The notes beneath the pieces are model-generated. The model worked only from the letters and a program-made list of their open reading frames with translations, ran no database searches and was not told the origin of the DNA. Shown here piece by piece: positions 1 through 64,000 of a stretch of DNA of 64,000 nucleotides. Each line of letters starts with the position of its first letter. Within the stretch, counting starts at the first letter, position 1. A program made the translations under genes and the position numbers. Source of the DNA: Thermoplasmata archaeon (GTDB lineage: Archaea > Thermoplasmatota > Thermoplasmata > Halarchaeoplasmatales > Halarchaeoplasmataceae); NCBI GenBank assembly GCA_003552585.1, contig PUNK01000015.1, positions 12,513 through 76,512 on the forward strand, read 5' to 3'.

Positions 1-1663
1 CGGAGATCAAGCTATCAGCTGGTAGTAAAGTATCATTGTAATAAGGAACAAAAAAGGCATCTGGAAGGGGCTGACCTCCGTCACTCAAAATTAGAACATC
101 TAAATGATAAACCTCGGTGTTGATCGAATGATCTATATTATCCCAATCTATAGCAATTTCAACAACGCCAACTTCTCTTCCCTTCCACCAAACTTCTATA
201 CTATACAAGCCCTCTGGTGTTTGATCTAAAGAGAATGTTCCATCTTCTTTTGTGTTTAGAGGGGGATGTGATGTGGTTCCATTTGGATGGGTTATGTAAA
301 TACTCGCTTCTTCGATCGGTTCATCTTCTGCGTCTAAAATTGTAATGATTGAGTAAAATATAGCCGCTTTGACCTCAAATGGATCATCACGAGGTCTGCT
401 ACCAACTTCACCAACGTCTAAAGTTCTATTGGTCGTTACTTCTGAGTCCTCCCAAAATACACTGATATTATAAGTAACATTCGCGACGGTAAAGTTTGCT
501 ATACCTTCTGAATCAGTCACCCTGCTATCAATTATGGTATGGGGACCTAATTTGAGATTGATCTTGGTATCTTCCAAAGGAATCCCTAGATCATCCACTA
601 CTCTCATATTAACATAAAAATCTAGATCTCCGATCAGGAATGAATGGTATCCATAAACATCGTGACCTCCAAACTGGTTGGTTGAGTGCCATTCTATTAT
701 ACCATTATTATCCACACCTCGAACTGAGACTTGATATACACCCTCAGGTTCTCCGCTATAATTCCAGGATATTTTATACCCGCTTTCATAAGAATTGAAT
801 TCACCGTAAGTTTTTTCCATCGTAATATTGTCCAGCTTCAACTCTTCATCCGGACCTTCCAGGGTGAGATTCACCCAATTTATATCATATCCGCCAAATG
901 GATTCGTTAAATTGGCATGGATCGTTATATTCTTATCTAGAGCTTCGGGATGAAATACATCGGTCACATTGCCCTCACTATCTTTCGTGTATACATCAGA
1001 AACTTGTATATAGTCCAAACACGGGAGAGTCACGTTCGTATCAGCCATGAAGGGGTCTTCCCCTTCATCCTCTATGTAACCACCATAAGCGATCTCATAT
1101 TGTCTAAAGGCATCACCCCATATATCTAGTGTAACCATCAATGTAGATCCCTCCGATGCGGTATGATTGTCTATGCTGATAGGGACCTCATGGATACTCC
1201 ATTCAGTCTCCACATATGTCCTAATCTCATCTTCACCTACGATGTGTTTTTCACCATCAGGACCTATTTCAGTTAGTCTGTAAGTCATGTCTACATTACC
1301 TCCTTGGGGAGATCTCGCCCATACAGTCAAAGAGGATGGTCCATCAAGGGTAAGTTCGCCGGCTAAAGTGGGAAAAAGATGCCAATCAACAAGTACTCTA
1401 AAATAACTAAGATCGGTTATATTTCCGGTTCCAACTGGGTAAGTGCTGTTGATCATCTCTTTTGTTGTCCTGTATCCTACGTCCACAGCGTCCTCTACCC
1501 TACTCATGTAAAATGTTTTGTTCTTGAATTCACTATATTCAGATGTTTCGCTATTTTCGTGCAAAACACTGTTATCCTCAGTATTTTCACCTACGGAGAT
1601 AGGAGAAAATGTTCCAAATACAAGCATTATAAAAAGGACAAGGATCGCTAGCTTTTTCATCAT
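1..1663 (-). CDS. Large secreted cell-surface protein, 5'-partial (continues beyond window start). N-terminal signal peptide MMKKLAILVLFIMLVFG, then repeated beta-sandwich (carboxypeptidase-regulatory-like / Ig-like) domains.
   Basis: Manual minus-strand translation gives a continuous ORF from ATGATG at 1658-1663 to position 1. Contains repeated motifs such as VTDSEGIANFTVANVTYNISVFWED and EDGTFSLDQTPEGLYSIEVWWKG. It is missing from the ORF track because it runs off the window. Confidence 0.55.
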   Translation of the reverse strand, partial: MMKKLAILVLFIMLVFGTFSPISVGENTEDNSVLHENSETSEYSEFKNKTFYMSRVEDAVDVGYRTTKEMINSTYPVGTGNITDLSYFRVLVDWHLFPTLAGELTLDGPSSLTVWARSPQGGNVDMTYRLTEIGPDGEKHIVGEDEIRTYVETEWSIHEVPISIDNHTASEGSTLMVTLDIWGDAFRQYEIAYGGYIEDEGEDPFMADTNVTLPCLDYIQVSDVYTKDSEGNVTDVFHPEALDKNITIHANLTNPFGGYDINWVNLTLEGPDEELKLDNITMEKTYGEFNSYESGYKISWNYSGEPEGVYQVSVRGVDNNGIIEWHSTNQFGGHDVYGYHSFLIGDLDFYVNMRVVDDLGIPLEDTKINLKLGPHTIIDSRVTDSEGIANFTVANVTYNISVFWEDSEVTTNRTLDVGEVGSRPRDDPFEVKAAIFYSIITILDAEDEPIEEASIYITHPNGTTSHPPLNTKEDGTFSLDQTPEGLYSIEVWWKGREVGVVEIAIDWDNIDHSINTEVYHLDVLILSDGGQPLPDAFFVPYYNDTLLPADSLIS

Positions 1664-1756
1664 TCTATACACCTGTTCTAAAAAAGCGCCAAGTAAAATA
1701 TAAAATGAATTTGGTACAAGAAACGAATCAATATAGTACAACTATCGAACAGTTAT

Positions 1757-3079
1757 CTATCGTTTCCAAGGTGGTCTCTTATCCATAAATTTACTCAATA
1801 CTGCTGGATACTTTTCAGCTATATCCCCATCTTCAACTATCATTAAATCATCCAAGAAATAATCGTTTAGATCACTGCCTAGGTCTAATTTCTTTACCGC
1901 TTTCCTGATCGCTTGTTTTGCAGTTCTTACTAGCCTTTTTTTATCAACCATCAACCTACCATCTTCGATATAGACTCTTTCACTGTATTTTTTTTCGAAT
2001 GCAGACGTGTGTGGATTCCCAATAGGGGGACCTTGGTGTTTTTTTATTGAAGGTAAACATGCATGTTCCAACTCAAATAACAAGTGAATACTGTTATCAT
2101 TAACCATATAATCGTCGTGGATAATTGAAAAGTTCTTTCTCGCCATATATCTCCTCAAAGCCTTATGAGCTTTCTGCACCTGGGGATACAGATTATCTTC
2201 GACGATATCAGGCCGGAGGATCAAAATGTCTAAAAAACTAGTTCCTCTGGAATCGATCTTATCGTTTAGTTCTCCAACATCGAGCACATCTATAGGATTA
2301 GGGAAAAAGAACTTTATGTCTGGTTTCTTAGAATATGATTTTGAAGCAAATACAAACAGATCAAAGTTATACTCTGAAAGTGCTGATGCTACATTTCTTT
2401 TTGGATCGACTGGGTCAACTACGATGAGAGGGGCATCGAAAGTACTTTGAATTTGTTCAACTTCTATTATTTCTCCCTTTTTCCAGTCTCCAGCGGCTTT
2501 AAGAAGTGAATTAAAATCACCATATTTCAAGATGAGCAACTCACATAAATATCCGGAAAAACCCTGTACCCTGTTCTCTGCACTGTATGCTCCTATGCCT
2601 TTCAAAAATGCTTTCAGTAGGATAACTTCATCCCTTTGTTCTTCATCGAGATTATTAATCATATACTCTGTGTGTAAAGGAGTCCTATCGACTGAGGATT
2701 TCATCTCATCTATATCCTTAACATCAAAACAAGGAACAATATCCACCCGGTATCCTTTGAATTTTCCATGGACGTAAGGATGCTCTGCATACTTTTCTTC
2801 AGTTTCATCAAGTACATGCCTTCCTACTCGGAGACCTATCTTTTCCAGATCCTCCAATGAAGAACTTTCAGGAAACAGTATGAAAATGTCTATGTCAGGT
2901 TTTTTGAGGAAGGTTTTCTTGGGTACCGAGCCCACCAGTAAAGGGCGATATCTACCTTTAGAAATTGTTTCCATTTTTTCTTTTAACTCTTCAGCCGCCT
3001 GATTAACTTCGGATATCTCCTCCCTATCGGGCTTAACCTTCCTTAAAACCTCCGACTCTATCTCCGGATACATCATCAC
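1757..3079 (-). CDS. cca: Archaeal class I CCA-adding tRNA nucleotidyltransferase
   Basis: Motifs LLVGSVPKKTFL..DIDIFILFP, YAEHPYVHG, VDRTPLHTEY and RVQGFSGYLCELLI align along the whole length with archaeal Cca. Length is 440 aa. Confidence 0.88.
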   Translation of the reverse strand: MMMYPEIESEVLRKVKPDREEISEVNQAAEELKEKMETISKGRYRPLLVGSVPKKTFLKKPDIDIFILFPESSSLEDLEKIGLRVGRHVLDETEEKYAEHPYVHGKFKGYRVDIVPCFDVKDIDEMKSSVDRTPLHTEYMINNLDEEQRDEVILLKAFLKGIGAYSAENRVQGFSGYLCELLILKYGDFNSLLKAAGDWKKGEIIEVEQIQSTFDAPLIVVDPVDPKRNVASALSEYNFDLFVFASKSYSKKPDIKFFFPNPIDVLDVGELNDKIDSRGTSFLDILILRPDIVEDNLYPQVQKAHKALRRYMARKNFSIIHDDYMVNDNSIHLLFELEHACLPSIKKHQGPPIGNPHTSAFEKKYSERVYIEDGRLMVDKKRLVRTAKQAIRKAVKKLDLGSDLNDYFLDDLMIVEDGDIAEKYPAVLSKFMDKRPPWKR

Positions 3080-3177
3080 TATGTAATCTGCGGGAGTCTA
3101 ATAAAGGTTATCAGGACTAGACCTAATTTTAAACTATCTAAAGTTTTGGACCTAGGTGTAAGATGTGGTACCTACGA

Positions 3178-4971
3178 TCACGATTTTTTATTCCCAATAT
3201 AAGCAACGACCCAAATGGATAAAAGCAAAAAAGCGATTAGATAACTCCTACTTGATATTGGGGGTTCGTATGTTCCTTCAGGGATAATTTGTTCTCCGTC
3301 ATATATCGTATCTGGTTCTTCGTCAGGTGCCTCCTCAAGAGTAAGGGTGTAGATTCCATAATCACCTTCAAGCTCAGCCAAACCGTTATTAGGTGCATAG
3401 ATCCCCACATAATATTCACCAGGGGCTAATATTACTTCATCGTCCATGATGTGAAGGCTAGGATTCTGGAAGGGATATCCTTCTGTAGTTATTGGAATCG
3501 TTGGATAAGTTTCCTTTCCCACGTGAATACTCGCATTAAGATGCCTAGAAGATTCTAGGGATAAACGCGAATTGACACTCACCTCAACCCTATAAAGATC
3601 TCCAGCACCCCTTCCCTTATATTTGGTGAGTGTTCCATAATTCATTTCGTGTTCCTCTTCCGACAGATAGTACCTTGAAACATCCTTAAGTGAACCATCT
3701 TCTCCCATCACAATGACATGTCCGAATTCGTATCGATCGAAAAAAAGCTCTTCTGCTACTCTCCGATAATTGTGTCGTGATGTGAAGCACTCTCCTAAAG
3801 GCATCCAAAATATGGGTTCTTCGACATACCATTCCGCATTCCATTCATCAGCATCGAAAACATACCATCCTCCCGGGTTTTCAGCCCAATCTTTTTGATA
3901 AAGTGACTCCTCTAACCACACTTCAACCATGAAGTGGCCCATCAATTCGACCCCCTCTGCAGGGTGAATAGACGCAACTCTAGCAGGGATTCCGATAGAC
4001 CTAAGCAATGATGTTAAAGCCCATGATGTTTCGTCACACCAGCCGTTGATCAATTTAGACTTTTCAGTTTGATCGTAATTTTCAATTTCGGGAATCGTTT
4101 TACCGTTTTGAGATAATATTTCAGCATCTTCTAATGTGAGTCCCACATATTCGTAACTCTCCTGATGGATAACCGTCGTTCCATTACCAAATAAAATCTG
4201 AGAAGAATCTCTTATGATCGGTTGTTGATCAAAATCACTAGGACTTGCTATGTTCCTTTGTGCCACTACCCTATTTAAACGAACTGCGGCTTCCTGAGTA
4301 TCCTCTGACCCAGCTACTGCAGCCAAAGCAAATTCGTACATATCTACCCAACCGGGCCTATCATCGCCAAAAGGTCTTAAAGTGCCTTCATACGCCTGGT
4401 GGCCAGTTGTGTAAATATAATCATTTTCGTCTCTAGTCCCTTCCTCATCATAAGCGTATGCCCTCAGCTTTTCTTCAGCTATCCCCATATTAGCTGGATC
4501 AAAAATAACAAGTATATCGATCTCAGTTTGATTACCACGATTATTGGTTATAAAGGTATATCTCCCAACATCTGCGTGATCAGGTATGTCAACTATCCAG
4601 CCCCAGTTCTCCCTCTCTATACTCAATTCAGTCATATCATCACTGGCTGGAATTATCTCGCTATCCTCCCCATCACCGTATATCTCCAACTCAGTTCCCC
4701 TCCTGATCACTGCATGGGAAGTAGCTACAGTTATTTTATCTCCATCATTAGTAGGGACATTTTCCCAGCAGTTATATTTTATCGTCATGTATTCTTCCAT
4801 ATATGGGATGTAGACGGGAAATTGTTCTTTGGGTTCTTCGGTGATAGTAGAAAATTCTTCCGATATTACGATATCATTAGAAGAAGATAGGGGATGAGAC
4901 AAAGAAAAAAAGGATATTAATATAACAAGTAATATCAGTCCCTTGACAACACGTTGGGTTTTTCGAAACAT
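3178..4971 (-). CDS. Secreted, membrane-anchored transglutaminase-like cysteine protease domain protein
   Basis: N-terminal signal/TM segment and C-terminal TM anchor. Core GWCDETSWALTSLLRSIGIPARVA...H..VEVW resembles the transglutaminase-like Cys-His-Asp fold. Confidence 0.5.
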   Translation of the reverse strand: MFRKTQRVVKGLILLVILISFFSLSHPLSSSNDIVISEEFSTITEEPKEQFPVYIPYMEEYMTIKYNCWENVPTNDGDKITVATSHAVIRRGTELEIYGDGEDSEIIPASDDMTELSIERENWGWIVDIPDHADVGRYTFITNNRGNQTEIDILVIFDPANMGIAEEKLRAYAYDEEGTRDENDYIYTTGHQAYEGTLRPFGDDRPGWVDMYEFALAAVAGSEDTQEAAVRLNRVVAQRNIASPSDFDQQPIIRDSSQILFGNGTTVIHQESYEYVGLTLEDAEILSQNGKTIPEIENYDQTEKSKLINGWCDETSWALTSLLRSIGIPARVASIHPAEGVELMGHFMVEVWLEESLYQKDWAENPGGWYVFDADEWNAEWYVEEPIFWMPLGECFTSRHNYRRVAEELFFDRYEFGHVIVMGEDGSLKDVSRYYLSEEEHEMNYGTLTKYKGRGAGDLYRVEVSVNSRLSLESSRHLNASIHVGKETYPTIPITTEGYPFQNPSLHIMDDEVILAPGEYYVGIYAPNNGLAELEGDYGIYTLTLEEAPDEEPDTIYDGEQIIPEGTYEPPISSRSYLIAFLLLSIWVVAYIGNKKS

Positions 4972-5022
4972 CTTTCTATTAACTAGGTTGGTTGAATAAA
5001 TAATTTATGAATTCATGCGAAA

Positions 5023-6795
5023 ATGAAATATACCATTGTACTCAATGATTCGTTAATGGCAGAAAATGAAAAAATAAAATGGCCATTGATAAATTCTATA
5101 AAGGGCATGATATTTCAAGCAGTAGAATTCTTTGAAAAGAAGAAATTCACCCCTTTAACAGCTTTTATCTTTTTAGTTATCTTAGGCATAATAAGATCGG
5201 TGACCGAATCTATATGGTTTGAATACCGTGTTTTTTCCTTGTATCTCATAGTTCAGCACACCGCTTTTAATTTTCCAGTATTAGTGATGGGGGTTCTTAT
5301 TTTATCAATAGCTAGTAAAACCTCTCTAATCAAAGTTTACAACGCGGTCCTTCTAGGCTTCGTGTTGGTCATAATGCCGCCTTTTATGGATTATTTTGTT
5401 TTAGGGCAGTACGGTGCTGAGTACAGTCATCTATATGCATATTACGCTGCTGAATTTTCTTTCATCGATAAAATTCCGGGTATAAATCCCATAATTATGC
5501 TTACCTCAGAAGAGATCAGTGCAGGTCTTAGGAGGATGGTTCTATCTATAATGACATTCAGTGCTTTTTACATCGCAATTAAGATTGAAATATGGGACTT
5601 GTTCACTTCCACCTCTAAAAAGATTTGGCATAAAATTCTGAAAAAATTTTCTGCTCTCTATTTTGGGGTGTTTGGGATTTGGTTGGTAGTTTGGTTCATA
5701 AGCAACATCGTTCCTTCTGTTATAAGTATGGAAGAAAAAGGAATAGTAGTTATGGATTATTTTGTATTTAGGCCTTATAGCAAATATTATGTTTTTATGC
5801 TGGAGCATGGATATACGGAAACAGAAGTATTTTCAGAGGAAGGATTTAACATGGCTTACAGCCTTTTATTACAACAGCGTTCTTTGTTCGTCACAATGTT
5901 TTTCTTTTTACTCACAATAACAATGATCCTATTATCCCTTTATATTTTACATAGGACTTTTTTGAAAAAAACACTAGCATCTTTAAAAGTACCATTACTT
6001 ATTTCTACCACTTTTTCTGCACTGCTAGGCTCTTCTGTAATTCATCTGATTGATCCCGATTTTAGCCAAGGATTAGCTCTAGATCCATCCTATGTGCTTC
6101 ATTTTCCATACATTTTTTACATCGCTATCATGGGATTTTTCTTGGGCTGTTTTGGTTCTTACATCATTCAATTCAAAAACGAAGAACGTATAATTTCTAA
6201 ATATAAGGCCAAACAAATGGCCATCATTTCTCTATTAGGGGGAGGTTCCTTCGCATTCCTAATGGGACCTTTTAGAGCACTACCTATTTTTTTAATTTGT
6301 GCTGGCTTGATCTATCTTGCTTTTAAAGATGGTGAATACATTTTTAACTTTGGAAGATCAGCTCTATTTTCTTTAGCTTGTATGTTGTCTTTCTTTATTG
6401 GTGTTAATACTCCAGATGTCTGGAGACTTACTGTAATTGACCATGGTAGTGTAGGTACACTTACTCTAGCTAGAAATCCTCAATTAACCGGAGAGATTCT
6501 TGGTCTAGCATTGGTCATTTTCACAGTTGTATTTTTGATAACGTACCTACCGACCCTACTTGAAAAGTTGAACATGTCTCACGAATTCCCTGTTTCTTTG
6601 GTATTTCTTCCTATCTTTTTCATACCCCTCTTATTTTATTGGACTCTTGGGTTACTCACAGTAATCGGCTCGTTGGGGGTAATAACTTCAATTCTTTACA
6701 ATAAAGAACTTCATCTCTTTCCCCTGAGCACATTGATGATAGGGATGAGTTACTTGATTCTAGAGTTGTACGGTCTAGCCCCCTCAATTTTATAA
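5023..6795 (+). CDS. Polytopic integral membrane protein of unknown function (more than 12 predicted TM segments)
   Basis: 590 aa, almost entirely hydrophobic helices. No recognisable catalytic motif. Confidence 0.45.
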   Translation: MKYTIVLNDSLMAENEKIKWPLINSIKGMIFQAVEFFEKKKFTPLTAFIFLVILGIIRSVTESIWFEYRVFSLYLIVQHTAFNFPVLVMGVLILSIASKTSLIKVYNAVLLGFVLVIMPPFMDYFVLGQYGAEYSHLYAYYAAEFSFIDKIPGINPIIMLTSEEISAGLRRMVLSIMTFSAFYIAIKIEIWDLFTSTSKKIWHKILKKFSALYFGVFGIWLVVWFISNIVPSVISMEEKGIVVMDYFVFRPYSKYYVFMLEHGYTETEVFSEEGFNMAYSLLLQQRSLFVTMFFFLLTITMILLSLYILHRTFLKKTLASLKVPLLISTTFSALLGSSVIHLIDPDFSQGLALDPSYVLHFPYIFYIAIMGFFLGCFGSYIIQFKNEERIISKYKAKQMAIISLLGGGSFAFLMGPFRALPIFLICAGLIYLAFKDGEYIFNFGRSALFSLACMLSFFIGVNTPDVWRLTVIDHGSVGTLTLARNPQLTGEILGLALVIFTVVFLITYLPTLLEKLNMSHEFPVSLVFLPIFFIPLLFYWTLGLLTVIGSLGVITSILYNKELHLFPLSTLMIGMSYLILELYGLAPSIL

Positions 6796-6858
6796 CTATT
6801 GCACATATATGCAACAATAAGACATATATATGAGTAATCTTAGTCGGCCGCCGGTAAG

Positions 6859-7296
6859 ATGAAAAGATTGAAAACAAAACACATGGACGAAAGTGGAGCA
6901 CTAGAAGGATTGCCTCTATATCTGATCATACTTGTAACGGTGGCAGGTATCGGAACAGCCATTGTAGTTGGTTGGATGATGGGAGCATCTTCAACCGAAT
7001 TAGGAAGAATAGAGATAGATGAAGACGATAGGTTAATTACCACACAAAGTGGCCAAACTCTTAGGATTAGAGCTTATGACCAGGATGACAATTCCCTAGA
7101 AGGAGCTGTTGTCAGTCTTGAGGGTTGTGAAATTACCGAAATCAAAGAAACTGGTTCTGATGGAGAAGCTACGTTTTCCAATGTAAACCCACATCTTCCT
7201 TCAAACACAAATTTTGGAACTATCAAGGTCACGGTAACATACACTGGCAGTGTAACAACTACTAGAACTGCGCAAATTTCAGTTCAACACAGTTGA
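6859..7296 (+). CDS. Small membrane-anchored protein with a pilin-like N-terminal hydrophobic segment and a C-terminal Ig-like/CarbopepD_reg-like beta domain
   Basis: N-terminus KRLKTKHMDESGALEGLPLYLIILVTVAGIGTAIVVGW, C-terminus AVVSLEGCEITEIKETGSDGEATFSNV..GTIKVTVTYTG. The stop overlaps the start of the downstream ATPase (ATGA). Confidence 0.4.
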   Translation: MKRLKTKHMDESGALEGLPLYLIILVTVAGIGTAIVVGWMMGASSTELGRIEIDEDDRLITTQSGQTLRIRAYDQDDNSLEGAVVSLEGCEITEIKETGSDGEATFSNVNPHLPSNTNFGTIKVTVTYTGSVTTTRTAQISVQHS

Positions 7297-8618
7297 TGAC
7301 AAAGGATTGGAACATGGATCTAGATACAATCGTAGGACGTTCAACATCATCGGCATCTCTATTCGGAAATGAAGGATGTTGTTATCTGGGCAGGAATGTT
7401 TCCTATCCTGGTGGTGAATACGAAGAGATGGGGAGTACATTCTTAGATATAGTATCACCCCATTGTATGCTCGTCCTTGGTAAACGTGGGACGGGAAAAT
7501 CTTATACATTAGGTGTACTAGCAGAGGGTTTTCTAGAACTTGAGAAAGGATGTTCAGAAAAGATAGCAGTGGTTATCGTAGACACTATGAGTGTATTTCA
7601 CAGCCTTAAAACTGCCAACTTCAATAAAAATGAATTGAAGATCATGGAGAGATTTGGAATAGAACCGAATGCTCATCCCGAAAAGGTAAATATACTCGTA
7701 CCTGAAGCTGCAGTAAAAGATGCTAAAAATGAAGGAAAGGAATTTCATTACGATGGTATTCTGAAGCTTCGGTTGGCCTCCGTGGAGGTTCACGATTGGC
7801 TTAAAATTTTTGACCTATCAATAACAGAACCTGTAGGTTCTTTGTTATGCCAGACTATAAGTAGTTTAAAAAATTTGGGTCCCTTTTCTTTTCAGGAGTT
7901 ATACAAGGAAATAGAGCAATTTGATGCTGAAGATACGCATCTTCGTTCTTTGAAGGGTTTGTTCAAGATGGTAGAAGAACTCAATATATTTTCAAAAGAA
8001 GGATCTAAATTACAAATTGCTCAAGCTGGAAAAGTGACCGTTCTAGACATATCATATCTTGGTAGGTTAGGCAGTTATGACCTGAGAAGCCTTGTAGTAG
8101 GCCTATTTGCAAGGAAAAAGATGGCAGAAAGAACGTTGTATGCATCTGTAGAGATGCAGTCACAGGCAGGATTGGTAGAATCAGACAGCTCTTCGGATAT
8201 CACTCAAAGTCATCCTCTGATCTACATGTTTATAGACGAAGCTCATCTCTTTTTACCATCAAAAGATGAAACTATGGCTTCATCACCTCTTATGGACTGG
8301 ATTAAACTTGGAAGGCACCCGGGCCTCTCTCTAATCCTAGCAACTCAGGAACCTTCCGCCCTCCACCCAAGTGCGATCCGTCAATCCGATTTTATTCTTT
8401 CACATAACCTTACAGCAAAGGATGATGTAGAGGCACTGGGGAAGGCAACTCAATCATATATGTCTGAAGGCATCGATAAAATGGTAAGCCAGATGGAGTT
8501 TAGAAGAGGACTTGCTCTTCTTTTCGATGATAAAACGAGAAGTACACAGTATTGTATGGTAAGGCCAAGAAGAACTTTACACACTGGCGTAGATGCATCT
8601 GCCTTACCAGAGAAGTGA
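7293..8618 (+). CDS. HerA/FtsK-superfamily P-loop ATPase (DUF87-like)
   Basis: Walker A LVLGKRGTGKSYTLGVLAEG and Walker B LIYMFIDEAHLFLP, then LILATQEPSAL. 441 aa. Translationally coupled to the upstream membrane protein. Confidence 0.6.
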   Translation: MMTKDWNMDLDTIVGRSTSSASLFGNEGCCYLGRNVSYPGGEYEEMGSTFLDIVSPHCMLVLGKRGTGKSYTLGVLAEGFLELEKGCSEKIAVVIVDTMSVFHSLKTANFNKNELKIMERFGIEPNAHPEKVNILVPEAAVKDAKNEGKEFHYDGILKLRLASVEVHDWLKIFDLSITEPVGSLLCQTISSLKNLGPFSFQELYKEIEQFDAEDTHLRSLKGLFKMVEELNIFSKEGSKLQIAQAGKVTVLDISYLGRLGSYDLRSLVVGLFARKKMAERTLYASVEMQSQAGLVESDSSSDITQSHPLIYMFIDEAHLFLPSKDETMASSPLMDWIKLGRHPGLSLILATQEPSALHPSAIRQSDFILSHNLTAKDDVEALGKATQSYMSEGIDKMVSQMEFRRGLALLFDDKTRSTQYCMVRPRRTLHTGVDASALPEK

Positions 8619-8718
8619 CCCTTTAGATGAAATAACATCATAATACTAACAGGTTATATGTTAAAGGGAAGTGTAATACACACCAATAATAAAATACCTC
8701 TTTGCGATATAACCATAC

Positions 8719-9498
8719 ATGAGATTACTGCGTGATAAAAAATCTTTAACGAAGTTCCTTCTACTCTATAAAATGGCTACAGATGAGCCTACCAGGCTCA
8801 TAGAACTTGCAGATAGTTTGGATATGAGTGAGCAAGCAGTATCCAATTATGTATCTACTATGGAGGAAGAAAATCTAATCAATACGGGCGGGAAAAGATA
8901 TAAGCCTACACATAAGGGCATGGACTTTATAGAAGAAATCTTCTCTAAGCTAGGAGACTTTTTAGAGAGCGCTAGTAAAACTATAGATGTCATATCCACG
9001 TGCGCAGCAATAGCGGGGGAACCTATACGTAAAAATGACAAAGTTGGTCTTTTCATGAGAGATGGATTCCTACATGCCTCCAATAAAAAAACGTCGTCGA
9101 TCGGCATTGCACTCAATGATGCGGATACTGGGGAACCATTGCTTGTTGGATATCTCCAAGGTATAACCGAGATGGATGTTGGATGCATTTTTCTTATCTC
9201 TGTTGCCCAGAAGAATGAGGTAGAGGAGATCACTAGAGACCTAAAACAGAAATTGGATTCGATAGAATATGATATACTGACAGTAGAAGAAGAATGGACT
9301 CTTGGATTAGCTAACATGATAGATGCGGATGCCAATATAAAATTCGCGCCTATTTCAGCTTCATTAAGAGCTGCAGAAAAAGGACTTGATGTAGCCTTTA
9401 TCCTTACAGAAAACAGTTTGGAAAGAACCATATCCACAATAAGCAGATGGAACAGTGGATGTGCTGAGAAATATCACATAAATTACAAGATAGTTTAA
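8719..9498 (+). CDS. Winged-helix transcriptional regulator with an uncharacterised C-terminal domain
   Basis: N-terminal wHTH-like region (TRLIELADSLDMSEQAVSNYVSTMEEENLI). The C-terminal 170 aa has no recognised motif. Confidence 0.4.
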   Translation: MRLLRDKKSLTKFLLLYKMATDEPTRLIELADSLDMSEQAVSNYVSTMEEENLINTGGKRYKPTHKGMDFIEEIFSKLGDFLESASKTIDVISTCAAIAGEPIRKNDKVGLFMRDGFLHASNKKTSSIGIALNDADTGEPLLVGYLQGITEMDVGCIFLISVAQKNEVEEITRDLKQKLDSIEYDILTVEEEWTLGLANMIDADANIKFAPISASLRAAEKGLDVAFILTENSLERTISTISRWNSGCAEKYHINYKIV

Positions 9499-10505
9499 TA
9501 AATGATGGGGATTTCTCTACCACAGTTAGGACATCTTCCGTCATCCAATTTCAGTTCACCCGAAGAAAAATATCCTCTTTTTAAAAGAGTATGATGACAT
9601 TTAGGGCAATATAGGTTGTTGTTAGACGGAAGATTTCCAAGATAAACGAAATTGAGTCCAGCATCCCGTGCGATATCCTTAGCTCGAGACATCTTATGTT
9701 CGGGAGTTGGAGATAGATGTGACATTTTATGATGAGGGTGAAAACGAGAAAAATGTACAACAGTGTCATCGCTTAATTCTCTTCTAACCCATTCACTGAA
9801 ATCCCTTATCTCCTCAGATCCATCGTTATGTCCCGGCACCACGAGATATGTCAGTTCAACATGAATGCCGAGATCAAAGGCTATTTTGCAAGTCTTTAGA
9901 ACAGGTTCCAATTTGCCACCAACAACAGCCCTGTAAAATTCTGATCTAAATGCCTTAACATCTATGTTCATAGCATCTAGGTAAGGAGATATTTCTTGTA
10001 ATGGTGCTTCCTGCATGTATCCGTTTGTAACATAAACAGTGTAACCTCCTTTTCTTTTTTTCAAATTCTTAAAGACATCATAGCTAAATTCGTAAGACAT
10101 GGTGGGTTCATTGTATGTCCATGCCAAACCGTCATATTTGAGAGCAGCATCCACTACCTCATTTACAGAAACATTCTTCAAATATATGCTATCTGACTGT
10201 CCCTGGGATAAAGAAACATTTTGACAAAAAAGGCAACTAAAGTTACATCCGACTGTCCCGAACGAGAGTACCTGTGTGCCAGGATAAAAATGATAGAGCG
10301 GTTTTTTTTCTATGGGGTCCACTGCCAAAGAGCCTGCTCTCCCATAAACCAGTGTGTAAAGTTTACCATTATTGTTTTCTCTCACACCACATATACCTTT
10401 CTTACCTTTATTTATTTTGCATTTGTGCGCACAGAGTTTGCAAATAACCTGTTCATAATCTCCTGCATCCCAGAAACGAGCTTCTTTCATCTCCAAATTA
10501 TTCAC
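9495..10505 (-). CDS. amrS: AmmeMemoRadiSam-system radical SAM enzyme
   Basis: CKLCAHKCKI..GICGVRENNNGKLYTLVYGR..VDPIEKKPLYHFYPGTQVLSFGTVGCNFSCLFCQN is a near-consensus match, including the CX3CX2C cluster. Confidence 0.82.
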   Translation of the reverse strand: MNNLEMKEARFWDAGDYEQVICKLCAHKCKINKGKKGICGVRENNNGKLYTLVYGRAGSLAVDPIEKKPLYHFYPGTQVLSFGTVGCNFSCLFCQNVSLSQGQSDSIYLKNVSVNEVVDAALKYDGLAWTYNEPTMSYEFSYDVFKNLKKRKGGYTVYVTNGYMQEAPLQEISPYLDAMNIDVKAFRSEFYRAVVGGKLEPVLKTCKIAFDLGIHVELTYLVVPGHNDGSEEIRDFSEWVRRELSDDTVVHFSRFHPHHKMSHLSPTPEHKMSRAKDIARDAGLNFVYLGNLPSNNNLYCPKCHHTLLKRGYFSSGELKLDDGRCPNCGREIPIIY

Positions 10506-10520
10506 CTTTTTGATTAAACT

Positions 10521-11411
10521 TTACCACTCATCGGGAGAGGTATTGAAATAATCTACTCTCTCTTCTAGCACCTCACGACCTCTTATATAATGAACTGCAA
10601 GGCAGATGGTAAAGAATATGATAGCTATGCTATTTATTATTGTGGATAGCACCGATGAAATTACGGTTAGAGCATCCAAGGTCATCACTCCGTCGAAAGT
10701 GAAGGTGCCGGTGGCAACCTGGACGATCGAGGTGATAATTGAACTAAGGCCGAATATAAGAAGAAATAGAACAATGGTAAAAAGGAGTGTTTCGTTTCTT
10801 TTGGCAAACTTTTTGCTTTTTCTAAATGCATCTCCGATGCCTACACCTTCCAAAACAACTATAGGCATAGCAAACAGCCACCAGTAGCAAAATAACACTC
10901 CTGGTATAATACATAAACACGTCCCCAGGGAGACCACTAAGGTATATACAAAGGCCGTTCCCATTATCATAAGTGGATACTTTTTTATAGTGGAAAAACC
11001 AGTACTCATAGAAGTAAATCTTTTTTCAAAAGCTTCTTTCGTCATCCCGATCACTCCTCCTGCAAATAAATATTGGATTAATGATAACCCTAAGCTGGAC
11101 GGTATTAATATCAAAAAAGTATTTCTCAATATAGCAATAACCTCTGCCCCGGTTTCTATCTCCTGCTCGGTGGGGAATGTAGTCAATTGAAAAGTTAACA
11201 AGTAAAAAGCTATTCCGATGACCATCGGTATCAGCCAGAATACAAAAAAGGTATCGAAATTATTCTTGAAAACCTTAAATGCTATGGATATAGTTGTCGA
11301 TATATCGTTCTTTTCTTTTTCAGACAATAATTTACTTCCACAATAGGGACATCTCCCCGAGTAAAAAGCCCCCTCATCAAATTCACCTCGACAATTTGGA
11401 CATCTAGTCAT
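10521..11411 (-). CDS. Membrane protein with N-terminal zinc-ribbon (CPNC..CPYC) and about 6 TM helices
   Basis: MTRCPNCRGEFDEGAFYSGRCPYCG followed by hydrophobic helices. Confidence 0.4.
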   Translation of the reverse strand: MTRCPNCRGEFDEGAFYSGRCPYCGSKLLSEKEKNDISTTISIAFKVFKNNFDTFFVFWLIPMVIGIAFYLLTFQLTTFPTEQEIETGAEVIAILRNTFLILIPSSLGLSLIQYLFAGGVIGMTKEAFEKRFTSMSTGFSTIKKYPLMIMGTAFVYTLVVSLGTCLCIIPGVLFCYWWLFAMPIVVLEGVGIGDAFRKSKKFAKRNETLLFTIVLFLLIFGLSSIITSIVQVATGTFTFDGVMTLDALTVISSVLSTIINSIAIIFFTICLAVHYIRGREVLEERVDYFNTSPDEW

Positions 11412-11483
11412 GAATCCACCATAAGGGGGATGAAACGAGGAGGATAAAAGGTTTTTTCATTCCACTATAATTCTCTCAAATTT

Positions 11484-12524
11484 TCATCCTAGTTTGACAT
11501 CTACGACAACATGAAATACGTGAGGTGCATAGGATTTGATCTTTCGAACATCGATTACCTCAAAATCGGTAATTATATTCTCAGTAAGCTCTCTATCGAT
11601 TTGTGTATGGAACTCCCTATCTAAAACAATGGTGTGATAATGAATGAGCCCTTCATCTCCGATTAGTTTTAAAGCTTTTGGTAAAAATCTCCACGTGTCA
11701 TGTAGATATCCCATGACCACTCTATCCGCTATACCACATTTGTGAAAATCTCTGTTATCACCATTCCAAGGTTCCACTATATCCATAACATCGTTTAATA
11801 TTGTATTCTCTTTCAGATATCTATAAGCTGTATCATTTATCTCAAGCGAGTAGATCTTTTCAGGTTGAGAATGGACGGCCATAGGTAGGGAAAAATAACC
11901 AATACCTGCGAACATATCTACGATGGTCTCCCCTTTTTCAGGAACTTTGGCTATCCTAACTCGTTCATCTATGTTACCACTTGAAAACATCAAACAAGAG
12001 ACATCCAATTTGTATTTGACGCCGTTCTCTATATGAACTGTTTCCGTAGATCCTCCATAAATCACCCTTACTTCAGGTTCGCGACAGACTCCTTTAATAG
12101 GACCCTGATCAAGGACCGTTTTCACACCCAACACATCTGAATACGCTTTCCCTATTTTCTTTTCATGTTCTTTTAAACTGTTTGGCAATTTAAGCAATAA
12201 TACATCTCCAATTTTCTCCCACCTTCGTGGAACTTTTTCAGTTGGTATACCTTTCTTTCTAAGTATTTTAACTACATTTTCAAAGGGAGTAAGTTGCTCA
12301 TTCCTCTCAGGAAGTTCTTCCCGCCCTATCCCTCCTTCTTTAACTGGTATCAATAGATAGCCTTCTTTTTCAAGAGGGATGCGGTCGGAGTCTAAATTTC
12401 CTTCTTTTTTCAATTCTCTCATCACAATCTCCCCTTTCTCTTTCGGTACCTTTAAGACATGTCCCCTTTTCATATAATAACACAAACTCACTTTATCACA
12501 TAAATATTTTATACCTTCGAACAA
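11484..12524 (-). CDS. tRNA (guanine37-N1)-methyltransferase of the Trm5/Taw2 family
   Basis: Class I SAM methyltransferase core IVDMFAGIGYFSLPMA, with the N-terminal Trm5-type domain. A paralog lies at 31149-32129. Confidence 0.68.
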   Translation of the reverse strand: MFEGIKYLCDKVSLCYYMKRGHVLKVPKEKGEIVMRELKKEGNLDSDRIPLEKEGYLLIPVKEGGIGREELPERNEQLTPFENVVKILRKKGIPTEKVPRRWEKIGDVLLLKLPNSLKEHEKKIGKAYSDVLGVKTVLDQGPIKGVCREPEVRVIYGGSTETVHIENGVKYKLDVSCLMFSSGNIDERVRIAKVPEKGETIVDMFAGIGYFSLPMAVHSQPEKIYSLEINDTAYRYLKENTILNDVMDIVEPWNGDNRDFHKCGIADRVVMGYLHDTWRFLPKALKLIGDEGLIHYHTIVLDREFHTQIDRELTENIITDFEVIDVRKIKSYAPHVFHVVVDVKLG

Positions 12525-12536
12525 CTTGGATGAATA

Positions 12537-13319
12537 ATGAAGATAAAAGCATTTGTCCTGGCCTTTCTGGTATTAACACTATCTCTATCTTTAACTAGTG
12601 GACTTGATGAGGTGTCTGATCCGGGCAGGGTTAACAAGCTATTAGGTGATTTCACCACACCCATAATCGAACCGAGTAGTGAGGGAACACTTTCTTTCAA
12701 CTTAACAAATCCATATGAAGAGGATATGGGAAACGTAAGGGTCAGGATAGAAATTTATGCTTTTGCAACTCTAGATGAAGAAAAGGATATAACTTTGGTG
12801 GACAGCCCGCCTACCTTCGCAGCAACTGGTGAAACGTATACAAGTTTTTCACATAACGTACTTGTTCCCAATCAAGCTTACCCTCGAGAACTACGGATTA
12901 ATACCAACAGCAACACTGAAAAAGGTGTTTATTTTCTTCGATTTGAGATGGAATTTGAATACCTGGAAGAATCTTATCTGATGAGATCAAAAGGTCATTT
13001 TAGCGATGAGGATTGGGACTACGCTACCCGTAGGCCTGGTACAAGCGACGAACCCTACTATTCCGGTAGTATAAACATAACATATCTGCAAGCAGATGGC
13101 ATAATACCTGATAGCAGCTTTACAGTTAAAACACCTATACCTCGCTGGCCTCAGTTCCTACTGGGCGGTTTAGCGGCCTTTTTTGGAATCTTTGCTGTAA
13201 TGCTTTATATGCAGGAAGAGTACAATTCATTCCCTTGGCTAGAAAAGACTCTTAACAAATGGTCCGGTAAATTTCAGCAGTTGAGGCGCAGACTTGAGTA
13301 CAGGCTTCGCAAGCGTTGA
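12537..13319 (+). CDS. Secreted protein with C-terminal TM anchor, unknown function
   Basis: Signal peptide MKIKAFVLAFLVLTLSLSL and C-terminal hydrophobic helix FLLGGLAAFFGIFAVMLY. The last 81 nt overlap convergently with the GGR C-terminus. Confidence 0.35.
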   Translation: MKIKAFVLAFLVLTLSLSLTSGLDEVSDPGRVNKLLGDFTTPIIEPSSEGTLSFNLTNPYEEDMGNVRVRIEIYAFATLDEEKDITLVDSPPTFAATGETYTSFSHNVLVPNQAYPRELRINTNSNTEKGVYFLRFEMEFEYLEESYLMRSKGHFSDEDWDYATRRPGTSDEPYYSGSINITYLQADGIIPDSSFTVKTPIPRWPQFLLGGLAAFFGIFAVMLYMQEEYNSFPWLEKTLNKWSGKFQQLRRRLEYRLRKR

Positions 13320-14408
13320 AGGGTAATCGATGTCTCCTTGATCTTCGATGACCTTTTTTACCTTCTCTTTTTTCAAAATCATGAATAGATCATCTAATTG
13401 TTCGTCACTCAAATTTCTGAAGATGTTGCTAATCCACAACCCTTTGGATATCTCTGGTCCTATTTCCTCCTGCCATGCTTCGTGATATCCTTTCAAAACT
13501 TCTTTACGATTATTTTCCATTTCCAGTGCCTTTAATGCTGTACTAGCACAGTGCTTGGCTGATATCAAGCCTGTGTACAGCCCTCCTCCTGAAAGAGGCT
13601 TGACTTGGCAGGCTGCATCACCAACCAGCATTAATCCCTCATCGATGGATCGATTTACCCTTCCCAGGGGAATCATCCCGGCGAATATTGAAATAACTTT
13701 ACGTTCCCATCCTTTCTTTTTAAGAAACTGAACAAGATAATCCATGGCATTGCCATTTCTAGATGCAAGGCCAACTATTGTTCCAGAATGATGTGGTACT
13801 TCCCATCCAAAAAACCCAGGAGCTATATTTTTCCCTAAATGTATATGGATGCCGTCTGGTTCTTTACCTATCAGTGTTTGGATACCAACAAGGCACTCAC
13901 GGGGGCCAGGTATCTTTGCATTCCTTCTAATAACTGAACCAGCACCGTCTGCAGCTATCAAAAGATCGCATTTTAAAATCTTCCTTTTGCCTTCCTCTTT
14001 ATAATAAACAATTCTTTGTCTTCCATCCCATGAAGAGCCTTGGACACTGCAGCCTAAATTTACCTCCGCTCCTTTCTCGATGGCTTATTGAGCCATTTCC
14101 CTATCAAATTTTTTTCTGTCAATGATCGCGGCCCTAACCTCTCCAGCATCCAAAAAAAGTGGTTCACCAGTGGGAGGATGAATTCTTGCGCTTTTTGCAA
14201 GAGATATTACACTGTCTGTCCTCGTAATATCTATAACCCTCGGACTAACAAGGCCAGCACAGTGCATTGGCTGACCTATTGCACTATGCTCCTCGAGGAC
14301 TAGGGTTTGATACCCTTTTTCAGCGACATCGGCTGCTACGCTCATCCCAATTGGTCCGCCTCCAACGACTATCACATTGTACAATTTATCGGCTTTTGAA
14401 AGTTGCAC
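13239..14408 (-). pseudogene. Geranylgeranyl reductase (digeranylgeranylglycerophospholipid reductase family) interrupted by an in-frame TAA at 14085-14087
   Basis: The upstream ORF (14085-14408) has the FAD-binding N-terminus YNVIVVGGGPIGMSVAADVAEKG. The downstream ORF (13239-13961) begins IAADGAGSVIRR and carries the GGR C-terminal motifs. The 123-nt gap is in the same frame and translates AIEKGAEVNLGCSVQGSSWDGRQ..., aligning with ...LAEKAVEAGAE... of known GGRs. Confidence 0.7.
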
Positions 14409-14520
14409 ACATTATTAAGGTTAACCCAAGATCTCATCGAAAATTATAACTTGCTGCTCAAATTTCCAAAATTCGTTTTCGAAGAGTTTATAAACCCAAT
14501 GATGCTTTAACCACTTAAGC

Positions 14521-14530
14521 TATTTAAAGG
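14521..14530 (+). promoter_or_regulatory. TATA box (TATTTAAAGG) for tbp. It lies about 20-30 bp upstream of the GTG/ATG, implying a leaderless or near-leaderless mRNA.
   Basis: Seen in sequence: gcTATTTAAAGGactgtgaagatgtggtaaacATG. An A/T-rich archaeal TATA at the correct distance. Confidence 0.4.
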
Positions 14531-14541
14531 ACTGTGAAGAT

Positions 14542-15099
14542 GTGGTAAACATGGAGAATTTAAAGATAGAGAACGTTGTGGCATCAGCTTCTATGGATAC
14601 GAAACTTGATCTTGAAGAAGCCTCGCGTGTTTTAGATGGTTCCGAATACGACCCTGAGAAATTTCCTGGTTTAGTTTTTAGGATCAAAAAACCAAAAACT
14701 GCTATTCTTCTTTTTACCAGTGGCAAAGTTGTCTGTACAGGAGGAAAGACTGTTGAAGAGGCTACCCAAAGCGTGAACACTGTAAAAAAGCTTCTCAACG
14801 AAAACGGTATTGAAACGACTTCGGAAGTGGAGGTCAAGGTTCAAAATATTGTCGCGTCTTACGGTCTAGGAGAGGATCTAAACCTAAACTCTGTTGCCAT
14901 AACTCTTGGACTGGAGAGGGTAGAATATGAACCAGAGCAGTTTCCTGGACTGGTATATAGATTGATAGATTCGGATGTGGTTCTATTACTGTTCGGTTCG
15001 GGTAACATGGTCTGTACCGGAGCTAAAGATCTTAATGATTTGGAGTCTGCGATTGATCACATAAAAGGTGAATTAAGAGGAGCGGGGTTGATCCATTAG
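14542..15099 (+). CDS. tbp: TATA-box binding protein
   Basis: Two direct repeats with NVVASASMD..FPGLVFRIKKPK..LLFTSGKVVCTGGK and NIVASYGL..FPGLVYRL..VLLLFGSGNMVCTGAK. Confidence 0.93.
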   Translation: MVNMENLKIENVVASASMDTKLDLEEASRVLDGSEYDPEKFPGLVFRIKKPKTAILLFTSGKVVCTGGKTVEEATQSVNTVKKLLNENGIETTSEVEVKVQNIVASYGLGEDLNLNSVAITLGLERVEYEPEQFPGLVYRLIDSDVVLLLFGSGNMVCTGAKDLNDLESAIDHIKGELRGAGLIH

Positions 15100-15124
15100 A
15101 GAATATCCTATTTTCGATGCTCAT

Positions 15125-15940
15125 GTGCATCTACAAGAAAAAGGAGAGAACGTAGAGGCTGTAAAAAAATTTGAGCGTTCAGGAGGGACTCACCTAATTT
15201 TGGTCCATCTACCTTATCACGATCTCAGAAAGTGGGATATTAATGGTTATGAACCAGCTTACAAACGAACACTTTCTTTGGCTGAGCGAGTTAGAAAGGA
15301 AACATCCATAGAGGTGCATGTAGCTTTAGGTCCTTATCCAGTTGATCTGATAAATTTAGTGAAAAAAGTATCCCTAGAAGAGGCTGAGAAGATAATGCAA
15401 AAAGGGATGGAATTGGCTGCTGATTATGTTGAAAAAGGTGAGGCTGTGGCTATTGGAGAAATCGGGCGCCCTCATTTTGAAGTATCTGAGGAGATTTTAG
15501 AGGTGTCCAATCGTATTATGCAGTATGGAATGGAAATCGCAGCAGAGATAGATTGTCCAGTGATCCTTCACACTGAAAGCACTAATCCATCGATTTGTGA
15601 GGAAATCGGACATATGGCAGATGATGCCGGGATTTCTAGAGAAAAGGTGATCAAACATTATGCTCCACCGCTGGTCCTCATAGAAGAAAATCATGGTCTT
15701 TTCCCATCAATTTTGGCTAGCGAGAAGAACATCAGAGAAGCACTTCAAAAGAGTACACGATTTATGATGGAAACAGACTTCTTAGATGATCCTAATAGAC
15801 CTGGTGCGGTACTCGGTATAAAGACGGTCGCCAAACGAACAAAAAAATTTGAAGAAAAAGGGCTACTAGATGATGAATCTATTTGGAAGATCCATAAAGA
15901 ATATCCCGAAAAGATTTATGACATAGAGGTTGAATTATAG
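15125..15940 (+). CDS. TatD-family metal-dependent hydrolase (TIM barrel). The true start is probably upstream near 15110.
   Basis: The conserved N-terminal PIFDAHVHL (HxH metal-binding motif) is encoded at 15107-15130. The track GTG start falls inside it. Confidence 0.6.
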   Translation: MHLQEKGENVEAVKKFERSGGTHLILVHLPYHDLRKWDINGYEPAYKRTLSLAERVRKETSIEVHVALGPYPVDLINLVKKVSLEEAEKIMQKGMELAADYVEKGEAVAIGEIGRPHFEVSEEILEVSNRIMQYGMEIAAEIDCPVILHTESTNPSICEEIGHMADDAGISREKVIKHYAPPLVLIEENHGLFPSILASEKNIREALQKSTRFMMETDFLDDPNRPGAVLGIKTVAKRTKKFEEKGLLDDESIWKIHKEYPEKIYDIEVEL

Positions 15941-16064
15941 GGTTTCCTTAATTTTTTCTATGAGCTCAGAGAAACAGGTCTTGCATATAGCCCTGTCGCC
16001 TATTTTTGTGTGATCTTTTGTCCATGTGCCACAAAAGTGACATCTGTCCGAATCTAACGCCATG
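15936..16064 (-). CDS. Small (42 aa) zinc-ribbon protein, not in the ORF track. Coordinates are approximate to within 1-2 nt.
   Basis: Manual translation: MALDSDRCHFCGTWTKDHTKIGDRAICKTCFSELIEKIKETL. Two CxxC pairs. It sits in the 158-bp convergent spacer. Confidence 0.35.
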
Positions 16065-16098
16065 TTTGCACCTCTTGAAGTAATATATGTTGATGTGT

Positions 16099-16662
16099 TT
16101 AAATTTTTCTTTGAATTTCGTATATCCGTTTTAACCTTCTTCTATAATTCTTCAACTGATATTCAACTTCTGTTCTAACCGACCAACTTTCACACCCTTC
16201 GTTAGTCCGGTAAAGAAACGTCTCAATTAAGTTGACTATAATTATGGCCAGTGCAAAAAGCAAGATCACCAAGGGTATCAAAGATTGATCTAATTGATAC
16301 TCGCTCATGCTGAAGGGGTAGTAAAGGTAAATACTCGTATCGGGATAAAAAGTATCCATTAATAGATGGCTAAAGGACATTAATACAATGACCAAAGAAG
16401 TACGAGTAAGTATACTCTTATCTTTATTTTTTTCGTAGAGATATGCACAAAAAAGGATTAATACTGGTACATACAACATGGCTATACCATTATGAAATAT
16501 TCTTGTCTCAAAAAGGGTTCGATGGTATAGGTATATATCAATATCTAAAATCCCATTCACGGCTACTGCAAGAAAAATGATCATGATATATTTATATCTC
16601 GAGTGAAGACCTACAGCCACACCAATTGTTATTGAAACTAGTAAGTGGTAAACAGGATGCAT
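16099..16662 (-). CDS. Membrane-bound metal-dependent hydrolase (DUF457-like)
   Basis: N-terminal MHPVYHLLVSITIGVAVGL with His-rich TM helices, typical of the DUF457/YdjM family. Confidence 0.45.
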   Translation of the reverse strand: MHPVYHLLVSITIGVAVGLHSRYKYIMIIFLAVAVNGILDIDIYLYHRTLFETRIFHNGIAMLYVPVLILFCAYLYEKNKDKSILTRTSLVIVLMSFSHLLMDTFYPDTSIYLYYPFSMSEYQLDQSLIPLVILLFALAIIIVNLIETFLYRTNEGCESWSVRTEVEYQLKNYRRRLKRIYEIQRKI

Positions 16663-16723
16663 TACTATCTAAATACCAAGCAGGGCTAATTAGACTTTTT
16701 CACTTTTATCATATTGTTTGTAG

Positions 16724-17566
16724 TTATTGTGAGACCATGGTTGCTAACATTGTACAGGCCCTGAAGAGTTTGTAATTGGTCTCATAATCTCCAGTATCAA
16801 TCACAAATTCTTTCGGTCCCTTTCTATCAACTTCAGGCAGCAATTCCAAGTTATCCAGCTTTCCAGCATCTTTGAAACGCACGTTGAATTTGGTATTATC
16901 GGGTTTCAATACCTTCCCTCTCCTTCTTTCAATTGCTTCTTTCACATTCTCTCTTATCTCTTTACGGACTACAGAGGGATGTCGACATCTAGCACTGTAC
17001 CTACCTGTAGGTTCTTTTGTTATCACATGAGGTATCCCTGGATAGAGTTCTTGCGCTTCTCTTACTGCCTCTCTATCTCCCGATATGAAAAATACAGGTA
17101 CTCTGTACTGGCCAGCGAGGTAGGAATTCATGGCAAATTCACTTGCCTCTCTACCGCCAATTTCTAGACGATCCACTACTCTTCCAAAATAAGTATGGGC
17201 CAGGGTGCCAAAGCTATGTGATGAGCTGTGATAACCGATGTATCCTACACCCTCTATATCACGTGAAAGCCCTTCCATCTGCGATAAAAGCTTCGGTCTG
17301 CCATAGAAGACCTCGATACGTTCATCTAGATCATCCAACTTAAGGTTCCTCATCTTCCCGTGACCATCCGTCACAAAAACCTTACTTACTCCTGTGTCGA
17401 AAGCACCCAAAGCAGCAGAATTTGCTTCTTTTGTCATCCATTCACGAGCTTCATCATATTCTTTAGAATCCATGGAGCCGTGCTTAACAGATACGACCCC
17501 AGCAATACCTTCTATATCCACTGAAAATAGGTAAGTCATGTGATCACTATAGATAATATGACACAA
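16724..17566 (-). CDS. dppA: D-aminopeptidase DppA (peptidase M55)
   Basis: MTYLFSVDIEGIAGV..EANSAALGAFDTGVSKVFVTDGHG..GYIGYHSSSHS..AGQYRVPVFFISGDREAVREAQEL matches Bacillus DppA throughout. The likely start is the internal MTYLF. Confidence 0.8.
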   Translation of the reverse strand: MCHIIYSDHMTYLFSVDIEGIAGVVSVKHGSMDSKEYDEAREWMTKEANSAALGAFDTGVSKVFVTDGHGKMRNLKLDDLDERIEVFYGRPKLLSQMEGLSRDIEGVGYIGYHSSSHSFGTLAHTYFGRVVDRLEIGGREASEFAMNSYLAGQYRVPVFFISGDREAVREAQELYPGIPHVITKEPTGRYSARCRHPSVVRKEIRENVKEAIERRRGKVLKPDNTKFNVRFKDAGKLDNLELLPEVDRKGPKEFVIDTGDYETNYKLFRACTMLATMVSQ

Positions 17567-17597
17567 TTTATAAAAATCTTTCGTTAAAGTTTTTTGA

Positions 17598-18074
17598 ATG
17601 AAAAATTTATTAAACTCTAATAGTCAATATACATCTATGCCAATCAGTAATTTTGAGTTGAAGTCGATCGACGCTGAAAGATTCACCGAAAAAGGTAAAA
17701 GAATGAAAAATATTCGTGTAGACCATAACAGCTCGGTGACTAAGATGAAACAGATAGATGATTCTACATGTCTAATAGGTTTTCGATTCACTGCTAATTA
17801 TAAGGGGATGGGAAGGATTGAAATCGAAGGTCAACTTATCTACAAAGGAGAACACTCCGATCTGGCCTCAAAATGGCAAAAAAATAATAAGATGCCTTCC
17901 GATGTCGCTAACCAGGTACATTCTACAATCATATCAAATTGCATACCCGAGGCTGTCTTCATCGCTAGAGAACTTCAACTTCCTCCACCTATACCTTTAC
18001 CTAAAGTAAAAATACCCGATAAAGATGGTGGAGGAAAGAAAAAGATAAGAAAAGGTGGAATGGAAGTGGCGTGA
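17598..18074 (+). CDS. Hypothetical protein with Pro/Lys-rich C-terminus
   Basis: ORF only. No recognised motif. Confidence 0.3.
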   Translation: MKNLLNSNSQYTSMPISNFELKSIDAERFTEKGKRMKNIRVDHNSSVTKMKQIDDSTCLIGFRFTANYKGMGRIEIEGQLIYKGEHSDLASKWQKNNKMPSDVANQVHSTIISNCIPEAVFIARELQLPPPIPLPKVKIPDKDGGGKKKIRKGGMEVA

Positions 18075-18080
18075 GAGGCC

Positions 18081-18641
18081 ATGGAATACAGGGAGGGGAT
18101 ACTAGTATCTGAAGGGGGCTGGGTAAATGCTGCAGCTATAGGTGCAGAAATATCTGAAAAACATATTTTTTTTGCCATATATCGGCCTTCAGATACCGCA
18201 GCAAATCTGGAAGAAAATATGAGATTTACCTTTTCCCTTACAGATGATCCCTGGCTTTTTTATAAAGCTGCACTGACTGGGCATAACACCCCGTTTCCCG
18301 AGCTCTCAGAGGATGAATTAAAAGGATGTCCCCCATTCATATATCCCTCAAAAGCTACTTGCATCTACTTTTGCAGAGTTAATAAGATATCTCGAGAAAG
18401 GAAAAAGGACGAGTACGGTCTGGCAAGTTTATACAAAGTGACCGCGGATATACTTGAAAAACGGGGAGAAGAAAATTATATCGGTCGTGATAACCCTCTT
18501 GTAGATGCCATGGTTTATGCTAGTAGATATCATATAGCGAATAAAAGACAAAAAGATATTATCCGAAATAAAATTGGCCAGATACTTGAAGGAATTGACG
18601 ATCGACTAGCAGATAAGGTGAAAATATATGTCGACCTCTAA
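18081..18641 (+). CDS. DUF447-family protein (split-barrel, FMN-binding-like)
   Basis: N-terminus MEYREGILVSEGGWVNAAAIGAEI...SDTAANLEEN resembles DUF447. Confidence 0.45.
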   Translation: MEYREGILVSEGGWVNAAAIGAEISEKHIFFAIYRPSDTAANLEENMRFTFSLTDDPWLFYKAALTGHNTPFPELSEDELKGCPPFIYPSKATCIYFCRVNKISRERKKDEYGLASLYKVTADILEKRGEENYIGRDNPLVDAMVYASRYHIANKRQKDIIRNKIGQILEGIDDRLADKVKIYVDL

Positions 18642-19296
18642 ATTCGACCTGCACGTGCACAGTGAATTCTCAGATGACTCATCATCACCTGTTAAAGAAA
18701 TAATAAAACTTGCAAAGATCAAAGGGTTGAGAGGACTGGCATTTTTAGACCACAACACTTTACAAGGATACTACAAAGCAAGAGAGTATACAACCGACCT
18801 AATATTAGTTCCGGCATTGGAAGTGAGCACACCGTATGGACACGTAGGTGCTTTAGGGATACAGGAAGAGATAGGTCGTTTTGATACCGTACTTGAAGCA
18901 GTTGAATCAATAAATGAACATGGAGGGATCGCTATCGCAGTCCACCCTTATCGTATCTGGTCTGGTATAGGTTCCAAAATCGTCAAAGAAACAAAGGGTT
19001 GGACTGCTATAGAAGGTCTTAACGGAAGAAACAGATTCGGAACGAACAAAAAAGCCCAAAAACTAGCACGACATATAGATCTACCTGTAACTGGTGGTAG
19101 CGATGCCCATGATCTAGACGAAGTCGGTAAAGCTTACACTCTTATTGAAGATGTAAGTAGTTGGGAAGATCTGATATCCGAGATAAAGAATGGAAATATA
19201 GGCATAGATGGACAACACCAGACGATAGGTGAAAACATAAAGTATGCACTAAAATCAGTATCTGAGTGGGTAACAAGGGGATTTAAGAGGATGTGA
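18628..19296 (+). CDS. PHP-domain metal-dependent phosphoesterase
   Basis: DLHVHSEFSDDSS ... GGSDAHDLDEVG are PHP His/Asp motifs. Overlaps the upstream gene by 14 nt. Confidence 0.7.
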   Translation: MSTSKFDLHVHSEFSDDSSSPVKEIIKLAKIKGLRGLAFLDHNTLQGYYKAREYTTDLILVPALEVSTPYGHVGALGIQEEIGRFDTVLEAVESINEHGGIAIAVHPYRIWSGIGSKIVKETKGWTAIEGLNGRNRFGTNKKAQKLARHIDLPVTGGSDAHDLDEVGKAYTLIEDVSSWEDLISEIKNGNIGIDGQHQTIGENIKYALKSVSEWVTRGFKRM

Positions 19297-20137
19297 GACC
19301 GTTAAAAATATATTCTACCACTCCAACCAGTAATGCACCTAAAGCAGCAGGAACCAAAACTTCCGGAAGACTTGCCGCTGTGGCAATACCCCTTTCTGTA
19401 GGTACCCTTAGGCCTCCTAACATAAGACCAAACAAAAATGCCATTGTTTTTGAGCAGTGTTTTTCGATTAACCATTCCATCAACCTAGTGAAAGAGAACA
19501 AGCCTGTCACACCGCCAGCGATAAAAACCAGCGATACGGTTACGTCAAACCTATTCAAAGCTGATAAAAGGTAATGATATTGGCCTAAGAATATCAAAAG
19601 AAAGGAACCAGATATACCCGGTAGGATCATGAACACGATTGAAAGAAGTCCAGAAAGAAATATTATCGGTAGGCTGTGGCTCGACTGAATTGTCCTCAAT
19701 CCAACGAAGATAAAAGCAAACAAAAAACCCAAGACCCCTGATATAATGGAGCTAATTGTGATTTTTTCTATGTACTCATATATAACTCCTACTGAAGACA
19801 ATATCAACCCAAAGAAAAATGAAAAGGTTATTGGAGCATAGTGATCCAACATCCACTCTAATCCCCTCGCAAAAAAGAGGGTGGCTACACTTATTCCTAA
19901 AACTAGAGGAAGAAGAAAACGGTAATCTACACTTGACATATCGTCTTTAAAACCCCTAATATCTAATTTTAATATTTTGAAAGGGGCTTTTAGAGGTATG
20001 GTATTAATGGACTTTATCAGCTTATCATAAATCCCCATTATCAAAGCCATCGTACCTCCAGATACACCGGGGATCATGTTGGCACCACCGATAAATGCAC
20101 CTTCAACAAAACGCCTCAACATCTTCTTATGTTTCAT
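19283..20137 (-). CDS. DUF368-family integral membrane protein
   Basis: Duplicated G-[VI]-S-G-[GS] motifs (IPGVSGGTMALIMG and LPGISGSFLLIFLG). Confidence 0.55.
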   Translation of the reverse strand: MKHKKMLRRFVEGAFIGGANMIPGVSGGTMALIMGIYDKLIKSINTIPLKAPFKILKLDIRGFKDDMSSVDYRFLLPLVLGISVATLFFARGLEWMLDHYAPITFSFFFGLILSSVGVIYEYIEKITISSIISGVLGFLFAFIFVGLRTIQSSHSLPIIFLSGLLSIVFMILPGISGSFLLIFLGQYHYLLSALNRFDVTVSLVFIAGGVTGLFSFTRLMEWLIEKHCSKTMAFLFGLMLGGLRVPTERGIATAASLPEVLVPAALGALLVGVVEYIFNGLTSS

Positions 20138-20180
20138 TATCTCATCCTGTACATCGTTATAACTAATATATCATTTTCTT

Positions 20181-21374
20181 TCATCCTACGAAACGTATTA
20201 ACAAAGGCAGGATAATAAATAATCCTACCCATGTAAATATGTTCGAGAAAACACCGACAGTGAATATACGTATTATGTTGTTCGATAAAAATTCATTAGT
20301 GGATTCGCTGGCGGTTAAACTTTTCAAATCTGCTATTGAAGGATTTCTTACTCTCAATTCAACATATCCTGCAATCCAGCCCGGACCTATAAGCGTCAAG
20401 GACATGAATGGGGCCAGTAAAAAAGATATTAAAACTGATAATGGATGACCTCTTCCCAATAGTGCTCCTAAAGCAGCCATACCACCTACTGCAAGGAACC
20501 AGTAAAGTAACGATCGCCAGATATTTAGTACATCAGAAAAAATGAATAGGTAAATTGCCAAGCTGATAAAAAATAGTGGTGAGATAAACCTGACTGCTTT
20601 GGTTGCTACCCTTTTGCTTATTTGCTCCAGATGGACGAATGCAGTATCTTCACCTGTGATAGCCTCCTCGGCCATTGTATTCTCTATCTCTTCTTCTAAC
20701 TCTTCTATTTTGCTGGTAGGTACCATCGCTAGTACCTTCCCTCTTTTTGACGACTCGTATATCCTTTTACCCATGTATTCTGTCCTTTCTTTATGTGCTC
20801 GTGAAGCTACTTTTGGAGCAAAATGAGAAAGTTTTTCGATCAAACCACCCACCAAGTCGTCTTCGTACTCTAACTCCTCTATGGATTCCTTACGTTTTTT
20901 AGGTGAAAAAGAGAGCATCGCAGATTTTAGGTACCAGAACATCTTCAACTTCTCGACGGGTGACATCACTCTAAAAGCCCTACCTAGGGTTAGGGAAACA
21001 TCTCTATCTATGAATTCTACATCTACATCCATCTTGTCCGCCATTGGGACCAATTTCGCAATATTTTTTTCCGCATCAAGACCTTTGAATCTCCTAAGAT
21101 TCTCTTTTATAGCATCTGTAAAAGCCTGGTATATTATTTCGCCCGTCTTTCCCTCTTTATAAGAAGGAAGGAGGGCTTTTTCTTTCCATTCCTCCCTACC
21201 CATCGCCTCGAAGCGTTTGTCACATAGTGCAAATGCCACGGTTTCCGGGAGGTGGACATCGATAAGTTGCTCAAGTGTTTTTTCTAGGGAATCTTCTCCT
21301 AAGAAATCAACTCCCACGAGCACTATGTTAGTGTCTAGCTCTTTTACAGCGGGTTCGGACATATGCATATGCAT
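20181..21374 (-). CDS. TraB-family protein with C-terminal membrane domain
   Basis: N-terminus NIVLVGVDFLGEDSLEKTLEQLIDVHLPETVAFALCDKRFEAM follows the TraB/GumN pattern. C-terminal 4-5 TM helices. Confidence 0.5.
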   Translation of the reverse strand: MHMHMSEPAVKELDTNIVLVGVDFLGEDSLEKTLEQLIDVHLPETVAFALCDKRFEAMGREEWKEKALLPSYKEGKTGEIIYQAFTDAIKENLRRFKGLDAEKNIAKLVPMADKMDVDVEFIDRDVSLTLGRAFRVMSPVEKLKMFWYLKSAMLSFSPKKRKESIEELEYEDDLVGGLIEKLSHFAPKVASRAHKERTEYMGKRIYESSKRGKVLAMVPTSKIEELEEEIENTMAEEAITGEDTAFVHLEQISKRVATKAVRFISPLFFISLAIYLFIFSDVLNIWRSLLYWFLAVGGMAALGALLGRGHPLSVLISFLLAPFMSLTLIGPGWIAGYVELRVRNPSIADLKSLTASESTNEFLSNNIIRIFTVGVFSNIFTWVGLFIILPLLIRFVG

Positions 21375-21473
21375 TTAGACTGGGGTAAATATACTTTTTC
21401 AGTTACCTACGATATAGACTAAGAAGTGAAAAAGCTGTATTTATAAAGCAAGAATGTGATAGAGTACCAAAGA

Positions 21474-22076
21474 CTAATCTCCGTAATCGAATATTTTCCT
21501 GTTCTTGACAAGCAGAATAATGGATACGAGTGAAAAAAGGAATGGGGCAAAATAAATCCATATTACTTCCTGGATAATAGTGTCCGAAAAATAAGGCAGA
21601 CCCATCAAAATTACAGATAACATAAGTCCGAGGAAAGAGAATATGGAGCCTGTCAATGCTATCGCAAAAGAATTTTGTTTAAAAGAATGAAAACACCCTA
21701 ATGCAGCTATAAGAAAGAATATAAAAAGGGCTAAGATAGAACCAATCAAAAATGAAAGGAAATCTTGATTTAGACCACCCGATATCCCACCACTTAAAAG
21801 ATAAAAAGCTGGTAGGACTATGAATGGCAAAATCATTAAAAGAAGCACTCCTGCTATTATAACATGAAAACGTACTCCTAAATCATAATTAAAGATAGGA
21901 TAAACGTTTCTTCTCAACTGCCAATGAAAATCTATTTCCCTGACTCTATCACCCTCTACAATATCAGAATAAACCATGCCACAATTTGAACAACCAACCA
22001 TAACTTTCTTTTGATCTTTTGTTCTGAACCAGGTGCGATTACCGCATCTTGGACAGTCCGAAAGGAGATATTCCAT
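21474..22076 (-). CDS. Zinc-ribbon (CPRC..CSNC) membrane protein, unknown function
   Basis: MEYLLSDCPRCGNRTWF...GCSNCGMVYSD followed by 4 TM helices. Confidence 0.4.
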   Translation of the reverse strand: MEYLLSDCPRCGNRTWFRTKDQKKVMVGCSNCGMVYSDIVEGDRVREIDFHWQLRRNVYPIFNYDLGVRFHVIIAGVLLLMILPFIVLPAFYLLSGGISGGLNQDFLSFLIGSILALFIFFLIAALGCFHSFKQNSFAIALTGSIFSFLGLMLSVILMGLPYFSDTIIQEVIWIYFAPFLFSLVSIILLVKNRKIFDYGD

Positions 22077-22240
22077 CAGATTATGTATTCACTAAGAACC
22101 TAATTTCTTTTTCGGATTGTGAAAACATATATAATAGTGATTGGTAATATCCAAGTATCTCAGCAAATATAGAATTTCCCGAAGGTACAAAGATACAAGA
22201 AAAATCTGGGTCTGGCGAACTTCTCCCTCTCCTTTCAAAG

Positions 22241-23890
22241 TTGAAGAAATATACATTTAACGGCTATATAAAGGCAGAGGTTGAAGGACAGTTAGAAGGC
22301 TATCTAACTTTAAAGGATGGTATGCCTCGAAATGCAGTTCTTTATCCACCTGCAGGAAATGAAATAAAAGGGCAGTCAGCTCTCAAAAAGATCAGGGACA
22401 TGGATAACATGGAAGAGCTCAGGATCCAGGTTCACACAAATGTAGATATAGATTCACTAATATCTAGTATCCCTGGTAAAATTCCTGTGCAAGCCATCGA
22501 GGAAAGTCAAGAAGATACGTTGAAGGTGGAAGGAGAGAAGAAGACTGCAGAAAGAAAGAAGTTGGAGGAGGAGCTAGAAAGCAGAATAATAGAACAAGAG
22601 ATGAAGGAATCTAAGGTCGCTGAAAAAGAGATAGAGGTCTACGACACTTTGATCAAAGAAAGAAGAGGTTTGAAAAGTGAAGAACCTGGTAAATTTCCCG
22701 ACAAATTCTCATTTGAGAACTTCGTTGTTGGTCCAAATAACAAGTTTGCATATGCTGCTGCTAGGGAGATTGCTCGATTTCCAGGTGATTCGTTTAATCC
22801 TCTTTTTATTACAAGTTCTTCAGGTTTGGGGAAAACTCATCTTCTAAAAGCTATAGGCAACTATCTAAAGAAAAGAGATCATGATTTGGAAATTAGTTAT
22901 CTTACAGCCTCGAATCTTTCGTCCATTTTGTCTAATCAAGATATAAAAGAGCTAAAAGAAGAGGTAAATAAAGCTAACGTCCTTCTATTGGACGATATAC
23001 AGTTCCTAGCTAATAAAATAGATCTTCAGGACGAAGTATTTCATATTCTAAATAACTTATTAGAAAAAAAAGGACAGGTTGTTCTGACTTCTGATCGGCC
23101 TCCCGACCAGATACCTTCCCTGCAAGACAGGATGGTGACTCGCTTCAAATCAGGGTTGGTAGTTGATATCAGACCACCTACATTTGAAACCAGGGTATCA
23201 ATAATCGATAAAATACTTAAAGAATATGACATCAAAGTTGAGCAAGATGTGAAGGAGTACATCGCTCGCCATGTGAAAAAAAATGTGAGGGAGCTTGAAG
23301 GTGTTTTAAACAGGATTCTGGCCTTTTCTTCCCTCCTTGAAGAAGATATAAGTAAAGAAGTGGTTAAAGAAAGTCTTAAACACTATTCTGACGAGATCGA
23401 TAAAGGTGAAAAGAAAGTCAGTTCGTACACCTTTAAAGTCGGTAGAAGTTATCTGATAGAGGAAAGAAGACCTGATAAAGGATTTGAAATACTTAAAGGT
23501 ATGAGAGATGATGGAAAAACTTACATTTTCTCCCGTCTGAATCCTAATAGGATAAAGGAGGATTATGGAGTTAAAGATAGTGAGATTTATTGGTTGACAT
23601 CCCGTGATAGTCAAAATTATATAACAGTTTCTCCGAACTTAGAGAATCTGTCCTGGCGTCTCGAAGATTTACTAAAAGAAGATGGAGTAGTACTGCTTGA
23701 TGGACTAGAATATCTTATCAGCAATACTGGATTTGAACCTACTATACAGTTCTTGCGACATATGATAGATATGGTATCAGAGACGGAAACTGTATTCTTG
23801 TTGACCGTCAGCCCCGACGCTCTTGAACGCAAGCATGTAAGCATTTTAGAAAGAGAGATGGAAGTAATTTCAGAAGAGGATAGTTTATGA
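22241..23890 (+). CDS. Bacterial DnaA-like AAA+ ATPase (domain III only) fused to a novel coiled-coil N-terminus and an archaeal DUF835-like C-terminal domain
   Basis: FENFVVGPNNKFAYAAAREIARFPGDSFNPLFITSSSGLGKTHLLKAIGNYL (Walker A), LLLDDIQFLANK (Walker B), VLTSDRPP (sensor I), RFKSGLVVDIRPPTFETRVSI (box VII) and NVRELEGVLNRI (sensor II) are near-identical to the bacterial DnaA consensus. No domain IV HTH. The C-terminus VVLLDGLEYLISNTGFEPTIQFLRHMIDMVSETETVFLLTVSPDALE resembles DUF835. Confidence 0.72.
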   Translation: MKKYTFNGYIKAEVEGQLEGYLTLKDGMPRNAVLYPPAGNEIKGQSALKKIRDMDNMEELRIQVHTNVDIDSLISSIPGKIPVQAIEESQEDTLKVEGEKKTAERKKLEEELESRIIEQEMKESKVAEKEIEVYDTLIKERRGLKSEEPGKFPDKFSFENFVVGPNNKFAYAAAREIARFPGDSFNPLFITSSSGLGKTHLLKAIGNYLKKRDHDLEISYLTASNLSSILSNQDIKELKEEVNKANVLLLDDIQFLANKIDLQDEVFHILNNLLEKKGQVVLTSDRPPDQIPSLQDRMVTRFKSGLVVDIRPPTFETRVSIIDKILKEYDIKVEQDVKEYIARHVKKNVRELEGVLNRILAFSSLLEEDISKEVVKESLKHYSDEIDKGEKKVSSYTFKVGRSYLIEERRPDKGFEILKGMRDDGKTYIFSRLNPNRIKEDYGVKDSEIYWLTSRDSQNYITVSPNLENLSWRLEDLLKEDGVVLLDGLEYLISNTGFEPTIQFLRHMIDMVSETETVFLLTVSPDALERKHVSILEREMEVISEEDSL

Positions 23891-24309
23891 ACAAAAGGGA
23901 TGAAAAAATTGCACTCCAGTCTAAGGCGTTCAACCTGTTCGAAGAAGGTAAAGTGCCGGTTGAACTCGTTCAAGAAGGTATCTGCACTAAGGAAGAGGCA
24001 AAAGAATTGTTCATGAGCTATCAAGAACTGCTTAAGTGTGAGGTTGATAAGGAGGTTTTCAATGAAAAACTATCCACTCAGTTGGGACTAATAGGCTCTA
24101 GATTGGCCCAGATTGAACTTAAGATTATGAATTCCATTTTTCTTCCCAAAAGCAGAGAATGCAAAAATTGTGATCACACCGGGATATATGGAGTTGGAGT
24201 GGTATGTCAGCAATGTGGCTCGGTGGAGGTTCATGTTCCGATGGAGATAGGAGAAAACATCGTAGAAAACATAGGTTTCACGCCTTTCAAAGATGAGGAA
24301 GAGGATTAA
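23887..24309 (+). CDS. Small protein with C-terminal zinc-ribbon (CKNC..CQQC), co-transcribed with the DnaA-like gene
   Basis: ATGA overlap with the upstream gene. Motif RECKNCDHTGIYGVGVVCQQCG. Confidence 0.45.
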   Translation: MNKRDEKIALQSKAFNLFEEGKVPVELVQEGICTKEEAKELFMSYQELLKCEVDKEVFNEKLSTQLGLIGSRLAQIELKIMNSIFLPKSRECKNCDHTGIYGVGVVCQQCGSVEVHVPMEIGENIVENIGFTPFKDEEED

Positions 24310-24330
24310 GAAAAGGATTTTGAAAAAAGA

Positions 24331-24371
24331 GGGGGCAGTAGCCTCGATGGTCCCCCGTCATAGCATTTTTC
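24331..24371 (+). terminator. GC hairpin (GGGGG-N16-CCCCC) followed by a T5 run, a likely terminator of the DnaA-like operon
   Basis: gggggcagtagcctcgatggtccccc at 24331-24356, then cattttt at 24365-24370. Confidence 0.35.
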
Positions 24372-24737
24372 CGACCGCGGTGGACGATGGCTCATGGATC
24401 AGCAGGTTGGAGGAAAAATATAAAAGGTTGAGGTATCCAGAGCATCATTATCTCCGCTGAATTGAAGATGTGGAAAAGATCTCCTAAAGTGAATTATCGG
24501 AAATGCTACTTCCATTAATGTTAACCCTCTTTCACAAGGGATCCTGGAAACGGGGATTATTTTTTCCATCATGGCTTACGCCGCCCTCGTGCAATATATA
24601 GGTACATCTACCCTATTTATAATTTATGTTTATTTGCTGAACTTGCACAAAGTAAAAAATTTTGATATTTTGATTGGAAAAACAAATTTTTCTCGATTTT
24701 AGAGGATATTCATCCCAAAAAAACTAATTAACACTCT

Positions 24738-26633
24738 TTGTTCCAAGAACTCATGGGGCGATTCTGCAGTAGGTGTGGGGCCCTTCTTCCTCCTAATAAA
24801 AACGAATGTGTTAGATGTAGCTCCGATAATGTCTATAGTGAACGGGGGATATTCCCTTACAAAAAAGTTAGACCAGTGCAAGAGCAGCTAATGGATGACT
24901 CTCGAAAAGCATTCAACGAGGGAAAAATTATACTCGCTAACGCCCCAACAGGGATAGGTAAGACTGCTGCTGTTTTGACAGCAGCCGCTGAAGTCCTAGA
25001 CAATAAAAAACTCCTCTTTTTAACCAGTAAACAGTCCCAACATAGGATGGCTATAGAAACAGTTAAGAAGATGCCCTCTCAGATCAATGCAGTCGATGTA
25101 ATAGCCAAGCAGCATATGTGTCCATATGAGGAATCGAGGATGCCCTACCCTGTTTTTGAGCAGTTCTGCGAGAGGGTTGGGAAGAAAAGATGTAATCTCT
25201 TCAATACCCAGATGAAATCTGTAGCAGATGAGTTCAAAGAAAAATCATTGCATGTGCATGAAGTTATGAGGCAGTCCAAAAGAGCAAATGTCTGCCCTCA
25301 CAAAACCGCACTCTCTGCAGCAAAAGATTCGGAAGTGTTGGTCTGTGATTTCAACTATGTATTCTCAGATATTCAAGAAAAAATATTTGAATTCTTAGAC
25401 CTAAAATTGGAAAATACCCTATTGATAGTCGATGAAGCCCATAACCTTCCAGATAGAGTGAGATCCCAGCTGGAAAGCAGCATTTCTATCCCACTGCTAA
25501 AAGATTCTTTTAGACTCCTTGACGATGTAAATTCAGAACTTGCAGGATTCGTAAAAAGGTTCTCTTCCCTATTGGGTGATGTAGAAAAAGATGAAAAAAC
25601 AGTGGAAAAGGATTTCATCGATGATATGGTAACCGTAGCCTTACGGGGAGGATTTGGGAGATATGAGAACCTCGAAGAGCTGATGGTTGATCTTGAAGTG
25701 GCCTCCTATAATATTCTAGAGCACGATGCATCTGCCACTGCACCATTGAATCTTTATAATTTTTTTAAAGCTTGGAGAGAAGAGGGAAAAGAAGTATTTA
25801 GAGGTATAGAGAACGACCCCATTACTGTTAGGACCTCATTGCTCGACCCTTCACGTCTGACAAAAAACATCTTTTCCATGGTAGGAGGTGCTATTCTCAT
25901 GAGTGGAACATTGCATCCAGGAGAGATGTATGCCGATCTACTTGGTATAAAAGGTGCTTTAATCAAAAATTATCCCTCTCCTTTCCCAGAAGAAAATCGG
26001 ATGATCTTAAGTGTGAACGGTCTTACAACATCTTACAAACAAAGAGGGATGATGATGTATCAAGCTTATGCTAATGCTATATCCGACGTGGCGAATAACA
26101 CACCCGGTAATACCGCTGCTTTTTTCCCGTCATACGGGCTTCTAAACAGAATACTCGAAAGACTTAGGATGGTGCATCTAAAGAATAAATTGCTAATCGA
26201 AGACCGATCTATGAGTAAAGTAGAAAAAGAGAGTATGGTGGATGCACTTGCACGATCACCAGATAAGTTGTTGATAGCGGTTCAGGGAGGAAGCCTATCA
26301 GAAGGTGTTGACTATCCTGATAATATGCTTTCTGCTGTTATCATCGTAGGAATACCTTTTCCTCCCCCTTCTCTAGAATTAAAGGCTTTAGAAGATTATT
26401 ACACAGATAAATTCGGAGGTAAAAAGGGATACCTTTACACAAGAGTTTACCCTGCCCTTAATAGAGTTCTACAAGCTGCAGGTCGTTCTATAAGATCCAA
26501 AGAGGATAGAGCGGTGATAGTATTGATGGACGAAAGATTTAACAAAACTTTTTATCGATCAGCTATGCCTGATAGATTCGATTATGAATTAGTTGAAGAT
26601 ATGGTTGAAAAAGTTAAAGAGTTTTTTGAATGA
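24738..26633 (+). CDS. XPD/Rad3-family (DinG-like) ATP-dependent 5'-3' DNA helicase with N-terminal zinc-ribbon extension. The likely start is ATG 24753.
   Basis: Walker A ANAPTGIGKTAAVL. FeS-domain cysteines HMCPYEE..FCERVGKKRCNLF..ANVCPHK. DEAH box LIVDEAHNL. C-terminal motifs GGSLSEGVDYPD and QAAGRSIRS. Confidence 0.82.
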   Translation: MFQELMGRFCSRCGALLPPNKNECVRCSSDNVYSERGIFPYKKVRPVQEQLMDDSRKAFNEGKIILANAPTGIGKTAAVLTAAAEVLDNKKLLFLTSKQSQHRMAIETVKKMPSQINAVDVIAKQHMCPYEESRMPYPVFEQFCERVGKKRCNLFNTQMKSVADEFKEKSLHVHEVMRQSKRANVCPHKTALSAAKDSEVLVCDFNYVFSDIQEKIFEFLDLKLENTLLIVDEAHNLPDRVRSQLESSISIPLLKDSFRLLDDVNSELAGFVKRFSSLLGDVEKDEKTVEKDFIDDMVTVALRGGFGRYENLEELMVDLEVASYNILEHDASATAPLNLYNFFKAWREEGKEVFRGIENDPITVRTSLLDPSRLTKNIFSMVGGAILMSGTLHPGEMYADLLGIKGALIKNYPSPFPEENRMILSVNGLTTSYKQRGMMMYQAYANAISDVANNTPGNTAAFFPSYGLLNRILERLRMVHLKNKLLIEDRSMSKVEKESMVDALARSPDKLLIAVQGGSLSEGVDYPDNMLSAVIIVGIPFPPPSLELKALEDYYTDKFGGKKGYLYTRVYPALNRVLQAAGRSIRSKEDRAVIVLMDERFNKTFYRSAMPDRFDYELVEDMVEKVKEFFE

Positions 26634-26634
26634 T

Positions 26635-27048
26635 TCAATCTATTTTTTTCTTGAGTGTCTCCATCTGATCCCAGATCACCTCATGCTCAAGTCCATTTTC
26701 ATTCAAAAAATCGCTGATCTTATCTGTTATCATATCGATCTCAGATTCTTCTTCACTTATCCTCGGATAAAGGTAGAATTCCACTCTCTCTGTGTTTCTA
26801 GGGAATATCATGCGATATCTTGCTTCCCTGTTGTGGCCAGGAGGTTTTCGATCTTTCACCAGGTCTTTGAGATTCAATCTGATGAGCATCTCCATAAAAT
26901 CCTCTTCCTCTTCTCCTGGGTGCTGCTCTGAGGCAAGCATAAATTCTTCGAAGAGGGCTCTGAAGACCGGGGCAAGATCTTTAAAACTAATATCCTCTGA
27001 AAACCTTATGAGACTATTTCTTTTGATTATTTCGAATTCTTCTTCCAT
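26635..27048 (-). CDS. Hypothetical acidic protein
   Basis: ORF only, 137 aa. Convergent with the helicase. Confidence 0.3.
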   Translation of the reverse strand: MEEEFEIIKRNSLIRFSEDISFKDLAPVFRALFEEFMLASEQHPGEEEEDFMEMLIRLNLKDLVKDRKPPGHNREARYRMIFPRNTERVEFYLYPRISEEESEIDMITDKISDFLNENGLEHEVIWDQMETLKKKID

Positions 27049-27094
27049 CTTCTCACTCTTCCATGAAAGCGCTTCATTTTATATGTTTGGGAGC

Positions 27095-30000
27095 CTATTC
27101 AACGGGATCTACCCACAGTTTCAACTCCCTTCCATCAATCTGCCAATCTTTATGGTAGCCATATCCTTCTTCGTTGACAATAGAGTCTGAGAGAGTTTCC
27201 TTTAAAATATAGCTCTCCATTTCTGAAACAGCTTCTTCGATACGTGGGTCACCCACATAATTCGTCTTTATCCTTTGAGTATACCCAAGATCAAGTTCTT
27301 TTCTCATGGTCTGAATACGGCGTACCACATCTCTAGTGATGCCTTCTATTTCCAGCTCCTCATCGATGATAGTATCTATGTAAACCTCAAGTCCATCATC
27401 TTTACTTAAGGTGAAGCTATCATCAACACTTTCTTTGATATTGACATCCTCCTTAGCTATGGTGTAGCCCTCAAGATTAACATCGCCTTCTTTTAGAGAA
27501 CTGACAAGCCATTCAACATCAGCTTTTTTTATCAAAGATGCTACCTTGTTAGCTTGACCTTTGAATTTCGGACCTAATGAAGATAAATCTGGTTCGATCT
27601 CTGTAGACGTGGGTGCACCACTAGGATCAGTTATTTTGATTTTCTTTACATTCAGTTCGTTTCCCAATAATTTTCTATAGATATTTACCGCTTTTCGCTC
27701 ATGTTTGCTTTGTGTGACTACTATCGCCTTGTTCAACGGTTGTCTAAGTTTTATTCCGGACCTTTGACGGGCGTTCCTTCCCAGTTCAGCTACCCTTATA
27801 ACTGTATCCATATAATCTTCGAGCTCTTCATCAACCTCTTCCAGATTTGACACTGGATAATCCAGGAGATGTATAGATTCAGCACCATTCTCAACAGGCA
27901 ACACTATTTTCCTGTAAAGGCGTTCAGCCAAAAAGGGGGTGAAGGGCGCCATCGATTTCAAAAGCGTCTTTAAAGTATCGAAGAGAGTGTTGTATGCGCT
28001 GTTTTTATCCTCACCTTCCCCTTCCCAAAACCTTCTTCTACTCAATCTCAAATACCAGTTACTTACGTCTTGCACGAATCCCTCGATAGCCTGAGTAGCT
28101 TTATGGACATTCAGATCATCTAGCTCTTTTCTTACCTCGTTTACAAGAGTATTTTTCTTTGAAAGTAGCCACAGGTCCAACTCGTCCGTTGGTTCGTATT
28201 CGTTCGGTATAAACCCGTCTATATTAGCATTGTTCACGAAAAATGATGAAATATTGATCAAGGTGTTTATTGTTTTGTTTATCTTCTCTTTTGCCAGTTC
28301 CTCACTAAAGCGTGATGATTTCCACACAGGCATGCTCAAAAAATAGAGACGTATAGCGTCTGCACCTACATTCTCTATCGCTTCCATGGGATCAACAGCG
28401 TTTCCCTTGCTTTTACTCATCTTTTCTCCATCTTCATCAAGAACTAGACCTAAGGTCAAGCAGCTCAAGTACGCTGGCTCGTCGAAAAGAAGAGAGCTAA
28501 TGGCTAGCAAGCTGTAGAACCAGCCCCTTGTCTGGTCCAGTGCCTCTGTTATGAAATCTATTGGAAATGACTCCTGGAAATCATCTTCACCTTCAAAGGG
28601 ATAATGAAACTGGGCAAAGGGTGCACTGCCACTATCGTACCAACAATCTATCACGTACTCGACCCTAGTCATAATCTCGTCACATTCAGGGCAACTCAAT
28701 TTAACCCTATCAACCCAAGGACGATGAAGCTCAAAATCGTCTTCTAAAGGAGCAGTCGCCATTTCTTCTAGTTCCTTCTTGCTACCAACACAATGCTCAT
28801 GTCCATTCTGGCAGGTCCATATCGGAAGGGGAGTCCCCCAAAAGCGATTACGGCTGAGGGACCAGTCCTTCAGATCTTCTAGAAAATTTCCAAATCTACC
28901 ATGTTTTAGATGTTCAGGTTTCCATCTTACCCGGTCATTGTTTTCTATCAATCGGTTCTTTTCTTTAGACGTGCGTATAAACCAGCTCTCCAAGGCGTAA
29001 TAAAGCAATGGTGAATCACATCGCCAGCAGAAAGGGTAAGTATGCTTGACTGATTCTCTTTTGACAAGGTCTCCTCTTTCGTAAAGGTCCGTCATTATCT
29101 GGCCATCTGCCTCCTTTACGAACTTACCTGCGTAATCCGGAACCACCTTTTTGAATTTTCCAGATTCGTCCACAGGATTAACCAGATCTACACCCTCTGC
29201 CTGGCACAATTCGTGATCTTCTAAACCGAAAGCGGGAGCTATATGAACTATCCCCGTTCCTTCATCTAAACTGACGAAGTCGGCATGGGTAATATAGTGA
29301 CTTTTACTTTTTGATGTGACATAATCAAACATCGGCTCATACTCCGACCCGATAAGCTCCTTACCTTTCAACCTTTGAACTATATCCGCATCTTCAAAAA
29401 TCTCATCGAGTAGAGCTTCTGCAAGATAATACCTTTCATCTTCATGCTGTACCAAAACATAATCTATGTCTTTACCCACCACTAAAAGTTGATTGGATAT
29501 CAAGGTCCATGGAGTCGTGGTCCATGCCAGCAGATAGGCGTCTTCGTCCTTCAACTTGAAGCGCACATAGATGGAAGGATCTCTAACCTGTTCGTAACCC
29601 TGTGCAACCTCATGACTTGAAAGGGGAGTACCACATCGGGGACAGTAAGGGACTACCTTATGACCCTCTTCCAGTAGACCCGCTTCCCATATCTCTTTTA
29701 GACTCCACCATACACTCTCTATGTAATCGTCCTCCATGGTGATGTAAGCATTATCGTAATCTATCCAAAATCCTATGCGTTCGCTCATCTCCCTCCATTC
29801 TTTTTCGTATTTGAACACGCTCTCCTTACAGAGTTCATTGAATTTTTCGAGACCAAATTCCAATATCTCTTCCTTTGAATCAATACCTAACTCCTTTTCA
29901 ACCTCTATCTCAACAGGAAGACCATGAGTATCCCATCCTGCTATATTTGGAACTATCTGATAGCCGTCCATGGTTTTATAACGAAGATAAATATCTTTAA

Positions 30001-30211
30001 TTACACGAGTCAGTACGTGGCCGATGTGTGGTAGTCCGTTGGCGGTTGGAGGACCTTCTGTGAAGCCGAACTTTTTATCCCGTTCTCTACTCCGTGTTTT
30101 AGAGAGGATGTTGTTTTTCTCCCAGAACCGTCTCACTTCTTTTTCCAACTCTTGTAAGCTCGTATCCGTGTCGATGGATTGGAACATTTCTTCATCTTCT
30201 CTGGCCATCAA
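27095..30211 (-). CDS. ileS: Isoleucyl-tRNA synthetase
   Basis: HIGH motif PPTANGLPHIGHVLTRVIKD, KMSKSKGN, editing domain, zinc-binding cysteines. 1038 aa. Confidence 0.95.
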   Translation of the reverse strand: MMAREDEEMFQSIDTDTSLQELEKEVRRFWEKNNILSKTRSRERDKKFGFTEGPPTANGLPHIGHVLTRVIKDIYLRYKTMDGYQIVPNIAGWDTHGLPVEIEVEKELGIDSKEEILEFGLEKFNELCKESVFKYEKEWREMSERIGFWIDYDNAYITMEDDYIESVWWSLKEIWEAGLLEEGHKVVPYCPRCGTPLSSHEVAQGYEQVRDPSIYVRFKLKDEDAYLLAWTTTPWTLISNQLLVVGKDIDYVLVQHEDERYYLAEALLDEIFEDADIVQRLKGKELIGSEYEPMFDYVTSKSKSHYITHADFVSLDEGTGIVHIAPAFGLEDHELCQAEGVDLVNPVDESGKFKKVVPDYAGKFVKEADGQIMTDLYERGDLVKRESVKHTYPFCWRCDSPLLYYALESWFIRTSKEKNRLIENNDRVRWKPEHLKHGRFGNFLEDLKDWSLSRNRFWGTPLPIWTCQNGHEHCVGSKKELEEMATAPLEDDFELHRPWVDRVKLSCPECDEIMTRVEYVIDCWYDSGSAPFAQFHYPFEGEDDFQESFPIDFITEALDQTRGWFYSLLAISSLLFDEPAYLSCLTLGLVLDEDGEKMSKSKGNAVDPMEAIENVGADAIRLYFLSMPVWKSSRFSEELAKEKINKTINTLINISSFFVNNANIDGFIPNEYEPTDELDLWLLSKKNTLVNEVRKELDDLNVHKATQAIEGFVQDVSNWYLRLSRRRFWEGEGEDKNSAYNTLFDTLKTLLKSMAPFTPFLAERLYRKIVLPVENGAESIHLLDYPVSNLEEVDEELEDYMDTVIRVAELGRNARQRSGIKLRQPLNKAIVVTQSKHERKAVNIYRKLLGNELNVKKIKITDPSGAPTSTEIEPDLSSLGPKFKGQANKVASLIKKADVEWLVSSLKEGDVNLEGYTIAKEDVNIKESVDDSFTLSKDDGLEVYIDTIIDEELEIEGITRDVVRRIQTMRKELDLGYTQRIKTNYVGDPRIEEAVSEMESYILKETLSDSIVNEEGYGYHKDWQIDGRELKLWVDPVE

Positions 30212-30320
30212 AATCCCTCAAAAAACCATAAAACTGGGCGTGTGATAGTTTCATATCCGAATAATAATTATCTTTGTTATTATTGCCCAGTTCATAATCT
30301 GACCAAATCGAATAATCTAT

Positions 30321-31130
30321 TTAAAACTTATCGTGAGTACTATCGATCATGCATATCTCTTCCGGGGCATCGGCTATCTTCATAAGAGATTCGATCTCCA
30401 TGAAATGTAAGTCTCCAAATACGACCATGCATTGAAGTCCTCCTCCAAAGTCGTGTTCGAGAATATATTCTGGGTAACCAGCTTTTAAACTAGGATTATT
30501 AGAACCAACACGGGCTAGACCTGCCAAGACTGTATCACCAGTAATAGTTTTTTTATTATGGTTTTCTTCAAGTTCCAGCAACACTTCGATACCCTCGTTC
30601 ACAGTCATATATCTATTTCCTGCACCATCGATATCCAATAGTACTAAAGAGTGGAATCCATTGCGCTTGTTTGTTGTTATATTGTCATAAGGACTGCGGG
30701 GATAACTCTCTCTAGGAAAGGGCATAGTCACTGTTTTTCCAAATTTGTAGTGCTGAACACCAAGGGCAGAAGGTGCGGCAGAAAATATAGAAGAGGAATG
30801 CACGAGCCTAGTGGATAGCCCTCTGTCTTGTGCCCTCAATCGCAAATCAACATGGGTTGTAGCAGCCATAGGATCACCGGCAGTTAAAAATACAGTTCTG
30901 CCCTTAGATGCAGCTTCTAAAGGGATTGCCTTTGATTCAACTTCCTCTCGGGACAGCATACGGATATCTATTCCGAGTTCTTTTTTTATGGTTTCTAAAT
31001 CTGCTCCAGCTAGTTGACTGGTATAGAATTCACAAAAAACATAATCCGCACTTTTGACCAACTCTTTACCCTTAACACTTATGTCTTTCTCATCATATAG
31101 GCCTAGACCGATGAATATTAATTCTCCCAT
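30321..31130 (-). CDS. dph5: Diphthine synthase (tetrapyrrole-methylase fold)
   Basis: MGELIFIGLGLYDEKDISVKGKELVKSADYVFCEFYTSQL matches the archaeal Dph5 N-terminus. 269 aa. Confidence 0.82.
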   Translation of the reverse strand: MGELIFIGLGLYDEKDISVKGKELVKSADYVFCEFYTSQLAGADLETIKKELGIDIRMLSREEVESKAIPLEAASKGRTVFLTAGDPMAATTHVDLRLRAQDRGLSTRLVHSSSIFSAAPSALGVQHYKFGKTVTMPFPRESYPRSPYDNITTNKRNGFHSLVLLDIDGAGNRYMTVNEGIEVLLELEENHNKKTITGDTVLAGLARVGSNNPSLKAGYPEYILEHDFGGGLQCMVVFGDLHFMEIESLMKIADAPEEICMIDSTHDKF

Positions 31131-31148
31131 GTTATTGACTCCTTCAAG

Positions 31149-32129
31149 ATGCTCTGCGTTAAAGTTCCTAAAAGTGAAGGAGAAAAGGTTAGACTAAAAC
31201 TTTTGCACCATTCTTTACTTTCCCTAAATTATAAAATCGAGTCTGAAGGAGATACACTTTTCATCCCAGTTACACGTGACCCAGGAAATCTAATAAAATA
31301 CCCCCTTGTCCAGCGAGAAGTTGAAGAACTTAAAACTGATACACTACCCGAAGAGTTAGAGAAATTGATCCCATCCAGCTATGATATAGTCGGAGATATA
31401 GCTTTAGTAAAAGTACCCGACCAGTGGGCATCTTGCAAAGAAGACCTGGGGAAGGCCATACTTATGCGCCACAAAAATGTGAATACAGTTCTGGAGGATA
31501 CAGGAGTACATGGGGAGTTTAGAATTAGGGAGGTTAAGTACATGGCAGGCGAAAGAAAAACTAGTACGGTGCATCGAGAGTATGGAATCGAGATTGAGGT
31601 GGATCTTGGTGAGGTCTACTTTTCACCACGATTAGCGACAGAAAGGTGGACTGTTACCCAGAAGGTGAAAACAGGAGAAAAAGTTATGGATATGTTTTCA
31701 GGTGTTGGGCCATATACTCTTCTTATTGCCAAAAATAAAAAAATCGATATCATCCATGCAGTGGATATCAACCCAAAGGCAGTAGAATTTTTAAAAAGGA
31801 ACGTTCAGAGGAATGGTGTGGAGGCTTTAGTAAAAATTTGGCAAGGGGATTCTCGAAAAATTTGTGAGAAGGTGAAAGTAGACAGGGTTATAATGAATCT
31901 GCCTCATTCTGCAAAAGACTTTTTAAATCACGCCTTTAAAGTATTAAATAAAAAGGGGGCTATACACTATTACGAGATTCTTTCTCCTGACGACATATCG
32001 AAGAGAGAAAAACAGTTAATTGAAGATATTAAGAAAAAGGGACGCAATGCCCGTATTGTAGAGAAAAGAGAGGTTCGAACCTATTCTGCTGAAGAAGTGC
32101 AAATCGCTTTTGATATAATTATCGAGTGA
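31149..32129 (+). CDS. Second Trm5/Taw2-family tRNA methyltransferase (paralog of 11484-12524)
   Basis: VMDMFSGVGPYTLLIAKN..AVDINPKAVEFLKRNVQRNGV is the same SAM-MTase core as the other copy. Confidence 0.68.
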   Translation: MLCVKVPKSEGEKVRLKLLHHSLLSLNYKIESEGDTLFIPVTRDPGNLIKYPLVQREVEELKTDTLPEELEKLIPSSYDIVGDIALVKVPDQWASCKEDLGKAILMRHKNVNTVLEDTGVHGEFRIREVKYMAGERKTSTVHREYGIEIEVDLGEVYFSPRLATERWTVTQKVKTGEKVMDMFSGVGPYTLLIAKNKKIDIIHAVDINPKAVEFLKRNVQRNGVEALVKIWQGDSRKICEKVKVDRVIMNLPHSAKDFLNHAFKVLNKKGAIHYYEILSPDDISKREKQLIEDIKKKGRNARIVEKREVRTYSAEEVQIAFDIIIE

Positions 32130-32130
32130 A

Positions 32131-32403
32131 TCACTTTTCAGCTAAAAGGATTGTCCTTCCTCTTACCTCAATTAGTCTTACATCGCTTTTATCACTTAAT
32201 TCTGAAGCTATTACTTCAACATCCTGTTCAGGGCAATTTCGAAGGATCTTGATTTTCACGATCCCTTCATTCTCTATGTTTCTATTTATCTCTTCGATTA
32301 TACCTTTAGTTATTCCATTCTTCCCGATCCTTACCCTTGACTCCAATGATTGACCTAATTTTTTGATTTTTTCGCTTTTCATCTTATTTATCTCCATAGC
32401 CAA
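32131..32403 (-). CDS. CRS1/YhbY (CRM domain) RNA-binding protein
   Basis: KKLGQSLESRVRIGKNGITKGIIEEINRNIENEGIVKIKIL matches the YhbY consensus. Confidence 0.7.
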   Translation of the reverse strand: MAMEINKMKSEKIKKLGQSLESRVRIGKNGITKGIIEEINRNIENEGIVKIKILRNCPEQDVEVIASELSDKSDVRLIEVRGRTILLAEK

Positions 32404-32686
32404 ATCGATTTATATATTTACAGTTGTTACAGAGGGTTACGAGATGACCTTTCTTTAATCTCACCCTGCAGGTGACTCCAGGATAGAGATAAGAGTAGCA
32501 CCTTTTACATACACGTCTTCTTTGCCAGGACTTGAGAGTCACATTATTTTTCATCCCCGTACGTCTTGCTAACTTAACATATCGATCAGCTAGTTCTAAC
32601 TCTCCCTGTAAGACAGCCTTCTCCGCCTCATTGAACAACTTATCGATCCGTTTTTCAGCGAGTTTTTTGTGCTCTCTTCTAGCCAT
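32384..32686 (-). CDS. rnp4: RNase P protein component 4 (Rpp21/Rpr2)
   Basis: ADRYVKLARRTGMKNNVTL...CKRCYSYLYPGVTCRVRL...TLCNNCKY is the Rpr2 zinc ribbon. Confidence 0.78.
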   Translation of the reverse strand: MARREHKKLAEKRIDKLFNEAEKAVLQGELELADRYVKLARRTGMKNNVTLKSWQRRRVCKRCYSYLYPGVTCRVRLKKGHLVTLCNNCKYINRFGYGDK

Positions 32687-32888
32687 TCAATTATGGTGTA
32701 AGGAAGGCTGATATATATCTTTTTGACTTGTAGATGTCAATATGATTAAATTAACTTGCTTTTTATGTTTAATAGACTCTATTTTTAAAAATCGTTTTTC
32801 ATTTCTTTTAATGCCTTCTTTAATCAACAAAAGTAACAACTAGACTTTACTTATTAATAGCAAATAATATGTAGGAAAGGCCCTTATT

Positions 32889-32981
32889 GATGCGAAATAC
32901 TTAAATATGATCGCCAAACCTACTTCCTCGGAATCAGTTGGAATTGGATTAGATAGGTTTAAAAATTTGATATTTCGCATC
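32889..32981. repeat. 11-bp perfect inverted repeat (GATGCGAAATA / TATTTCGCATC) with a 71-nt spacer that contains the palindrome TTCCTCGGAA (32924-32933). It lies in the 400-bp AT-rich intergenic region upstream of dnaG.
   Basis: Seen directly: left arm 32889-32899, right arm 32971-32981. Confidence 0.5.
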
Positions 32982-33085
32982 TGACCTCATTACCCTCACA
33001 ATCAATCAATAAGCATGTTCAGAGGAATAATAATCCCTCTAAGTCTACCAATCGGTAGGATTCCAACTGTTTTCAATATTAAAAG

Positions 33086-34312
33086 GTGTTTAAAATGGAT
33101 ATAGATCCTAGCACAACAAAATATGTAATTCATACATCAATGAAAGCTGACGGGGTCGTGGAAAAGCCCGATGTCGTGGGAGCTATCTTTGGTCAAACTG
33201 AAGGATTATTAGGTGATGAACTTGATCTGCGTGACCTCCAAAAAAGTGGAAGGATGGGGCGCATAGAAGTGGAAGTTAGTTCGTCAAAAGGCAAGTCTTC
33301 AGGATCCATAATATTACCTTCCAGTCTTGATCTGGTAGAAACTTCGATACTGGCAGCTGCACTTGAAACCATAGATAGAATAGGCCCCTGTCGAGCTCAG
33401 GTTACTGTTGATGAGATCAGGGATGTCAGAGAATCTAAAAGAAGGAAGATCGTTGAACGTGCTAAAGAATTGCTCACAGATGTCATGGAAAAGGGCGACT
33501 TACCTTTGGGCAATATATCTGAAGTGGTACGTTCAGAGGTCCAGATGAAAGAAATAACTGACTTCGGTGACGAAAAATTGCCTGCAGGACCAAACGCTCA
33601 GGAGTCCGATGCAATAATCGTTGTCGAAGGGCGATCAGACGTTCTTAATCTTTTAAAATATGGCATTAAAAACTCGATCGCAGTAGAGGGAACAAATATA
33701 CCCGAAAGCATTAAGAAACTTTCATCTGAAAGAGTCACCACCGCCTTTGTAGATGGTGATAGAGGTGGTGCACTTATCCTAAAAGAACTCCTTGAAACTG
33801 CTGAAGTTGACTATGTAGCACAAGCACCTGAAAATACTGAGGTCGAGGAACTAACACAGAAACAGATAATAAAAGCACTGCGTAGTAAGATACCCATAGA
33901 CCAGTACATAGAGATGTACGAGATAGACACTGGAAAAAAGGAAGAGCAAAGGAAAAGTGACTGGAAGAGAAAGGCCAAACGAGAAAAAAAAACGGAAATA
34001 AAGGAGAAAGAAATTGAACAAAAAAGTAAGTCCGAGAATCTGAAATCGCTCCTACATGATATAAAAGGAGACAAAAAAGCACTTCTCTTAGATTCTGATG
34101 ACCAAAGAAAAGACGAGGTGGCTACGAGAGAATTGGCGGATAGGTTGAAAAAAGGTGACGGAATAGAAACAGTGGTGTTCGATGGAATAATAACTCAGAG
34201 ACTGGTAGATATAGCAAGTAATGCAGGAATAAAAACCCTTGTTGCACGTAGAATCGGTAATATACCAAAACTCCCAACATCCTTGGAGCTTCTTTCTTTA
34301 GAAGAACTCTAA
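33086..34312 (+). CDS. dnaG: Archaeal DnaG-type (Toprim) primase with a Lys/Glu-rich insertion near the C-terminus
   Basis: N-terminal VIHTSMKADGVVEKPDVVGAIFGQTEGLLG and Toprim IIVVEGRSDVLNLLKYGIKNSIAVEGTN...FVDGDRGG. Confidence 0.82.
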   Translation: MFKMDIDPSTTKYVIHTSMKADGVVEKPDVVGAIFGQTEGLLGDELDLRDLQKSGRMGRIEVEVSSSKGKSSGSIILPSSLDLVETSILAAALETIDRIGPCRAQVTVDEIRDVRESKRRKIVERAKELLTDVMEKGDLPLGNISEVVRSEVQMKEITDFGDEKLPAGPNAQESDAIIVVEGRSDVLNLLKYGIKNSIAVEGTNIPESIKKLSSERVTTAFVDGDRGGALILKELLETAEVDYVAQAPENTEVEELTQKQIIKALRSKIPIDQYIEMYEIDTGKKEEQRKSDWKRKAKREKKTEIKEKEIEQKSKSENLKSLLHDIKGDKKALLLDSDDQRKDEVATRELADRLKKGDGIETVVFDGIITQRLVDIASNAGIKTLVARRIGNIPKLPTSLELLSLEEL

Positions 34313-34356
34313 GGAACATCTAAACCCCTTTTCTTTTTCAAGAACTTTTTTATACC

Positions 34357-36990
34357 ATGTCCAATGCTACATTGACGGTAAACATGGCCAAATATGTATA
34401 TTCTTTCGATGAAGGAAACAAAGAAATGAAAGAACTTCTCGGAGGAAAAGGAGCAAATCTAGCACAGATGACTTCCATAGGGCTCGAAGTACCTCCTGGG
34501 TTCACAGTGACCACTGAAGCCTGCCTAAAATATCTTGAAAAAGGTGAATTGCCAGGAGAGATAGAAGAGCAGATGAGAGAAAAGATGAAGGTTTTAGAAA
34601 AAAAATTGGATAAGAAATTCGGGGATCCTGATGATCCATTGTTAATATCCGTAAGGTCCGGTGCGGCTGTATCCATGCCCGGTATGATGGATACGATACT
34701 AAACCTTGGTCTAAATGATGAAACATTGCAGGGGTTGAAAAAACAAACAGATGAAAGATTTGCTTATGACAGTTATAGAAGATTTTTAAACATGTTTGGA
34801 GAAGTTGTAAGAGAAATACCCCATGCTAAATTCGAATCCTTGATGAATGAAGTAAAAGAAAAAGAGGGGGTCAACAAGGATGTGGATTTGGATGCGAAGG
34901 CTATGAAGGAAGTGTGCAGGAAATATAAAGAGCTTGTAGGAGATGTGCCCCATGACCCGTGGAAACAATTACTTGAAGCGGTCAGGGCGGTCTTTGGATC
35001 ATGGAATAATAAAAGGGCAAAAAAATACAGGGAGATAAACAATCTGCCCCATGACATGGGCACTGCAGTTAACGTTCAAGCGATGGTTTTCGGAAATATG
35101 GGAGAAGATTGTGGAAGTGGTGTAGCTTTTACTCGTAACCCAGCCACTGGTGAAAAAGACATCTACGGAGAGTTTTTGATAAACGCTCAAGGGGAGGATG
35201 TAGTAGCCGGGATAAGAACGCCCCTCCATATAGATGATCTAAAGGAGAAAATGCCTGAGATATATTCCCAATTGAACTATGTATGTAAAATTTTAGAGAA
35301 GGAGTACAACGAAATGCAGGACCTAGAGTTCACCATCGAGAAAGGCAAATTATACATTCTCCAAACTAGAGATGGAAAAAGAACTCCTATGGCTGCTGTA
35401 AAGATAGCACATGACATGGCAAAGGAAGATCTAATAACAAAAGAAAATGCTATCATGAGAATAACAGGAGAACAAATTGAAAAACTACTTCATAAAGGGA
35501 TAGATCCGGAAGCGGATGTAGAAAAGATCACGAAAGGATTGAACGCTTCACCAGGTGCAGCTAGTGGAAAGGTCGTTTTTGATACAGATGAAGCTGCTGA
35601 AAGGGGAGAGAAAGGCGAAAGCATAATCTTGGTACGACCAGAGACAACACCTGAAGATATACACGGTCTAGCTGCTGCAAAGGGGGTGCTTACTAGTAGA
35701 GGAGGGATGACATCCCATGCAGCGGTAGTTGCTCGAGGGATGGGACAGCCTTGTGTAGCCGGTGCTGAGGAGATATCAATATATATGGAAAAAGGGTGCT
35801 TTAAAGTGGGGAACCATACTGTGATGAAAGATGATATCCTAACCATAGATGGCACAACTGGAAATGTAATACTAGGTGAAGCTCCCCTTACAGAACCCGA
35901 ATTCAGTTTGGAGTTTCAAGAACTCCTTATGTGGTCTGACGAGATAAGAGACATGGGTGTGAGAGCTAATGCAGATACACCTAAGGATGCAAAAAAGGCA
36001 CTCGAGTTCGGTGCAGAGGGGATTGGATTATGTCGAACTGAGCACATGTTCTTTGAACCGGAAAGATTAGAAGTTGTACATGAAATGATTATAGCCGATG
36101 ATGAATACGAGAGAAAAGATGTTTTGGAAAGGATAATTCCATTACAACGACAAGATTTTTTTGATTTATTTAAAGTGATGGACGGAAAACCTATAGTTAT
36201 ACGTCTTTTGGATCCACCACTGCACGAGTTTGCTCCTACTGAAGAGGAAAGCCAGAAGAAACTAGCTCAAAGACTTGATCTTTCTTTAGACACTATAAAG
36301 AAAAAAGTTAACAAACTGAAAGAAGCAAATCCTATGCTTGGACACAGAGGATGTAGACTCGGAATAGTTTACCCTGAAATATACAGAATGCAGGTAAAAG
36401 CGATATTAGAAGCCGCGATAGATGCTGCTGAAGAGGGGGTAGACATCAAACCTCGTATAATGGTTCCTCTTATAGGGCATGTCAAAGAGCTTCAGACTGT
36501 TAAAAAGAAGATAATCGAACCTGTAAAAGATGAAGTTTTCTCTAGAAGGGGGACTGAAATATCCTTTAAAGTCGGAACGATGATCGAGATACCGCGTGCA
36601 GCCATAACTGCAGATGAAATAGCAAAAGAAGCTGAATTTTTCTCCTTTGGAACAAATGATCTAACTCAGATGACGTTTGGTTTCAGTCGGGATGATGTAG
36701 GGAGCTTCGTTCCAAGCTATCTAGAGATGGGCATTCTCAAGGATGATCCATTCCATACATTGGATAGTAAAGGAGTAGGAAAATTGGTTGAAATGGCCAC
36801 CCAAAAAGGGAAAACTAGTAATCCAGGTCTAAGTATTGGAATATGTGGTGAGCATGGTGGAGAACCAAACTCGGTAAAATTTTCGTATCGAGCAGGTGTG
36901 GATTATACAAGCTGTTCTCCTTTCAGGATTCCTATAGCAAGAATAGCTGCTGCACAAGCAAAGATTGAAGATAATCAGGATTCTAGTTAA
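34357..36990 (+). CDS. ppdK: Pyruvate, phosphate dikinase
   Basis: KELLGGKGANLAQMTSIGLEVPPGFTVTTEAC, phosphohistidine GGMTSHAAVVARGMGQPCVAG, PEP-utilising C-terminal TIM barrel. 877 aa. Confidence 0.9.
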   Translation: MSNATLTVNMAKYVYSFDEGNKEMKELLGGKGANLAQMTSIGLEVPPGFTVTTEACLKYLEKGELPGEIEEQMREKMKVLEKKLDKKFGDPDDPLLISVRSGAAVSMPGMMDTILNLGLNDETLQGLKKQTDERFAYDSYRRFLNMFGEVVREIPHAKFESLMNEVKEKEGVNKDVDLDAKAMKEVCRKYKELVGDVPHDPWKQLLEAVRAVFGSWNNKRAKKYREINNLPHDMGTAVNVQAMVFGNMGEDCGSGVAFTRNPATGEKDIYGEFLINAQGEDVVAGIRTPLHIDDLKEKMPEIYSQLNYVCKILEKEYNEMQDLEFTIEKGKLYILQTRDGKRTPMAAVKIAHDMAKEDLITKENAIMRITGEQIEKLLHKGIDPEADVEKITKGLNASPGAASGKVVFDTDEAAERGEKGESIILVRPETTPEDIHGLAAAKGVLTSRGGMTSHAAVVARGMGQPCVAGAEEISIYMEKGCFKVGNHTVMKDDILTIDGTTGNVILGEAPLTEPEFSLEFQELLMWSDEIRDMGVRANADTPKDAKKALEFGAEGIGLCRTEHMFFEPERLEVVHEMIIADDEYERKDVLERIIPLQRQDFFDLFKVMDGKPIVIRLLDPPLHEFAPTEEESQKKLAQRLDLSLDTIKKKVNKLKEANPMLGHRGCRLGIVYPEIYRMQVKAILEAAIDAAEEGVDIKPRIMVPLIGHVKELQTVKKKIIEPVKDEVFSRRGTEISFKVGTMIEIPRAAITADEIAKEAEFFSFGTNDLTQMTFGFSRDDVGSFVPSYLEMGILKDDPFHTLDSKGVGKLVEMATQKGKTSNPGLSIGICGEHGGEPNSVKFSYRAGVDYTSCSPFRIPIARIAAAQAKIEDNQDSS

Positions 36991-37062
36991 CACTTATCGA
37001 ACGTACTATTAGGATTTTGAGAAATTGTAAAGGCTGTGAACTATTATTTGGAATAGAGCAAA

Positions 37063-38547
37063 TCATGAGAAACCTTGTTTTTCCATCTCTTGATTCACAG
37101 CATTAAGAAACCTTTCGGTACTCTTTGGAGGGGGATCTATCAAGCTAAGGCCAACGAATATCGATAATGTCACTAAAAAGCCCAATATGGAAGGCCACCA
37201 AGTGACCTCACCTAGATGAATAAATGCAGTGATGTATAGTGATCCGGTAGTAAACCCACCCACAAGCATCGACCATAGAGCACCCTTCGCTGAACCATTT
37301 TTCCAGAAAAAAGTACCGATCAAAGAGGGGGCCGTGACAAGTAGTCCACCAGAAGACATCGCTGACAATATAGCAATCAGGTCAAATCTGAAAAAGGAGA
37401 AAATAACACATAAAATTATCAAAACTAATATGGTCGCTTTTCCTAAAAATACCTCACTCTTTTCAGAAATGTTTTTCTTGACAACTTTGCCTACATCTCT
37501 TGTAACCATCGAACTAAGTGTCAATGCAATAGAACTGAGTGTAGAGGCTGCTGCTGCAAAAATACCTAGAAATATTATCAATGAAAGTACTGTAGGTACC
37601 CTTACTAACAATGCAGGCATAGCACCATCAGGGTCAGTCAAGCCAGGAACTACGTTGGCCGCAGAAAATCCAAGGAGAGTGGTTATTATAGTATAGATGA
37701 AACCGAAGATGGCAAAATAAATGATCATCTTTTTTAAACTGACAATATTTTTGGATACAAACATACGTTGAGATACCTGAGGATTTGTAAGTGCAAAAAA
37801 AGCCCAAGGGAATGTGAGACCTATGAATACCCTAATATCCCAGGTCATCTTTAGTAGTTCTGGAGTTCGATTTTCTACAGTACTAAAAAAGCTGATGGGC
37901 CCGCCAAAAAAAACGTAGATGATGTAAAATAGAAGTATGATGGCTGAAAAGAGCATGGTCATAGCTTGAAAAGCGTCCGTCCAAGACACAGATTTCATCC
38001 CTGCCCATACCGCAACAAAACCACTGAAAACAGCCATTGTAATAACCCCTGAATAATAAGGTAGGGCTCCACCAGTTAATCCGCTGAAAAGAAAACCTAT
38101 TCCCATCATCTGGATAGAGGTATAAGGGACAAGCATCACAAGACAAACCAAAGCCATCACCGTCCCCACTCTTGGATCATCATAACGATCACTTAACATC
38201 TCTGAAGGTGTTAAATAATTGAACCTTTGACCAGCACACCAAAAACGAGGGGCAAAAAGGACAAGTAAAATAACAGTGAAAATAAGATAAGTCATCTCAA
38301 ATCCATAAGCCCCAACACCTGTAGCATAAACAAGACCTACTAAGCCTATCATCATAAATGCACTAAATGTTGTTGCACTGTAAGTCATGGCGGAAATGAA
38401 GCCTCCAAGCGTTCTATTGGCCAAGTAAAAATCTTCAAGAGTGATGCCTACATATCTTCGAGCATGATGGGATATCAATACGCCAACAATTATCCATAGT
38501 ACGAGAGCCATTATGATATGAAAAGGAGTCATCAGGATGCACCCCAC
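37063..38547 (-). CDS. Sodium:solute symporter family (SSF) transporter
   Basis: 13 TM helices with SSF-like spacing. Overlaps the start of the small partner gene by 16 nt. Confidence 0.7.
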   Translation of the reverse strand: MGCILMTPFHIIMALVLWIIVGVLISHHARRYVGITLEDFYLANRTLGGFISAMTYSATTFSAFMMIGLVGLVYATGVGAYGFEMTYLIFTVILLVLFAPRFWCAGQRFNYLTPSEMLSDRYDDPRVGTVMALVCLVMLVPYTSIQMMGIGFLFSGLTGGALPYYSGVITMAVFSGFVAVWAGMKSVSWTDAFQAMTMLFSAIILLFYIIYVFFGGPISFFSTVENRTPELLKMTWDIRVFIGLTFPWAFFALTNPQVSQRMFVSKNIVSLKKMIIYFAIFGFIYTIITTLLGFSAANVVPGLTDPDGAMPALLVRVPTVLSLIIFLGIFAAAASTLSSIALTLSSMVTRDVGKVVKKNISEKSEVFLGKATILVLIILCVIFSFFRFDLIAILSAMSSGGLLVTAPSLIGTFFWKNGSAKGALWSMLVGGFTTGSLYITAFIHLGEVTWWPSILGFLVTLSIFVGLSLIDPPPKSTERFLNAVNQEMEKQGFS

Positions 38548-38735
38548 TCTTTAAGTCTAAGATATCCCCATATCATTACAAGCAAGGTCAAAATCGTCCA
38601 GAAAAGGTAGTTAGCCCAATAAGCGGTCATATTTCGAAGTAAAAGGTATGGGAAGGAAAGGATAACAACTGTTAACAGAACCGCGAGCAGCCCGATTTGT
38701 TTGGGATTATCGTTGAACATAACGATGATAATCAA
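38532..38735 (-). CDS. Small 2-TM membrane protein (DUF997/YhdT-like symporter accessory subunit)
   Basis: 67 aa with two hydrophobic helices, translationally coupled upstream of the SSF transporter. Confidence 0.4.
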   Translation of the reverse strand: MIIIVMFNDNPKQIGLLAVLLTVVILSFPYLLLRNMTAYWANYLFWTILTLLVMIWGYLRLKEWGAS

Positions 38736-38812
38736 TCGTTTAAAAGTATAAATAATTCACGTTGCGATATGTTTAATTAGCTAAATTACAGTTTAATAAA
38801 GGGTATGATAAC

Positions 38813-39721
38813 ATGAAAGAATATGATATTATCGTTATCGGAGGAGGGCCAGCGGGATTATCTGCTGCGATTTATACCTCTAGAGCTGGCTTCTCTACAC
38901 TTATACTTGATGAAAGGGATAAGCTCCTAGAAAAGGTTAAGCATATCGAAAATTACTTTGGTTTTCCAGAGGGTATATCTGGTGCTGAACTGTTGGAGAG
39001 GGGCAAAAGACAGGCTGAGAGATTTGGTACGATTGTGAGTTATGAAAGAGCTCTTCTCGTAAAAATTTCAGAAGAAGATTACAAGATCGATACAGCTGAA
39101 GAAGAGTATCGTACAAAAGGACTTGTCATATCACCAGGTATACAACATCAAAAGCCTATGGTTGAAGGTATCGAAGAGTTTGAAGGAAAAGGAGTCAGCT
39201 ATTGTGTGACCTGTGATGCTCCCTTGTTCAGAGGGATGAAGGTCGGTCTGATAGGTTCTCAGGACCTAGTTATAAAAGAAGCTATTGAATTATATGAGTT
39301 TACAAAAGACATAATAATCTTTACCGATGGGCGTGACTTGGATGCATCACAGATACTAATAGAAAAGCTACAAGAACATAAAATAACGGTAAACAAAGAA
39401 AATATAGTAAAAGTTGTCGGAGGAAAGGAGTTAGAGGGATTAGAACTAGAATCAGGTGTTGAAAGGCTTGATGGTGTAATGGTGGCCGAAGGCACAAGCG
39501 GCTCGCTTGACTTTGCTCGAAGCTTAGGTATACCCGTAGAAGACGATGTATTAAAGGTCGATGAAAAACAATTTACAGGGTTGCCTAGAGTTTATGCTGC
39601 AGGAGACTGTACCGGAGGAGCAAGACAAATCAGTGCTGCTGTTGGCGAAGGAGCAAAGGCGGCTCTAGGATTGATCGAGGAGCTCAGAGGAGATGAATAT
39701 AAAGATTGGAAACATAGCTGA
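38813..39721 (+). CDS. trxB: Thioredoxin-disulfide reductase
   Basis: YDIIVIGGGPAGLSAAIY (FAD), redox-active CVTCD, NADPH-binding GLIGSQDL..., AAGDCTGG. Confidence 0.8.
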   Translation: MKEYDIIVIGGGPAGLSAAIYTSRAGFSTLILDERDKLLEKVKHIENYFGFPEGISGAELLERGKRQAERFGTIVSYERALLVKISEEDYKIDTAEEEYRTKGLVISPGIQHQKPMVEGIEEFEGKGVSYCVTCDAPLFRGMKVGLIGSQDLVIKEAIELYEFTKDIIIFTDGRDLDASQILIEKLQEHKITVNKENIVKVVGGKELEGLELESGVERLDGVMVAEGTSGSLDFARSLGIPVEDDVLKVDEKQFTGLPRVYAAGDCTGGARQISAAVGEGAKAALGLIEELRGDEYKDWKHS

Positions 39722-39727
39722 GATATT

Positions 39728-40288
39728 TCACAACCCTAACTCATAATCGATCTCTTGTAAAGCATCAAGAGCTAGTTCTAAAAACTTGCTTTTGTCTATC
39801 CCCAATTTATGGCAGTGAAGAATCTTATCCCTTTCTATGTTCTTCGCGAAGGACGAATCATCAAACTTTTTTTGTACCGATTCAGGTCTAGCCTCTCTTA
39901 ATTGGCCATTAGGCATGACGAGAGCTGTGGCGATGACTAGACCTGATACCGCATCTGAGGCTATCAAGGCATGATCTAAATCGCTATCAGGTTGAACTCC
40001 TGTGTGCTCGTAATTATGTGCCTTCACCGCATGAAGCACTTCATCGTCCACTAACCCCTCCAGCATCTCAGCTGAACGATGAGCATGTCTTTCATGATCG
40101 TCTTTGGTCTCTTCATAATCAACATCGTGTAACAAACCGGTGAGTTCCCACTTTTCATCGTCTTTTCCCAGCTTTCTAGCCAAGTGTTTCATGATTTGAC
40201 TAACTGCTATCATATGTTTACGTAGATTTTCTGTTTCAACCTTCTCTCTCATCAACTTTACTGCTTCTTCTCTGTCCATAGTATGCAT
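39728..40288 (-). CDS. HD-domain phosphohydrolase
   Basis: H..HDVDY...H motif (LLHDVDYEE, HAHRSAEML). Confidence 0.6.
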   Translation of the reverse strand: MHTMDREEAVKLMREKVETENLRKHMIAVSQIMKHLARKLGKDDEKWELTGLLHDVDYEETKDDHERHAHRSAEMLEGLVDDEVLHAVKAHNYEHTGVQPDSDLDHALIASDAVSGLVIATALVMPNGQLREARPESVQKKFDDSSFAKNIERDKILHCHKLGIDKSKFLELALDALQEIDYELGL

Positions 40289-40385
40289 ATATCCCCATAT
40301 AGTTGAGTATGTAAAATTATTTTGGATGTTTTCACCACAAAATTAAAAATATATCATCCGTCAATGGGGGTAATCCGGAGATTCG

Positions 40386-42449
40386 ATGCAAAAGTACAGC
40401 CATGAAGAGATAAGAGAAAGGTTTCAGAACTTCTTTGAAAGTAAATATTCAGCGGACATCATGAGGATCGCAGATAATTACCCTGATGAAATGTCCCTTT
40501 ATACTCCTTACCAGGAGTTAGTTATGTTTTTTGGTGATGATTTTCCAAGATTTATTTTGAACAATCCTAAGAGATCTTTCGCGATCGCAGAAGAAGTCAT
40601 GCTTGATATAGCTGGTCAGGAAGAAAAGGATATGGAACTACATTTCAGGATCATAGAGCTGCCACAACCAAGGAATAAAACCATTCGAAATTTAAGGGCG
40701 GAGGATCTTGCAAAATTTATAGGCGTTGATGGCCTAGCTAGAAAGGTAACTGAAGTAAGACCTCGGTTGAGTGTTGCTGCCTTTCAATGTTTAAGTTGTG
40801 GGGAGATTACCTACGAACACCAAAAAAGCCAGAGTATGGATGTACCTAGTGGATGTCCAAACTGTGGTAAAGAATCGGGAAAAAAGGCAAAGTTTCTTCA
40901 TTTGCTAGAAGAATCGGAATTTAAAAATTACCAAAACATAGAGATCCAAGAAAGCCCCGAAGGATTGAGGGGGGGAGATCAACCTCAAAGACTGAGAGGT
41001 TGGATAGAGGATGACCTGGTTGGTAGAATATCACCAGGAGACCGTATCACAATTAACGGAATCCTGGACGGGACCCCTAAAAGAGGAAGAGGAGGAACGG
41101 AATCAAGGACCTTTGATATATTCATGAGAGTAAATAGTATAGAAGTAAAGGAATATGAATATGAAGAGGTAGAATTACAAAAAGAAGATAAGGAAAAAAT
41201 AGAAGAAGTTGGTAGTAACCCTCGGATTTTTTCTAAAATAGTATCTTCCATCGCACCTAGCATTTATGGATTGCCAATGGAGAAAACAGGATTAGCATTA
41301 CAATTGTTTGGCGGTGTAAGAAAGATAATGCCTGATGAGCAGAAGATAAGGGGTGATATACACGTATTACTTGTGGGAGATCCAGGGACCGCTAAATCAC
41401 AGCTTCTCAGATATATCTCCGATCTTTCACCCCGAGGGATGTACACATCAGGTAAGGGATCTACGGGTGCCGGATTGACTGCTGCTGCAGTTAGAGAAGA
41501 AGTTATGGGGGAGAGTCGATGGATCCTAGAGGCAGGAACCCTTGTGCTTGCCGATAAAGGCATAGCAGCGGTTGACGAGCTCGACAAGATGAGAGATGAA
41601 GACAGAAGTTCGATGCACGAAGCTATGGAACAACAGAGTATATCAGTTGCTAAAGCCGGAATAAATGCTAGACTAAACTCCAGGTGTGCTCTACTAGGGG
41701 CAGCAAATCCACAATATGGGCGATTTGAGATCCACGAAAACATCTCACAACAGATCAACCTGCCTCCGCCTCTGATTTCAAGATTTGACCTAATCTTTGC
41801 TCTCATGGACAGACCGGATAAAACAAAAGATAAAGCAATTGCAGAACACATTTTAAAAACACATCAGGCAGGGGAGGAACTCCAAAATGAACCGGAACTG
41901 GAAAAAGAGGAAAAACAATACTTTTCCAAAGATTTTTTAAGAAAATATATAGCCTACACTAAATCTATAAGCCCCATAATGACGGAGGAGTCCATGGATA
42001 AGTTAGAGGATTTTTATCTAAATATTAGAACAAGTGGAAGTGATTCTAACACCATCCCAATAACCGCAAGACAACTTGAATCTCTCATCCGATTGTCAGA
42101 GGCAAGTGCTAGAGCTCATCTCAGAGAAAAAGTAGTTAAAGAGGATGCTGAAAGAGCTATCAATGTGACCGAATATTTCTTAAGGCAAGTTGCTTCGACC
42201 GAAAGCGGATTGGATATTGATATGGTGGCGGCAGAATATGGCTCGTCAGAAAGAACCCTTGTTCATCAACTGAGTGATATAATCGACGAGTTAGATAGAA
42301 TTCATGAAGGAGGAGTCCCTGAAAAGGAGATAATCGAAGAGGCGGAAAAAAAAGGTTATACCCGGGAAAGTGTAAAGAAGGAATTGAGTCGTATGGGTAA
42401 CAGGGGACAGATATATTCCCCTATCCCTGGAAAATACAGAAAAACTTGA
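40386..42449 (+). CDS. mcm: MCM replicative helicase
   Basis: Zinc finger CLSCGE..CPNCG, Walker A IHVLLVGDPGTAKSQLL, Walker B AVDELDKM, arginine finger SRFDLIF, C-terminal wH. Confidence 0.92.
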   Translation: MQKYSHEEIRERFQNFFESKYSADIMRIADNYPDEMSLYTPYQELVMFFGDDFPRFILNNPKRSFAIAEEVMLDIAGQEEKDMELHFRIIELPQPRNKTIRNLRAEDLAKFIGVDGLARKVTEVRPRLSVAAFQCLSCGEITYEHQKSQSMDVPSGCPNCGKESGKKAKFLHLLEESEFKNYQNIEIQESPEGLRGGDQPQRLRGWIEDDLVGRISPGDRITINGILDGTPKRGRGGTESRTFDIFMRVNSIEVKEYEYEEVELQKEDKEKIEEVGSNPRIFSKIVSSIAPSIYGLPMEKTGLALQLFGGVRKIMPDEQKIRGDIHVLLVGDPGTAKSQLLRYISDLSPRGMYTSGKGSTGAGLTAAAVREEVMGESRWILEAGTLVLADKGIAAVDELDKMRDEDRSSMHEAMEQQSISVAKAGINARLNSRCALLGAANPQYGRFEIHENISQQINLPPPLISRFDLIFALMDRPDKTKDKAIAEHILKTHQAGEELQNEPELEKEEKQYFSKDFLRKYIAYTKSISPIMTEESMDKLEDFYLNIRTSGSDSNTIPITARQLESLIRLSEASARAHLREKVVKEDAERAINVTEYFLRQVASTESGLDIDMVAAEYGSSERTLVHQLSDIIDELDRIHEGGVPEKEIIEEAEKKGYTRESVKKELSRMGNRGQIYSPIPGKYRKT

Positions 42450-42462
42450 AGAAGGAAAAAGC

Positions 42463-42762
42463 ATGTCAGTTTACAGCAAAGTTTATAAGCAGGGGACTGA
42501 AACTCTTCTTGCAGCGTGTGATGAAAACGTCTTAGGTAAGACATTTGAGGAAGGAGAAGTTTATTTGAATGTTAAAGAGAGTTTTTATAAAGGAGATACA
42601 ACGGACCCTACCGAGCTTAAGAAAAGACTGAAAAGAGCAACGATTTCAAATCTTGTGGGGGAAATATCTGTAAATACAGCACTCAAAATGAAACTTGCTA
42701 ATAAAAAAGATGTTTTGTATGTAGAGGGTGTTCCTCACCTCCAGGTAATAAAAATGATGTGA
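42463..42762 (+). CDS. DUF424-like small archaeal protein
   Basis: TLLAACDENVLGKTFEEGEVYLNV resembles DUF424. 99 aa. Confidence 0.4.
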   Translation: MSVYSKVYKQGTETLLAACDENVLGKTFEEGEVYLNVKESFYKGDTTDPTELKKRLKRATISNLVGEISVNTALKMKLANKKDVLYVEGVPHLQVIKMM

Positions 42763-42774
42763 AAAGTGAGCTAG

Positions 42775-43821
42775 ATGTTCTGTGTGGAATGTGGTAAAGA
42801 ACCTGAAGAATTGTATAACGGATTATGCGACGAATGCTTTTTAGAGGAGATCGATGCTGATATCCCAGATAAGCTAGAGGTTGAAATATGTGCTTCCTGC
42901 GGATCTGTGAAAGAAGGACAACGTTGGATTGAAAATCCAGATCTGTATTCAATAATGCTGGAAAGGATCGATGACTCTATAAAAACTGATCAGAAAATAG
43001 ATAGCTACTCGTTCAGTACTGAATTTATAGAGCAGGACCTCAATAACATTCAAGCAGATATAGACATTGAACTGGTAACTCAAGGCTTAAAAAAAACTGT
43101 CAACAAGTCAACCGTGATTAGATTGAAAAAAGGGCAGTGTCAAACTTGTAGCAGGATACACGGCAATTATTACGAGGCAATAATTCAGATCAGACCTACT
43201 AAAGATAAAATGACTGAGGAACAGAAAGAGATAGTCAGGAAAAAGGTTGAAAAGGAGGTATCTGTTAAAAGAGGAGATGAAAGAAACATATTTGTAACGG
43301 CCCATGAAGAACGTCATGGCGGATTAGATTTTTTCATGAGCGACAACGGGGGGAGTAAAAAATTATCTAAGAACATTGCCCAAAGATTTGGAGGACACAT
43401 TACCATCTCAAGTAAATTGGCGGGGAGGAAAGATGGAAGAGATATATACAAGATGACCTATTCTGTAAGATTACCCCCCTATGAAAAAGGAGATTTTGTT
43501 CTTTTTGATGACATTATCTACCAGGTGAAGGAGATCGGTACTAGCAGCGGAAACATAGTTTTAATTGAATTAAGAACAGGTAAAAAAAATGTTATAGATA
43601 AAAGGGATTCTTATTCGCTCGAAGTGATTGGAGGGAGTGAATTGGTAAAAGAGTCTGTAATTGTTTCAGAGACTGAAAAGGAAATAAAGATACTAGATCC
43701 TGATGACTATCAAACAAAAACCCTATTGAAACCTGAAGGATATCGATCTACAGGGGATAATGTTCTAGTTCTAAAATATGATGATAGAATATTGATACTT
43801 CCTGAAAAAGAGTTAGACTGA
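42775..43821 (+). CDS. NMD3-family ribosomal export/maturation factor homolog
   Basis: N-terminal double zinc binding CVECG..CDEC..CASCG, then OB-like domains. 348 aa. Confidence 0.65.
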   Translation: MFCVECGKEPEELYNGLCDECFLEEIDADIPDKLEVEICASCGSVKEGQRWIENPDLYSIMLERIDDSIKTDQKIDSYSFSTEFIEQDLNNIQADIDIELVTQGLKKTVNKSTVIRLKKGQCQTCSRIHGNYYEAIIQIRPTKDKMTEEQKEIVRKKVEKEVSVKRGDERNIFVTAHEERHGGLDFFMSDNGGSKKLSKNIAQRFGGHITISSKLAGRKDGRDIYKMTYSVRLPPYEKGDFVLFDDIIYQVKEIGTSSGNIVLIELRTGKKNVIDKRDSYSLEVIGGSELVKESVIVSETEKEIKILDPDDYQTKTLLKPEGYRSTGDNVLVLKYDDRILILPEKELD

Positions 43822-43845
43822 AAGTCTATATAACCATAATGCATT

Positions 43846-44880
43846 GTGTTCGATATGAGTGAGATTGACGATAAAGAAAACTACCTGCTTACAACTTGGT
43901 ACGGTGTATTTATTATAAGAGATGAAAAAATAATTGAAAAAAGACTGTTTCCCAAAAATCCAGATGTCATATCCAAAAAAAGGATGATGATCAAACAAGG
44001 ACTTATCCTTCCAGAAGAAAAAGAATTGGCAGAAATATTTCGTGGAAACATATGTGTAACCACAAAAAGATTAGCTCGGTTGGGTGAGTTTAAAGAGAAC
44101 ATCGAATTGGATAAAACTCTGCTAAATGACTTGTCGTTCGATGATGATATTTTAAGGGAAGCCCTTTTAATTCAAGGTGAAAAAGAACTAAAAGACTCTG
44201 TGGATACGGATAAACATCTTGGAAGGGCTGTTGAGACTATCAGGGATCTAAATGAAACTATAAACATATTGACTGAACGTTTACGAGATTGGTACTCTCT
44301 ACATTATCCAGAGCTCGAAGAGGATACGAACAGTAAAAAATTCGTAGAGCTAATTGCTGAATTCGGAGATAGAGAAAGCATAGTAGAAAATACAAACATC
44401 GATGGTAATACCGTTGGAAAGAATATTACTGAAAATGAAAAAGAACTTTACAAAAGACTTGCCAAAGAGGTTAAATCCATGATGGATTTTAAAGAAATGT
44501 TGACCGGATATGTAGAAAAATCCATCAAAGAAACAGCACCTTCATTGACAAAATTGACTGGTCCTAAACTAGGCGGTGAATTAATATCACACGCCGGTTC
44601 TTTAAAAAAATTGGCTAGTATGCCAGCAAGTACGATCCAGGTACTAGGTGCAGAAAAATCTCTATTCCGACATCTTGAAAGGGGAACTGATCCGCCTAAG
44701 CACGGATATATTTTACAGCATCCGATTGTACATGGAGCTGCACCTAACAAAAGAGGGAAAGTAGCAAGAACTTTTGCAAATAAAATAGCTATAGCTGCTC
44801 GAGTCGATTATTTTGGAAATAGAGATATAGGAGACAGACTCAGGGAGGAACTAGAGTCGAGATTGGCAAATCTGAAGTGA
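43846..44880 (+). CDS. nop5: C/D box sRNP protein Nop5 (Nop56/58)
   Basis: NOP domain LTGPKLGGELISHAGSLKKLASMPASTIQVLGAEKSLFRHLERGTDPPKHGYILQHP. No fibrillarin gene follows it. Confidence 0.82.
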   Translation: MFDMSEIDDKENYLLTTWYGVFIIRDEKIIEKRLFPKNPDVISKKRMMIKQGLILPEEKELAEIFRGNICVTTKRLARLGEFKENIELDKTLLNDLSFDDDILREALLIQGEKELKDSVDTDKHLGRAVETIRDLNETINILTERLRDWYSLHYPELEEDTNSKKFVELIAEFGDRESIVENTNIDGNTVGKNITENEKELYKRLAKEVKSMMDFKEMLTGYVEKSIKETAPSLTKLTGPKLGGELISHAGSLKKLASMPASTIQVLGAEKSLFRHLERGTDPPKHGYILQHPIVHGAAPNKRGKVARTFANKIAIAARVDYFGNRDIGDRLREELESRLANLK

Positions 44881-44895
44881 ACAGGTCAGTTGAGC

Positions 44896-45309
44896 TTAGA
44901 AAGGTGTTTCTGGCATATCAGCACCAAGCGCTGTGTTTCTTTCAACTTTTTCTCGGGTATATATGGGTTCAGAGACAGGCATCTTTTCAACTTTGCCCTT
45001 TTTCTTTGCAATAGACCATGGCCATATCCTAGAAACATGATCTGCTCTAATGTACACTTCCTTTAAATTAATAGACGTCCAATCAACAAATCCTAAGAAT
45101 TCTTCTTCTTTAGTTGTTTCTGACTCGCTCATAGAAACTTCCTTCCAATTTATTTGAGTAGCTGAACCCTGGTAGATATCTTGAAGAATTATTGTTGTTT
45201 TATCGTATTCGACCAACCTGCCCATGAATGCCATTCCATCATCTAACACTACAAGTATCCTATTCCCCTCATGCTCCTTTAATTTCTTTTCGAGTAATGT
45301 CCCTAGCAA
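44896..45309 (-). CDS. Sm-like (LSm) fold protein with C-terminal extension, tentative
   Basis: NRILVVLDDGMAFMGRLVEYDKTTIILQDIY resembles the Sm1/Sm2 motifs. Confidence 0.3.
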   Translation of the reverse strand: MLGTLLEKKLKEHEGNRILVVLDDGMAFMGRLVEYDKTTIILQDIYQGSATQINWKEVSMSESETTKEEEFLGFVDWTSINLKEVYIRADHVSRIWPWSIAKKKGKVEKMPVSEPIYTREKVERNTALGADMPETPF

Positions 45310-45392
45310 TCAAACCACCTATATATAAATGCACTTAGGTGTAAATATAATTTGTGTTGAATGATATCTTTTTGATAATAAATTTCCAATCC

Positions 45393-46628
45393 TTATGTCC
45401 CTTCCTCCCATCCAGTTAGATAATCCCTTTGTTCTTTTGTTAATTCATCGATTATTATCCCTCTAGTCTCGAGCTCTAGCCTTGCTACTCTTTCATCCAG
45501 TTTTCTAGGTATATTATGAACACCTGGTTCAAGTTCTTTGTTCTTCATTATATACTCCGCTGCTAGCATTTGTAGGGCAAAGCTCATATCCATTATTTCT
45601 GCTGGATGTCCCTGCCCTATAGCAAGATTAACCAGCCTTCCATCAGCTAAAAGATATATCTTTCGTCCGTCATTCATCTTGTACTCTTTTACATCTTCCC
45701 GAACAATTCTGCTGGAAACGGATAAGTTTTCTAACACTGTTTTAGAGATCTCATTATCAAAATGTCCAGAGTTAGCCAAAATACAGCCATCTTTAGCAAC
45801 AGATAACTACTCTTCATCAACAACTGATTTACAGCCAGTAGCAGTCACAACAAAGTCAGCTTTTTTAATTCCCTCATGCATGGGCAAAACCTCAAAACCA
45901 TCCATATTAGCCTCCACTGCTTTTATTGGGTCAACTTCGGATATCATGACATTTGCTCCCATCCCTTTAGCTCTCATAGCGATACCTCTTCCACACCACC
46001 CATAACCTCCAACTAGGAAATTTTTCCCACTAACCTGTAGATTTGTTGCAGTCAACAGACCATCTATGGTGGACTGGCCTGTACCGTATCGGTTATCAAA
46101 AAGATGTTTCATGTAAGCGTCATTAACAGACATAACTGGAAATTCTAATTTCCCTTCAGATTCCATTGCCCTGAGACGGACGATTCCAGTCGTTGTTTCT
46201 TCAGCGCCTCCTTTTATGTTATCGAGTAGATCTCTCCTCGTAGTATGAACTAAAGATATGAGATCACCCCCATCATCTATGATAACGTCAGGATCCTGAT
46301 CGAGTATAAGATTTAGATTTTTGTAATATTCCTCTTCTGACTCTCCTCTCTTTGCATAAACATCGAGACCATATTCCTCTCTAAGTGCTTTTGCCACGGA
46401 ATCATCTGTAGATAAAGGATTGCAACTTGCCATTTTTACAGTAGCACCTGCTTCTCTAAGAGATAACCCTAAAATCCCTGTTTTTGCTTCAACATGAAGA
46501 GCCATGGATATTTTTACACCATCAAGATGTCCTGCTTTCTTCACGGATTCTCTAACCCTCTTTAGAACTTTCATGTGGTCTTTAGCCCATTTCAATCTTT
46601 TCACACCTTTTTCTACATCTCTTTCCAT
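45393..46628 (-). pseudogene. ahcY: S-adenosyl-L-homocysteine hydrolase interrupted by an in-frame TAG at 45807-45809
   Basis: The upstream ORF has the AhcY N-terminal and NAD domains (..NFLVGGYGWCGRGIAMRAKGMGANVMISEVDP..TATGCKSVVDEE). The stop is followed 27 nt later, in the same frame, by [20 protein letters not shown], which is the conserved AhcY continuation (..MKDGAILANAGHFD.EI). Confidence 0.75.
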
Positions 46629-46659
46629 CTTATCAGACCAAGAATCAAAAAAGATCGAT

Positions 46660-47385
46660 TTAATCTTTCTGTTGAGAAAGTTTTTTCAGTCTGTTAAAGA
46701 TATGATCTAAGACCTCTGAAAGGTTATCCTCGTTATCAAAATCCGATTTGGAAGGAGATAGATCTAGTAATTTCGGGACAGCCCTCACTATATTATCTAC
46801 GATGGTGATATCAGCTGTTCGGGATGTTCTTGAGAGTGGATTAAGATCAATAGTTATCACCTTTTTCCCCATATCAACCAGTGCTTGTGCTCGGTCACCA
46901 TCTTCTAATGGAACCAAGATAACATCAGAATCAAAAATACCCTCCTTTGTACATTTTCCTCTTTCATGGTCTAAACCTTTTATTTTTGCATCAGGCTCCA
47001 ATCCCAATACTTGCTCTGCACCTTGTTCCTCGAGGATTGAAATTATACGCCCAATCCTTTCAGGCGTCCTATGAAAAAGGTTGACTTCTAATTTTGCTTC
47101 AAATCTATTTGAAATTTCAACTATTCCAGAAGGAACAAGAGCAGCAACATTACCATTTACCGATATCACGGGCTTTTCAGCTTCCATTAAAACATGTATT
47201 GCTGCCCTCTCTGCTTTCAATGCAGGTGGAATCGTTTCCTCACCTAATATATAATCGAAGGCTTCACCTCGGCCATGGGCTATAAGTCCCGCTTTAGAAG
47301 TTATCCCCGCTTCTACACCCTCTACAAGCATCTCTCTAGTTCTCAGAGATAAATATCTTGGATGAGTTTTTGGTATCTCAGTCAT
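46660..47385 (-). CDS. 4-phosphopantoate--beta-alanine ligase (archaeal phosphopantothenate synthetase, DUF137)
   Basis: HPRYLSLRTREMLVEGVEAGITSKAGLIAHGRGEAFDYILGE resembles the archaeal PPS family. Confidence 0.55.
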   Translation of the reverse strand: MTEIPKTHPRYLSLRTREMLVEGVEAGITSKAGLIAHGRGEAFDYILGEETIPPALKAERAAIHVLMEAEKPVISVNGNVAALVPSGIVEISNRFEAKLEVNLFHRTPERIGRIISILEEQGAEQVLGLEPDAKIKGLDHERGKCTKEGIFDSDVILVPLEDGDRAQALVDMGKKVITIDLNPLSRTSRTADITIVDNIVRAVPKLLDLSPSKSDFDNEDNLSEVLDHIFNRLKKLSQQKD

Positions 47386-47484
47386 TATGATACACCATAG
47401 GGGGTAACTATGAGGTGATATATAGTTATCATCTCTTCGGAAAACATTTAATCCTCGTCTACTATCACTAAAGAGAGTGAAATT

Positions 47485-47751
47485 ATGTATACAATCTACA
47501 TATTCGTCGCAATATGCTTGACTGGTTTTGCCTTACTCCAAGCAATTGTGGGAGTTATAAGCTATAATCGAATGCGCAATTCAAAATTTTTACTAATCTC
47601 TTTAGCATTCATAGTTTTTGTTTTTAAAGGGATTTATTCTTTGTTAGCCATAAGTGGCATTTATGAGATATTCCCTGCACCCCATATCAATATACTAATT
47701 TGGGATCTTTTAATCGTTACACTTCTTTATCTAGCCATCCTCAAGGAGTGA
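47485..47751 (+). CDS. Small 3-TM membrane protein
   Basis: ORF only, hydrophobic. Confidence 0.3.
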   Translation: MYTIYIFVAICLTGFALLQAIVGVISYNRMRNSKFLLISLAFIVFVFKGIYSLLAISGIYEIFPAPHINILIWDLLIVTLLYLAILKE

Positions 47752-47760
47752 TAATAAAAG

Positions 47761-48294
47761 ATGGATTTAAAAGAAGATGTCCTGGAACTCGAAAGTCGAA
47801 GGGATATTTTTGAACATATATCTAAATATCCCGGAAGTTACATGAGAGAGATGCAGGAAAAGCTCGACATGGCTACCGGACAATTAGAATATCATCTAAA
47901 GTACCTCGAGGACCATAAATTGATTTCCTCTCAGATGAGCGGGAACAAAAAAAGATACTTTGTAGAAAAAGAGGTGAACTATCCAGATAGAAAATTGATA
48001 TCGATATTAAGACAGAAGACTTTGAGGAAGATTCTCATAATGCTTATAGAAAGAGGAAAGATGAATTTTTCTCAGATTGATGAAGAGGTAGATTTATCCA
48101 AATCAACCGTGTCTTTTCATCTAAAAAAGCTTGAAAATAAAGGATTAATAGAAACTCGAAGGATAGGACGAAAAAAAGTATATAGTTGTAAAAATGATAA
48201 AGAAATTGCACAAGTCCTGATAACTTATAAATCCAGTTTCCTTGACAAAGCTGTTGACAGATTTGTCGAAACATGGAGTGATATGAAACGATGA
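47761..48294 (+). CDS. Transcriptional regulator with two winged-helix domains
   Basis: Two wHTH-like segments (RRDIFEHISKYPGSYMREMQEKL and RKILIMLIERGKMNFSQIDEEVDLSKSTVSFHLKKLENKGLIE). Confidence 0.45.
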   Translation: MDLKEDVLELESRRDIFEHISKYPGSYMREMQEKLDMATGQLEYHLKYLEDHKLISSQMSGNKKRYFVEKEVNYPDRKLISILRQKTLRKILIMLIERGKMNFSQIDEEVDLSKSTVSFHLKKLENKGLIETRRIGRKKVYSCKNDKEIAQVLITYKSSFLDKAVDRFVETWSDMKR

Positions 48295-48941
48295 ATGACA
48301 AAAGACTTGACGAAAGAAAAAAACTAGTTGAGAATCTTAAAAGAAAAGGATACGTAAGGAGTAAAAGTGTTGAAATAGCGTTGCTCAAAGTGCCAAGACA
48401 TAAGTTCATACCTCCAAATATTAGAGGACAGGCTTACGTAGATTCTCCTCAACCTATTGGTAATGGACAAACTATTTCTGCTCCACACATGGTGGCGATG
48501 ATGGTGGAGGAGCTGAACCTTGAAAAAGGGATGAAAGTCCTAGAAGTTGGTGGGGGTAGGGGATATCACGCAGCAGTTATTGCTGAAGTGGTTGGAAAGG
48601 AAGGAGAAGTATATACCATCGAGAGGATAGACAACCTATCTGAATATGCTGATAAAATGCTTTCAAAATTAGGATATAATAATGTTCATGTGATAAAAGC
48701 TGATGGTTCTAAAGGATACTCCGAAGAGGCTCCCTTTGATAGGATATCTGTTGCATGTGGTGCACGTGAGGTCCCTCCGCCTCTTTTAGAACAATTAAAA
48801 CCGGGAGGAATATTATTGATACCTATTGGCAAATATTTCTACCAAGAACTAACTAAGATAACAAAATCTAAGGACGGTGAGATAAAAAAGGAAAGATTGG
48901 GAGGCGTGCTGTTCGTTCCCTTGCAAGGCGAATACAGTTGA
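48291..48941 (+). CDS. pcm: Protein-L-isoaspartate O-methyltransferase
   Basis: VDSPQPIGNGQTISAPHMVA..VLEVGGGRGYHAAV..LKPGGILLIPIG. Confidence 0.85.
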   Translation: MNDKRLDERKKLVENLKRKGYVRSKSVEIALLKVPRHKFIPPNIRGQAYVDSPQPIGNGQTISAPHMVAMMVEELNLEKGMKVLEVGGGRGYHAAVIAEVVGKEGEVYTIERIDNLSEYADKMLSKLGYNNVHVIKADGSKGYSEEAPFDRISVACGAREVPPPLLEQLKPGGILLIPIGKYFYQELTKITKSKDGEIKKERLGGVLFVPLQGEYS

Positions 48942-48943
48942 AT

Positions 48944-50521
48944 TTATCGGATAGGAACAAGTGATATCCAAGGACTGCCCTTCTCTTCGTCGGTTACGAT
49001 AGCATACAATCCTGTTTTTGGTTTTATTCCATAAATACAGGGAGTTTTGCCGATGGATGTGACCACAAAATAGGTGTCCGCCATGTTTTTTATTTCTGGT
49101 TTTAGCTGAAGACCATGTTTTATGATACCTATTCCTAGATTTTTTGATATCTTTGTATTGGCCACCGCTTCAAGGAGGTCTTTGATGGCCATCTCATCTC
49201 CCATCAAATACTCCAAAGTGTCGAAGCCAGTGTAATCGATCATAGGGGTTTTTCCGCCATCAGTAATCTCGTTGATCTGCTGATTGTAAATCTTTCCAAC
49301 TTGGTCTCTTTTTTTGCCCCCTAATGCCATCATATAAGGATTCTCAGTGCTTGAGGAGAAATAATCTACTATCCTAAACCTGCTGTCAAATACGTCCTCA
49401 GATATGAAACGTGTGAGATCCTCCCTCAAATTATCTGGATGAGTTCCACCGGAAAGTACACCGAGAATCCCTCTATTTTGAGTCAGGAAATTAAGGAAAA
49501 TTGGTCTCAAAACGGAGAAGTATTCTTCAGTACTAACATCTTCCATAATTTCAAAAACGTTGTAGCTGCCTTTTTCAAATCCTCCTTCGAGTAACTCATC
49601 TAAGTCAGTAGTACCAGTGCTGTATTTGTGTTCCTTGTCATTGATCGGTTTCCACTCCTTATGCTCTTCAACACTAACTCTATAAGGTTCGAAACACGTA
49701 AACCTGCCCCCGTAAAGGGTCATAAGATAAGTAGGCTGTTTGATACCAATACCTCTTAATTTCTTCAACTGTATTTGTCTGACGTCTCTGTTTTCGATCT
49801 GAAACCTTTCAAGTTTTATGACACCATCGACCAGATATTCAAGAGCTCTAGCATCTTCTTTCTCTAAAACCAATAGAAGATTAGTTCCTGAATTCTCGAC
49901 TAGGTCCTTCTGAAGAGTCATTATAAAAGTTTCCGCATCAAGACCATATTTATGAGTTAATCCTTCAACACTGTCGATAACTAACATCGTCCTTTCAGGA
50001 AGAATTTTATCAATACGATCATAGATCCGTTCAAGTCCCGGAATCTTTTTATCTAGTCCTTTAAGCATCGTTCTGTTCACTTCTGTAGGCATCTCATCCG
50101 TCTCAATAGTCCCAAGGAACTGTTTTGCAGATTCGATCTTCTTCTTTTCAGATTCGGGTAATTCTTCCTCCTCTTCCTCGATGTCTCTATATAATGTTTC
50201 TAGAAAGACTTTGCTCGAATCAACAATTCTGTTTTTCATCTCTTTTTCTTCTAGCCAGGGAAATTGTTGGTAAAGACTGTGGTCTGAAACCCTTGTAGAT
50301 AAATAAAAGCTACGATCAGGATCGCCGACCTCCTCTATAAGTTGAAGTGAAAGTGTGGTTTTACCTGTCCCAGCAGTACCTTTAACCATAAGAGAGGAGC
50401 CGCCTTTTTTCCCGATAAAATTGATGACCTCTTTAGGGATGGCTATATCGTGTTTACTTTTGCTATCTCGAACTACATCCATCTTTTTATTTTTTATTGG
50501 CTCAGATTCCATTTTCTCCAC
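48944..50521 (-). CDS. Double-domain KaiC-like (RecA-superfamily) ATPase
   Basis: N-domain Walker A MVKGTAGTGKTTLSLQ. A second KaiC-like domain has a degenerate P-loop. 525 aa. Confidence 0.68.
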   Translation of the reverse strand: MEKMESEPIKNKKMDVVRDSKSKHDIAIPKEVINFIGKKGGSSLMVKGTAGTGKTTLSLQLIEEVGDPDRSFYLSTRVSDHSLYQQFPWLEEKEMKNRIVDSSKVFLETLYRDIEEEEEELPESEKKKIESAKQFLGTIETDEMPTEVNRTMLKGLDKKIPGLERIYDRIDKILPERTMLVIDSVEGLTHKYGLDAETFIMTLQKDLVENSGTNLLLVLEKEDARALEYLVDGVIKLERFQIENRDVRQIQLKKLRGIGIKQPTYLMTLYGGRFTCFEPYRVSVEEHKEWKPINDKEHKYSTGTTDLDELLEGGFEKGSYNVFEIMEDVSTEEYFSVLRPIFLNFLTQNRGILGVLSGGTHPDNLREDLTRFISEDVFDSRFRIVDYFSSSTENPYMMALGGKKRDQVGKIYNQQINEITDGGKTPMIDYTGFDTLEYLMGDEMAIKDLLEAVANTKISKNLGIGIIKHGLQLKPEIKNMADTYFVVTSIGKTPCIYGIKPKTGLYAIVTDEEKGSPWISLVPIR

Positions 50522-50526
50522 CTACT

Positions 50527-50952
50527 CTATCTTTTGAATTCCTTTGATTCTTCAATGCTCATTGCAATTTTTGATAAATCTTTCATGAGCTTATTTTTTT
50601 CAGATGTTTCGCCTAACAATGAAAGAACTGCATTCTTTCCAACACCTTTGATTAACAATATATCTTCATCCGAAGATACCTCTACTATTTGGGGCTCGCT
50701 TTTATCAAAACTCGCAAATATAACGTCAGAAGCACCCAATATAGTTGCGGATAGTGCACTAAAACTCTCGTTTTTTTCCTGCTTTTCCATTTTTGTAGCT
50801 AGTGGAATGCCATTCTTCGAAGCAAGTACTAAGGCTTCCATATAATCATGGAAATTCTCTTCAAATATTGACTCGACCTCTGTTTTTATAGTGATAGTTC
50901 CACGCTCCTGTGGTTTGTAAGAATTCTTAATAAGGGTAGATGATGTTAACAT
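50527..50952 (-). CDS. Roadblock/LC7 (MglB-like) domain protein
   Basis: 141 aa, LC7-like alpha/beta pattern (ALVLASKNGIPLA...ILLIKGVGKNAVLSL). Confidence 0.45.
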   Translation of the reverse strand: MLTSSTLIKNSYKPQERGTITIKTEVESIFEENFHDYMEALVLASKNGIPLATKMEKQEKNESFSALSATILGASDVIFASFDKSEPQIVEVSSDEDILLIKGVGKNAVLSLLGETSEKNKLMKDLSKIAMSIEESKEFKR

Positions 50953-50973
50953 ATTTAAGTTTTGACCGAGTTT

Positions 50974-51198
50974 TCACATGAAATCAAATAGATGAAAATC
51001 CCTCCGACCCTGCATTTTCTTCTTCATCTCTGACACCAAAGAACGATAATAAGACAGATAGTTTCTTACGTTCTCCAATTCATTTAATAGCCTTTTTTCT
51101 TCCTCATTTAGTTCATCGATCTCTGATTGTATTTCCTTCAGCCTATTACGACTTTCCCTCAATTGATCCTTTATTCCCTTCAGGGTTCTTTCATCCAT
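50974..51198 (-). CDS. Small coiled-coil protein
   Basis: Heptad-rich sequence, 74 aa. Confidence 0.3.
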   Translation of the reverse strand: MDERTLKGIKDQLRESRNRLKEIQSEIDELNEEEKRLLNELENVRNYLSYYRSLVSEMKKKMQGRRDFHLFDFM

Positions 51199-51203
51199 GA
51201 ACT

Positions 51204-51440
51204 TTACCTCACACTATCCCCCATTCTTTCGATCGAAGATGTGAAATCCCTTTCATCCTTTGTCAGAGTCATCAAGGTTTCCTCTAGGGACGTTATTTCA
51301 TCTTTTAGATTTTTGACCTTTTTTTTAAGTTCATGTTTTTCTTTTCGAATTGATTCGATACGACGTAGAAGTTCGAGTTCTCTCTCCTCCCATCTTCTTT
51401 TTTCCTCGATCGCCATGAGCGTTTTATCACTCGAAGACAT
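51204..51440 (-). CDS. Small coiled-coil protein. It is 5 nt upstream of the previous one in a different frame, so it could be the frameshifted N-terminal half of one gene.
   Basis: Heptad-rich sequence, 78 aa. Confidence 0.3.
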   Translation of the reverse strand: MSSSDKTLMAIEEKRRWEERELELLRRIESIRKEKHELKKKVKNLKDEITSLEETLMTLTKDERDFTSSIERMGDSVR

Positions 51441-51449
51441 GTCTATCTT

Positions 51450-52037
51450 TCACCCATTCCTTTTTTTCATTTTTATTTTTCCATATAGGGTCGATAATTT
51501 GCGAGTTTCTCTCCGGTCACAATAGGGACAATAAAGAGTATCTTGAGTCCTCTCCATGGCTCTCCTGCAGTTGAAACAATATCCACGCACAACACCAAGA
51601 TCACTTCCGATCGTAGTGAGTTGAATAGAAGGCTCCATCTGGATAATCTTTGCTCTTACAATATCTCCCTTCAGATACTTATCCTTTACCTTTTCCGTAT
51701 AATCATCTGAGATTTTTGATATATGTATGGTCCCTTCGATATCCATACGGACACCTCTTGAATGTCCTTCGACTAATTCTATATTCATAATTGCTATAGA
51801 TTTCCTTCTATCTCTTATCTCACCGTATACTATATCACCCTCTTTCAAATCTGTAACTGGATTGATCGATCTAACGTGTGCAACTAACTCATCCTCGTCG
51901 TATTCTACACGTCCAAATGTTTTAGAATAAATTATTCCGTTCTCTTCATATGTTCCTTCACCGGGCATCCATTCCTCATGGGTACCAACTCTGTCGCCGG
52001 GCATCACGATTTTCTCTTTGGTTTCAGCCATCTTCAT
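51450..52037 (-). CDS. csl4: Exosome complex RNA-binding subunit Csl4
   Basis: N-terminal domain, S1 domain and C-terminal zinc ribbon CFNC..CPYC. Confidence 0.8.
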   Translation of the reverse strand: MKMAETKEKIVMPGDRVGTHEEWMPGEGTYEENGIIYSKTFGRVEYDEDELVAHVRSINPVTDLKEGDIVYGEIRDRRKSIAIMNIELVEGHSRGVRMDIEGTIHISKISDDYTEKVKDKYLKGDIVRAKIIQMEPSIQLTTIGSDLGVVRGYCFNCRRAMERTQDTLYCPYCDRRETRKLSTLYGKIKMKKRNG

Positions 52038-52659
52038 TCCTCTTTGATATTAACAGCATTGCCTCAAAATACTTTTTGGGTTTGCTGTGAAAGTTGAATT
52101 GCCTATCTATTTCCAACATATATCTTTTTTCCCCCTCTATCTTATACCCTAAATCCTGTAAAAAAGACTTTACAAAGTCTACAGATTTAGAATTGTGAAG
52201 GCTGTAAATATTAGGGGCAGTATCAACAGCCTTTTTCAAAAATGGCCGGTCAGCCCCCTTTTTCTGTGAACCAAACGGGGGGTTCATCAGTACTGTATCA
52301 CCCTTTTTATCAAAATCGTTTATATCCTGATGATAGAAGGTAATATTTTCACATCCCCACTTTTGGGCTATTTTTTTTGCCTTTTTTAAAGCATCTTCAT
52401 CTAAATCCACAGCATGTATGTAAGCAGCTTGTAATAAACATGCACCTAATGTGAAAATTCCCGTACCACAACCAAGATCCAAGACAATCTTAGATTGTAT
52501 GTCTCCTCTCGAATAGGCTAAAAATAAGATATCTGCAGCAACAGATGCTGATGTTACATATTGTTCAAGCCTGGCCTTGGGTTTTGGATGTGGGGGTATC
52601 TCTTCGAGCACTATCTCTAAATCCTTCTTTTTAATAGCTTTTGCTTCGAACGAGAGCAT
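52024..52659 (-). CDS. METTL5-like N6-adenine RNA methyltransferase (NPPFG class)
   Basis: VLDLGCGTGIFTLGA (motif I) and VLMNPPFG (motif IV). Confidence 0.6.
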   Translation of the reverse strand: MLSFEAKAIKKKDLEIVLEEIPPHPKPKARLEQYVTSASVAADILFLAYSRGDIQSKIVLDLGCGTGIFTLGACLLQAAYIHAVDLDEDALKKAKKIAQKWGCENITFYHQDINDFDKKGDTVLMNPPFGSQKKGADRPFLKKAVDTAPNIYSLHNSKSVDFVKSFLQDLGYKIEGEKRYMLEIDRQFNFHSKPKKYFEAMLLISKRNEDG

Positions 52660-52661
52660 GC

Positions 52662-53048
52662 CTATCCTTCACCAACCCTTTTCCAAACTTCGTCTGACAG
52701 TCCTTCGTATACAGAAGTTTCTTCTTCTTCCTCCACTTCCTCTTTCTCTTTCTTTTCAAGTAACTTCCAAATTTTATTCTCTTTGATACGCCAATAATGA
52801 ATTCTCCATCTTTTACCGCTTGGAAGTATAGTAGTTTCTTCTTCAGTGGTCAATATATCATAATCTTCGAGCATATAAAACAAGTCTCTTTCTTCTTTAG
52901 ATATAATATTATCAGTTATAGTGGTGTCGTATCCAAAGAGTGCCATAACCTTTTCAGCTATCTGATCGGCCTCATCCTTATCGATATCCCTTTCTTGTAA
53001 GACTTTTCTTAGCACTCTCTTCATGTCATCCAACTGTACTCTTGCCAC
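52662..53048 (-). CDS. Hypothetical acidic protein
   Basis: ORF only. Glu-rich C-terminus. Confidence 0.3.
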   Translation of the reverse strand: MARVQLDDMKRVLRKVLQERDIDKDEADQIAEKVMALFGYDTTITDNIISKEERDLFYMLEDYDILTTEEETTILPSGKRWRIHYWRIKENKIWKLLEKKEKEEVEEEEETSVYEGLSDEVWKRVGEG

Positions 53049-53135
53049 ATTTTACCTCCAGCTTAAAAAGGAAAAGAATGACGATGTTATAAATTTATCG
53101 AATAATATAAGGTTTGTTAATTGTTCTTTATACCA

Positions 53136-54113
53136 TCAAGGATTGATTTCTATCCCTATCTCCTCTGCAATTTCTTTATATCTGTTTCTAATGGTTACTT
53201 CTGTCACACCTGCTACTTCTGCTATAGCTCGTTGAGTTCGAGGAGTCCCTTCAACTATTGAAGCGATATATATCGCAGCAGCTGCAACACCTGTAGGACC
53301 CTTACCTGAAGTCAGGCCCAATTCTGTTGCCTTAGAGATTATATCTTCACCACGAGAGATCACATCCCTATCTAGTTCTAATTTGCTACAGAATCTAGTT
53401 ATGTACTCTTCCGGTCGGGTAGGCATAAGTTTCAAGCTCAATTCCCTAGATAAAAATCTGTAAGCACGTCCAATTTGTTTTTCATCTGAATCAGCGGCTT
53501 GTGATATTTCAGTAAGGGTTCTTGGTACATTGCATTTCCTGCAGCCAGCATAAAGGGAAGACGCTATCACAGTTTCTATACTCCTTCCCCGGATGAGGTT
53601 CTTTTCAACCGCTTGACGGTAGATCATAGCTGCAGTCTCCCTTATGCTACGTGGAAGTCCCATCTTGGAAGAAAGTCGATCTAATTCTCGAAGTGCGGAG
53701 GCAAGATTTCTTTCTGTAGCATTTGATATCCTAATCCTTCTATGCCACTTCCTTACTCTGTATACCTGGCCTCTATTCTTATGAGGTATCGTCCTTCCAT
53801 AAGCATCTTTATTTTTCCATGATATATGTGTAGAAAGACCTTTGTCGTGGGTCAAGTAATTCATAGGAGCACCAGTCCTAGCTCGATTCTCTCTTTGGAC
53901 ACTGTCGAACGCGCGCCATTCAGGCCCTTCATCTATATAGTAATCGTCTATAACAAGGCCGCACTTTTCACAAATAACTTCACCACGTCCATAGTCCTTA
54001 GATATATGCAATCCTCCGCATTCAGGACACTCTTTTATTTTTTCAACACGTACTTCTTTCTCCCTTTGCATAATATCTCCATCAATAGGGTTTTTTCTCC
54101 ATCTTCGACACAC
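53136..54113 (-). CDS. tfb: Transcription initiation factor IIB
   Basis: Zinc ribbon CPECGG..CEKCG, B-reader, two cyclin folds ([20 protein letters not shown] ... [38 protein letters not shown]). Confidence 0.92.
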
Positions 54114-54175
54114 ATATATAAATATTCCCCGGAGTGAAGGAAAGATTTATTTCTTAAAAAATACGATAATGTTAC

Positions 54176-54484
54176 ATGTACTCTATCATATACACCACTG
54201 TAGGGGACGAAATGCAAGGTAAAGAGCTTGCACGTGAATTACTAGATTGTGAACTAATAGCATGTGCAAATATGATGAAAATGAGATCTTTATATCACTG
54301 GGAGGGAGATCTAGTTGAGGATACCGAGTTTGCCGTTCTACTAAAAACAAAGGGTTCTCTTGTTGATAAGGTTGTCCGCACGATTGAAAAAATCCACCCT
54401 TACGATGTTCCTTGTGTTCTTGAATTTGAGGTAAATAAAGGTTCTAGTGGTTATCTAGAATGGATAGACGAACAAACATCTTAA
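54176..54484 (+). CDS. cutA: Divalent-cation tolerance protein CutA
   Basis: YSIIYTTVGD...SLYHWEGDLVEDTEFAVLLKT...YDVPCVLEF. Confidence 0.75.
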   Translation: MYSIIYTTVGDEMQGKELARELLDCELIACANMMKMRSLYHWEGDLVEDTEFAVLLKTKGSLVDKVVRTIEKIHPYDVPCVLEFEVNKGSSGYLEWIDEQTS

Positions 54485-55107
54485 TCCAATATTTTCACAG
54501 GTGTATCGACCATATCTATCAATTTTTTTGCCCACCTAAGTTTTTTTAGTTTAATATGTGGTTTCATAGAACCAGATGCAGGTGAGTCAAAGTTCCAACC
54601 ATTCAAAATAACTTCTTTTGCCCCAAAATGATCTGCTATGAAAACTGCCCTATCTCCATCTGTAAATCCACCGAAATTATAGATCCCTGGGGGTGGGGCG
54701 CATTGGCATGTGCAAATCACATGGCCTGTGAATCTTGATGCCCAACGTTTGATAAGATCTATGTTATCCCCGTGCGCATGAATAACTGCTGGAACCCCTT
54801 CCGAATTCAAGTCCTGTTGAGCTTTTGCATCACCATCTAAATCAGTTACTAATAGGTCAGGCTTGCCCCCCACTTCTAAAGAAGGTGTTAGTGCAGAACC
54901 TGCAATTATCTGTATATCACAACATGATTTTTCTATAAGTGGACCGTGTATCTCAACTCTTTTTCCCTTCAACATTTTGAGAGGGGCCAGATCGTCACTT
55001 ATTCTTGACTCCGCCAAGGCTAAAGCAGAATTAATGTCCTCTTCTTCAGAATAATTAAAATCTTTTATTATCTCGTTATAGAGTGGATACCAAATATCAT
55101 AATCCAT
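54481..55107 (-). CDS. MptE-like 6-hydroxymethyl-dihydropterin diphosphokinase (DUF115)
   Basis: LLVTDLDGD...AVIHAHGDNID is a DUF115-type motif arrangement. Confidence 0.45.
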   Translation of the reverse strand: MDYDIWYPLYNEIIKDFNYSEEEDINSALALAESRISDDLAPLKMLKGKRVEIHGPLIEKSCCDIQIIAGSALTPSLEVGGKPDLLVTDLDGDAKAQQDLNSEGVPAVIHAHGDNIDLIKRWASRFTGHVICTCQCAPPPGIYNFGGFTDGDRAVFIADHFGAKEVILNGWNFDSPASGSMKPHIKLKKLRWAKKLIDMVDTPVKILD

Positions 55108-55110
55108 AAA

Positions 55111-56235
55111 TCATTCATCCTCTTGCTCATCATTGCCTTTCACAGCTCGGTGGGTCAACCCGCCTAAGATGGCTATGCATAGACCCAAGGTCATATTTAC
55201 AGCAACCATAGGAAGAACACTCATCACTTCTTCCCCATATATCATGACTTGGATATAGTCAAAGGTGCCCCACAATATAAAGGTCAATGCAAGAAGTGAA
55301 GTAACGACAGCCCAAAATGATTTCTTTATCTTTCCCTGACTTAGATATATATGAATCACTTGACCAAGTTCATGTAGGAAAATTCCAACGATCCACCACC
55401 ATATTACAGTCTGAAAAAAAGTAAGTATCTGAATTAAAGGTGACTCATCAAGCATTTCGGTTACTGCATTCCACCCTGCTGCAGCCCCACCTAGAACTAT
55501 CAAAACGCCCACTACCGTGAAAGGAAGCCACACTGCTGCTGTGCTGATCGCATCTCTTATGTCTTTATAATAGTTATACATCTTTTGATCCAGGTCATGG
55601 ATCCTCACAAATATATAAACACCCAAAATGAAAGATATTATCGTCAGTGCATAGCCAGACAATCCGATCAATGCCTCACCACCGGTCATAAAAATATCCC
55701 ATGCTAGTCCTATAATGCCAAAAAAACCGTATACCAGAAGGGCAAGGGAGATAGGAAGGAGTATCTTTTTCTTTGCCCTTTCCTCCTGCAGACTCTTTAC
55801 AAGCATATAATATATATTCTCCACACTTTCACTCTGTTTTATATAAACAGTTTTCACGTGGGATATATCTACTTTTGAAGATACTATGGGAGTAACATAT
55901 TCATCCTCTGCCCCATCTGAAACTATAACCACTGTATCGGGAGTCAATTCCTTTAGAACCACATCCAACTCGCTACTAAGTTTAAGATCCGATTTGTACC
56001 CAATACTTTGAGACCCGCAAACAGTTGCTATTACCACATCCTCTCCCTTTTTCTTGAGGTTGTCATATGTTGAAATCGCTGAGAATAAGGAGTTCGTGTC
56101 TGAATCTTCTGGATCTTTCAATCCTAATTTAACTGCCGCTTTCAGGTTAGCCTTTCTACCTATTATTGGAGTATCGATACCTGTTTTTGAACCGATATCA
56201 TCGTCCCTATCTATACATAATATAAGCTTCTTCAT
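55111..56235 (-). CDS. DUF373-like membrane protein (soluble N-domain plus 7 TM)
   Basis: MKKLILCIDRDDDIGSKTGIDTPIIGRKANLKAAVKLGLKDPEDSD N-domain, then hydrophobic helices. Confidence 0.4.
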   Translation of the reverse strand: MKKLILCIDRDDDIGSKTGIDTPIIGRKANLKAAVKLGLKDPEDSDTNSLFSAISTYDNLKKKGEDVVIATVCGSQSIGYKSDLKLSSELDVVLKELTPDTVVIVSDGAEDEYVTPIVSSKVDISHVKTVYIKQSESVENIYYMLVKSLQEERAKKKILLPISLALLVYGFFGIIGLAWDIFMTGGEALIGLSGYALTIISFILGVYIFVRIHDLDQKMYNYYKDIRDAISTAAVWLPFTVVGVLIVLGGAAAGWNAVTEMLDESPLIQILTFFQTVIWWWIVGIFLHELGQVIHIYLSQGKIKKSFWAVVTSLLALTFILWGTFDYIQVMIYGEEVMSVLPMVAVNMTLGLCIAILGGLTHRAVKGNDEQEDE

Positions 56236-56346
56236 CTGTGTCTCCTTGAGGTTTTAATCAACTTGTGATAGATATTTAATATTTTCCAAGATTTAACTTG
56301 TTATTCCGATAACTAAATAAGTAGTATATATTAATAACCATCAACA

Positions 56347-56841
56347 ATGCATCTCTCGATAAGAAAAGCTAGGTTGGAAGATGTACCAATCCTTACAGAT
56401 ATTGAGATGAAATCACTAGGTCCTATTTGGAAAAAGGAAAAGATCGATTATAAAAAAGATTATCTCTTTGAACATATTGAACAAGGTGTGCTGGAAAATA
56501 ATATAGTGATAATTGAAAGAAGGGACTCGATCCTTGCTTTTTCATATTCAATAATATATGAAGATGTGGTCACTGGAGCTATAGTAAAAGAGATAAGTAC
56601 TTTAGCAGTACATCCTGATCATTTAGGAGAAGGGCTCGGGTCTTTATTATTGGAGCAGGAGGAAAGAGATGCGATCGAAAAAAAAGTTAATATTATAAAA
56701 TTGGAAGTACTATCACGTAATAAAAGGGCTTTGCGTTTTTACGAGAAAGATGGCTTCGTAGAAAAGAAAAAAATAATGGTAAAAAAATTATCAGATAACG
56801 AAGAAAATAATCAAAATAATGAAACCAAGGAGAATGACTGA
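56347..56841 (+). CDS. GNAT N-acetyltransferase (RimI-like)
   Basis: VHPDHLGEGLGSLLL...RALRFYEKDGF. Confidence 0.7.
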   Translation: MHLSIRKARLEDVPILTDIEMKSLGPIWKKEKIDYKKDYLFEHIEQGVLENNIVIIERRDSILAFSYSIIYEDVVTGAIVKEISTLAVHPDHLGEGLGSLLLEQEERDAIEKKVNIIKLEVLSRNKRALRFYEKDGFVEKKKIMVKKLSDNEENNQNNETKEND

Positions 56842-57728
56842 TGCGAAAAATTACCCTGAGTATGAAAGGTAGGCTTAAAATTGCCTTGGTCATCAATTTA
56901 AGCATACTGATTATTGAATTATTTGGATACTATATATCTGATTCATTAGCTCTATTAAGTGATGCTGGTCATGTTACAACAGATATTCTAGCTTTAGGCA
57001 CAGCCATAATTGCGATAAATCTTTCAGCCAAAGAGTTTCACGAAAGGGCGACCTTCGGCCACCACAGGGCAGAGGTACTTGCTGCGATCTTCAATTCTTT
57101 GATGCTTTTTGGGGTATGTGGTTACATTTTTTTCAGAGCATATCAACGTATTGTTGAACCTGTAGATGTGAAAACAACTGAGATGTTGATAGTTGCAGTT
57201 ATAGGTTTGATAGGTAATTCCTCGGCTGCTTATATACTCCATGGCCATAGTGACATCAACATTAGAGGTGCTTATCTACATCTGTTGTATGATGCTCTAT
57301 CGAGCATAGGAGTGGTTTTAGGTGCACTCCTTATAATGATGACGGGCTTTTTCATTTTAGATTCCGTTCTTAGCATTCTGATAGCAATACTAGTTTTATC
57401 TAGCTCTATAAAATTACTTAGGGAAGGGATCACCATCATAATGCAGTGGACCCCAGAGGGGTTGAATGTAAAAGACATAGTGGATCGGTTAAAAGAGTTA
57501 GACGAAGTCAAAGATGTACACGACGTCCATCTATGGACCCTTTGCTCATCCATATATTCTTTTTCAGCTCACATCGTTGTCGAAGAACAAAGACTCATAA
57601 AAACAGAGAAAATAAAGGCGGACATAAGAGATATATTACACGAAGAATACAATATACGCCATTCCACTTTAGAAATCGAATGTGTGGAGTGTGGAGACGA
57701 TATGATACAAACTGTTTGTCATGTGTAA
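56841..57728 (+). CDS. Cation diffusion facilitator (CDF) metal efflux transporter
   Basis: 6 TM helices, HxxxD motifs (SDAGHVTTDI, HLLYDALSSIGV), C-terminal cytoplasmic domain. Confidence 0.8.
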   Translation: MRKITLSMKGRLKIALVINLSILIIELFGYYISDSLALLSDAGHVTTDILALGTAIIAINLSAKEFHERATFGHHRAEVLAAIFNSLMLFGVCGYIFFRAYQRIVEPVDVKTTEMLIVAVIGLIGNSSAAYILHGHSDINIRGAYLHLLYDALSSIGVVLGALLIMMTGFFILDSVLSILIAILVLSSSIKLLREGITIIMQWTPEGLNVKDIVDRLKELDEVKDVHDVHLWTLCSSIYSFSAHIVVEEQRLIKTEKIKADIRDILHEEYNIRHSTLEIECVECGDDMIQTVCHV

Positions 57729-57777
57729 AAAAGGGACTCAACAATCTTTTATATGATGCATTAGCTCATAACTTCGC

Positions 57778-58476
57778 ATGATAACTATCCTAGGTGTTGG
57801 ACATGTATTCGATATACATGAAAAACTCCGTCATGAGATACTTAACAGAAGACCAAAAGCTGTAGCAGTAGAGCTTGATAGAGCAAGATATGAAGCTCTA
57901 AAATCAGGAGATAAAAGTGGTGAGGCACCGATCCTTTATCGAGTGATGTCATTGATACAAGAGAAAATAGCAGATGAATATGGGGTTGATCCAGGAAGTG
58001 AAATGCTTGTCGCTATCTCTGCTGCAAATGAAATCGGTGCGACAATAGCATTAATAGATTTACCTGCGCAGGTCGTATTTAAAAAAATGATGAGTTCGAT
58101 GTCTTTAAAAGAAAAGCTTTATTTGATGGCCGGGATGATTGGAGGGATGTTCGCATCCAAAGACACTATAGACAGGGAGATGGAGAGGTACGAAAAAAAC
58201 GAAGATACTTACATGGCCATTGTGGAAAAACAAATGCCCACTGTCACACGAGTACTTTTAGACGAAAGAAATGAGCATATGGCCAAAGAACTGGTAAAAC
58301 TAGAAGAACAGTTTCAAAACGTCTTGGCAGTAGTTGGAGACGGGCACATCAAAGGATTGGCCGATGAATTAGAAAATAGAGACGTTGAGATACTGAGACT
58401 TAAAGATATGAAAAGGAAAGAAGAACATTCCGAAATCAGTTTCTCTTATTCTTATAAGTATGATGAAGTTCAATAG
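57778..58476 (+). CDS. TraB-family protein (soluble domain)
   Basis: ITILGVGHVFDIHEKLRHEILNRRPKAVAVELDRARYEAL matches the TraB/GumN N-terminal consensus. Confidence 0.6.
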   Translation: MITILGVGHVFDIHEKLRHEILNRRPKAVAVELDRARYEALKSGDKSGEAPILYRVMSLIQEKIADEYGVDPGSEMLVAISAANEIGATIALIDLPAQVVFKKMMSSMSLKEKLYLMAGMIGGMFASKDTIDREMERYEKNEDTYMAIVEKQMPTVTRVLLDERNEHMAKELVKLEEQFQNVLAVVGDGHIKGLADELENRDVEILRLKDMKRKEEHSEISFSYSYKYDEVQ

Positions 58477-59414
58477 ATTTTCTTTTTGAAGTCATTTTCA
58501 TAATATTCTCTGTAAACTTCGTATTCCTTTTTCTTTCCTTTGTCGGGAGTGAGTACTATTCCAAACCAGACCGAGCCCACCATTGCTTCACCAACAACTA
58601 TTACCGATGTGATATACTCTGCAATACCCCATCCTGGTTCGATACTGCGAATATGTTCTATGTCAGCTATACAAAGCTCACAAAAATCAGTAGGAGGAGG
58701 TGCAGTAAATTCTCCTTCCTTTATTTGGACCGAAGCAGCCATCACACAAGGACCAGCAGATTCGTCACAATGATGAGGATAAGATTCGTCTTCATGAGCA
58801 CTTTCATACCCTATTCCAACCAGAGATATAAGATGACCAAACTCGTGGACCAGTACTGCGGATTCAACATCTTCGTAATCTAAATCTTGGCTACGTTGAG
58901 CTGCATTTTCGATGGTTGCCCTAAACATGACCACATAATGATTACCAAAGGTCAAACCCAATACGTTAGGTTCCTCCTCCCATTCCCCATCCAAGTAAAA
59001 AACGTTCATGACCATTGTATTGTCATCTCTCATGTATGTAGTATATTCATCAACAATAGAATAGATATCTTCTCTCGTGTAACTTCCCCTTTCCGAGTAA
59101 CCTCCACCCCAAATGTCTATTTCATCACTCATTACCTCCCTGATTTCCCTCTTTTCAGAGTAAGTTTCTATCCTCTCAACAAGTGTACTTCGTGCACTAT
59201 ATGAAGGTTGATAACCAACAACGTAATTATATTCTATTAGTAATTCTGAATATCTATCATCGTCGAGATACATCTGGGCATACTCGTAAGAAGTGTAAAG
59301 GTTCGCCTGATCCCTTAGGAAAACAGGTAGATGTGCTGCTGTTATCACGATAGATAATACGGTTATTATCACCACAATACTAGCTAGTATACGATTTCTT
59401 TTCATTTTTCTCAT
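58470..59414 (-). CDS. Membrane-anchored zinc metalloprotease (HEFGH, archaemetzincin-like)
   Basis: N-terminal TM anchor. AVLVHEFGHLISLVG plus downstream His/Cys cluster HHCDESAGPCVM. Confidence 0.5.
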   Translation of the reverse strand: MRKMKRNRILASIVVIITVLSIVITAAHLPVFLRDQANLYTSYEYAQMYLDDDRYSELLIEYNYVVGYQPSYSARSTLVERIETYSEKREIREVMSDEIDIWGGGYSERGSYTREDIYSIVDEYTTYMRDDNTMVMNVFYLDGEWEEEPNVLGLTFGNHYVVMFRATIENAAQRSQDLDYEDVESAVLVHEFGHLISLVGIGYESAHEDESYPHHCDESAGPCVMAASVQIKEGEFTAPPPTDFCELCIADIEHIRSIEPGWGIAEYITSVIVVGEAMVGSVWFGIVLTPDKGKKKEYEVYREYYENDFKKKIY

Positions 59415-59423
59415 CTTTATAAT

Positions 59424-60350
59424 TCAATCTGTAACCTCAGCACGTTTTATATCCTCATAGACTGTAGATGCTGCCTCTGCACCCTGACCTGCAGCAGTTA
59501 TAGCCTGTTTAAGAGTTGAATCGATAACATCGCCTGCAGCATAGATACCGGGAACGTTTGTTCTTCTTTCCCTATCTGTTTGGATATATCCTCCATCTGT
59601 GGTCGAAACTCCTAAATTTTTTGCAATTCTTGAGTTTGGTGTCGAACCGATCTCTATGAAAAGTCCATCGAGAGGCAGTAATTCTTCTTTACCATCATTG
59701 TACCGAATTTTTACTTTTTCAAGTTTTTTATCGCCTAGGAGTTCTATGACTTCGGATTCAAATATTGATTTGATATTTTTCTGTGTCTGAATTTCCTTAA
59801 CACGTATAGGTTCAGGTCTGAAAAATTCATCCTTCCTATATATTATGTATACATTCTCTGCATGGTCGGACAGTAGTAAGCTAGATGCTAAAGCAGCATC
59901 ACCGCCTCCAACAACACCGACTTGTTTTTCATTAAAAAATGCAGCATCGCAGGTTGCACAATAGCTCACACCTCTTCCAAGAAATTTTTTTTCCCTTTCC
60001 AGTCCTAATTTCCTCCTTTCCGTTCCAGTGGCAAAGATCACCTTTTTCGTTGAGTAATTACTCCGAGACGTGGTCACCTTGAACTCTAGATCCGTTCCAG
60101 TAACGGATTCGACTCGCCCTACATTTACAGGAACATCAAGTGATTTCACATGTTCCTCCATCTTTTCCATGAGTTTCATTCCGTTAACATGTTGATAAGA
60201 TGGAAAATTGCATACCTCATAAGCCTCGGAAAGCATTCCGCCCGGCATCTCACCTATGACCATAACATCTAAATTGTATCTCGCAGCATAAATCGCCGCT
60301 GTGTATCCTGCAGGACCCGTGCCTATTACTATCAGATCAAAATGTTCCAT
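59424..60350 (-). CDS. Thioredoxin reductase-like flavoprotein (second paralog)
   Basis: FDLIVIGTGPAGYTAAIYAAR, CATCD, GGGDAALASS, AAGDV. Confidence 0.72.
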   Translation of the reverse strand: MEHFDLIVIGTGPAGYTAAIYAARYNLDVMVIGEMPGGMLSEAYEVCNFPSYQHVNGMKLMEKMEEHVKSLDVPVNVGRVESVTGTDLEFKVTTSRSNYSTKKVIFATGTERRKLGLEREKKFLGRGVSYCATCDAAFFNEKQVGVVGGGDAALASSLLLSDHAENVYIIYRKDEFFRPEPIRVKEIQTQKNIKSIFESEVIELLGDKKLEKVKIRYNDGKEELLPLDGLFIEIGSTPNSRIAKNLGVSTTDGGYIQTDRERRTNVPGIYAAGDVIDSTLKQAITAAGQGAEAASTVYEDIKRAEVTD

Positions 60351-60459
60351 ACCAATAGAATTGACTATTGGATTTTAATGCTTTTGGATAAACTTGGATT
60401 AGCAAACACATGATAAATTCAAGTAAATTTTAAATTATAACTTGCATATCTAAGCATAT

Positions 60460-60999
60460 ATGTCCCTTAGAAAAAAGGAGATACGGGGTATCCTACTCAA
60501 TGGTTTACTTAGATTCGTTAAAAGAAAGTGGGGGATTCAGGGACTAGAAGAATGTAAAAAAAAGAACGAAATAGGAGGTGAAATACAGGATGGTTTGTTT
60601 TATCCTATAAGTGTTTCATTTGATATACTAGAATGGATATATACAAAAAAAGGTGAAAATAAAGTGATAGAAGCTGGACGTTATCTAGTTAACGATATGG
60701 GATACATATCATGGTTGATTGATCCTGAGGGCGGTGAAGAAACTCTTGTACAATTCGAAGACGTACAAAATGAAATGTTTAACTTCAATCCAATTTCAAT
60801 AATCCACAATGAAAATAAAGTGAGATTTGAACTTGAAAGCTTTTACGACACAGAGTTATTTTACCTATTCACACAGGGTATTATAGAAGGTCTGTTAGAG
60901 AGGATTGAGCTTGAGGGAGAAATGGCTAAAAGAATGTGCGATACTTCTAAGGAATCAGCACAGTATTTATTCGAAATAAATTTTCCAGACCATCAATAA
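60460..60999 (+). CDS. Hypothetical protein
   Basis: ORF only. Confidence 0.3.
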   Translation: MSLRKKEIRGILLNGLLRFVKRKWGIQGLEECKKKNEIGGEIQDGLFYPISVSFDILEWIYTKKGENKVIEAGRYLVNDMGYISWLIDPEGGEETLVQFEDVQNEMFNFNPISIIHNENKVRFELESFYDTELFYLFTQGIIEGLLERIELEGEMAKRMCDTSKESAQYLFEINFPDHQ

Positions 61000-61538
61000 C
61001 TGTTAAAATAGTAGTCATACTCTTCTAAAAGTTTCTTTTTCCTATATGGAGGAAGTATAAGGTAACCGGGATTACTATGAAGATATATAGGAGGATTTTC
61101 AATTTTCTCTTTATCCAAAAAGTAGTTTGAAAGGAAAAACTCTCTAGCACTTTCATTGATCGGTTTTGTTATCAAATACCCTGGAGTCTGTTTAGCCACG
61201 ATCAATAGGAGTCTAAAGCCGATTTTACTACCTCTCCTCTCCTCAGCGGTTTCGATCGATCTAAGTACATAAACTGGCGAACCATCTTTAGCGACTGAAT
61301 CCCATTCTTCGACGTAAACCCATGCTATTATGTTCTTATCCTCAACACAAATAACAAAAACTGGCCGAGGAAACTTGCGTAGCCATACCTTAAATGTCTC
61401 TTTGTAATCTAATATCCCTAAATTTTTTAGAAAGGTAAACCTCTCTCCTCCTACTTCGTTTATCCTGAATCCATCTATTTCTAAAGGATCCGATACTTGG
61501 ATGTATCTTTGATTGGCATGGGTTTCTAAGACTTCCAA
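60993..61538 (-). CDS. Hypothetical protein
   Basis: ORF only. Confidence 0.3.
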   Translation of the reverse strand: MEVLETHANQRYIQVSDPLEIDGFRINEVGGERFTFLKNLGILDYKETFKVWLRKFPRPVFVICVEDKNIIAWVYVEEWDSVAKDGSPVYVLRSIETAEERRGSKIGFRLLLIVAKQTPGYLITKPINESAREFFLSNYFLDKEKIENPPIYLHSNPGYLILPPYRKKKLLEEYDYYFNSY

Positions 61539-61554
61539 TTATAACAACCATCAC

Positions 61555-62172
61555 TTAATCCGTATAAAGTATCCATACGCAATCGTTGTTACGCATGGTC
61601 ATATTGAGTTCTGTTTCGGTTATACCAGCCTTGTCTAGAAGTATAGGCAACCATTCATCTGGTGCCCTTTTCTCATCAGCATTCGGTGTAACTGCCTCGA
61701 TCTGAGCATATTTAACATGTTTACCCGCAACAGTTATTCGTTCAGCAGCTGCTTTCCTAAATGTTTGATGAATTATACACTGAGAATCTACAGCACCTGG
61801 TTTAACAGTTGCATTGTAGTATTCTGCCACCTCTTTATGTATATCAGCGAACTCTCCTATCCTTTTGGTGTACTCCTGCCAGCCTCGGGTGAAAGGACAT
61901 GTCTGGGTGATTACGCAATTGTCCGTAGGACATTTGACCTCTTCAAAAGATGAGATAATCGATTCTCCCTTCTCTAAACTTCTTAGGAAATCGTCCCAGT
62001 TCAGGTATTCTTCTTTGGGCATGCTTTTTGCCAAAGATGTGGCTAAGCTCATTAGGTAGTTGTTCATGCCTGCAGCTCCCTGTTTATCTCCGATGTCCTC
62101 TAAGAACAGGTAAGCTGCTACATCGACGAACGGATTATGTTGTCCTAGTTGTGCTCTTCTTTCTTCATGCAT
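61555..62172 (-). CDS. Uncharacterised Cys-containing protein, tandem paralog A
   Basis: Shares the block AEYYNATV....C[IV]IHQ[TK]FR with the adjacent gene. Confidence 0.4.
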   Translation of the reverse strand: MHEERRAQLGQHNPFVDVAAYLFLEDIGDKQGAAGMNNYLMSLATSLAKSMPKEEYLNWDDFLRSLEKGESIISSFEEVKCPTDNCVITQTCPFTRGWQEYTKRIGEFADIHKEVAEYYNATVKPGAVDSQCIIHQTFRKAAAERITVAGKHVKYAQIEAVTPNADEKRAPDEWLPILLDKAGITETELNMTMRNNDCVWILYTD

Positions 62173-62174
62173 GA

Positions 62175-62804
62175 TTATTCAGCCTCCTCTTTACCTCTCA
62201 ATCTAGCACCTTTCATCAATATCCCGTAAACACAGGCGTAGTTTCTTAGAAGACTGCGTACATATTCAGGATTTATTCCTATCTTTTCAAGGCTTCGTAT
62301 TGCAATCTTTGTATCTCCTTTGAATCCACGGTTTGCTAATTGTACACACTCTAATACCTGATTTTCAACAGTTATATTTTTAGAAACCTCCGACCTGAAT
62401 TTCTGATGAATAACACAGAAGTTACAGGTAGCGGTGTTCTGCACAGTATTATTGTATTCTTCAGCAACTGCCTTGTCAGCATCCGGGATTTCTCCTACGC
62501 TATATCTTATACGTTCGATGGTAGGATTGAATACACACTCTTCGAGTGCGTATATGTAACCTACGACATCTCCATCCACATCTGTTATGGCTAGATCTGT
62601 TAATGCAGTTACATTTCCTTCGATCGAATACGCAGTTCTCCCTTCTTTCAATGCAACATTGAAAGAAGGCCAGCCCATATAGGCTTCCTCTCCTATCCGT
62701 TTGGCAAGGTTTTCACCTACACGTGACCAGTACTGGATTGCGCCCTCTATTCCGGCCTTTTCGCTCATGTTTTTTATTAACGATACTAATGCTACGTCAA
62801 GCAA
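62175..62804 (-). CDS. Uncharacterised Cys-containing protein, tandem paralog B
   Basis: AEEYNNTVQNTATCNFCVIHQKFRSE, compared with AEYYNATVKPGAVDSQCIIHQTFRKA in paralog A. Confidence 0.4.
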   Translation of the reverse strand: MLDVALVSLIKNMSEKAGIEGAIQYWSRVGENLAKRIGEEAYMGWPSFNVALKEGRTAYSIEGNVTALTDLAITDVDGDVVGYIYALEECVFNPTIERIRYSVGEIPDADKAVAEEYNNTVQNTATCNFCVIHQKFRSEVSKNITVENQVLECVQLANRGFKGDTKIAIRSLEKIGINPEYVRSLLRNYACVYGILMKGARLRGKEEAE

Positions 62805-62806
62805 CT

Positions 62807-64000
62807 TTAATCCACCTCCTTATTTTCGGTTTTTTTTAGATAGATAGTCCACCTGTTTCTTTTTGTGGTAGACACTTTATCTTCATCTATCAATTTATTA
62901 AGAATGATCTCTATATCTTCTTTATCCAAATGCTCGATCTCTCTATTGAGTCTTGCCAATGTAGATCCATCCCTAGGAATCGTGTCTAGAACGAGTGACT
63001 CCTCTTCCGAAATTGTTTCTTCCTCCTCAGATTCGATAGTTTTACTAACTTCCTCAACAATTTCTTCATCTTGATCTTCTCCCAGGTCCGTTCTTACATA
63101 GACGGTCCATCGTCCTCTCTTCTCCTTTTCTACAAGTCCTTTATTTTGTAATGATTGCAAGCATTCCTGGAAATCCGTAATCAAATCCCCTATGGAGGAT
63201 TCTATTCTTTTAGATGTCGCCCCCTCAGGGGGGATTGATGATAAAACAAATTTCTCCTCTTCCTCCAAATCTAATTCTTTTTCTTCTTTTAGATCTACTG
63301 ATTCTTTGATATCATCTAGTTCCTTTTCTAACCTTGTGACGTTCATTTCATAAGAGGCAGTAAATTCCTTGAATTTCTCTTCAAGTTTTTCTCTATTTTT
63401 CTCCTCTTCCTCTATTTTGTGAATGATATCCTCGATCTCCTTTATTTCGCCTAAATAGGACTCTAGTTTATCTAATCTCTTATCTGTATTGGCAAACTTT
63501 TTCTCAAAATGATCTTCCAAATTCGACTCAATTTCTTCCAAGTTTTCCTCGACATCGTCTTTGGTTTTCTTAAAACCATCAAATAAAGAGGAGATCGTTT
63601 GAGATATATCATGAACTTCTGATTCCAATTCGTTAAATTGTTTGATCAACTTTGTAGTTTTTTCAACAGCAAACTCAAGTCCTTTAGATTTCATCATTGC
63701 TCTGAAATTTTTAGGCTTGTAACCGGGAATGTTTTCAACTAACTTAGACAACATCTCAGTATACGTACTGTGTATCTGCTTTGGAGAAATCAATTTCTGG
63801 TTAAGACTTGGTACAAGATTCCTTATGTTTATTTTCCTGCCATCGTATTGGAATAACTCACTTCCACTGGTACGGCTCCTCATCATCTCTAGAGTTTCTC
63901 TAACTATATCGCTAGTGTCCTTATCACCTAAGTTTTTTCTCATAGTTGCAATAACATCGTCAAGTGTTTTCTCATAAACTGTTTCAAGGATTATCGGAGG
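62807..64000 (-). CDS. Coiled-coil protein with two tandem C-terminal winged-helix-like repeats. Probably 5'-partial, since the frame stays open to the window end.
   Basis: The reading frame is open upstream of Met 63943 to position 64000 (..PPIILETVYEKTLDDVIATMRKN). Internal duplication VLSSIPPEGATSKRIES...RGRWTVYVR / VLDTIPRDGSTLARLNRE...RNRWTIYLK. Confidence 0.4.
   Translation of the reverse strand, partial: PPIILETVYEKTLDDVIATMRKNLGDKDTSDIVRETLEMMRSRTSGSELFQYDGRKINIRNLVPSLNQKLISPKQIHSTYTEMLSKLVENIPGYKPKNFRAMMKSKGLEFAVEKTTKLIKQFNELESEVHDISQTISSLFDGFKKTKDDVEENLEEIESNLEDHFEKKFANTDKRLDKLESYLGEIKEIEDIIHKIEEEEKNREKLEEKFKEFTASYEMNVTRLEKELDDIKESVDLKEEKELDLEEEEKFVLSSIPPEGATSKRIESSIGDLITDFQECLQSLQNKGLVEKEKRGRWTVYVRTDLGEDQDEEIVEEVSKTIESEEEETISEEESLVLDTIPRDGSTLARLNREIEHLDKEDIEIILNKLIDEDKVSTTKRNRWTIYLKKTENKEVD

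Follow-up and report, generated by a model that had tools for sequence, protein, structure and literature searches.

Our analysis of a 64-kb window (the whole stretch of Thermoplasmata archaeon DNA under study, 64,000 nucleotides long) reveals, at positions 6859–8618, a bicistronic module that is conserved in one halophilic lineage of Thermoplasmata and in which the gene for a pilin-like surface protein is followed by that for an ATPase of the HerA clade. Because sister genes of this conserved pair sit in type IV pilus (T4P) operons, the ATPase, although of the HerA or "DNA-helicase" type, probably works with a cell-surface filament system.

Conservation of the two-gene module

All three open reading frames described in the first-pass annotation, encoding a 145-aa protein, an ATPase and a helix-turn-helix (HTH) protein, are present in the window (Table 1). 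The sequence across the junction of the first two genes reads ...caacacagTTGATGaca, and the stop codon of the small gene (TGA, 7294–7296) overlaps the ATPase start, as had been noted before. This start could be either TTG 7293 (441 aa, 4-nt overlap) or ATG 7296 (440 aa, 1-nt overlap), the latter being that of an identical database protein (P0001, 440 aa). Judged from the nucleotide sequence, the overlap indicates that translation of the two genes would be coupled, and the TATA-box-like element is the likely promoter of a two-gene operon, the transcript of which would be nearly leaderless.

Table 1 Features of the two-gene module and of the gene following it.
Feature	Position	Strand	Basis
TATA-box-like element ATATATAT	6824–6831	+	Read from sequence; ~30 nt 5′ of ATG 6859
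Pilin-like surface protein, 145 aa	6859–7296	+	ORF, AF2 model, family alignment, neighbourhood
TGATG stop/start overlap	7294–7298	+	Sequence
HerA-clade P-loop ATPase, cytoplasmic, 440 aa (441 aa from TTG 7293), short N-terminal domain, no transmembrane (TM) segment	7296–8618	+	Pfam, AF2, Foldseek
Walker A GKRGTGKS, aa 63–70	7479–7502	+	Translation; invariant in 28 homologues
Walker B FIDEAH, aa 313–318, followed by KLGRHPGLSLILATQEP	8229–8246	+	Translation; D315, E316 and H318 invariant in homologue alignment
Winged-helix protein, 259 aa (HVO_A0261_N-like wHTH and weak DUF7839)	8719–9498	+	Weak Pfam matches; not a conserved partner

Among the 34 related Thermoplasmata loci that carry the ATPase clade of the window's protein (group A), 30 have a homologue of the small gene directly 5′ of the ATPase gene on the same strand. 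The pair is thus conserved, contrary to the possibility, raised at the outset, that the small frame might not be kept beside the ATPase. Since this same-strand adjacency recurs in 31 loci overall, with gaps of −4 to 151 nt, chance adjacency could be set aside. Consistent with this, proteins with a single N-terminal TM segment account for 31 of 107 near neighbours of the ATPase versus 3 of 177 far ones (p = 7e-12).

The remaining flanking genes behave differently. Neither the winged-helix gene nor the gene for an upstream 14-TM protein is a conserved partner of the pair; the 14-TM protein has no family match and is not conserved in related loci, while tblastn found no match to the winged-helix gene near the ATPase in 84 related loci, so that the earlier assignment of an HTH regulator to the module had to be dropped. 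Between the ATPase gene and the winged-helix gene lie 100 nt that include a separate AT-rich element, and the latter gene is probably transcribed from a promoter of its own. Its product shows sub-threshold Pfam matches to HTH_45 (25.4 vs 25.5 bits), HVO_A0261_N (PF25213, 22.3 vs 35), a C-terminal DUF7839 (23.4 vs 27) and MarR; the wHTH and DUF7839 matches, all below gathering, occur in the order expected for HVO_A0261-like regulators, and no specific likeness was seen to the wHTH domains that related ATPases carry as fused extensions. The neighbours of the pair are housekeeping genes (across the related loci, DAC, RNase Z-like and PurL/PurS among them), and GC content is uniform.

A pilin-like protein with an external Ig-like domain

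The small protein had initially been described as combining a charged N-terminus, one hydrophobic helix with a class III-like signal and an external Ig-like domain, and our data support this description of a pilin-like protein. A basic tail (MKRLKTKHMDES, aa 1–12) precedes its only hydrophobic segment; the motif ALEGLPLYLIIL and the hydrophobic helix occupy aa 14–40, followed by an Ig-like β-sandwich (aa ~46–145). The AlphaFold2 (AF2) model (pLDDT 80) places a helix at residues 18–38 and a 7–8-strand Ig-like sandwich at ~46–143. In a public annotation, the protein begins at Met9 and has 137 aa; we favour the start at 6859 because all homologues have a basic tail ahead of the G-ALEGLP motif.

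Compared with published criteria for class III signal peptides (PMC4371748), the N-terminus MKRLKTKHMDES-G13/A14-LEGLPLYLIILV is charged, with a glycine at −1 and a hydrophobic domain directly after it, and the AF2 model has an H-domain of ~20 residues and a β-rich globular domain, as expected of archaeal type IV pilin-like proteins. G13/A14 is a putative prepilin-type processing site. In the protein family, G13 is present in 34 of 37 members, the −2 position is K, R, E or D in 25 of 37 (Ser in the window's protein), and L15–L25 is invariant in the alignment. Regional identity runs 0.23, 0.81 and 0.44, with the G-ALEGLPLYLIIL motif plus helix (H-domain) at 81% and the Ig domain at 44%. No match to Pilin_N, Arch_flagellin or Class_IIIsignal was detected in Pfam, and fold searches with the model returned generic Ig domains and no solved archaeal pilin. 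As prepilin-type cleavage would leave nothing of the small protein facing the cytoplasm, any contact between it and the ATPase must be indirect.

An ATPase of the HerA clade with intact catalytic motifs

In agreement with the first-pass annotation, which had called the second protein a DUF87/HerA ATPase with both Walker motifs, the ATPase scores above the Pfam cut-offs for DUF87 (PF01935; 1.9e-10, 41.7 bits vs 23.2) and HerA_C (PF05872; 23.7 bits vs 22). The KLGRHPGLSLILATQEP block contains a candidate arginine finger, R341, and a candidate sensor, Q352, both invariant in an alignment of 28 homologues, and aligns with the HerA block ...EEAH...GRKYG...SQRPS in PDB profile matches. Foldseek searches of the PDB with the AF2 model (pLDDT 87, pTM 0.88) returned HerA or HerA-like (TdpA) proteins for all of the top 50 matches, the best being HerA of T. 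kodakarensis (9x1m, 1.1e-18) and S. solfataricus (4d2i, 9e-17), with TMq 0.63 and values spanning 1e-18 to 1e-16. Only ~50 residues lie ahead of the P-loop strand, modelled as three strands and one helix.

Every named equivalog model scores the ATPase far under its cut-off, both for HerA (NF040819, 17.7 bits vs 970; NF040937, 19.5 vs 800) and for CedD (22.4 vs 600), CedB (16.5 vs 700) and VirB4 (11.9 vs 643) in NCBIfam. No Pfam match to NurA was found among eight scanned flanking proteins, NurA is likewise absent among the annotated conserved neighbour families of related loci, and neither Mre11 nor Rad50 is encoded near the ATPase. Together, these results support placement in the HerA clade of the FtsK-HerA superfamily and, as had been argued from the missing NurA, do not fit the canonical HerA-NurA enzyme. 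The family, with 334 loci in species-representative genomes (GTDB) and 240 clusters at 50% identity (E ≤ 1e-30), is entirely uncharacterised. Among related ATPases there are fusions to wHTH or nuclease-like domains and, in some, P-loop inteins; in more distant relatives, the fusion partners are S8 protease or nuclease-like domains. The nearest sister family from cultured organisms is the PglZ-linked haloarchaeal DUF87 (31% identity, 1634 proteins).

PRD1/STIV-type viruses pair a packaging ATPase with small TM proteins, and the pair could on that model be the remnant of a membrane-containing virus of the PRD1/STIV lineage, with an A32/FtsK-HerA-type packaging ATPase and a small membrane portal protein. 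Indeed, the ATPase is weakly similar to the STIV packaging ATPase B204 (E 0.013 to 0.003). However, among 50,697 phage and virus records there was one marginal match (22% identity, 1e-5), no capsid, integrase or other viral gene lies nearby, and the gene is vertically conserved, its full-length fold being that of cellular HerA. We consider a viral origin to have next to no chance of being correct, and effectively refuted.

Paralogous loci in type IV pilus operons

In a sister, paralogous ATPase clade (group B), the ATPase gene comes after genes for a T2SSE (PilB/FlaI-type ATPase) and a TadC-like platform protein. The TadC-like gene ends 0–40 nt ahead of the ATPase gene in 15 loci (142 nt in one), and the T2SSE gene lies ~2 kb 5′ of it in 13 loci. 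The T2SSE assignment in ATPase-linked loci rests on PF00437 (3.7e-22), and all 13 of 13 platform proteins match T2SSF (best 1.1e-6). Small proteins encoded 3′ of or flanking the group B ATPase carry the related motifs ERG-ALEGLPLY, EEG-VEGIPFKL and EKG-VAGFFLDLPVLL, and match the profile of the 145-aa family (6e-46, 5e-37 and 5e-7). Homologues of both genes of the pair occur together, in a different order, in three T2SSE/TadC-like operons (L038, L046 and L047), and a neighbour-joining tree places group A within the Thermoplasmata T4P-linked clade.

In several lineages of DPANN archaea, canonical pilins with class III signals also lie beside the ATPase. LamG proteins with KSKG/VSTLISS-type N-termini lie beside the ATPase at four loci (L061, L066, L069 and L076); a KRKG/LSPLVAAVLL pilin (Arch_flagellin 3e-5, Pilin_N 6e-4) accompanies T2SSE and TadC-like genes at two (L067 and L070), and an MKKG/ISPIISAVVL protein (Arch_flagellin 1.7e-6) adjoins the ATPase at another (L068). 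Pilins are not the usual neighbours in Nanohaloarchaeota, most loci of which have polytopic membrane proteins, an Hjc-like protein and Hef near the ATPase.

A previous census of T4P systems contains a related hint: in Supplementary Table S4 of Makarova et al. (2016), arCOG00280 'HerA helicase' has the value 20 in a column that we take to give occurrences in T4P neighbourhoods, one example coming from Haloarcula hispanica, where an arCOG00280 gene and the gene for a predicted subclade-4F major pilin are divergently oriented. Its main text does not discuss arCOG00280, and the census, as searched, has no HerA-type ATPase as a component in any T4P model. We found no description of an association between a pilin-like protein and a HerA-type ATPase in the literature searchable here.

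No T2SSE or TadC-like gene lies in the 64-kb window or in the 8 kb to either side of the group A loci; the link of the group A pair to a T4P machine is drawn through its paralogues and must act in trans. For the same reason, the window pair alone is not a self-sufficient secretion module. Of the functions first proposed as alternatives for the pair, namely secretion, DNA uptake or transfer, and surface-filament assembly, the last gains from the T2SSE/TadC-like/pilin operons of the paralogues and the DPANN pilin neighbours, whereas self-sufficient secretion does not hold. The evidence favours a link to type IV filaments, with DNA transport as a less probable option.

The two genes might also lack any functional coupling, the small protein being an ordinary membrane-anchored Ig-domain surface protein and the ATPase a cytoplasmic HerA paralogue in DNA repair or another process. 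The products do lie on opposite sides of the membrane, the platform gene is missing from group A loci, and with housekeeping neighbours such as those named above, synteny could partly reflect slow rearrangement in one clade. Yet the pair stays adjacent where all other neighbours differ (the window and loci L006, L018, L007 and L013, as against loci of the DAC-PurL type), its genes overlap at stop and start, both homologues recur together in reordered form in group B, and unrelated pilin families adjoin the ATPase in DPANN archaea, all of which makes independence of the two genes doubtful.

Another possible role is in anti-virus defence or abortive infection. Here a HerA-type sensor or scaffold ATPase would control an effector in the membrane, and the models are HerA-Sir2, HerA-DUF4297 and MADS/BREX-like systems. 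In PADLOC, the ATPase matches MADS mad8 best (3.5e-15, over nearly the full length), with several defence HerA models next; the haloarchaeal sister family always occurs in [1334 aa][PglZ-like][DUF87][GNAT] modules, and the domain fusions of distant relatives would also suit defence. Four scanned neighbours (the small protein, the wHTH protein, a 590-aa membrane protein and a transglutaminase-like protein), however, matched no effector model in PADLOC, and the external Ig domain and pilin-type N-terminus of the partner do not make up a toxic or pore-forming architecture. Within each sub-lineage of the sampled loci, the pair keeps the same housekeeping neighbours, at ~60% identity over many species, and is not scattered through defence islands; mobile-element genes do not flank it, GC content is uniform, and its paralogues sit in pilus operons. 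A defence function is accordingly very unlikely.

A proposed accessory ATPase for a filament-like system

In the reading that we propose, and to which we give about an even chance of being right, a type IV-filament-like system has the ATPase as an accessory ring enzyme of HerA type, dedicated to the pilin-like protein. The two-gene module would descend from a type IV-pilus-like gene set. The small protein would keep its short basic tail in the cytoplasm and display its Ig-like domain, of adhesin type, outside; the glycine before the near-invariant hydrophobic helix would be the likely prepilin-peptidase site, and the helix the interface to a filament or platform. The ATPase, short, presumably soluble and with its catalytic motifs intact, is expected, by analogy with HerA, to assemble into a ring. 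Such a ring may dock on the cytoplasmic face of a TadC-like platform encoded elsewhere in the genome, its presumed physical partner, and could serve as an accessory motor or gate with the pilin-like subunit as its substrate, in insertion, extraction or turnover within a filament or surface array. Suggested parallels would be FlaH beside FlaI and FlaJ in the archaellum and VirB4 acting on VirB2 pilins. HerA-clade enzymes studied to date act on DNA or scaffold nucleases or NADases; to our knowledge, none acts on pilins.

The main alternative is that the HerA-type ring moves DNA across the membrane, in uptake, exchange or export, with the pilin-like protein as an external pseudopilus or a DNA- or cell-binding part. 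The system would then be a functional analogue of Ups pili with CedB/CedD in Sulfolobales, or of bacterial competence pseudopili. Previous work showed that CedB and CedD are HerA-clade ATPases required, along with the Ups T4P, in DNA import (PMC11868833), and our ATPase weakly matches CedD (4e-5) and CedB in NCBIfam, its fold being nearest to the HerA DNA translocases listed above. The gene for the helicase-nuclease Hef lies 70–600 nt 3′ of the ATPase gene in 16 Nanohaloarchaeota loci and ~2.9 kb 5′ of it in 16 group A loci, and an Hjc-like gene lies 5′ of the ATPase gene in Nanohaloarchaeota; the wHTH and nuclease-like fusions of relatives point the same way, as do the inteins, which many DNA-metabolism proteins have in their P-loops. 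Against this, the neighbourhood of the pair has no conserved membrane DNA channel of CedA/VirB6- or ComEC-like type (the 14-TM protein is unconserved and without family match), and the Ced equivalog scores fall far short of their cut-offs. Hef, moreover, is absent from the window and in group A is encoded on the opposite strand with several genes in between, and a Hef neighbour common to two lineages may be chance (roughly 5–10%, by our estimate, given the families inspected). On balance, DNA transport seems rather unlikely.

A broader and more speculative version, which we regard as improbable, is that a HerA-clade translocase is a so far unrecognised integral component of a type IV pilus-like machine in Thermoplasmatota and DPANN archaea, coupling the pilus to transmembrane DNA transport, with the window pair as a dedicated pilin/motor sub-assembly. 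If true, this would be a single-operon archaeal apparatus for competence or DNA exchange, merging the separate Ups and Ced systems of Sulfolobales.

The current view of archaeal type IV filaments is that a single T2SSE-type ATPase drives each system, in some cases with accessory KaiC/FlaH- or MinD-type proteins. A conserved HerA-type ring ATPase that is wired into type IV filament operons, and tightly paired with a single pilin-like protein, would give these machines a motor or gate of a new class. It would also be an unexpected role for a family otherwise known from DNA end resection and phage defence. Should the ATPase instead move DNA, the module would be a candidate system for DNA uptake or exchange in Thermoplasmatota and in host-dependent DPANN archaea.

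Comparison with known systems

The ATPase resembles HerA of the HerA-NurA system in its P-loop core, Walker A, Walker B and GR...Q(R/E)PS blocks, and in structure. However, identity is ~15% and length ~440 aa versus 500–580; as modelled, the N-terminal region may fall short of a full HAS barrel, and the partner is a pilin-like membrane protein in place of NurA, Mre11 and Rad50. The HerA defence systems (Sir2-HerA/Nezha, DUF4297-HerA, MADS mad8 and PglZ-linked haloarchaeal DUF87) share the ATPase clade, but the window pair differs in having no effector enzyme, a housekeeping context and pilin-like partners.

Among pilus systems, the paralogous loci are closest to archaeal Tad-like T4P, especially 'subclade 4F' with its Cys-rich ATPase (Makarova et al. 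2016), sharing a T2SSE, a TadC-like platform, several small proteins with an N-terminal helix and β-domain, and large CARDB or Ig-like surface proteins nearby; at some of these loci, the T2SSE comes with a Cys-rich N-terminal domain, either fused or separate. The 145-aa protein is alike in its tripartite, class III-like N-terminus, whereas its G-ALEGLP motif differs from the Pilin_N/DUF1628 and QxxxEY types, and the window pair stands alone without T2SSE-type ATPase or platform genes. The Ups and Ced (CedA/A1/A2, CedB, CedD) systems of Sulfolobales offer an archaeal case of HerA-clade ATPases cooperating with a type IV pilus at the membrane. Ups and Ced, however, are separate loci, sequence similarity of the window ATPase to the Ced ATPases is marginal, and CedB and CedD have TM segments and VirB4-like N-terminal domains, unlike the window ATPase with no TM segment; in Ced, the pilin (CedA1) is VirB2-like and the channel (CedA) VirB6-like, while the small protein here is predicted to be a helix with an Ig domain and not a helical hairpin.

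FlaH (ArlH) is a KaiC/RecA-family accessory P-loop ring protein encoded beside FlaI and FlaJ of the archaellum motor. It has no sequence relationship to the window ATPase, which is of the FtsK-HerA superfamily, but may be a positional and functional analogue of the group B ATPase, as a second ring protein beside a T2SSE-type ATPase and platform. VirB4 is an ATPase of the FtsK-HerA superfamily that handles the membrane-embedded VirB2 pilin in type IV secretion. Its scores against the window ATPase are insignificant, no other type IV secretion genes are present, and VirB2 pilins are helical hairpins, in contrast to the helix and Ig domain of the small protein; nevertheless, by analogy, VirB4 and VirB2 could set a mechanistic precedent for pilus biogenesis that involves an ATPase of other than T2SSE type.

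Gene structure and junction

The three open reading frames of the first-pass annotation were recovered in our ORF listing (see table). The small gene and the ATPase gene meet at cagTTGATGaca, with the TGA stop of the former at 7294–7296, and translation of the ATPase could begin at TTG 7293 or ATG 7296. The ATG is the more likely start, and P0001, the database protein identical to the ATPase, has 440 aa. A 63-nt spacer upstream of ATG 6859 holds ATATATAT about 30 nt before the start codon; judging from sequence, the pair probably has a promoter of its own. The HTH gene is set off from the ATPase gene by 100 nt containing another AT-rich element.

Coordinates of the pair and of other features in the window
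Feature	Position	Strand	Length (aa)	Source
Large surface protein, runs off window start	1-~1680	-	at least 580	
Divergent pair: transglutaminase-core surface protein (-), 14-TM protein (+)	3178-6795	-/+	597, 590	
14-TM protein	5023-6795	+	590	
Small pilin-like protein	6859-7296	+	145	ORF listing
HerA-clade ATPase	7293-8618	+	441, counted from TTG	ORF listing
HTH protein	8719-9498	+	259	ORF listing
DnaA-DUF835 fusion protein	22241-23890	+	549	
KaiC/GvpD-like ATPase, Roadblock/LC7 protein	48944-50952	-	525, 141	
DUF2378-like protein	60460-60999	+		

The small protein has the anatomy of a type IV pilin

The small protein begins with a basic tail, MKRLKTKHMDES, and has a single hydrophobic segment. 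Its AlphaFold model (15 homologues, pLDDT 80) shows a helix at residues 18–38 followed by a sandwich of seven to eight strands. The Pfam families Big_1 and CarboxypepD_reg match the protein below threshold only. Among 37 distinct family members, identity is 23% in the tail, 81% over G13–M40 (G-ALEGLPLYLIILVVIAGVGTAIIVGWM) and 44% in the Ig-like domain, and L15–L25 does not vary even where identity in the globular domain falls to 26–31%. A class III signal calls for G, A or S at −1, charge at −2 and a processing site ahead of the H-domain (PMC4371748). In this family, 25/37 members carry a charged residue at −2; the window's own protein has Ser there. Taken together, a charged tail that varies, a Gly at −1, a hydrophobic domain conserved to an extreme degree and a diverging β-domain are the hallmark of type IV pilin-like proteins. 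The protein belongs to no curated pilin family; it is type IV pilin-like by anatomy and by the company of its homologues. The initial description of a pilin-like surface protein with a charged N-terminus, one hydrophobic helix and a β-domain is thus upheld by both model and family alignment.

The ATPase is a short member of the HerA clade

The ATPase carries the motifs GKRGTGKS and FIDEAH, and profile searches placed it above the Pfam thresholds of DUF87 and HerA_C. Its structural model (pLDDT 87, pTM 0.88) is closest to the HerA proteins of Thermococcus kodakarensis and Sulfolobus solfataricus (TMq 0.63, E 1e-18 to 1e-16), followed by defence-system HerAs; in profile-to-PDB sequence comparison, only the block with Walker B and the Arg finger is matched. 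Motifs, Pfam thresholds and fold all assign the ATPase to the HerA clade. The P-loop strand is preceded by about 50 residues in this short protein, which lacks a transmembrane segment and keeps every catalytic motif as well as an invariant C-terminal tail, RPRxTLHTGVDA. Scores against all NCBIfam equivalogs (HerA, CedB, CedD, VirB4) are far too low for membership, in line with the first-pass assignment to the DUF87/HerA-FtsK superfamily, outside the canonical HerA-NurA enzymes.

A whole-library HMM search returned 2614 clusters of relatives at E<=1e-3, 739 at <=1e-10 and 240 at <=1e-30. Among them are intein-containing members, tandem duplications and fusions to wHTH, DUF835, S8 protease and nuclease-like domains, so the short HerA-like clade is a broad one with many partner types. 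In P0266, P0270 and P0295, family members at about the similarity level of the DPANN relatives, inteins with or without a LAGLIDADG endonuclease sit just after Walker A. Metagenome loci fetched with a wHTH-fused relative represent mixed, more distant subfamilies with mixed neighbours (PPIase-like membrane proteins, PglZ-sized genes); class-III-signal proteins lie near the ATPase in only a few of these loci (L090, KG-QVT; L110 and L133, Q-AAMEFL), and the set is not decisive.

The best PADLOC match of the ATPase is MADS mad8. We also observed a haloarchaeal DUF87 sister family (1634 proteins of 387–391 aa, 31% identical to the window's ATPase), always found in a four-gene module encoding a 1334-aa protein, a PglZ-like protein, the ATPase and a GNAT protein (L085–L088, from a Haloplanus plasmid and the Halobacterium litoreum and Halogeometricum chromosomes). 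For the copy on the Haloplanus plasmid, the 1334-aa protein carries a BREX ATP-binding domain by annotation. The module looks defensive, which is consistent with the mad8 match, and probably constitutes a so far uncharacterised relative of the MADS/BREX defence systems. A defence role for the window's own pair is nevertheless, in our estimate, very improbable.

The pair is conserved among Thermoplasmata

Members of the ATPase family were found in 334 species-level genomes, and the analysis fetched 80 loci. ORFs were called in all loci, and the ATPases were grouped by identity to the query and a neighbour-joining tree into group A (55–66% identity; Thermoplasmata), group B (45–56%; Thermoplasmata and Methanomassiliicoccales-like MAGs, often the same genomes as group A) and a DPANN group (32–36%). 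Close relatives are Thermoplasmata MAGs, several of which carry the names Candidatus Saliniplasma or Natronoplasma.

A tblastn search with four local proteins over 84 loci found the small protein in 39, the 14-TM protein in 3 and the HTH protein in none. In 30/34 group A loci, the small-protein homologue lies immediately upstream of the ATPase on the same strand, at gaps of −4 to 151 nt, so that the adjacency of the two recurs across genomes; the HTH regulator, which the first-pass annotation listed right after the pair, drops out. The pair is kept although the remaining neighbours vary among sub-lineages: one arrangement is RNase Z-like, diadenylate cyclase, pair, PurL/PurS, and another is large surface proteins, pair, one to four DUF2378-like genes, with the window differing from both. 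That the two genes are adjacent without any functional reason is, in our judgement, improbable.

Within the first of these sub-lineages (L001, L009–L011, L014–L016, L022, L026–L031, L033, L054), an RNase Z/Apyc1-like metallo-beta-lactamase and the diadenylate cyclase (DAC) precede the pair on the same strand, and Hef lies divergently about 2.9 kb upstream of it. At 16/33 group A loci (L006, L007, L012, L023, L071 and others), the ATPase is directly followed by one to four tandem genes for DUF2378-like proteins of about 175 aa; the window's sole copy lies 52 kb from the pair.

Surroundings of the pair in the window

The window is ordinary archaeal chromosome: GC content is uniform (0.36–0.43), Pfam identifies genes for CCA-adding enzyme, TBP and an XPD-type helicase, and MCM and Ile-tRNA synthetase genes are probable by sequence inspection. 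Searches of the window detected no Rfam family and no tRNA, and no repeats at 1–1800. We rejected a provirus or plasmid origin, having found one marginal phage match and, as the sole good plasmid match, the Haloplanus gene of the PglZ-linked sister family, which is also chromosomal. The notion that the pair is a viral remnant is barely credible.

The HTH protein gives only near-threshold winged-helix matches and a weak DUF7839 match in Pfam. Some related ATPases have a fused C-terminal wHTH, to which it has no specific similarity (phmmer E>0.3); these fusions are a weak hint of a link to the HTH gene, which we rejected as a conserved regulator. The 14-TM protein, without Pfam, NCBIfam or PADLOC match, was rejected as a platform (hhalign against the TadC-like family, probability 0.14%); its homologue occurs near the pair in three close relatives only, not always adjacent. 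It forms a divergent pair with a transglutaminase-core surface protein gene that is kept together in close relatives L018 and L057 and is not tied to the ATPase pair.

Further afield, the ORF at the window start encodes a large surface protein, as its signal peptide and repeated CarboxypepD_reg-like Ig domains indicate. Another gene fuses a bacterial-type DnaA ATPase domain (PF00308, 4e-54) to archaeal DUF835 (1e-24), a domain also fused to the distant HerA-like relatives P0331 and P0337. A KaiC/GvpD-like ATPase gene (GvpD_P-loop 5e-16, KaiC 1.7e-13) adjoins a Roadblock/LC7 gene some 40 kb away from the pair. The archaeal T4P census counts the two families among the regulators associated with T4P (Makarova et al. 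2016).

Paralogous ATPases are encoded with type IV pilus genes

In 15 group B loci, the gene preceding the ATPase encodes a 690–710-aa protein with 9–10 TM segments and ends 0–40 nt short of the ATPase gene (142 nt at one locus). All 13 of the 13 such proteins tested match Pfam T2SSF (best 1.1e-6), so this protein is a TadC/FlaJ-like platform. A T2SSE ATPase (PF00437, 3.7e-22) is encoded about 2 kb upstream of the HerA-type ATPase in 13 loci, with a Cys-rich N-terminal domain, fused or separately encoded, of the kind noted for archaeal T4P subclade 4F in the census (Makarova et al. 2016). Downstream or divergently upstream, two to four genes encode small proteins that have one N-terminal helix and motifs related to that of the window's protein: ERG-ALEGLPLYMIIL, EEG-VEGIPFKLIII, RG-IEGLPMKLVII, EKG-VAGFFLDLPVLL and ERG-ILTVMDALVFIL. 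The profile of the window's small protein recognises four of these (6e-46, 8e-37, 5e-37 and 5e-7). With T2SSE, platform and pilin-like genes together, group B thus represents a full type IV pilus-like operon plus a HerA-type ATPase, and group A falls inside the Thermoplasmata clade of group B in the neighbour-joining tree.

In several DPANN lineages, a canonical class-III-signal protein directly adjoins the ATPase: LamG proteins with KSKG-VSTLISS (L061, L066, L069, L076), MKKG-ISPIISAVVL (L068), and KRKG-LSPLVAAVLL and HKG-ASIFISAVLL (L067, L070), the last two followed by T2SSE and TadC-like genes. Their Arch_flagellin and Pilin_N matches are all sub-threshold. Unrelated pilin families thus adjoin the same ATPase family. 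No T2SSE or TadC-like gene was found at any group A locus or within the 64-kb window.

A further gene string, conserved in Nanohaloarchaeota (L060, L063, L064, L068, L072, L073, L075, L077, L080, L083), encodes an Hjc-like protein of 159 aa, a ~203-aa protein with 3–5 TM segments, the ATPase, a ~173-aa protein with 3–4 TM segments, Hef and a ~340-aa protein; both polytopic membrane proteins lack a family assignment.

A putative pilin/accessory-motor sub-module

Pilin-like proteins and T4P core genes are what recurs beside this subfamily of ATPases. We therefore interpret the pair as a sub-module that combines a pilin with an accessory motor, within a type IV filament-like system that has its T2SSE and platform encoded elsewhere, a reading to which we give an even chance. 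Among the roles first proposed for the pair, these partners in paralogous loci favour the surface filament.

The main rival is that a HerA-type ring moves DNA, with the pilin-like protein as the external part of an uptake or exchange device. Such a role would suit the HerA fold, the precedent of Ups/Ced, the pilus and DNA-import systems of Sulfolobales, and the wHTH or nuclease-like fusions in some relatives. Hef, moreover, is a neighbour of the ATPase in two groups, 70–600 nt downstream of it at 16 loci in Nanohaloarchaeota and about 2.9 kb upstream of it at 16 loci in group A. An Hjc-like gene precedes the ATPase in Nanohaloarchaeota. However, no channel is conserved, the window lacks Hef, and chance could account for the sharing of this neighbour; we consider DNA transport unlikely, if ahead of the other alternatives.

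Comparison with known systems

A HerA-type ATPase is not among the T4P components in the part of the 2016 archaeal census that we drew on (Makarova et al. 2016). Supplementary Table S4 of that work gives arCOG00280, 'HerA helicase', a value of 20, in a column that we take as the count in T4P neighbourhoods. One such arCOG00280 gene, of 354 aa in Haloarcula hispanica, is oriented divergently to its neighbour, an arCOG02981 protein predicted to be a major pilin. Our literature search, which was shallow and left most subscription journals outside its scope, returned no description of an association between HerA-type ATPases and pilins. This absence is weak evidence, and the association may be described elsewhere. 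The comparative signal for this uncharacterised family is clear; within the window there is only the two-gene sub-module. What would be new is the presence of a HerA-type ATPase in a type IV filament system and, on the ATPase side, a HerA-clade subfamily partnered by a pilin-like protein, through a mechanism that is putative.

In the pilin/accessory-motor reading, the platform's cytoplasmic face would be the site of action of a HerA-type ring. The window's ATPase is none of HerA-NurA, CedB, CedD or VirB4; by analogy, its proposed role at the platform may resemble that of FlaH in the archaellum, and its relation to the pilin-like protein that of VirB4 acting on VirB2.

Follow-up and report, generated by a model that had tools for sequence, protein, structure and literature searches.

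An in-frame TAA in a geranylgeranyl-reductase-family gene of a Thermoplasmata contig is best explained as an error in the deposited consensus

A gene of the geranylgeranyl-reductase (GGR) family on a deposited Thermoplasmata contig is interrupted by an in-frame TAA, which raises the question of whether the stop belongs to the organism or to the sequence record. We analyzed the locus within a window of 64 kb, meaning the whole stretch of DNA under study. Minus-strand translation and the ORF coordinates agreed with the original prediction that both halves of the gene lie in one frame and are split only by the TAA. The locus consists of the following elements:

13239-14408, minus strand: GGR-family gene of 389 codons with a GTG start; one internal stop only in its translation; matches to Pfam FAD_binding_3, DAO, and GGR_cat and to TIGR02032
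14085-14087, minus strand: in-frame TAA at codon 108; AAA (Lys108) in the Logan assembly, the differing base being 14087 (plus strand, A in the window and T in Logan)
13962-14084, minus strand: 41 sense codons from the stop to the TTG at 13961, the earliest possible restart; they encode a conserved stretch of the FAD-binding domain, AIEKGAEV...LLIAADG
14088-14408 (14085-14408 with the stop), minus strand: N-terminal GGR fragment (107 aa); contains Cys50, which is conserved, and two motifs, GxGxxG (FAD binding) and RxxFD
13239-13961, minus strand: C-terminal GGR ORF of 240 aa in the ORF listing, with its earliest start at the TTG at 13961

Around the stop, the translation of 13239-14408 reads ...RKKFDREMAQ-stop-AIEKGAEVNLG.... 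The 107-aa and 240-aa ORFs share one frame, and the gap between them is made up of the TAA and the 41 sense codons. After the halves were joined, X replacing the stop codon, the protein matched Pfam FAD_binding_3 across the stop (residues 11-167) and also gave DAO, Lycopene_cycl, and weak GGR_cat matches. The alignment and this crossing match bore out the earlier statement that the codons after the stop encode conserved GGR sequence. The window protein kept every residue that was invariant among 28 aligned sequences, with no frameshift in the alignment, and no second lesion was found in the gene in either the translation or the 28-sequence alignment. At its 3' end, the gene overlaps a convergent gene on the plus strand (12537-13319) tail to tail by 81 bp (13239-13319). 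This neighbor encodes a 260-aa protein with an N-terminal signal-like segment, a C-terminal hydrophobic segment, and no Pfam match; both the neighbor and the tail-to-tail overlap were seen again in five of five soda-lake relatives.

The intact version of the GGR-family protein (P0121, from the Logan assembly) scored 188.7 bits with the family model TIGR02032 (GG-red-SF), above its cut-off of 158.8, over residues 10-289 and model positions 1-295 of 297. It did not reach the equivalogs for DGGGPL reductase (NF041160, 106.6 versus 780 bits; NF041080, 78.8 versus 580 bits; NF041385, 62.2 versus 700 bits), and its Pfam GGR_cat match of 22.8 bits lay below the cut-off of 27. The VVGGGPIG motif was present, and C50, R98, F101, D102, G263, D264, P271, and G274-G276 were invariant in the 28 sequences, including the window protein. 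The best solved relative was the digeranylgeranylglycerophospholipid reductase of Thermoplasma acidophilum (3OZ2; E = 3.9e-27, residues 9-349). Both proteins have an N-terminal GxGxxG FAD fold, a conserved Cys, RxxFD, and LVGDAA...P..GGG, whereas the GYIWVFP segment of 3OZ2 is FFGWEVP in the window protein, a form conserved within its clade. Because the match to 3OZ2 is distant, the scores fall far below the NCBIfam equivalog cut-offs, and this segment is changed, any assignment of its substrate would be tentative. As a prediction from profiles and motifs, the designation of the protein as a geranylgeranyl-reductase-family flavoenzyme is justified. The earlier label of "geranylgeranyl reductase (archaeal lipid saturation enzyme)" was right as to the family, but its lipid-saturation part went beyond the data, given the equivalog scores; we infer that the protein may have such a role. 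No second GGR paralogue was found within the window, where the one similarity, at the Rossmann level only, was to a thioredoxin-reductase-like gene at 38813-39721.

A second gene of the window, ahcY, is also interrupted:

45393-46628, minus strand: adenosylhomocysteinase-family gene (ahcY) of 411 codons; in-frame TAG at 45807-45809, which is GAG (Glu274) in Logan

Its translation around the stop reads ...VVDEE-stop-LSVAKDG.... AhcY passed the NCBIfam equivalogs TIGR00936 (586.6 versus 497.6 bits) and NF004005 (618.6 versus 275 bits), and no second lesion was found in the gene. The original prediction had described ahcY as carrying the same defect within 32 kb; an in-frame stop with a sense codon in Logan was indeed present, but the codon is TAG, not TAA. 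The best solved match of AhcY was the archaeal S-inosyl-L-homocysteine hydrolase 7r3a (E = 4e-147), and the ahcY product may therefore act on S-inosylhomocysteine instead of SAH.

We compared the window with an independent assembly from Logan of the public run SRR490150. Three overlapping stretches of Logan sequence, with contig SRR490150_6684 (81,852 bp) as the comparison contig, covered 45,024 window bases (3239-24408 and 32775-56628). The window may represent a sample other than SRR490150. The fragments of GGR (107 and 240 aa) and AhcY (273 and 128 aa) had exact matches only on one NCBI contig of 94,587 bp, and their 90% identity clusters contained one further member each, both from Logan SRR490150_6684. 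The 389-aa GGR-family protein of Logan, P0121, was identical to the read-through translation of the window with Lys at the stop, and the 411-aa AhcY of Logan, P0124, matched the ahcY read-through translation exactly once Glu was put in for the stop. A base-call error from AAA to TAA had been among the explanations offered originally, and AAA (Lys108) in an intact 389-aa protein is what Logan contains. A sense codon at the stop position had been named as the observation that would expose an assembly error, and the independent assembly, standing in place of a read pile-up, essentially supplies it.

Over the 45,024 bases, the window and Logan differed by six single-base mismatches and no indels (99.987% identity). 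The window-private bases, all given on the plus strand, are as follows:

6678: G in the window, T in Logan; GGG versus GGT, synonymous, in gene 5107-6795; context GGG[T>G]
14087: A in the window, T in Logan; TAA stop versus AAA Lys108 in the GGR-family gene
43352: G in the window, T in Logan; GGG Gly193 versus GTG Val in the NMD3 gene (42775-43821, plus strand); context GGGG[T>G]
45809: A in the window, C in Logan; TAG stop versus GAG Glu274 in AhcY
51070: G in the window, T in Logan; K43 to N in the window, in a 74-aa minus-strand ORF
51410: T in the window, C in Logan; V11 to I in the window, in a 78-aa minus-strand ORF

Both stops were thus absent from Logan. We also considered whether the private bases were ambiguity codes resolved alphabetically. 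Only five of the six fit this pattern, and gene calling on the NCBI record had encountered true stop codons; lacking support, the idea was rejected.

The six differences comprised one synonymous, three missense, and two nonsense changes. Random substitution in the affected genes would be expected to yield 21.8% synonymous, 73.3% missense, and 4.8% nonsense changes. Set beside this expectation, the spectrum looks unselected, unlike polymorphism under purifying selection. A real minor allele was also considered. Under this reading, some members of the soda-lake Thermoplasmata lineage would carry a TAA in the GGR-family gene as well as a TAG in ahcY, and the depositor's assembler would have taken this haplotype, whereas the majority sequence went into the Logan and JGI assemblies. 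With 99.987% identity between them, the two assemblies could be alternative paths through a single population graph, and the nonsense changes (two of six) exceeded the chance expectation (P = 0.03), an excess not foreseen by a model of purely random error. Between near-identical strains, however, synonymous changes normally dominate the variation, and here they made up only one in six. It is also implausible that, under selection, a lineage different at only six bases in 45 kb should have lost two conserved genes of the housekeeping type that lie within 32 kb.

Agreement with a third assembly could be examined at one of the six sites. The JGI contig SL_5KL_010_SEDDRAFT_10011490 (3,358 bp) was identical to Logan and differed from the window at 43352 only. 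This was the only difference covered by three assemblies, and the window base stood alone there, which again speaks against a minor allele. In 21 homologues of NMD3, Val predominated in the column of Gly193 and Gly did not occur. The JGI contig, which belongs to sample 3300000477, stops 157 bp before the ahcY stop. A search of the JGI metagenomes with an exact 43-mer carrying N at the variable base gave no match over 14087, where the number of independent assemblies is one (Logan).

Two of the six private bases (6678 and 43352) showed the motif and direction GGT>GGG, the strongest among Illumina systematic base-call errors (Meacham et al. 2011, PMC3295828). This fit to a known instrument-error motif likewise counts against a minor allele. 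The differences resemble Illumina and MAG consensus errors (PMC3295828) in being isolated substitutions without indels, in including two of six with GGT>GGG, and in being absent from independent assemblies. They depart from that error type in that both stop-creating substitutions lack the GGT motif, being T>A in TTTTT (14087) and C>A in CTCCTC (45809) on the plus strand. Taking both sides together, we regard a minor-allele nonsense polymorphism as unlikely, and even in that case the main population would have an intact GGR-family gene. A bolder form of this idea, that the TAA and the TAG are linked alleles of a real haloalkaliphilic Thermoplasmata sub-lineage that either lacks both enzymes or reads through the stops, appears quite improbable on these sequence comparisons. 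If it were true, an isoprenoid reductase and SAH recycling would both be seen here in the course of a natural knockout.

We further examined homologues and orthologous loci at the position of the stop. In 27 homologues, this column was mostly Lys and otherwise Arg, Glu, or Ser. The nearest relatives among GTDB species genomes and JGI metagenomes were 57-60% identical over the full length; these collections contained no close sister genome and no sister genome with the same GGR lesion. Gene order was as in the window, as far as the contigs reach, in Thermoplasmata MAGs from soda lakes (B1Sed10_107R1, CSSed10_214, and HAP27) and in JGI contigs. The common order of TatD, TBP, GGR, the 260-aa secreted protein, Trm5, a membrane protein, radical SAM, and HTH in the window and five relatives indicates that these GGR genes are orthologues. 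All five syntenic orthologues were uninterrupted, with AAG (three) or AGA (two) where the window has TAA; the comparison of orthologous loci suggested in the original prediction thus gave intact genes throughout. The relatives originate from sediments of hypersaline soda lakes in the Kulunda Steppe, and in the study behind their MAGs, uncultured Thermoplasmata related to group KTK 4A were abundant (PMC6146748). The name of the JGI contig (SL_5KL_010_SED) hints that the present population, too, may stem from such a sample.

The remainder of the window was scanned in six frames for cases in which a single stop divides two long ORFs of the same frame. The scan returned 20 pairs, and none of these looked like a split gene beyond GGR and ahcY in the 64-kb window. 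Several pairs were neighboring genes that were separate in the Logan gene calls and usually belonged to different Pfam families:

10521: membrane protein and radical SAM, neighboring genes, not split
18072: 158-aa ORF and DUF447, neighboring genes, not split
55111: DUF373 and MptE-like, neighboring genes, not split

In the pair at 59424, the upstream ORF was a complete thioredoxin-reductase-like protein covering Pfam Pyr_redox_2 positions 1-291 of 291, and the remaining pairs were antisense to longer ORFs. Ten further genes outside the regions compared with Logan had ordinary domain matches and no sign of truncation or splitting. Interrupted genes therefore numbered two of about 65 in the window, with one base affected in each.

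Several other features of the window were recorded:

11484-12524, minus strand: Trm5/TYW2-family tRNA methyltransferase with Trm5_N, TYW2_N_2, and MTase domains
31149-32129, plus strand: paralogue of the preceding gene, within 20 kb, with the same three domains
38813-39721, plus strand: thioredoxin-reductase-like Pyr_redox_2 gene
59424-60350, minus strand: second thioredoxin-reductase-like Pyr_redox_2 gene, ending in TGA and followed by a same-frame 314-aa ORF (58470-59414) without a Pfam match
48944-50521, minus strand: GvpD/KaiC-like P-loop ATPase with Pfam ATPase, GvpD_P-loop, and GvpD_bR2 matches

The GvpD/KaiC-like ATPase adjoins three small ORFs (about 50527-51440) without family matches, and no other gas-vesicle genes were seen near it.

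Recent fixed pseudogenization of the GGR-family gene and ahcY in the sequenced strain would account for the fact that the stops stand in the deposited sequence and that gene callers split both genes. Decay of this kind, or a recent nonsense mutation, was one of the original proposals. It did not survive the comparison: neither gene showed a further frameshift, a further stop, or loss of an invariant residue, both were intact in the essentially identical Logan genome, the five syntenic GGR orthologues were all intact, and no other broken gene was found in 64 kb. A lesion that is not reproduced in the independent assembly and has no second lesion beside it does not mark the GGR-family gene as a pseudogene, and we consider fixed pseudogenization very unlikely.

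Stop-codon read-through had also been proposed, by which TAA and TAG would be decoded as sense and full-length proteins made. Both stops are in frame, at residue-tolerant positions, and followed by conserved coding sequence, which fits programmed recoding. Against this, the 45 called genes end in TGA (23), TAA (16), and TAG (6), and the TAA at 6793-6795 ends gene 5023-6795, as the original prediction had noted in calling TAA a normal terminator. With all three codons serving as normal terminators, recoding is without support. The window contained no tRNA gene, suppressor or other. The predicted folding of the 98 nt from the GGR stop was not more stable than that of shuffled sequences (z = -0.5), and Rfam gave only a chance-level sR14 match (E = 0.73). 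Over the 64 kb examined, TAA and TAG thus behaved as ordinary terminators, only two genes were affected, and neither a tRNA gene nor a structure was found that would indicate reassignment or read-through. The near-identical Logan assembly has sense codons at both positions. We therefore dropped the proposal, and regard read-through as extremely unlikely.

The conservation at the GGR stop position, the otherwise intact gene, the unselected spectrum, the agreement of the JGI contig, and the Illumina motif together favor the Logan version of the sequence. The TAA in the GGR-family gene is very probably a sequencing or assembly error in the consensus of the deposited contig, not biology. By this account, a single-base substitution from AAA to TAA (plus strand T to A at 14087) would be private to the deposited metagenome-assembled contig, and the stop would most likely have entered when the consensus was built. 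The population genotype would then be an ordinary, intact 389-aa GGR-family flavoenzyme with Lys108. We infer error, as opposed to a rare real allele, as the cause. The ahcY stop is probably a second assembly-private substitution of the same kind, and it and the four other single-base differences probably have the same origin.

The GGR stop is best explained as no biological feature and as nothing new; the comparisons gave no evidence of a new genetic code, read-through, or loss of isoprenoid saturation in the lineage. In its compared part, the deposited contig carries about one private substitution per 7.5 kb, and single-base "defects" elsewhere in the genome should therefore be distrusted until they are checked against reads. 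In a metabolic reconstruction based on this MAG, the GGR-family reductase and adenosylhomocysteinase would be mistaken for enzymes that the organism lacks in intact form.

Follow-up and report, generated by a model that had tools for sequence, protein, structure and literature searches.

Archaeal sRNAs that mask ribosome-binding sites by means of their loops have been described, sRNA154 and sRNA41 of Methanosarcina mazei being examples (review PMC5867862). For the sRNAs of Thermoplasmatota, nothing relevant was found in the literature. To our knowledge, hardly any structured non-coding RNAs of uncultured archaea have been catalogued. A gene for an archaeal sRNA is expected to have a BRE/TATA element about 25-30 nt upstream of its start and an oligo-T terminator. 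In the archaeal replication origin, oriC, ORB or mini-ORB repeats, typically inverted, flank an AT-rich unwinding element next to orc1/cdc6, while an origin of the bacterial type has a cluster of DnaA boxes (consensus TTATCCACA) and a DnaA protein with the DNA-binding domain IV.

The locus described here belongs to a Thermoplasmatota MAG of ~39% GC, the closest relatives of which are MAGs from soda lakes and hypersaline habitats, including Candidatus Halarchaeoplasma, Natronoplasma and Saliniplasma. Proteins encoded in the window, ie the whole 64-kb stretch of DNA that was analysed and to which all coordinates refer unless another locus is named, are about 45-60% identical to those of the closest relatives. 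The segment 24323-24590 is probably an independent, unannotated minus-strand gene for a structured non-coding RNA of ~268 nt. The element is most likely previously undescribed, and has so far been found in four halophilic Thermoplasmata genomes.

The non-coding gap and its surroundings

The candidate gene lies in a non-coding gap of 443 bp, which runs from the stop codon of a gene for a 140-aa protein, at 24309, to the ATG of the XPD helicase gene, at 24753. Neither a tRNA nor a convincing small ORF is present between these positions; a 57-aa minus-strand ORF and a 55-aa plus-strand ORF were considered as genes and rejected, as they are not conserved. The features of the gap and of the operon that adjoins it are as follows.

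22241-24309, plus strand: operon, convergent with the candidate RNA, the upstream neighbour of the gap
22241-23890, plus strand: gene for the DnaA-ATPase/DUF835 protein (Pfam PF00308 and PF05763)
23887-24309, plus strand: gene for the 140-aa Zn-ribbon protein, second gene of the operon
24323-24590, minus strand: candidate structured non-coding RNA gene, ~268 nt, extending from slightly upstream of helix P1 through the U6 run
24323-24328, minus strand: U6 run, terminator-like, directly after P1
24329-24350, minus strand: 3' strands of helices P2 and P1, CCAUCGAGGCU..UGCC-CCCUC
24395-24439, minus strand: hairpin B, covarying stem UGGAU/AUCCA, 35-nt U-rich loop with UUUUCCUCCAACCUGC
24464-24484, minus strand: hairpin A, stem GGAGAU/AUCUUC, loop CUUUUCCAC, motif UUUC(C/A)ACAU
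24542-24555, no strand assigned: ORB-like motif, minus-strand reading CCCCGUUUCCAGGA, unique in the window, inside the variable part of the RNA
24566-24576, minus strand: 5' strand of P2, AGCCAUGAUGG, pairing with 24340-24350
24579-24588, minus strand: 5' strand of P1 (GAGGG, bulged C, GGCG), pairing with 24329-24337
24614-24627, minus strand: putative RNA promoter, a TATA-like box ATAAATTATAAATA with all-A/T 8-mers upstream of GAGGG
24717-24731, plus strand: putative promoter of XPD, an A-rich, TATA-like box AAAAAAACTAATTAA that lies 22-36 nt upstream of the ATG at 24753

For the DnaA-like protein, Pfam gave only PF00308 and DUF835 and no match to the DnaA DNA-binding domain IV. The predicted structure of the 140-aa protein has a pLDDT of 65, and Foldseek returned only generic Zn-ribbon matches, with E > 1. 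Nothing relevant was found in the literature on DUF835 together with DnaA. The DnaA-ATPase/DUF835 gene (operon at 22241-24309 in the window; also L006 and L079-L081) is widespread in Thermoplasmatota and is always preceded by a TraB-like gene and a gene for a 200-aa membrane protein. It is followed by the 140-aa Zn-ribbon gene in the clade of the window, and elsewhere by genes for Ras/Roc-type GTPases and a 150-aa protein.

On the other side of the gap, the XPD genes of relatives (L001-L003) have different upstream genes, with no similarity to the gap, so that the junction with XPD is a synteny breakpoint. A genome scan with XPD as the sole synteny anchor found nothing. An earlier note on this DNA had considered a long regulatory leader of the helicase. 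That suggestion is not supported, since XPD of the relatives is without the element and XPD in the window has a promoter-like box of its own; that box, AAAAAAACTAATTAA, resembles the CGAAAAACCTAAAAC found at the corresponding position before XPD in L001 and L002.

The GC content is 43.7% over 24310-24579 and 45.9% over the element (24323-24590), compared to 39.1% for the 64-kb window; among segments of 268 nt, the element ranks in the top 2.7%. The GC enrichment of the first ~270 bp noted earlier is therefore real but modest, and "markedly" was too strong a word for it. The AT-rich tract at 24596-24737 has 24.6% GC (bottom 0.2%). It is most likely a divergent promoter region, with putative boxes for the RNA and for XPD, at the synteny breakpoint. 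Those two promoters would account for a tract that had been proposed as a DNA-unwinding element. The direct repeat said to lie in it is present, as ATTTTGAT occurring twice within 24659-24674, although two copies of an 8-mer are unremarkable for 24%-GC DNA; the doublet lies in the spacer between the promoter boxes of the RNA and XPD, and nothing was found that supports it as a functional repeat.

The other motifs of the earlier note can likewise be located. The GGGGG/CCCCC hairpin is there with its T-run (GGGGG at 24331-24335, CCCCC at 24352-24356, T5 at 24366-24370), the GGAA/TTCC dyad GGAAATGCTACTTCC lies at 24499-24513, one nucleotide from the position first given, and the ORB-like 14-mer TCCTGGAAACGGGG was confirmed at 24542-24555. 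None of the three is present in the homologous elements of the relatives L004, L005 and L010. What does exceed chance, and had been missed, is the long-range complementarity between 24329-24350 and 24566-24588, together with two conserved loops. The suggestion of an unannotated non-coding RNA thus survives as a reading, but on the opposite strand and on other grounds than the GGGGG hairpin and the GC content: it is supported by conserved covarying helices and by promoter and terminator signals.

Several further genes of the window may be recorded here. A DnaG-like Toprim protein, MCM, Nop5 and TFB are encoded at 33086-34312, 40386-42449, 43846-44880 and 53136-54113, respectively, MCM and the DnaG-like protein being 9-16 kb away from the element. 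Two paralogous genes for Trm5/TYW2-type tRNA methyltransferases lie within 20 kb (11484-12524, minus strand, and 31149-32129, plus strand). S-adenosylhomocysteine hydrolase appears to be split between adjacent minus-strand ORFs of 273 aa (45807-46628) and 128 aa (45393-45779), the first of which stops midway in the NAD-binding domain; a frameshift, a pseudogene and an assembly error are all possible reasons.

Homologous elements, fold and strand

Homologous elements are found directly downstream of the 140-aa gene in the window, L004 (=L012=L024), L005 (=L011) and L010 (=L022=L023), and in all three relatives the gene before the 140-aa gene is that for the DnaA-ATPase/DUF835 protein. These are the four distinct sequences used in all comparisons. 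The element begins 8-20 nt after the stop codon of the operon in the window, L004 and L005, and ~85 nt beyond it in L010. Read on the minus strand, all share the 5' end ACGAGGG-GG-UAA-CCAUGG and the 3' end GCCAUGGUG-CCCCUC followed by a run of U6-7. The window, L004 and L010 have long forms, with 260-272 nt between the helix ends, and L005 has a short form of 96 nt. The 16-mer UUUUCCUCCAACCUGC, which corresponds to plus-strand positions 24402-24417 in the window, is identical in the three long copies. It has 44 matches in viral contigs, a number that is by our own estimate roughly that expected by chance; the 16-mer contains a Shine-Dalgarno-like motif. No conserved ORF was found in the element among the homologs.

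In L004, L005 and L010 the element is followed not by XPD but by a 79-aa ORF with its own promoter, which indicates that the element travels with the DnaA-like operon. A remnant of this 79-aa gene, which follows the element in L004 and L005, was sought in the window by tblastn, and no trace of such a pseudogene was found. Beyond the 79-aa and DUF4342 genes, L005 (3666-3760, minus strand) and L010 (2486-2580, minus strand) have a 95-nt tRNA match of 48.6 bits, which presumably contains an intron. The relatives L008 and L009 have the gene pair without the element, which is therefore dispensable. P0132-P0134 have a different form of the operon and no element, and P0125 and P0126 were left out of the comparison as their contigs end before the region.

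No Rfam 15 family reached its gathering threshold anywhere in the window, which answers the covariance-model scan proposed in the earlier note, and nothing was found on the elements of L004, L005 and L010. With E raised to 10, only noise appeared over 24200-24850. A weak cmscan match to the box C/D sRNA sR52 (24298-24349, plus strand) scored 17 bits, with E 0.48, where the gathering threshold is 50. It extends into the end of the 140-aa gene and, unlike box C/D sRNAs, has no proper C or D boxes; it was judged to be noise. The full-length alignments obtained with MAFFT were not good enough for a covariance model of the whole element, and the model was consequently limited to hairpin B. In 269 kb it recovered only the three copies of the window, L004 and L010.

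The predicted fold consists of a terminal helix, P1, an adjoining helix, P2, and the hairpins A and B. Unconstrained MFE folding recovered P1, P2 and hairpin A in all four sequences and hairpin B in the three long ones. The GAGGG/CCCUC part of P1 is kept in all four genomes, and the inner pairs (P1b) covary. Both strands of P2 are the palindrome CCAUGG in the relatives; in the window they have become UGAUGG and CCAUCG, changed on both sides and still complementary. That these arms have lost their palindromy while remaining complementary to each other fits a helix rather than two protein-binding palindromes. The loop motif UUUC(C/A)ACAU of hairpin A occurs in all four genomes on stems that differ, ie GCCUUA/UGGGGC in L010 and the AGAGG/CCUCU type in L004 and L005. 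Hairpin B is found in the long forms only, with a U-rich loop of 32-35 nt. Taken together, the invariant loops and covarying stems indicate selection on the RNA fold.

On the minus strand, the MFE z-scores are -3.81 for the window, -4.40 for L004, -3.89 for L010 and -3.07 for L005, and in the window none of 200 shuffles folded as well. In each of the four sequences the plus strand scored less well. A shorter fold, 24315-24570, gave z-scores of only -0.4 and -1.2 because P1 was cut off, and is superseded by the folds of the full element. In the helix alignment 98.9% of the cells pair and 11 of 26 pairs have changes on both sides, which none of 500 shuffles reached, and controls slid out of register were 38-66% paired; the alignment was built by hand and fitted to the structure, so that these figures lean towards it. 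The alignment of hairpin B is 91% paired with three double changes, and 22 of 500 shuffles reached that percentage. The covariation statistics are weak, since only four distinct sequences are available. Conserved secondary structure with compensatory changes, as expected for an archaeal sRNA gene, is found in these four sequences with the hand-fitted alignment.

The strand is indicated by the wobble pairs. With the minus strand as the RNA, the five helices have 101 Watson-Crick pairs, 10 G·U pairs and one mismatch; with the plus strand, each of the 10 wobbles turns into an A·C mismatch and no G·U pair arises. The G·U count is biased in that folds of the minus strand served to define the helices; about seven of the ten G·U pairs are internal to helices, however, and so are not artefacts of the way the helix ends were drawn.

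Transcription signals are found on the same strand. In each of the four genomes, a run of T6-T7 occurs on the minus strand 0-4 nt after P1; no such run follows the stop codon in the element-less L008 and L009. In the window, 8-mers made up only of A and T begin 33-39 nt upstream of GAGGG, and those of L004 and L010 begin 34-36 nt upstream of it; L005 has no clean TATA box where one would be expected, only a weaker one that lies nearer. The promoter and terminator expected of an sRNA gene are therefore represented by sequence signals only, the TATA-like box in three of four genomes and the T6-7 run in four of four. The TATA-like boxes of genes in the window most often begin 28-29 nt before the ATG, and on that basis the RNA would start 0-5 nt upstream of P1. 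Transcription is thus predicted to begin 0-5 nt upstream of ACGAGGG (about 24590), with the TATA-like box at 24614-24627 as the driver, and would end at the U6 run (24328-24323) directly after the terminal helix. Conservation, structure and strand of the candidate RNA, and the presence of promoter and terminator signals, are what the computations show.

Alternative explanations

It is unlikely that the element is a structured 3' UTR or terminator on the plus strand, which would stabilise or terminate the mRNA of the DnaA-like and Zn-ribbon operon and involve no separate gene. The element does always follow the operon, only 8-20 nt past the stop codon in three of the four cases, its plus-strand folds are stable in L004 (z -3.64) and L010 (z -3.41), and a T3-T6 run lies on the plus strand just before the 3' strand of P2. 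Set against this are plus-strand z-scores of only -1.40 in the window and -1.47 in L005, the ~85 nt that separate the L010 element from the stop codon, the conversion of all 10 wobble pairs to A·C on that strand, and a TATA-like box and a T-run after the terminal helix that are both in keeping with the minus strand. It is most improbable that the element is a MITE-like remnant, mobile or selfish and in decay, or is non-functional DNA of another kind. Its ends do form an inverted repeat (GAGGGGG-CACCATGG ... CCATGGTG-CCCTC), the internal length varies from 96 to 272 nt, and only some of the relatives have the element (L008 and L009 do not). However, it is single copy in the 64-kb window and in all loci compared, BLAST gave no match in plasmid or phage collections, and it keeps one syntenic position in four genomes, between which protein identity is 50-60%; the combination of dispersed copies, terminal inverted repeats and target-site duplication that marks mobile elements was not found. 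The selection on the RNA fold indicated by invariant loops and covarying stems also argues against it.

The earlier note had also raised a replication origin. A DNA-level element of that kind, whether an origin with an ORB-like box and an AT-rich unwinding region or a platform to which the adjacent DnaA-like ATPase binds, is very unlikely. Like an archaeal oriC, the locus has an AT-rich stretch (24.6% GC) and one 14-mer that resembles the ORB core plus G-string, and a gene for a DnaA-family ATPase adjoins the element. In addition, 8 of the 9 nucleotides of the bacterial DnaA box, TTATCCACA, recur in the loop of hairpin A written as DNA, TTTTCCACA (CTATCCACA in L005). Unlike an archaeal oriC, there is a single motif, which is not conserved in the homologs, and no inverted pair; the two promoter-like boxes would explain the AT tract. 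A second ORB copy is absent, with none of up to two mismatches within 12 kb, and the ORB core occurs at the chance level (22 found, 22.4 expected). No Orc1/Cdc6 was identified among 36 ORFs scanned against Pfam, including all ORFs of at least 230 aa, and no orc1/cdc6 gene lies nearby, so that neither the two or more ORB repeats nor the adjacent orc1/cdc6 of an archaeal oriC were found. GC skew tracks the gene strand and has several local extremes, none specific to 24.5 kb, and no local inflection was separable from gene orientation; a 64-kb window is also too short for this analysis. An origin of the bacterial type fares no better, as there is one DnaA-box-like site of 8/9 per element, situated in an RNA hairpin loop, and the DnaA-like protein consists of PF00308 and DUF835 only, with no match to domain IV. 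Finally, DNA sites would have no need of helices that covary with strand-specific G·U pairs, and in the window the CCATGG arms have stayed complementary to each other after ceasing to be palindromic.

Proposed action and comparison with other RNAs

Expression of the candidate RNA and its targets are inferred, and what follows is a proposal for how such an RNA might work. The closing rod of P1 and P2 would join the two RNA ends, and hairpins A and B would project from it, A exposing the loop UUUUCCAC and B a large loop, rich in U, that contains the invariant UUUUCCUCCAACCUGC. UUUUCC is common to both of these loops, and in one of them CCUCC, the core of the anti-Shine-Dalgarno sequence, is bordered by U-tracts. 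A Shine-Dalgarno-like 5-mer is found before 21% of the genes in the window, compared to a background of 5.8%. Given that the RNA exists, a trans-acting regulatory sRNA may tentatively be proposed, the C/U-rich loops of which could pair with purine-rich ribosome-binding regions of the GGAGG type, and so block translation or change mRNA stability. The U-tracts adjoining the loops could bind an Sm-like protein. No conserved mRNA target was found in the DNA searched, ie the window and the loci of the relatives. The best complementarity in the window, 14 of 15 positions between loop B and the Walker-A codons of the DnaA-like gene (22820-22836, plus strand), is absent in L004 and is, for that reason, probably due to chance.

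The main alternative to pairing with ribosome-binding sites is protein binding, possibly with products of the neighbouring operon. In its strongest form, which we regard as unlikely, the element (and possibly the 413-nt RNA described below) would be the dedicated RNA partner of a module composed of the DnaA-family AAA+/DUF835 protein and the Zn-ribbon protein (or a Ras-like GTPase), with the ATPase or the Zn-ribbon protein binding the conserved UUUUCC-type loops. If true, this would be a new RNA-protein system of halophilic Thermoplasmata and not a generic sRNA that is merely syntenic with the operon.

Whichever way it acts, a probable minus-strand RNA gene at this locus has several consequences. 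The candidate has no Rfam family, and a loop of 16 nt that is invariant across genomes with proteins ~55% identical represents a strong sequence constraint. If expressed, it would be the first candidate riboregulator with anti-Shine-Dalgarno-like loops for Candidatus Halarchaeoplasmatales. It offers a handle on the function of the adjacent DnaA-ATPase/DUF835 operon, and a false lead to an origin of replication has been removed from the contig.

Weak matches to the hairpin-B model (13 bits, E about 0.4) led to a conserved non-coding region of ~413 nt in three other loci, all on the minus strand (L006 9439-9851, L014 1556-1967 and L019 3222-3633). The three copies are 89% identical with 1-nt indels, have a fold z-score of -4.48 and have no match in Rfam. 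The possibility that the CCUCC look-alike in L014 and L019 is part of a 137-aa ORF was refuted by the 1-nt indels in the three-way alignment, and because of these indels the region is more likely to be another non-coding RNA. It has an 11-bp terminal helix GAGGGUGAACA/UGUUCACCCUC, a CUUUUUU...AAUUUCCUCCUCA hairpin and a CCUCC hairpin loop. Between it and the last gene of the operon sits a strong conserved hairpin, CCCCUGGGACUGUUC...GAACAGCCUCAGGGG (L014 ~1437-1480, L019 ~3105-3150, L006 ~9320-9370), which could be a terminator or another small RNA.

The 413-nt candidate RNA may be a larger relative of the element in the window. Both lie downstream of, and convergent with, the DnaA-ATPase/DUF835 operon, in the same position and orientation. 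They have the same GAGGG...CCCUC terminal helix, with the TATA-like box 30-32 nt upstream in the 413-nt type, a YCAUGR palindromic helix adjoining P1, and a CUUUUUU...AUUUCCUCC hairpin loop. The 413-nt RNA differs in being 1.5 times longer, in having no U-run after P1, and in that its P2-like helix closes the 5' domain only. Since no direct similarity between the two types was detectable with nhmmer, their kinship is put forward as a hypothesis.

Compared to sRNA154 and sRNA41 of M. mazei, the candidate has no sequence or Rfam relationship. It is larger (268 nt), with a long terminal rod and an unusually large loop of 35 nt, and comes from an uncultured lineage. It resembles them, however, in being a stand-alone intergenic candidate whose stable stem-loops would expose C/U-rich sequence complementary to ribosome-binding sites (PMC5867862), and, like them, it is restricted to one clade; in the candidate there are two such loops.

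Follow-up and report, generated by a model that had tools for sequence, protein, structure and literature searches.

An in-frame TAG in an archaeal adenosylhomocysteinase gene is probably a base error of the deposited assembly

Results

An ordinary AhcY gene with one in-frame stop

The window that we analyzed, meaning the whole stretch of 64,000 nucleotides, carries a gene for S-adenosylhomocysteine hydrolase (AhcY) among ordinary archaeal housekeeping genes: those for MCM, NMD3, Nop5, an LSM protein, TFB, TBP and IleRS. Further housekeeping genes of the window encode the CCA-adding enzyme, diphthine synthase and PEP synthase. One gene near AhcY encodes a protein of 522–525 aa whose P-loop ATPase domains are of the GvpD type (PF07088, PF20440, PF06745), and its annotated neighbors include no other gas-vesicle gene.

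Translation of the AhcY reading frame gave 412 codons with a single internal stop, a TAG, and placed both halves of the gene in the same frame (Table 1). In the ORF listing the gene appears in two pieces, one of 273 aa and one of 128 aa whose TTG start lies 27 nt past the stop. That distance accounts for one detail of the initial annotation, which had the conserved part of the protein resuming 27 nt downstream: the conserved continuation in fact begins at the codon right after the TAG, and 27 nt is the distance to the TTG at 45779, where the C-terminal ORF has its earliest possible start. The rest of its description of the gene, namely its identity as AhcY, the shared frame and the single TAG, was borne out by the translation and by alignment to solved structures over the full length. 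With X at the stop, the protein matched 7r3a from query residue 8 to 411, end-to-end over both halves (E=3.8e-147), and 7r37 nearly as well (E=1.3e-145). The stop aligns with the His of ‘..rmEHFllmKDGA..’ in the solved archaeal AdoHcy/S-inosylhomocysteine hydrolases.

An intact 411-aa version of the same protein, from a second assembly that is described below, has Glu at position 274 (P0121). It scored 586.6 bits against TIGR00936 ahcY (cut-off 497.6), with residues 6–411 covering positions 10–416 of the 416-position profile, an end-to-end match, and 618.6 bits against NF004005. Both Pfam domains, AdoHcyase (PF05221) and AdoHcyase_NAD (PF00670), were found on the gene in that assembly. In an alignment of 35 AhcY sequences all invariant columns were intact on both sides of the TAG, and the C-terminal 137 codons were fully conserved with no frameshift. 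Intact homologues of 410–412 aa, up to 78% identical to the AhcY of the window, occur in MAGs of hypersaline Thermoplasmata that are labeled Thermoplasmatota, Candidatus Saliniplasma or Candidatus Natronoplasma. Judged by its sequence and with codon 274 read as Glu, the gene is an unremarkable member of its family, the adenosylhomocysteinases. It resembles the archaeal AdoHcyases and S-inosyl-L-homocysteine hydrolases (TIGR00936; 7r3a, 7r37) in its collinear full length, in having both AdoHcyase domains and in all invariant residues, the GHFD motif included, and differs from them solely by the TAG at codon 274 in the deposited assembly.

Table 1. Features of the window and bases at which it differs from the Logan contig SRR490150_6684
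Feature	Position	Strand	Description
AhcY, complete reading frame	45393..46628	minus	411 codons and terminator TAA, one interruption; from translation and PDB matches over the full length
In-frame TAG of AhcY	45807..45809	minus (‘cta’ on the plus strand)	codon 274 of 411; from translation
AhcY N-terminal fragment (P0088)	45807..46628	minus	273 aa; identical to an NCBI protein from a contig of 94,587 bp
AhcY C-terminal fragment (P0122)	45393..45779	minus	128 aa from TTG; exact match, NCBI only
Geranylgeranyl reductase family gene	13239..14408	minus	interrupted by TAA
In-frame TAA of the reductase	14085..14087	minus	codon 108; sole other internal stop of the window
Difference	6678		window G, Logan T; synonymous; GGGTG to GGGGG (Logan to window)
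Difference	14087	plus	window A, Logan T; TAA replaces AAA in the reductase
Difference	43352		window G, Logan T; NMD3 Val193 to Gly; GGGGTG to GGGGGG (Logan to window)
Difference	45809	plus	window A, Logan C (T versus G on the coding strand); TAG replaces GAG in AhcY
Difference	51070		window G, Logan T; Asn replaces Lys
Difference	51410		window T, Logan C; Ile replaces Val
Small ORF	50974..51198	minus	one of two adjacent ORFs (74 and 78 aa) with the differences at 51070 and 51410
Small ORF	51204..51440	minus	the other of the two
GvpD-type protein	48944..50521	minus	522–525 aa
Trm5/TYW2-type tRNA methyltransferase	11484..12524	minus	PF02475 with TYW2_N_2 and Trm5_N
Trm5/TYW2-type tRNA methyltransferase	31149..32129	plus	PF02475 with TYW2_N_2 and Trm5_N
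Archaeal CCA-adding enzyme	1757..3079	minus	TIGR03671; ends in TAG
Tandem TAG codons of the CCA-adding enzyme gene	1742-1759	minus	second in-frame TAG four codons on

A second interrupted gene

The initial annotation mentioned that another gene of the window is broken by a single in-frame stop. This is probably the geranylgeranyl reductase family gene, which carries a TAA at codon 108 and whose protein scores 188.7 bits against TIGR02032. In the public record the reductase is split into 107 + 240 aa, and the 240-aa C-terminal fragment clusters with an intact protein of 389 aa from the second assembly (P0125), which has AAA (Lys) where the window reads TAA; the two genes differ at one base, 14087.

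We also considered four other same-frame ORF pairs as possible split genes (9495/10521, 17598/18081, 54481/55111 and 58470/59424) and rejected them, as Logan gene calls or family matches identify them as separate genes.

A second assembly has sense codons at both stops

The 90%-identity cluster that contains the 273-aa AhcY fragment has one other member, the 411-aa P0121, which comes from the Logan assembly of the public run SRR490150. P0121 is the AhcY translation of the window with Glu (GAG) at residue 274 in place of the TAG, and its gene lies on the same Logan contig as that of the intact reductase (SRR490150_6684, 81,852 bp). We used this contig for comparison. The deposited MAG may derive from SRR490150 itself or from a different sample taken at that site, and the comparison is one of assembly with assembly.

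The two versions were compared base by base over two stretches of the window, 35393..56628 (4 substitutions in 21,236 nt) and 3239..24408 (2 substitutions in 21,170 nt). The locus is 99.98% identical at the nucleotide level, with no indels. The six differing bases in 42.4 kb comprise one synonymous, three missense and two nonsense changes, and both internal stops of the window are among them. Two of the missense changes lie in a pair of small ORFs that had no Pfam match. Outside the compared stretches, an exact look-up of six more window proteins found them identical in the NCBI and Logan sources.

Disagreement at the TAG base, for which the initial annotation had looked to the raw reads, was thus found in substance, through the Logan assembly of reads rather than in the reads themselves. 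Short contigs of the same population are also present in the JGI metagenome 3300000477 (SL_5KL_010_SED), where they match 7,357 nt of the window except at one base (32745). No third assembly was found over the AhcY site: a 50-mer and a 26-mer were unmatched in metagenome contigs, JGI included, and the 50-mer around the stop was also unmatched in a contig collection with one genome per species. The argument for an error at 45809 draws its support from one alternative assembly.

Two assemblies that are 99.98% identical and differ at 45809 are also what a polymorphism would produce. The TAG could be a genuine nonsense allele of some members of the natural population, that is, a strain-level loss of function or a young pseudogene, which the MAG assembler happened to pick; the Logan assembly would then show the intact allele. 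A metagenome consensus can mix alleles. This reading needs two independent nonsense alleles, a TAA and a TAG, in core metabolic genes that lie 32 kb apart in an almost invariant background, and neither AhcY nor the reductase shows further decay or a frameshift. Signs of a pseudogene were not found: the disruption is not reproduced in the Logan contig, there is no indel, and AhcY has lost no invariant residue.

The six differences resemble errors more than strain variation

Variation between near-identical strains is expected to be mostly synonymous. Only one of the six differences is, which speaks against a real allele; on the assumption that 70% of real variants are synonymous, one or none in six would have P=0.01. 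Random single substitutions in these genes are expected to be 22% synonymous, 73% missense and 4.8% nonsense. The observed 1/3/2 pattern is in line with unselected random change and is a poor match to real variation under purifying selection. At two of six, nonsense changes exceed even the random-error expectation (P=0.03), a value to be read with the fact that the window was singled out because of those stops.

Two of the six differences, at 6678 and 43352, are GGT to GGG changes when read from Logan to window. Changes of T to G after a run of G account for 0.8% of the substitutions that are possible in the compared sequence, so that two in six would arise by chance with a probability of about 0.001 under uniform substitution. 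Meacham et al. (2011, PMC3295828) reported GGT to GGG as the strongest motif among Illumina systematic errors, and both sites resemble such errors in sequence and in direction, as if the window held the error. This Illumina signature on two other differences argues against a real allele at the stops and indicates that the window version carries error-type bases. The stop-making bases at 45809 (C to A on the plus strand, G to T on the coding strand) and 14087 (T to A on the plus strand) do not share the motif; we infer their error origin from the differences that accompany them, since neither has a signature of its own.

Codon 274 in related loci

We next consider the codon that relatives have at the position of the TAG. 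The related AhcY loci come from MAGs of soda-lake and salt-lake sediments (Kulunda-type sample names, Great Salt Lake, Candidatus Halarchaeoplasma); NMD3 is absent from their 3-kb flanks. In the closest clade, hypersaline Thermoplasmata, Glu is found at codon 274 in 12 of 15 loci (GAG in 9, GAA in 3) and Ala or Ser in the remaining 3. More distant loci have His (CAC/CAT) in 37 of 40 cases. The initial annotation, which took the position to be usually His, is therefore right for the wider family and not for the closest clade, where Glu prevails. None of the 56 related loci has a stop at this codon.

Across the relatives, position 274 is thus Glu, Ala, Ser, Asp or His, with GAG/GAA, GCN, TCT and CAC/CAT among the codons. 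No strict residue constraint applies, and this tolerance would suit a real nonsense allele as well as insertion of some other amino acid at a TAG. The Logan codons look ancestral and the stops of the window do not, which favors the Logan version. It is not credible that the Logan version is the faulty one, since errors would then have had to restore an ancestral sense codon twice, once in each gene.

No signs of recoding in the window

Decoding of the TAG as an amino acid, whether by pyrrolysine (Pyl), Genetic Code 34, a suppressor tRNA or read-through, would allow full-length AhcY to be made. The host lineage belongs to Thermoplasmatota, the phylum that also contains the Pyl-using Methanomassiliicocci, and the case resembles archaeal Pyl decoding in that an in-frame TAG lies in a conserved housekeeping gene of a Thermoplasmatota archaeon. 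It differs in that this TAG is single, unconserved, missing from the second assembly and accompanied by a TAA. The strongest argument against decoding is the GAG at codon 274 of a 99.98%-identical genome, together with the companion TAA in the other interrupted gene, which is beyond Pyl decoding; in addition, no relative has a TAG at this codon. In the Code 34 preprint (Kivenson et al., bioRxiv 10.1101/2024.09.30.615893), the Pyl archaea listed from Thermoplasmatota are all Methanomassiliicocci.

Stop codon usage in the window points the same way. For 66 genes, assembled by hand from the ORF list and the Logan and JGI gene calls, the terminators are TGA in 32, TAA in 25 and TAG in 9, and the internal stops are one TAA and one TAG, so that TAG is internal in 1 of 66 genes and terminates 9. 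The TAG-ended IleRS stops at about the end of its family profile (residue 987/1038 corresponds to MupA profile position 974/1024). Such ordinary use of TAG as a terminator sets the window apart from Code 34, in which every TAG is Pyl. Termination at TAG does not by itself exclude Pyl, since TAG can be frequent in archaea that use Pyl (Kivenson et al., bioRxiv 10.1101/2024.09.30.615893). As a separate observation, the gene for the archaeal CCA-adding enzyme ends in TAG and has a second in-frame TAG shortly after it (Table 1).

A search for the decoding machinery agreed with the initial annotation, which had seen no evidence of Pyl: in the 64-kb window, ARAGORN detected no tRNA gene, Rfam gave no match above the gathering threshold and none of the annotated ORFs is a Pyl gene. 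The sole radical-SAM protein among these ORFs is an AmmeMemoRadiSam enzyme and not PylB. We rejected a PYLIS-like structure, as the 120 nt from the AhcY TAG fold at −24.4 kcal/mol with z = −0.54 versus shuffles, and we rejected systematic recoding, as ORFs lengthen non-specifically when TAG, TGA or TAA is read as sense. The initial annotation had also raised the possibility that the interruptions are systematic; this was not supported, since one stop is a TAA and the other a TAG, the Logan contig has neither, and the window has no third interrupted gene. Recurrence, conservation and reproducibility were each looked for and not found, and on these sequence data the AhcY interruption very probably belongs to no recoding system. 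We regard decoding of the TAG as highly improbable.

Discussion

We think it likely that the TAG in AhcY is a base-level artefact of the deposited assembly (G to T on the coding strand at 45809) and that the codon of the organism is GAG. This reading follows from the sense codons that the Logan contig has at both stop sites and from the error-type substitutions elsewhere in the window. It includes two steps: we infer that the window base is wrong rather than the Logan base, and that it is an error rather than a rare real allele. A real nonsense allele ranks below an error, since it calls for two such alleles in core genes of a sequence that is otherwise invariant, and we consider it unlikely. 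Among the causes that the initial annotation offered, sequencing error is thus the one favored, by the GAG and AAA codons of the Logan contig and the two GGT to GGG changes, while an emerging pseudogene and read-through are not.

If the base at 45809 is wrong, it would most likely stem from uncorrected read errors or from a minority allele that entered the consensus during assembly of the MAG. The TAA of the reductase would have the same origin. The AhcY of the organism would then be an ordinary, intact enzyme of 411 aa made under the standard code.

One further scenario combines a real stop with decoding. The TAG, and possibly the TAA, could be real in a tolerant sub-lineage of this hypersaline Thermoplasmata population that acquired suppression or Pyl insertion very recently, while a 99.98%-identical sister strain keeps GAG. 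Though we give this even less credence than decoding in general, it would, if true, show stop-codon reassignment at its very beginning in a relative of Methanomassiliicoccales that is not a methanogen. More generally, a real TAG would point to stop-codon recoding in a lineage of halophilic Thermoplasmata that is not known to use pyrrolysine.

Under the preferred reading, an assembly error, wrong single bases in a public MAG have broken up two core genes, each of them annotated as a pair of fragments (273 + 128 aa and 107 + 240 aa), and public databases hold four fragment proteins instead of two intact enzymes. A second assembly of public reads sufficed to resolve both stops. Screens for recoding that use interrupted conserved genes should therefore cross-check their candidates against a second assembly before interpreting them.

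Two features of the wider window are worth recording. Its 64 kb of densely packed housekeeping genes run without a tRNA gene or an Rfam family. They include two separate genes for Trm5/TYW2-type tRNA methyltransferases, on opposite strands and less than 20 kb apart, both with the same set of domain matches (Table 1).
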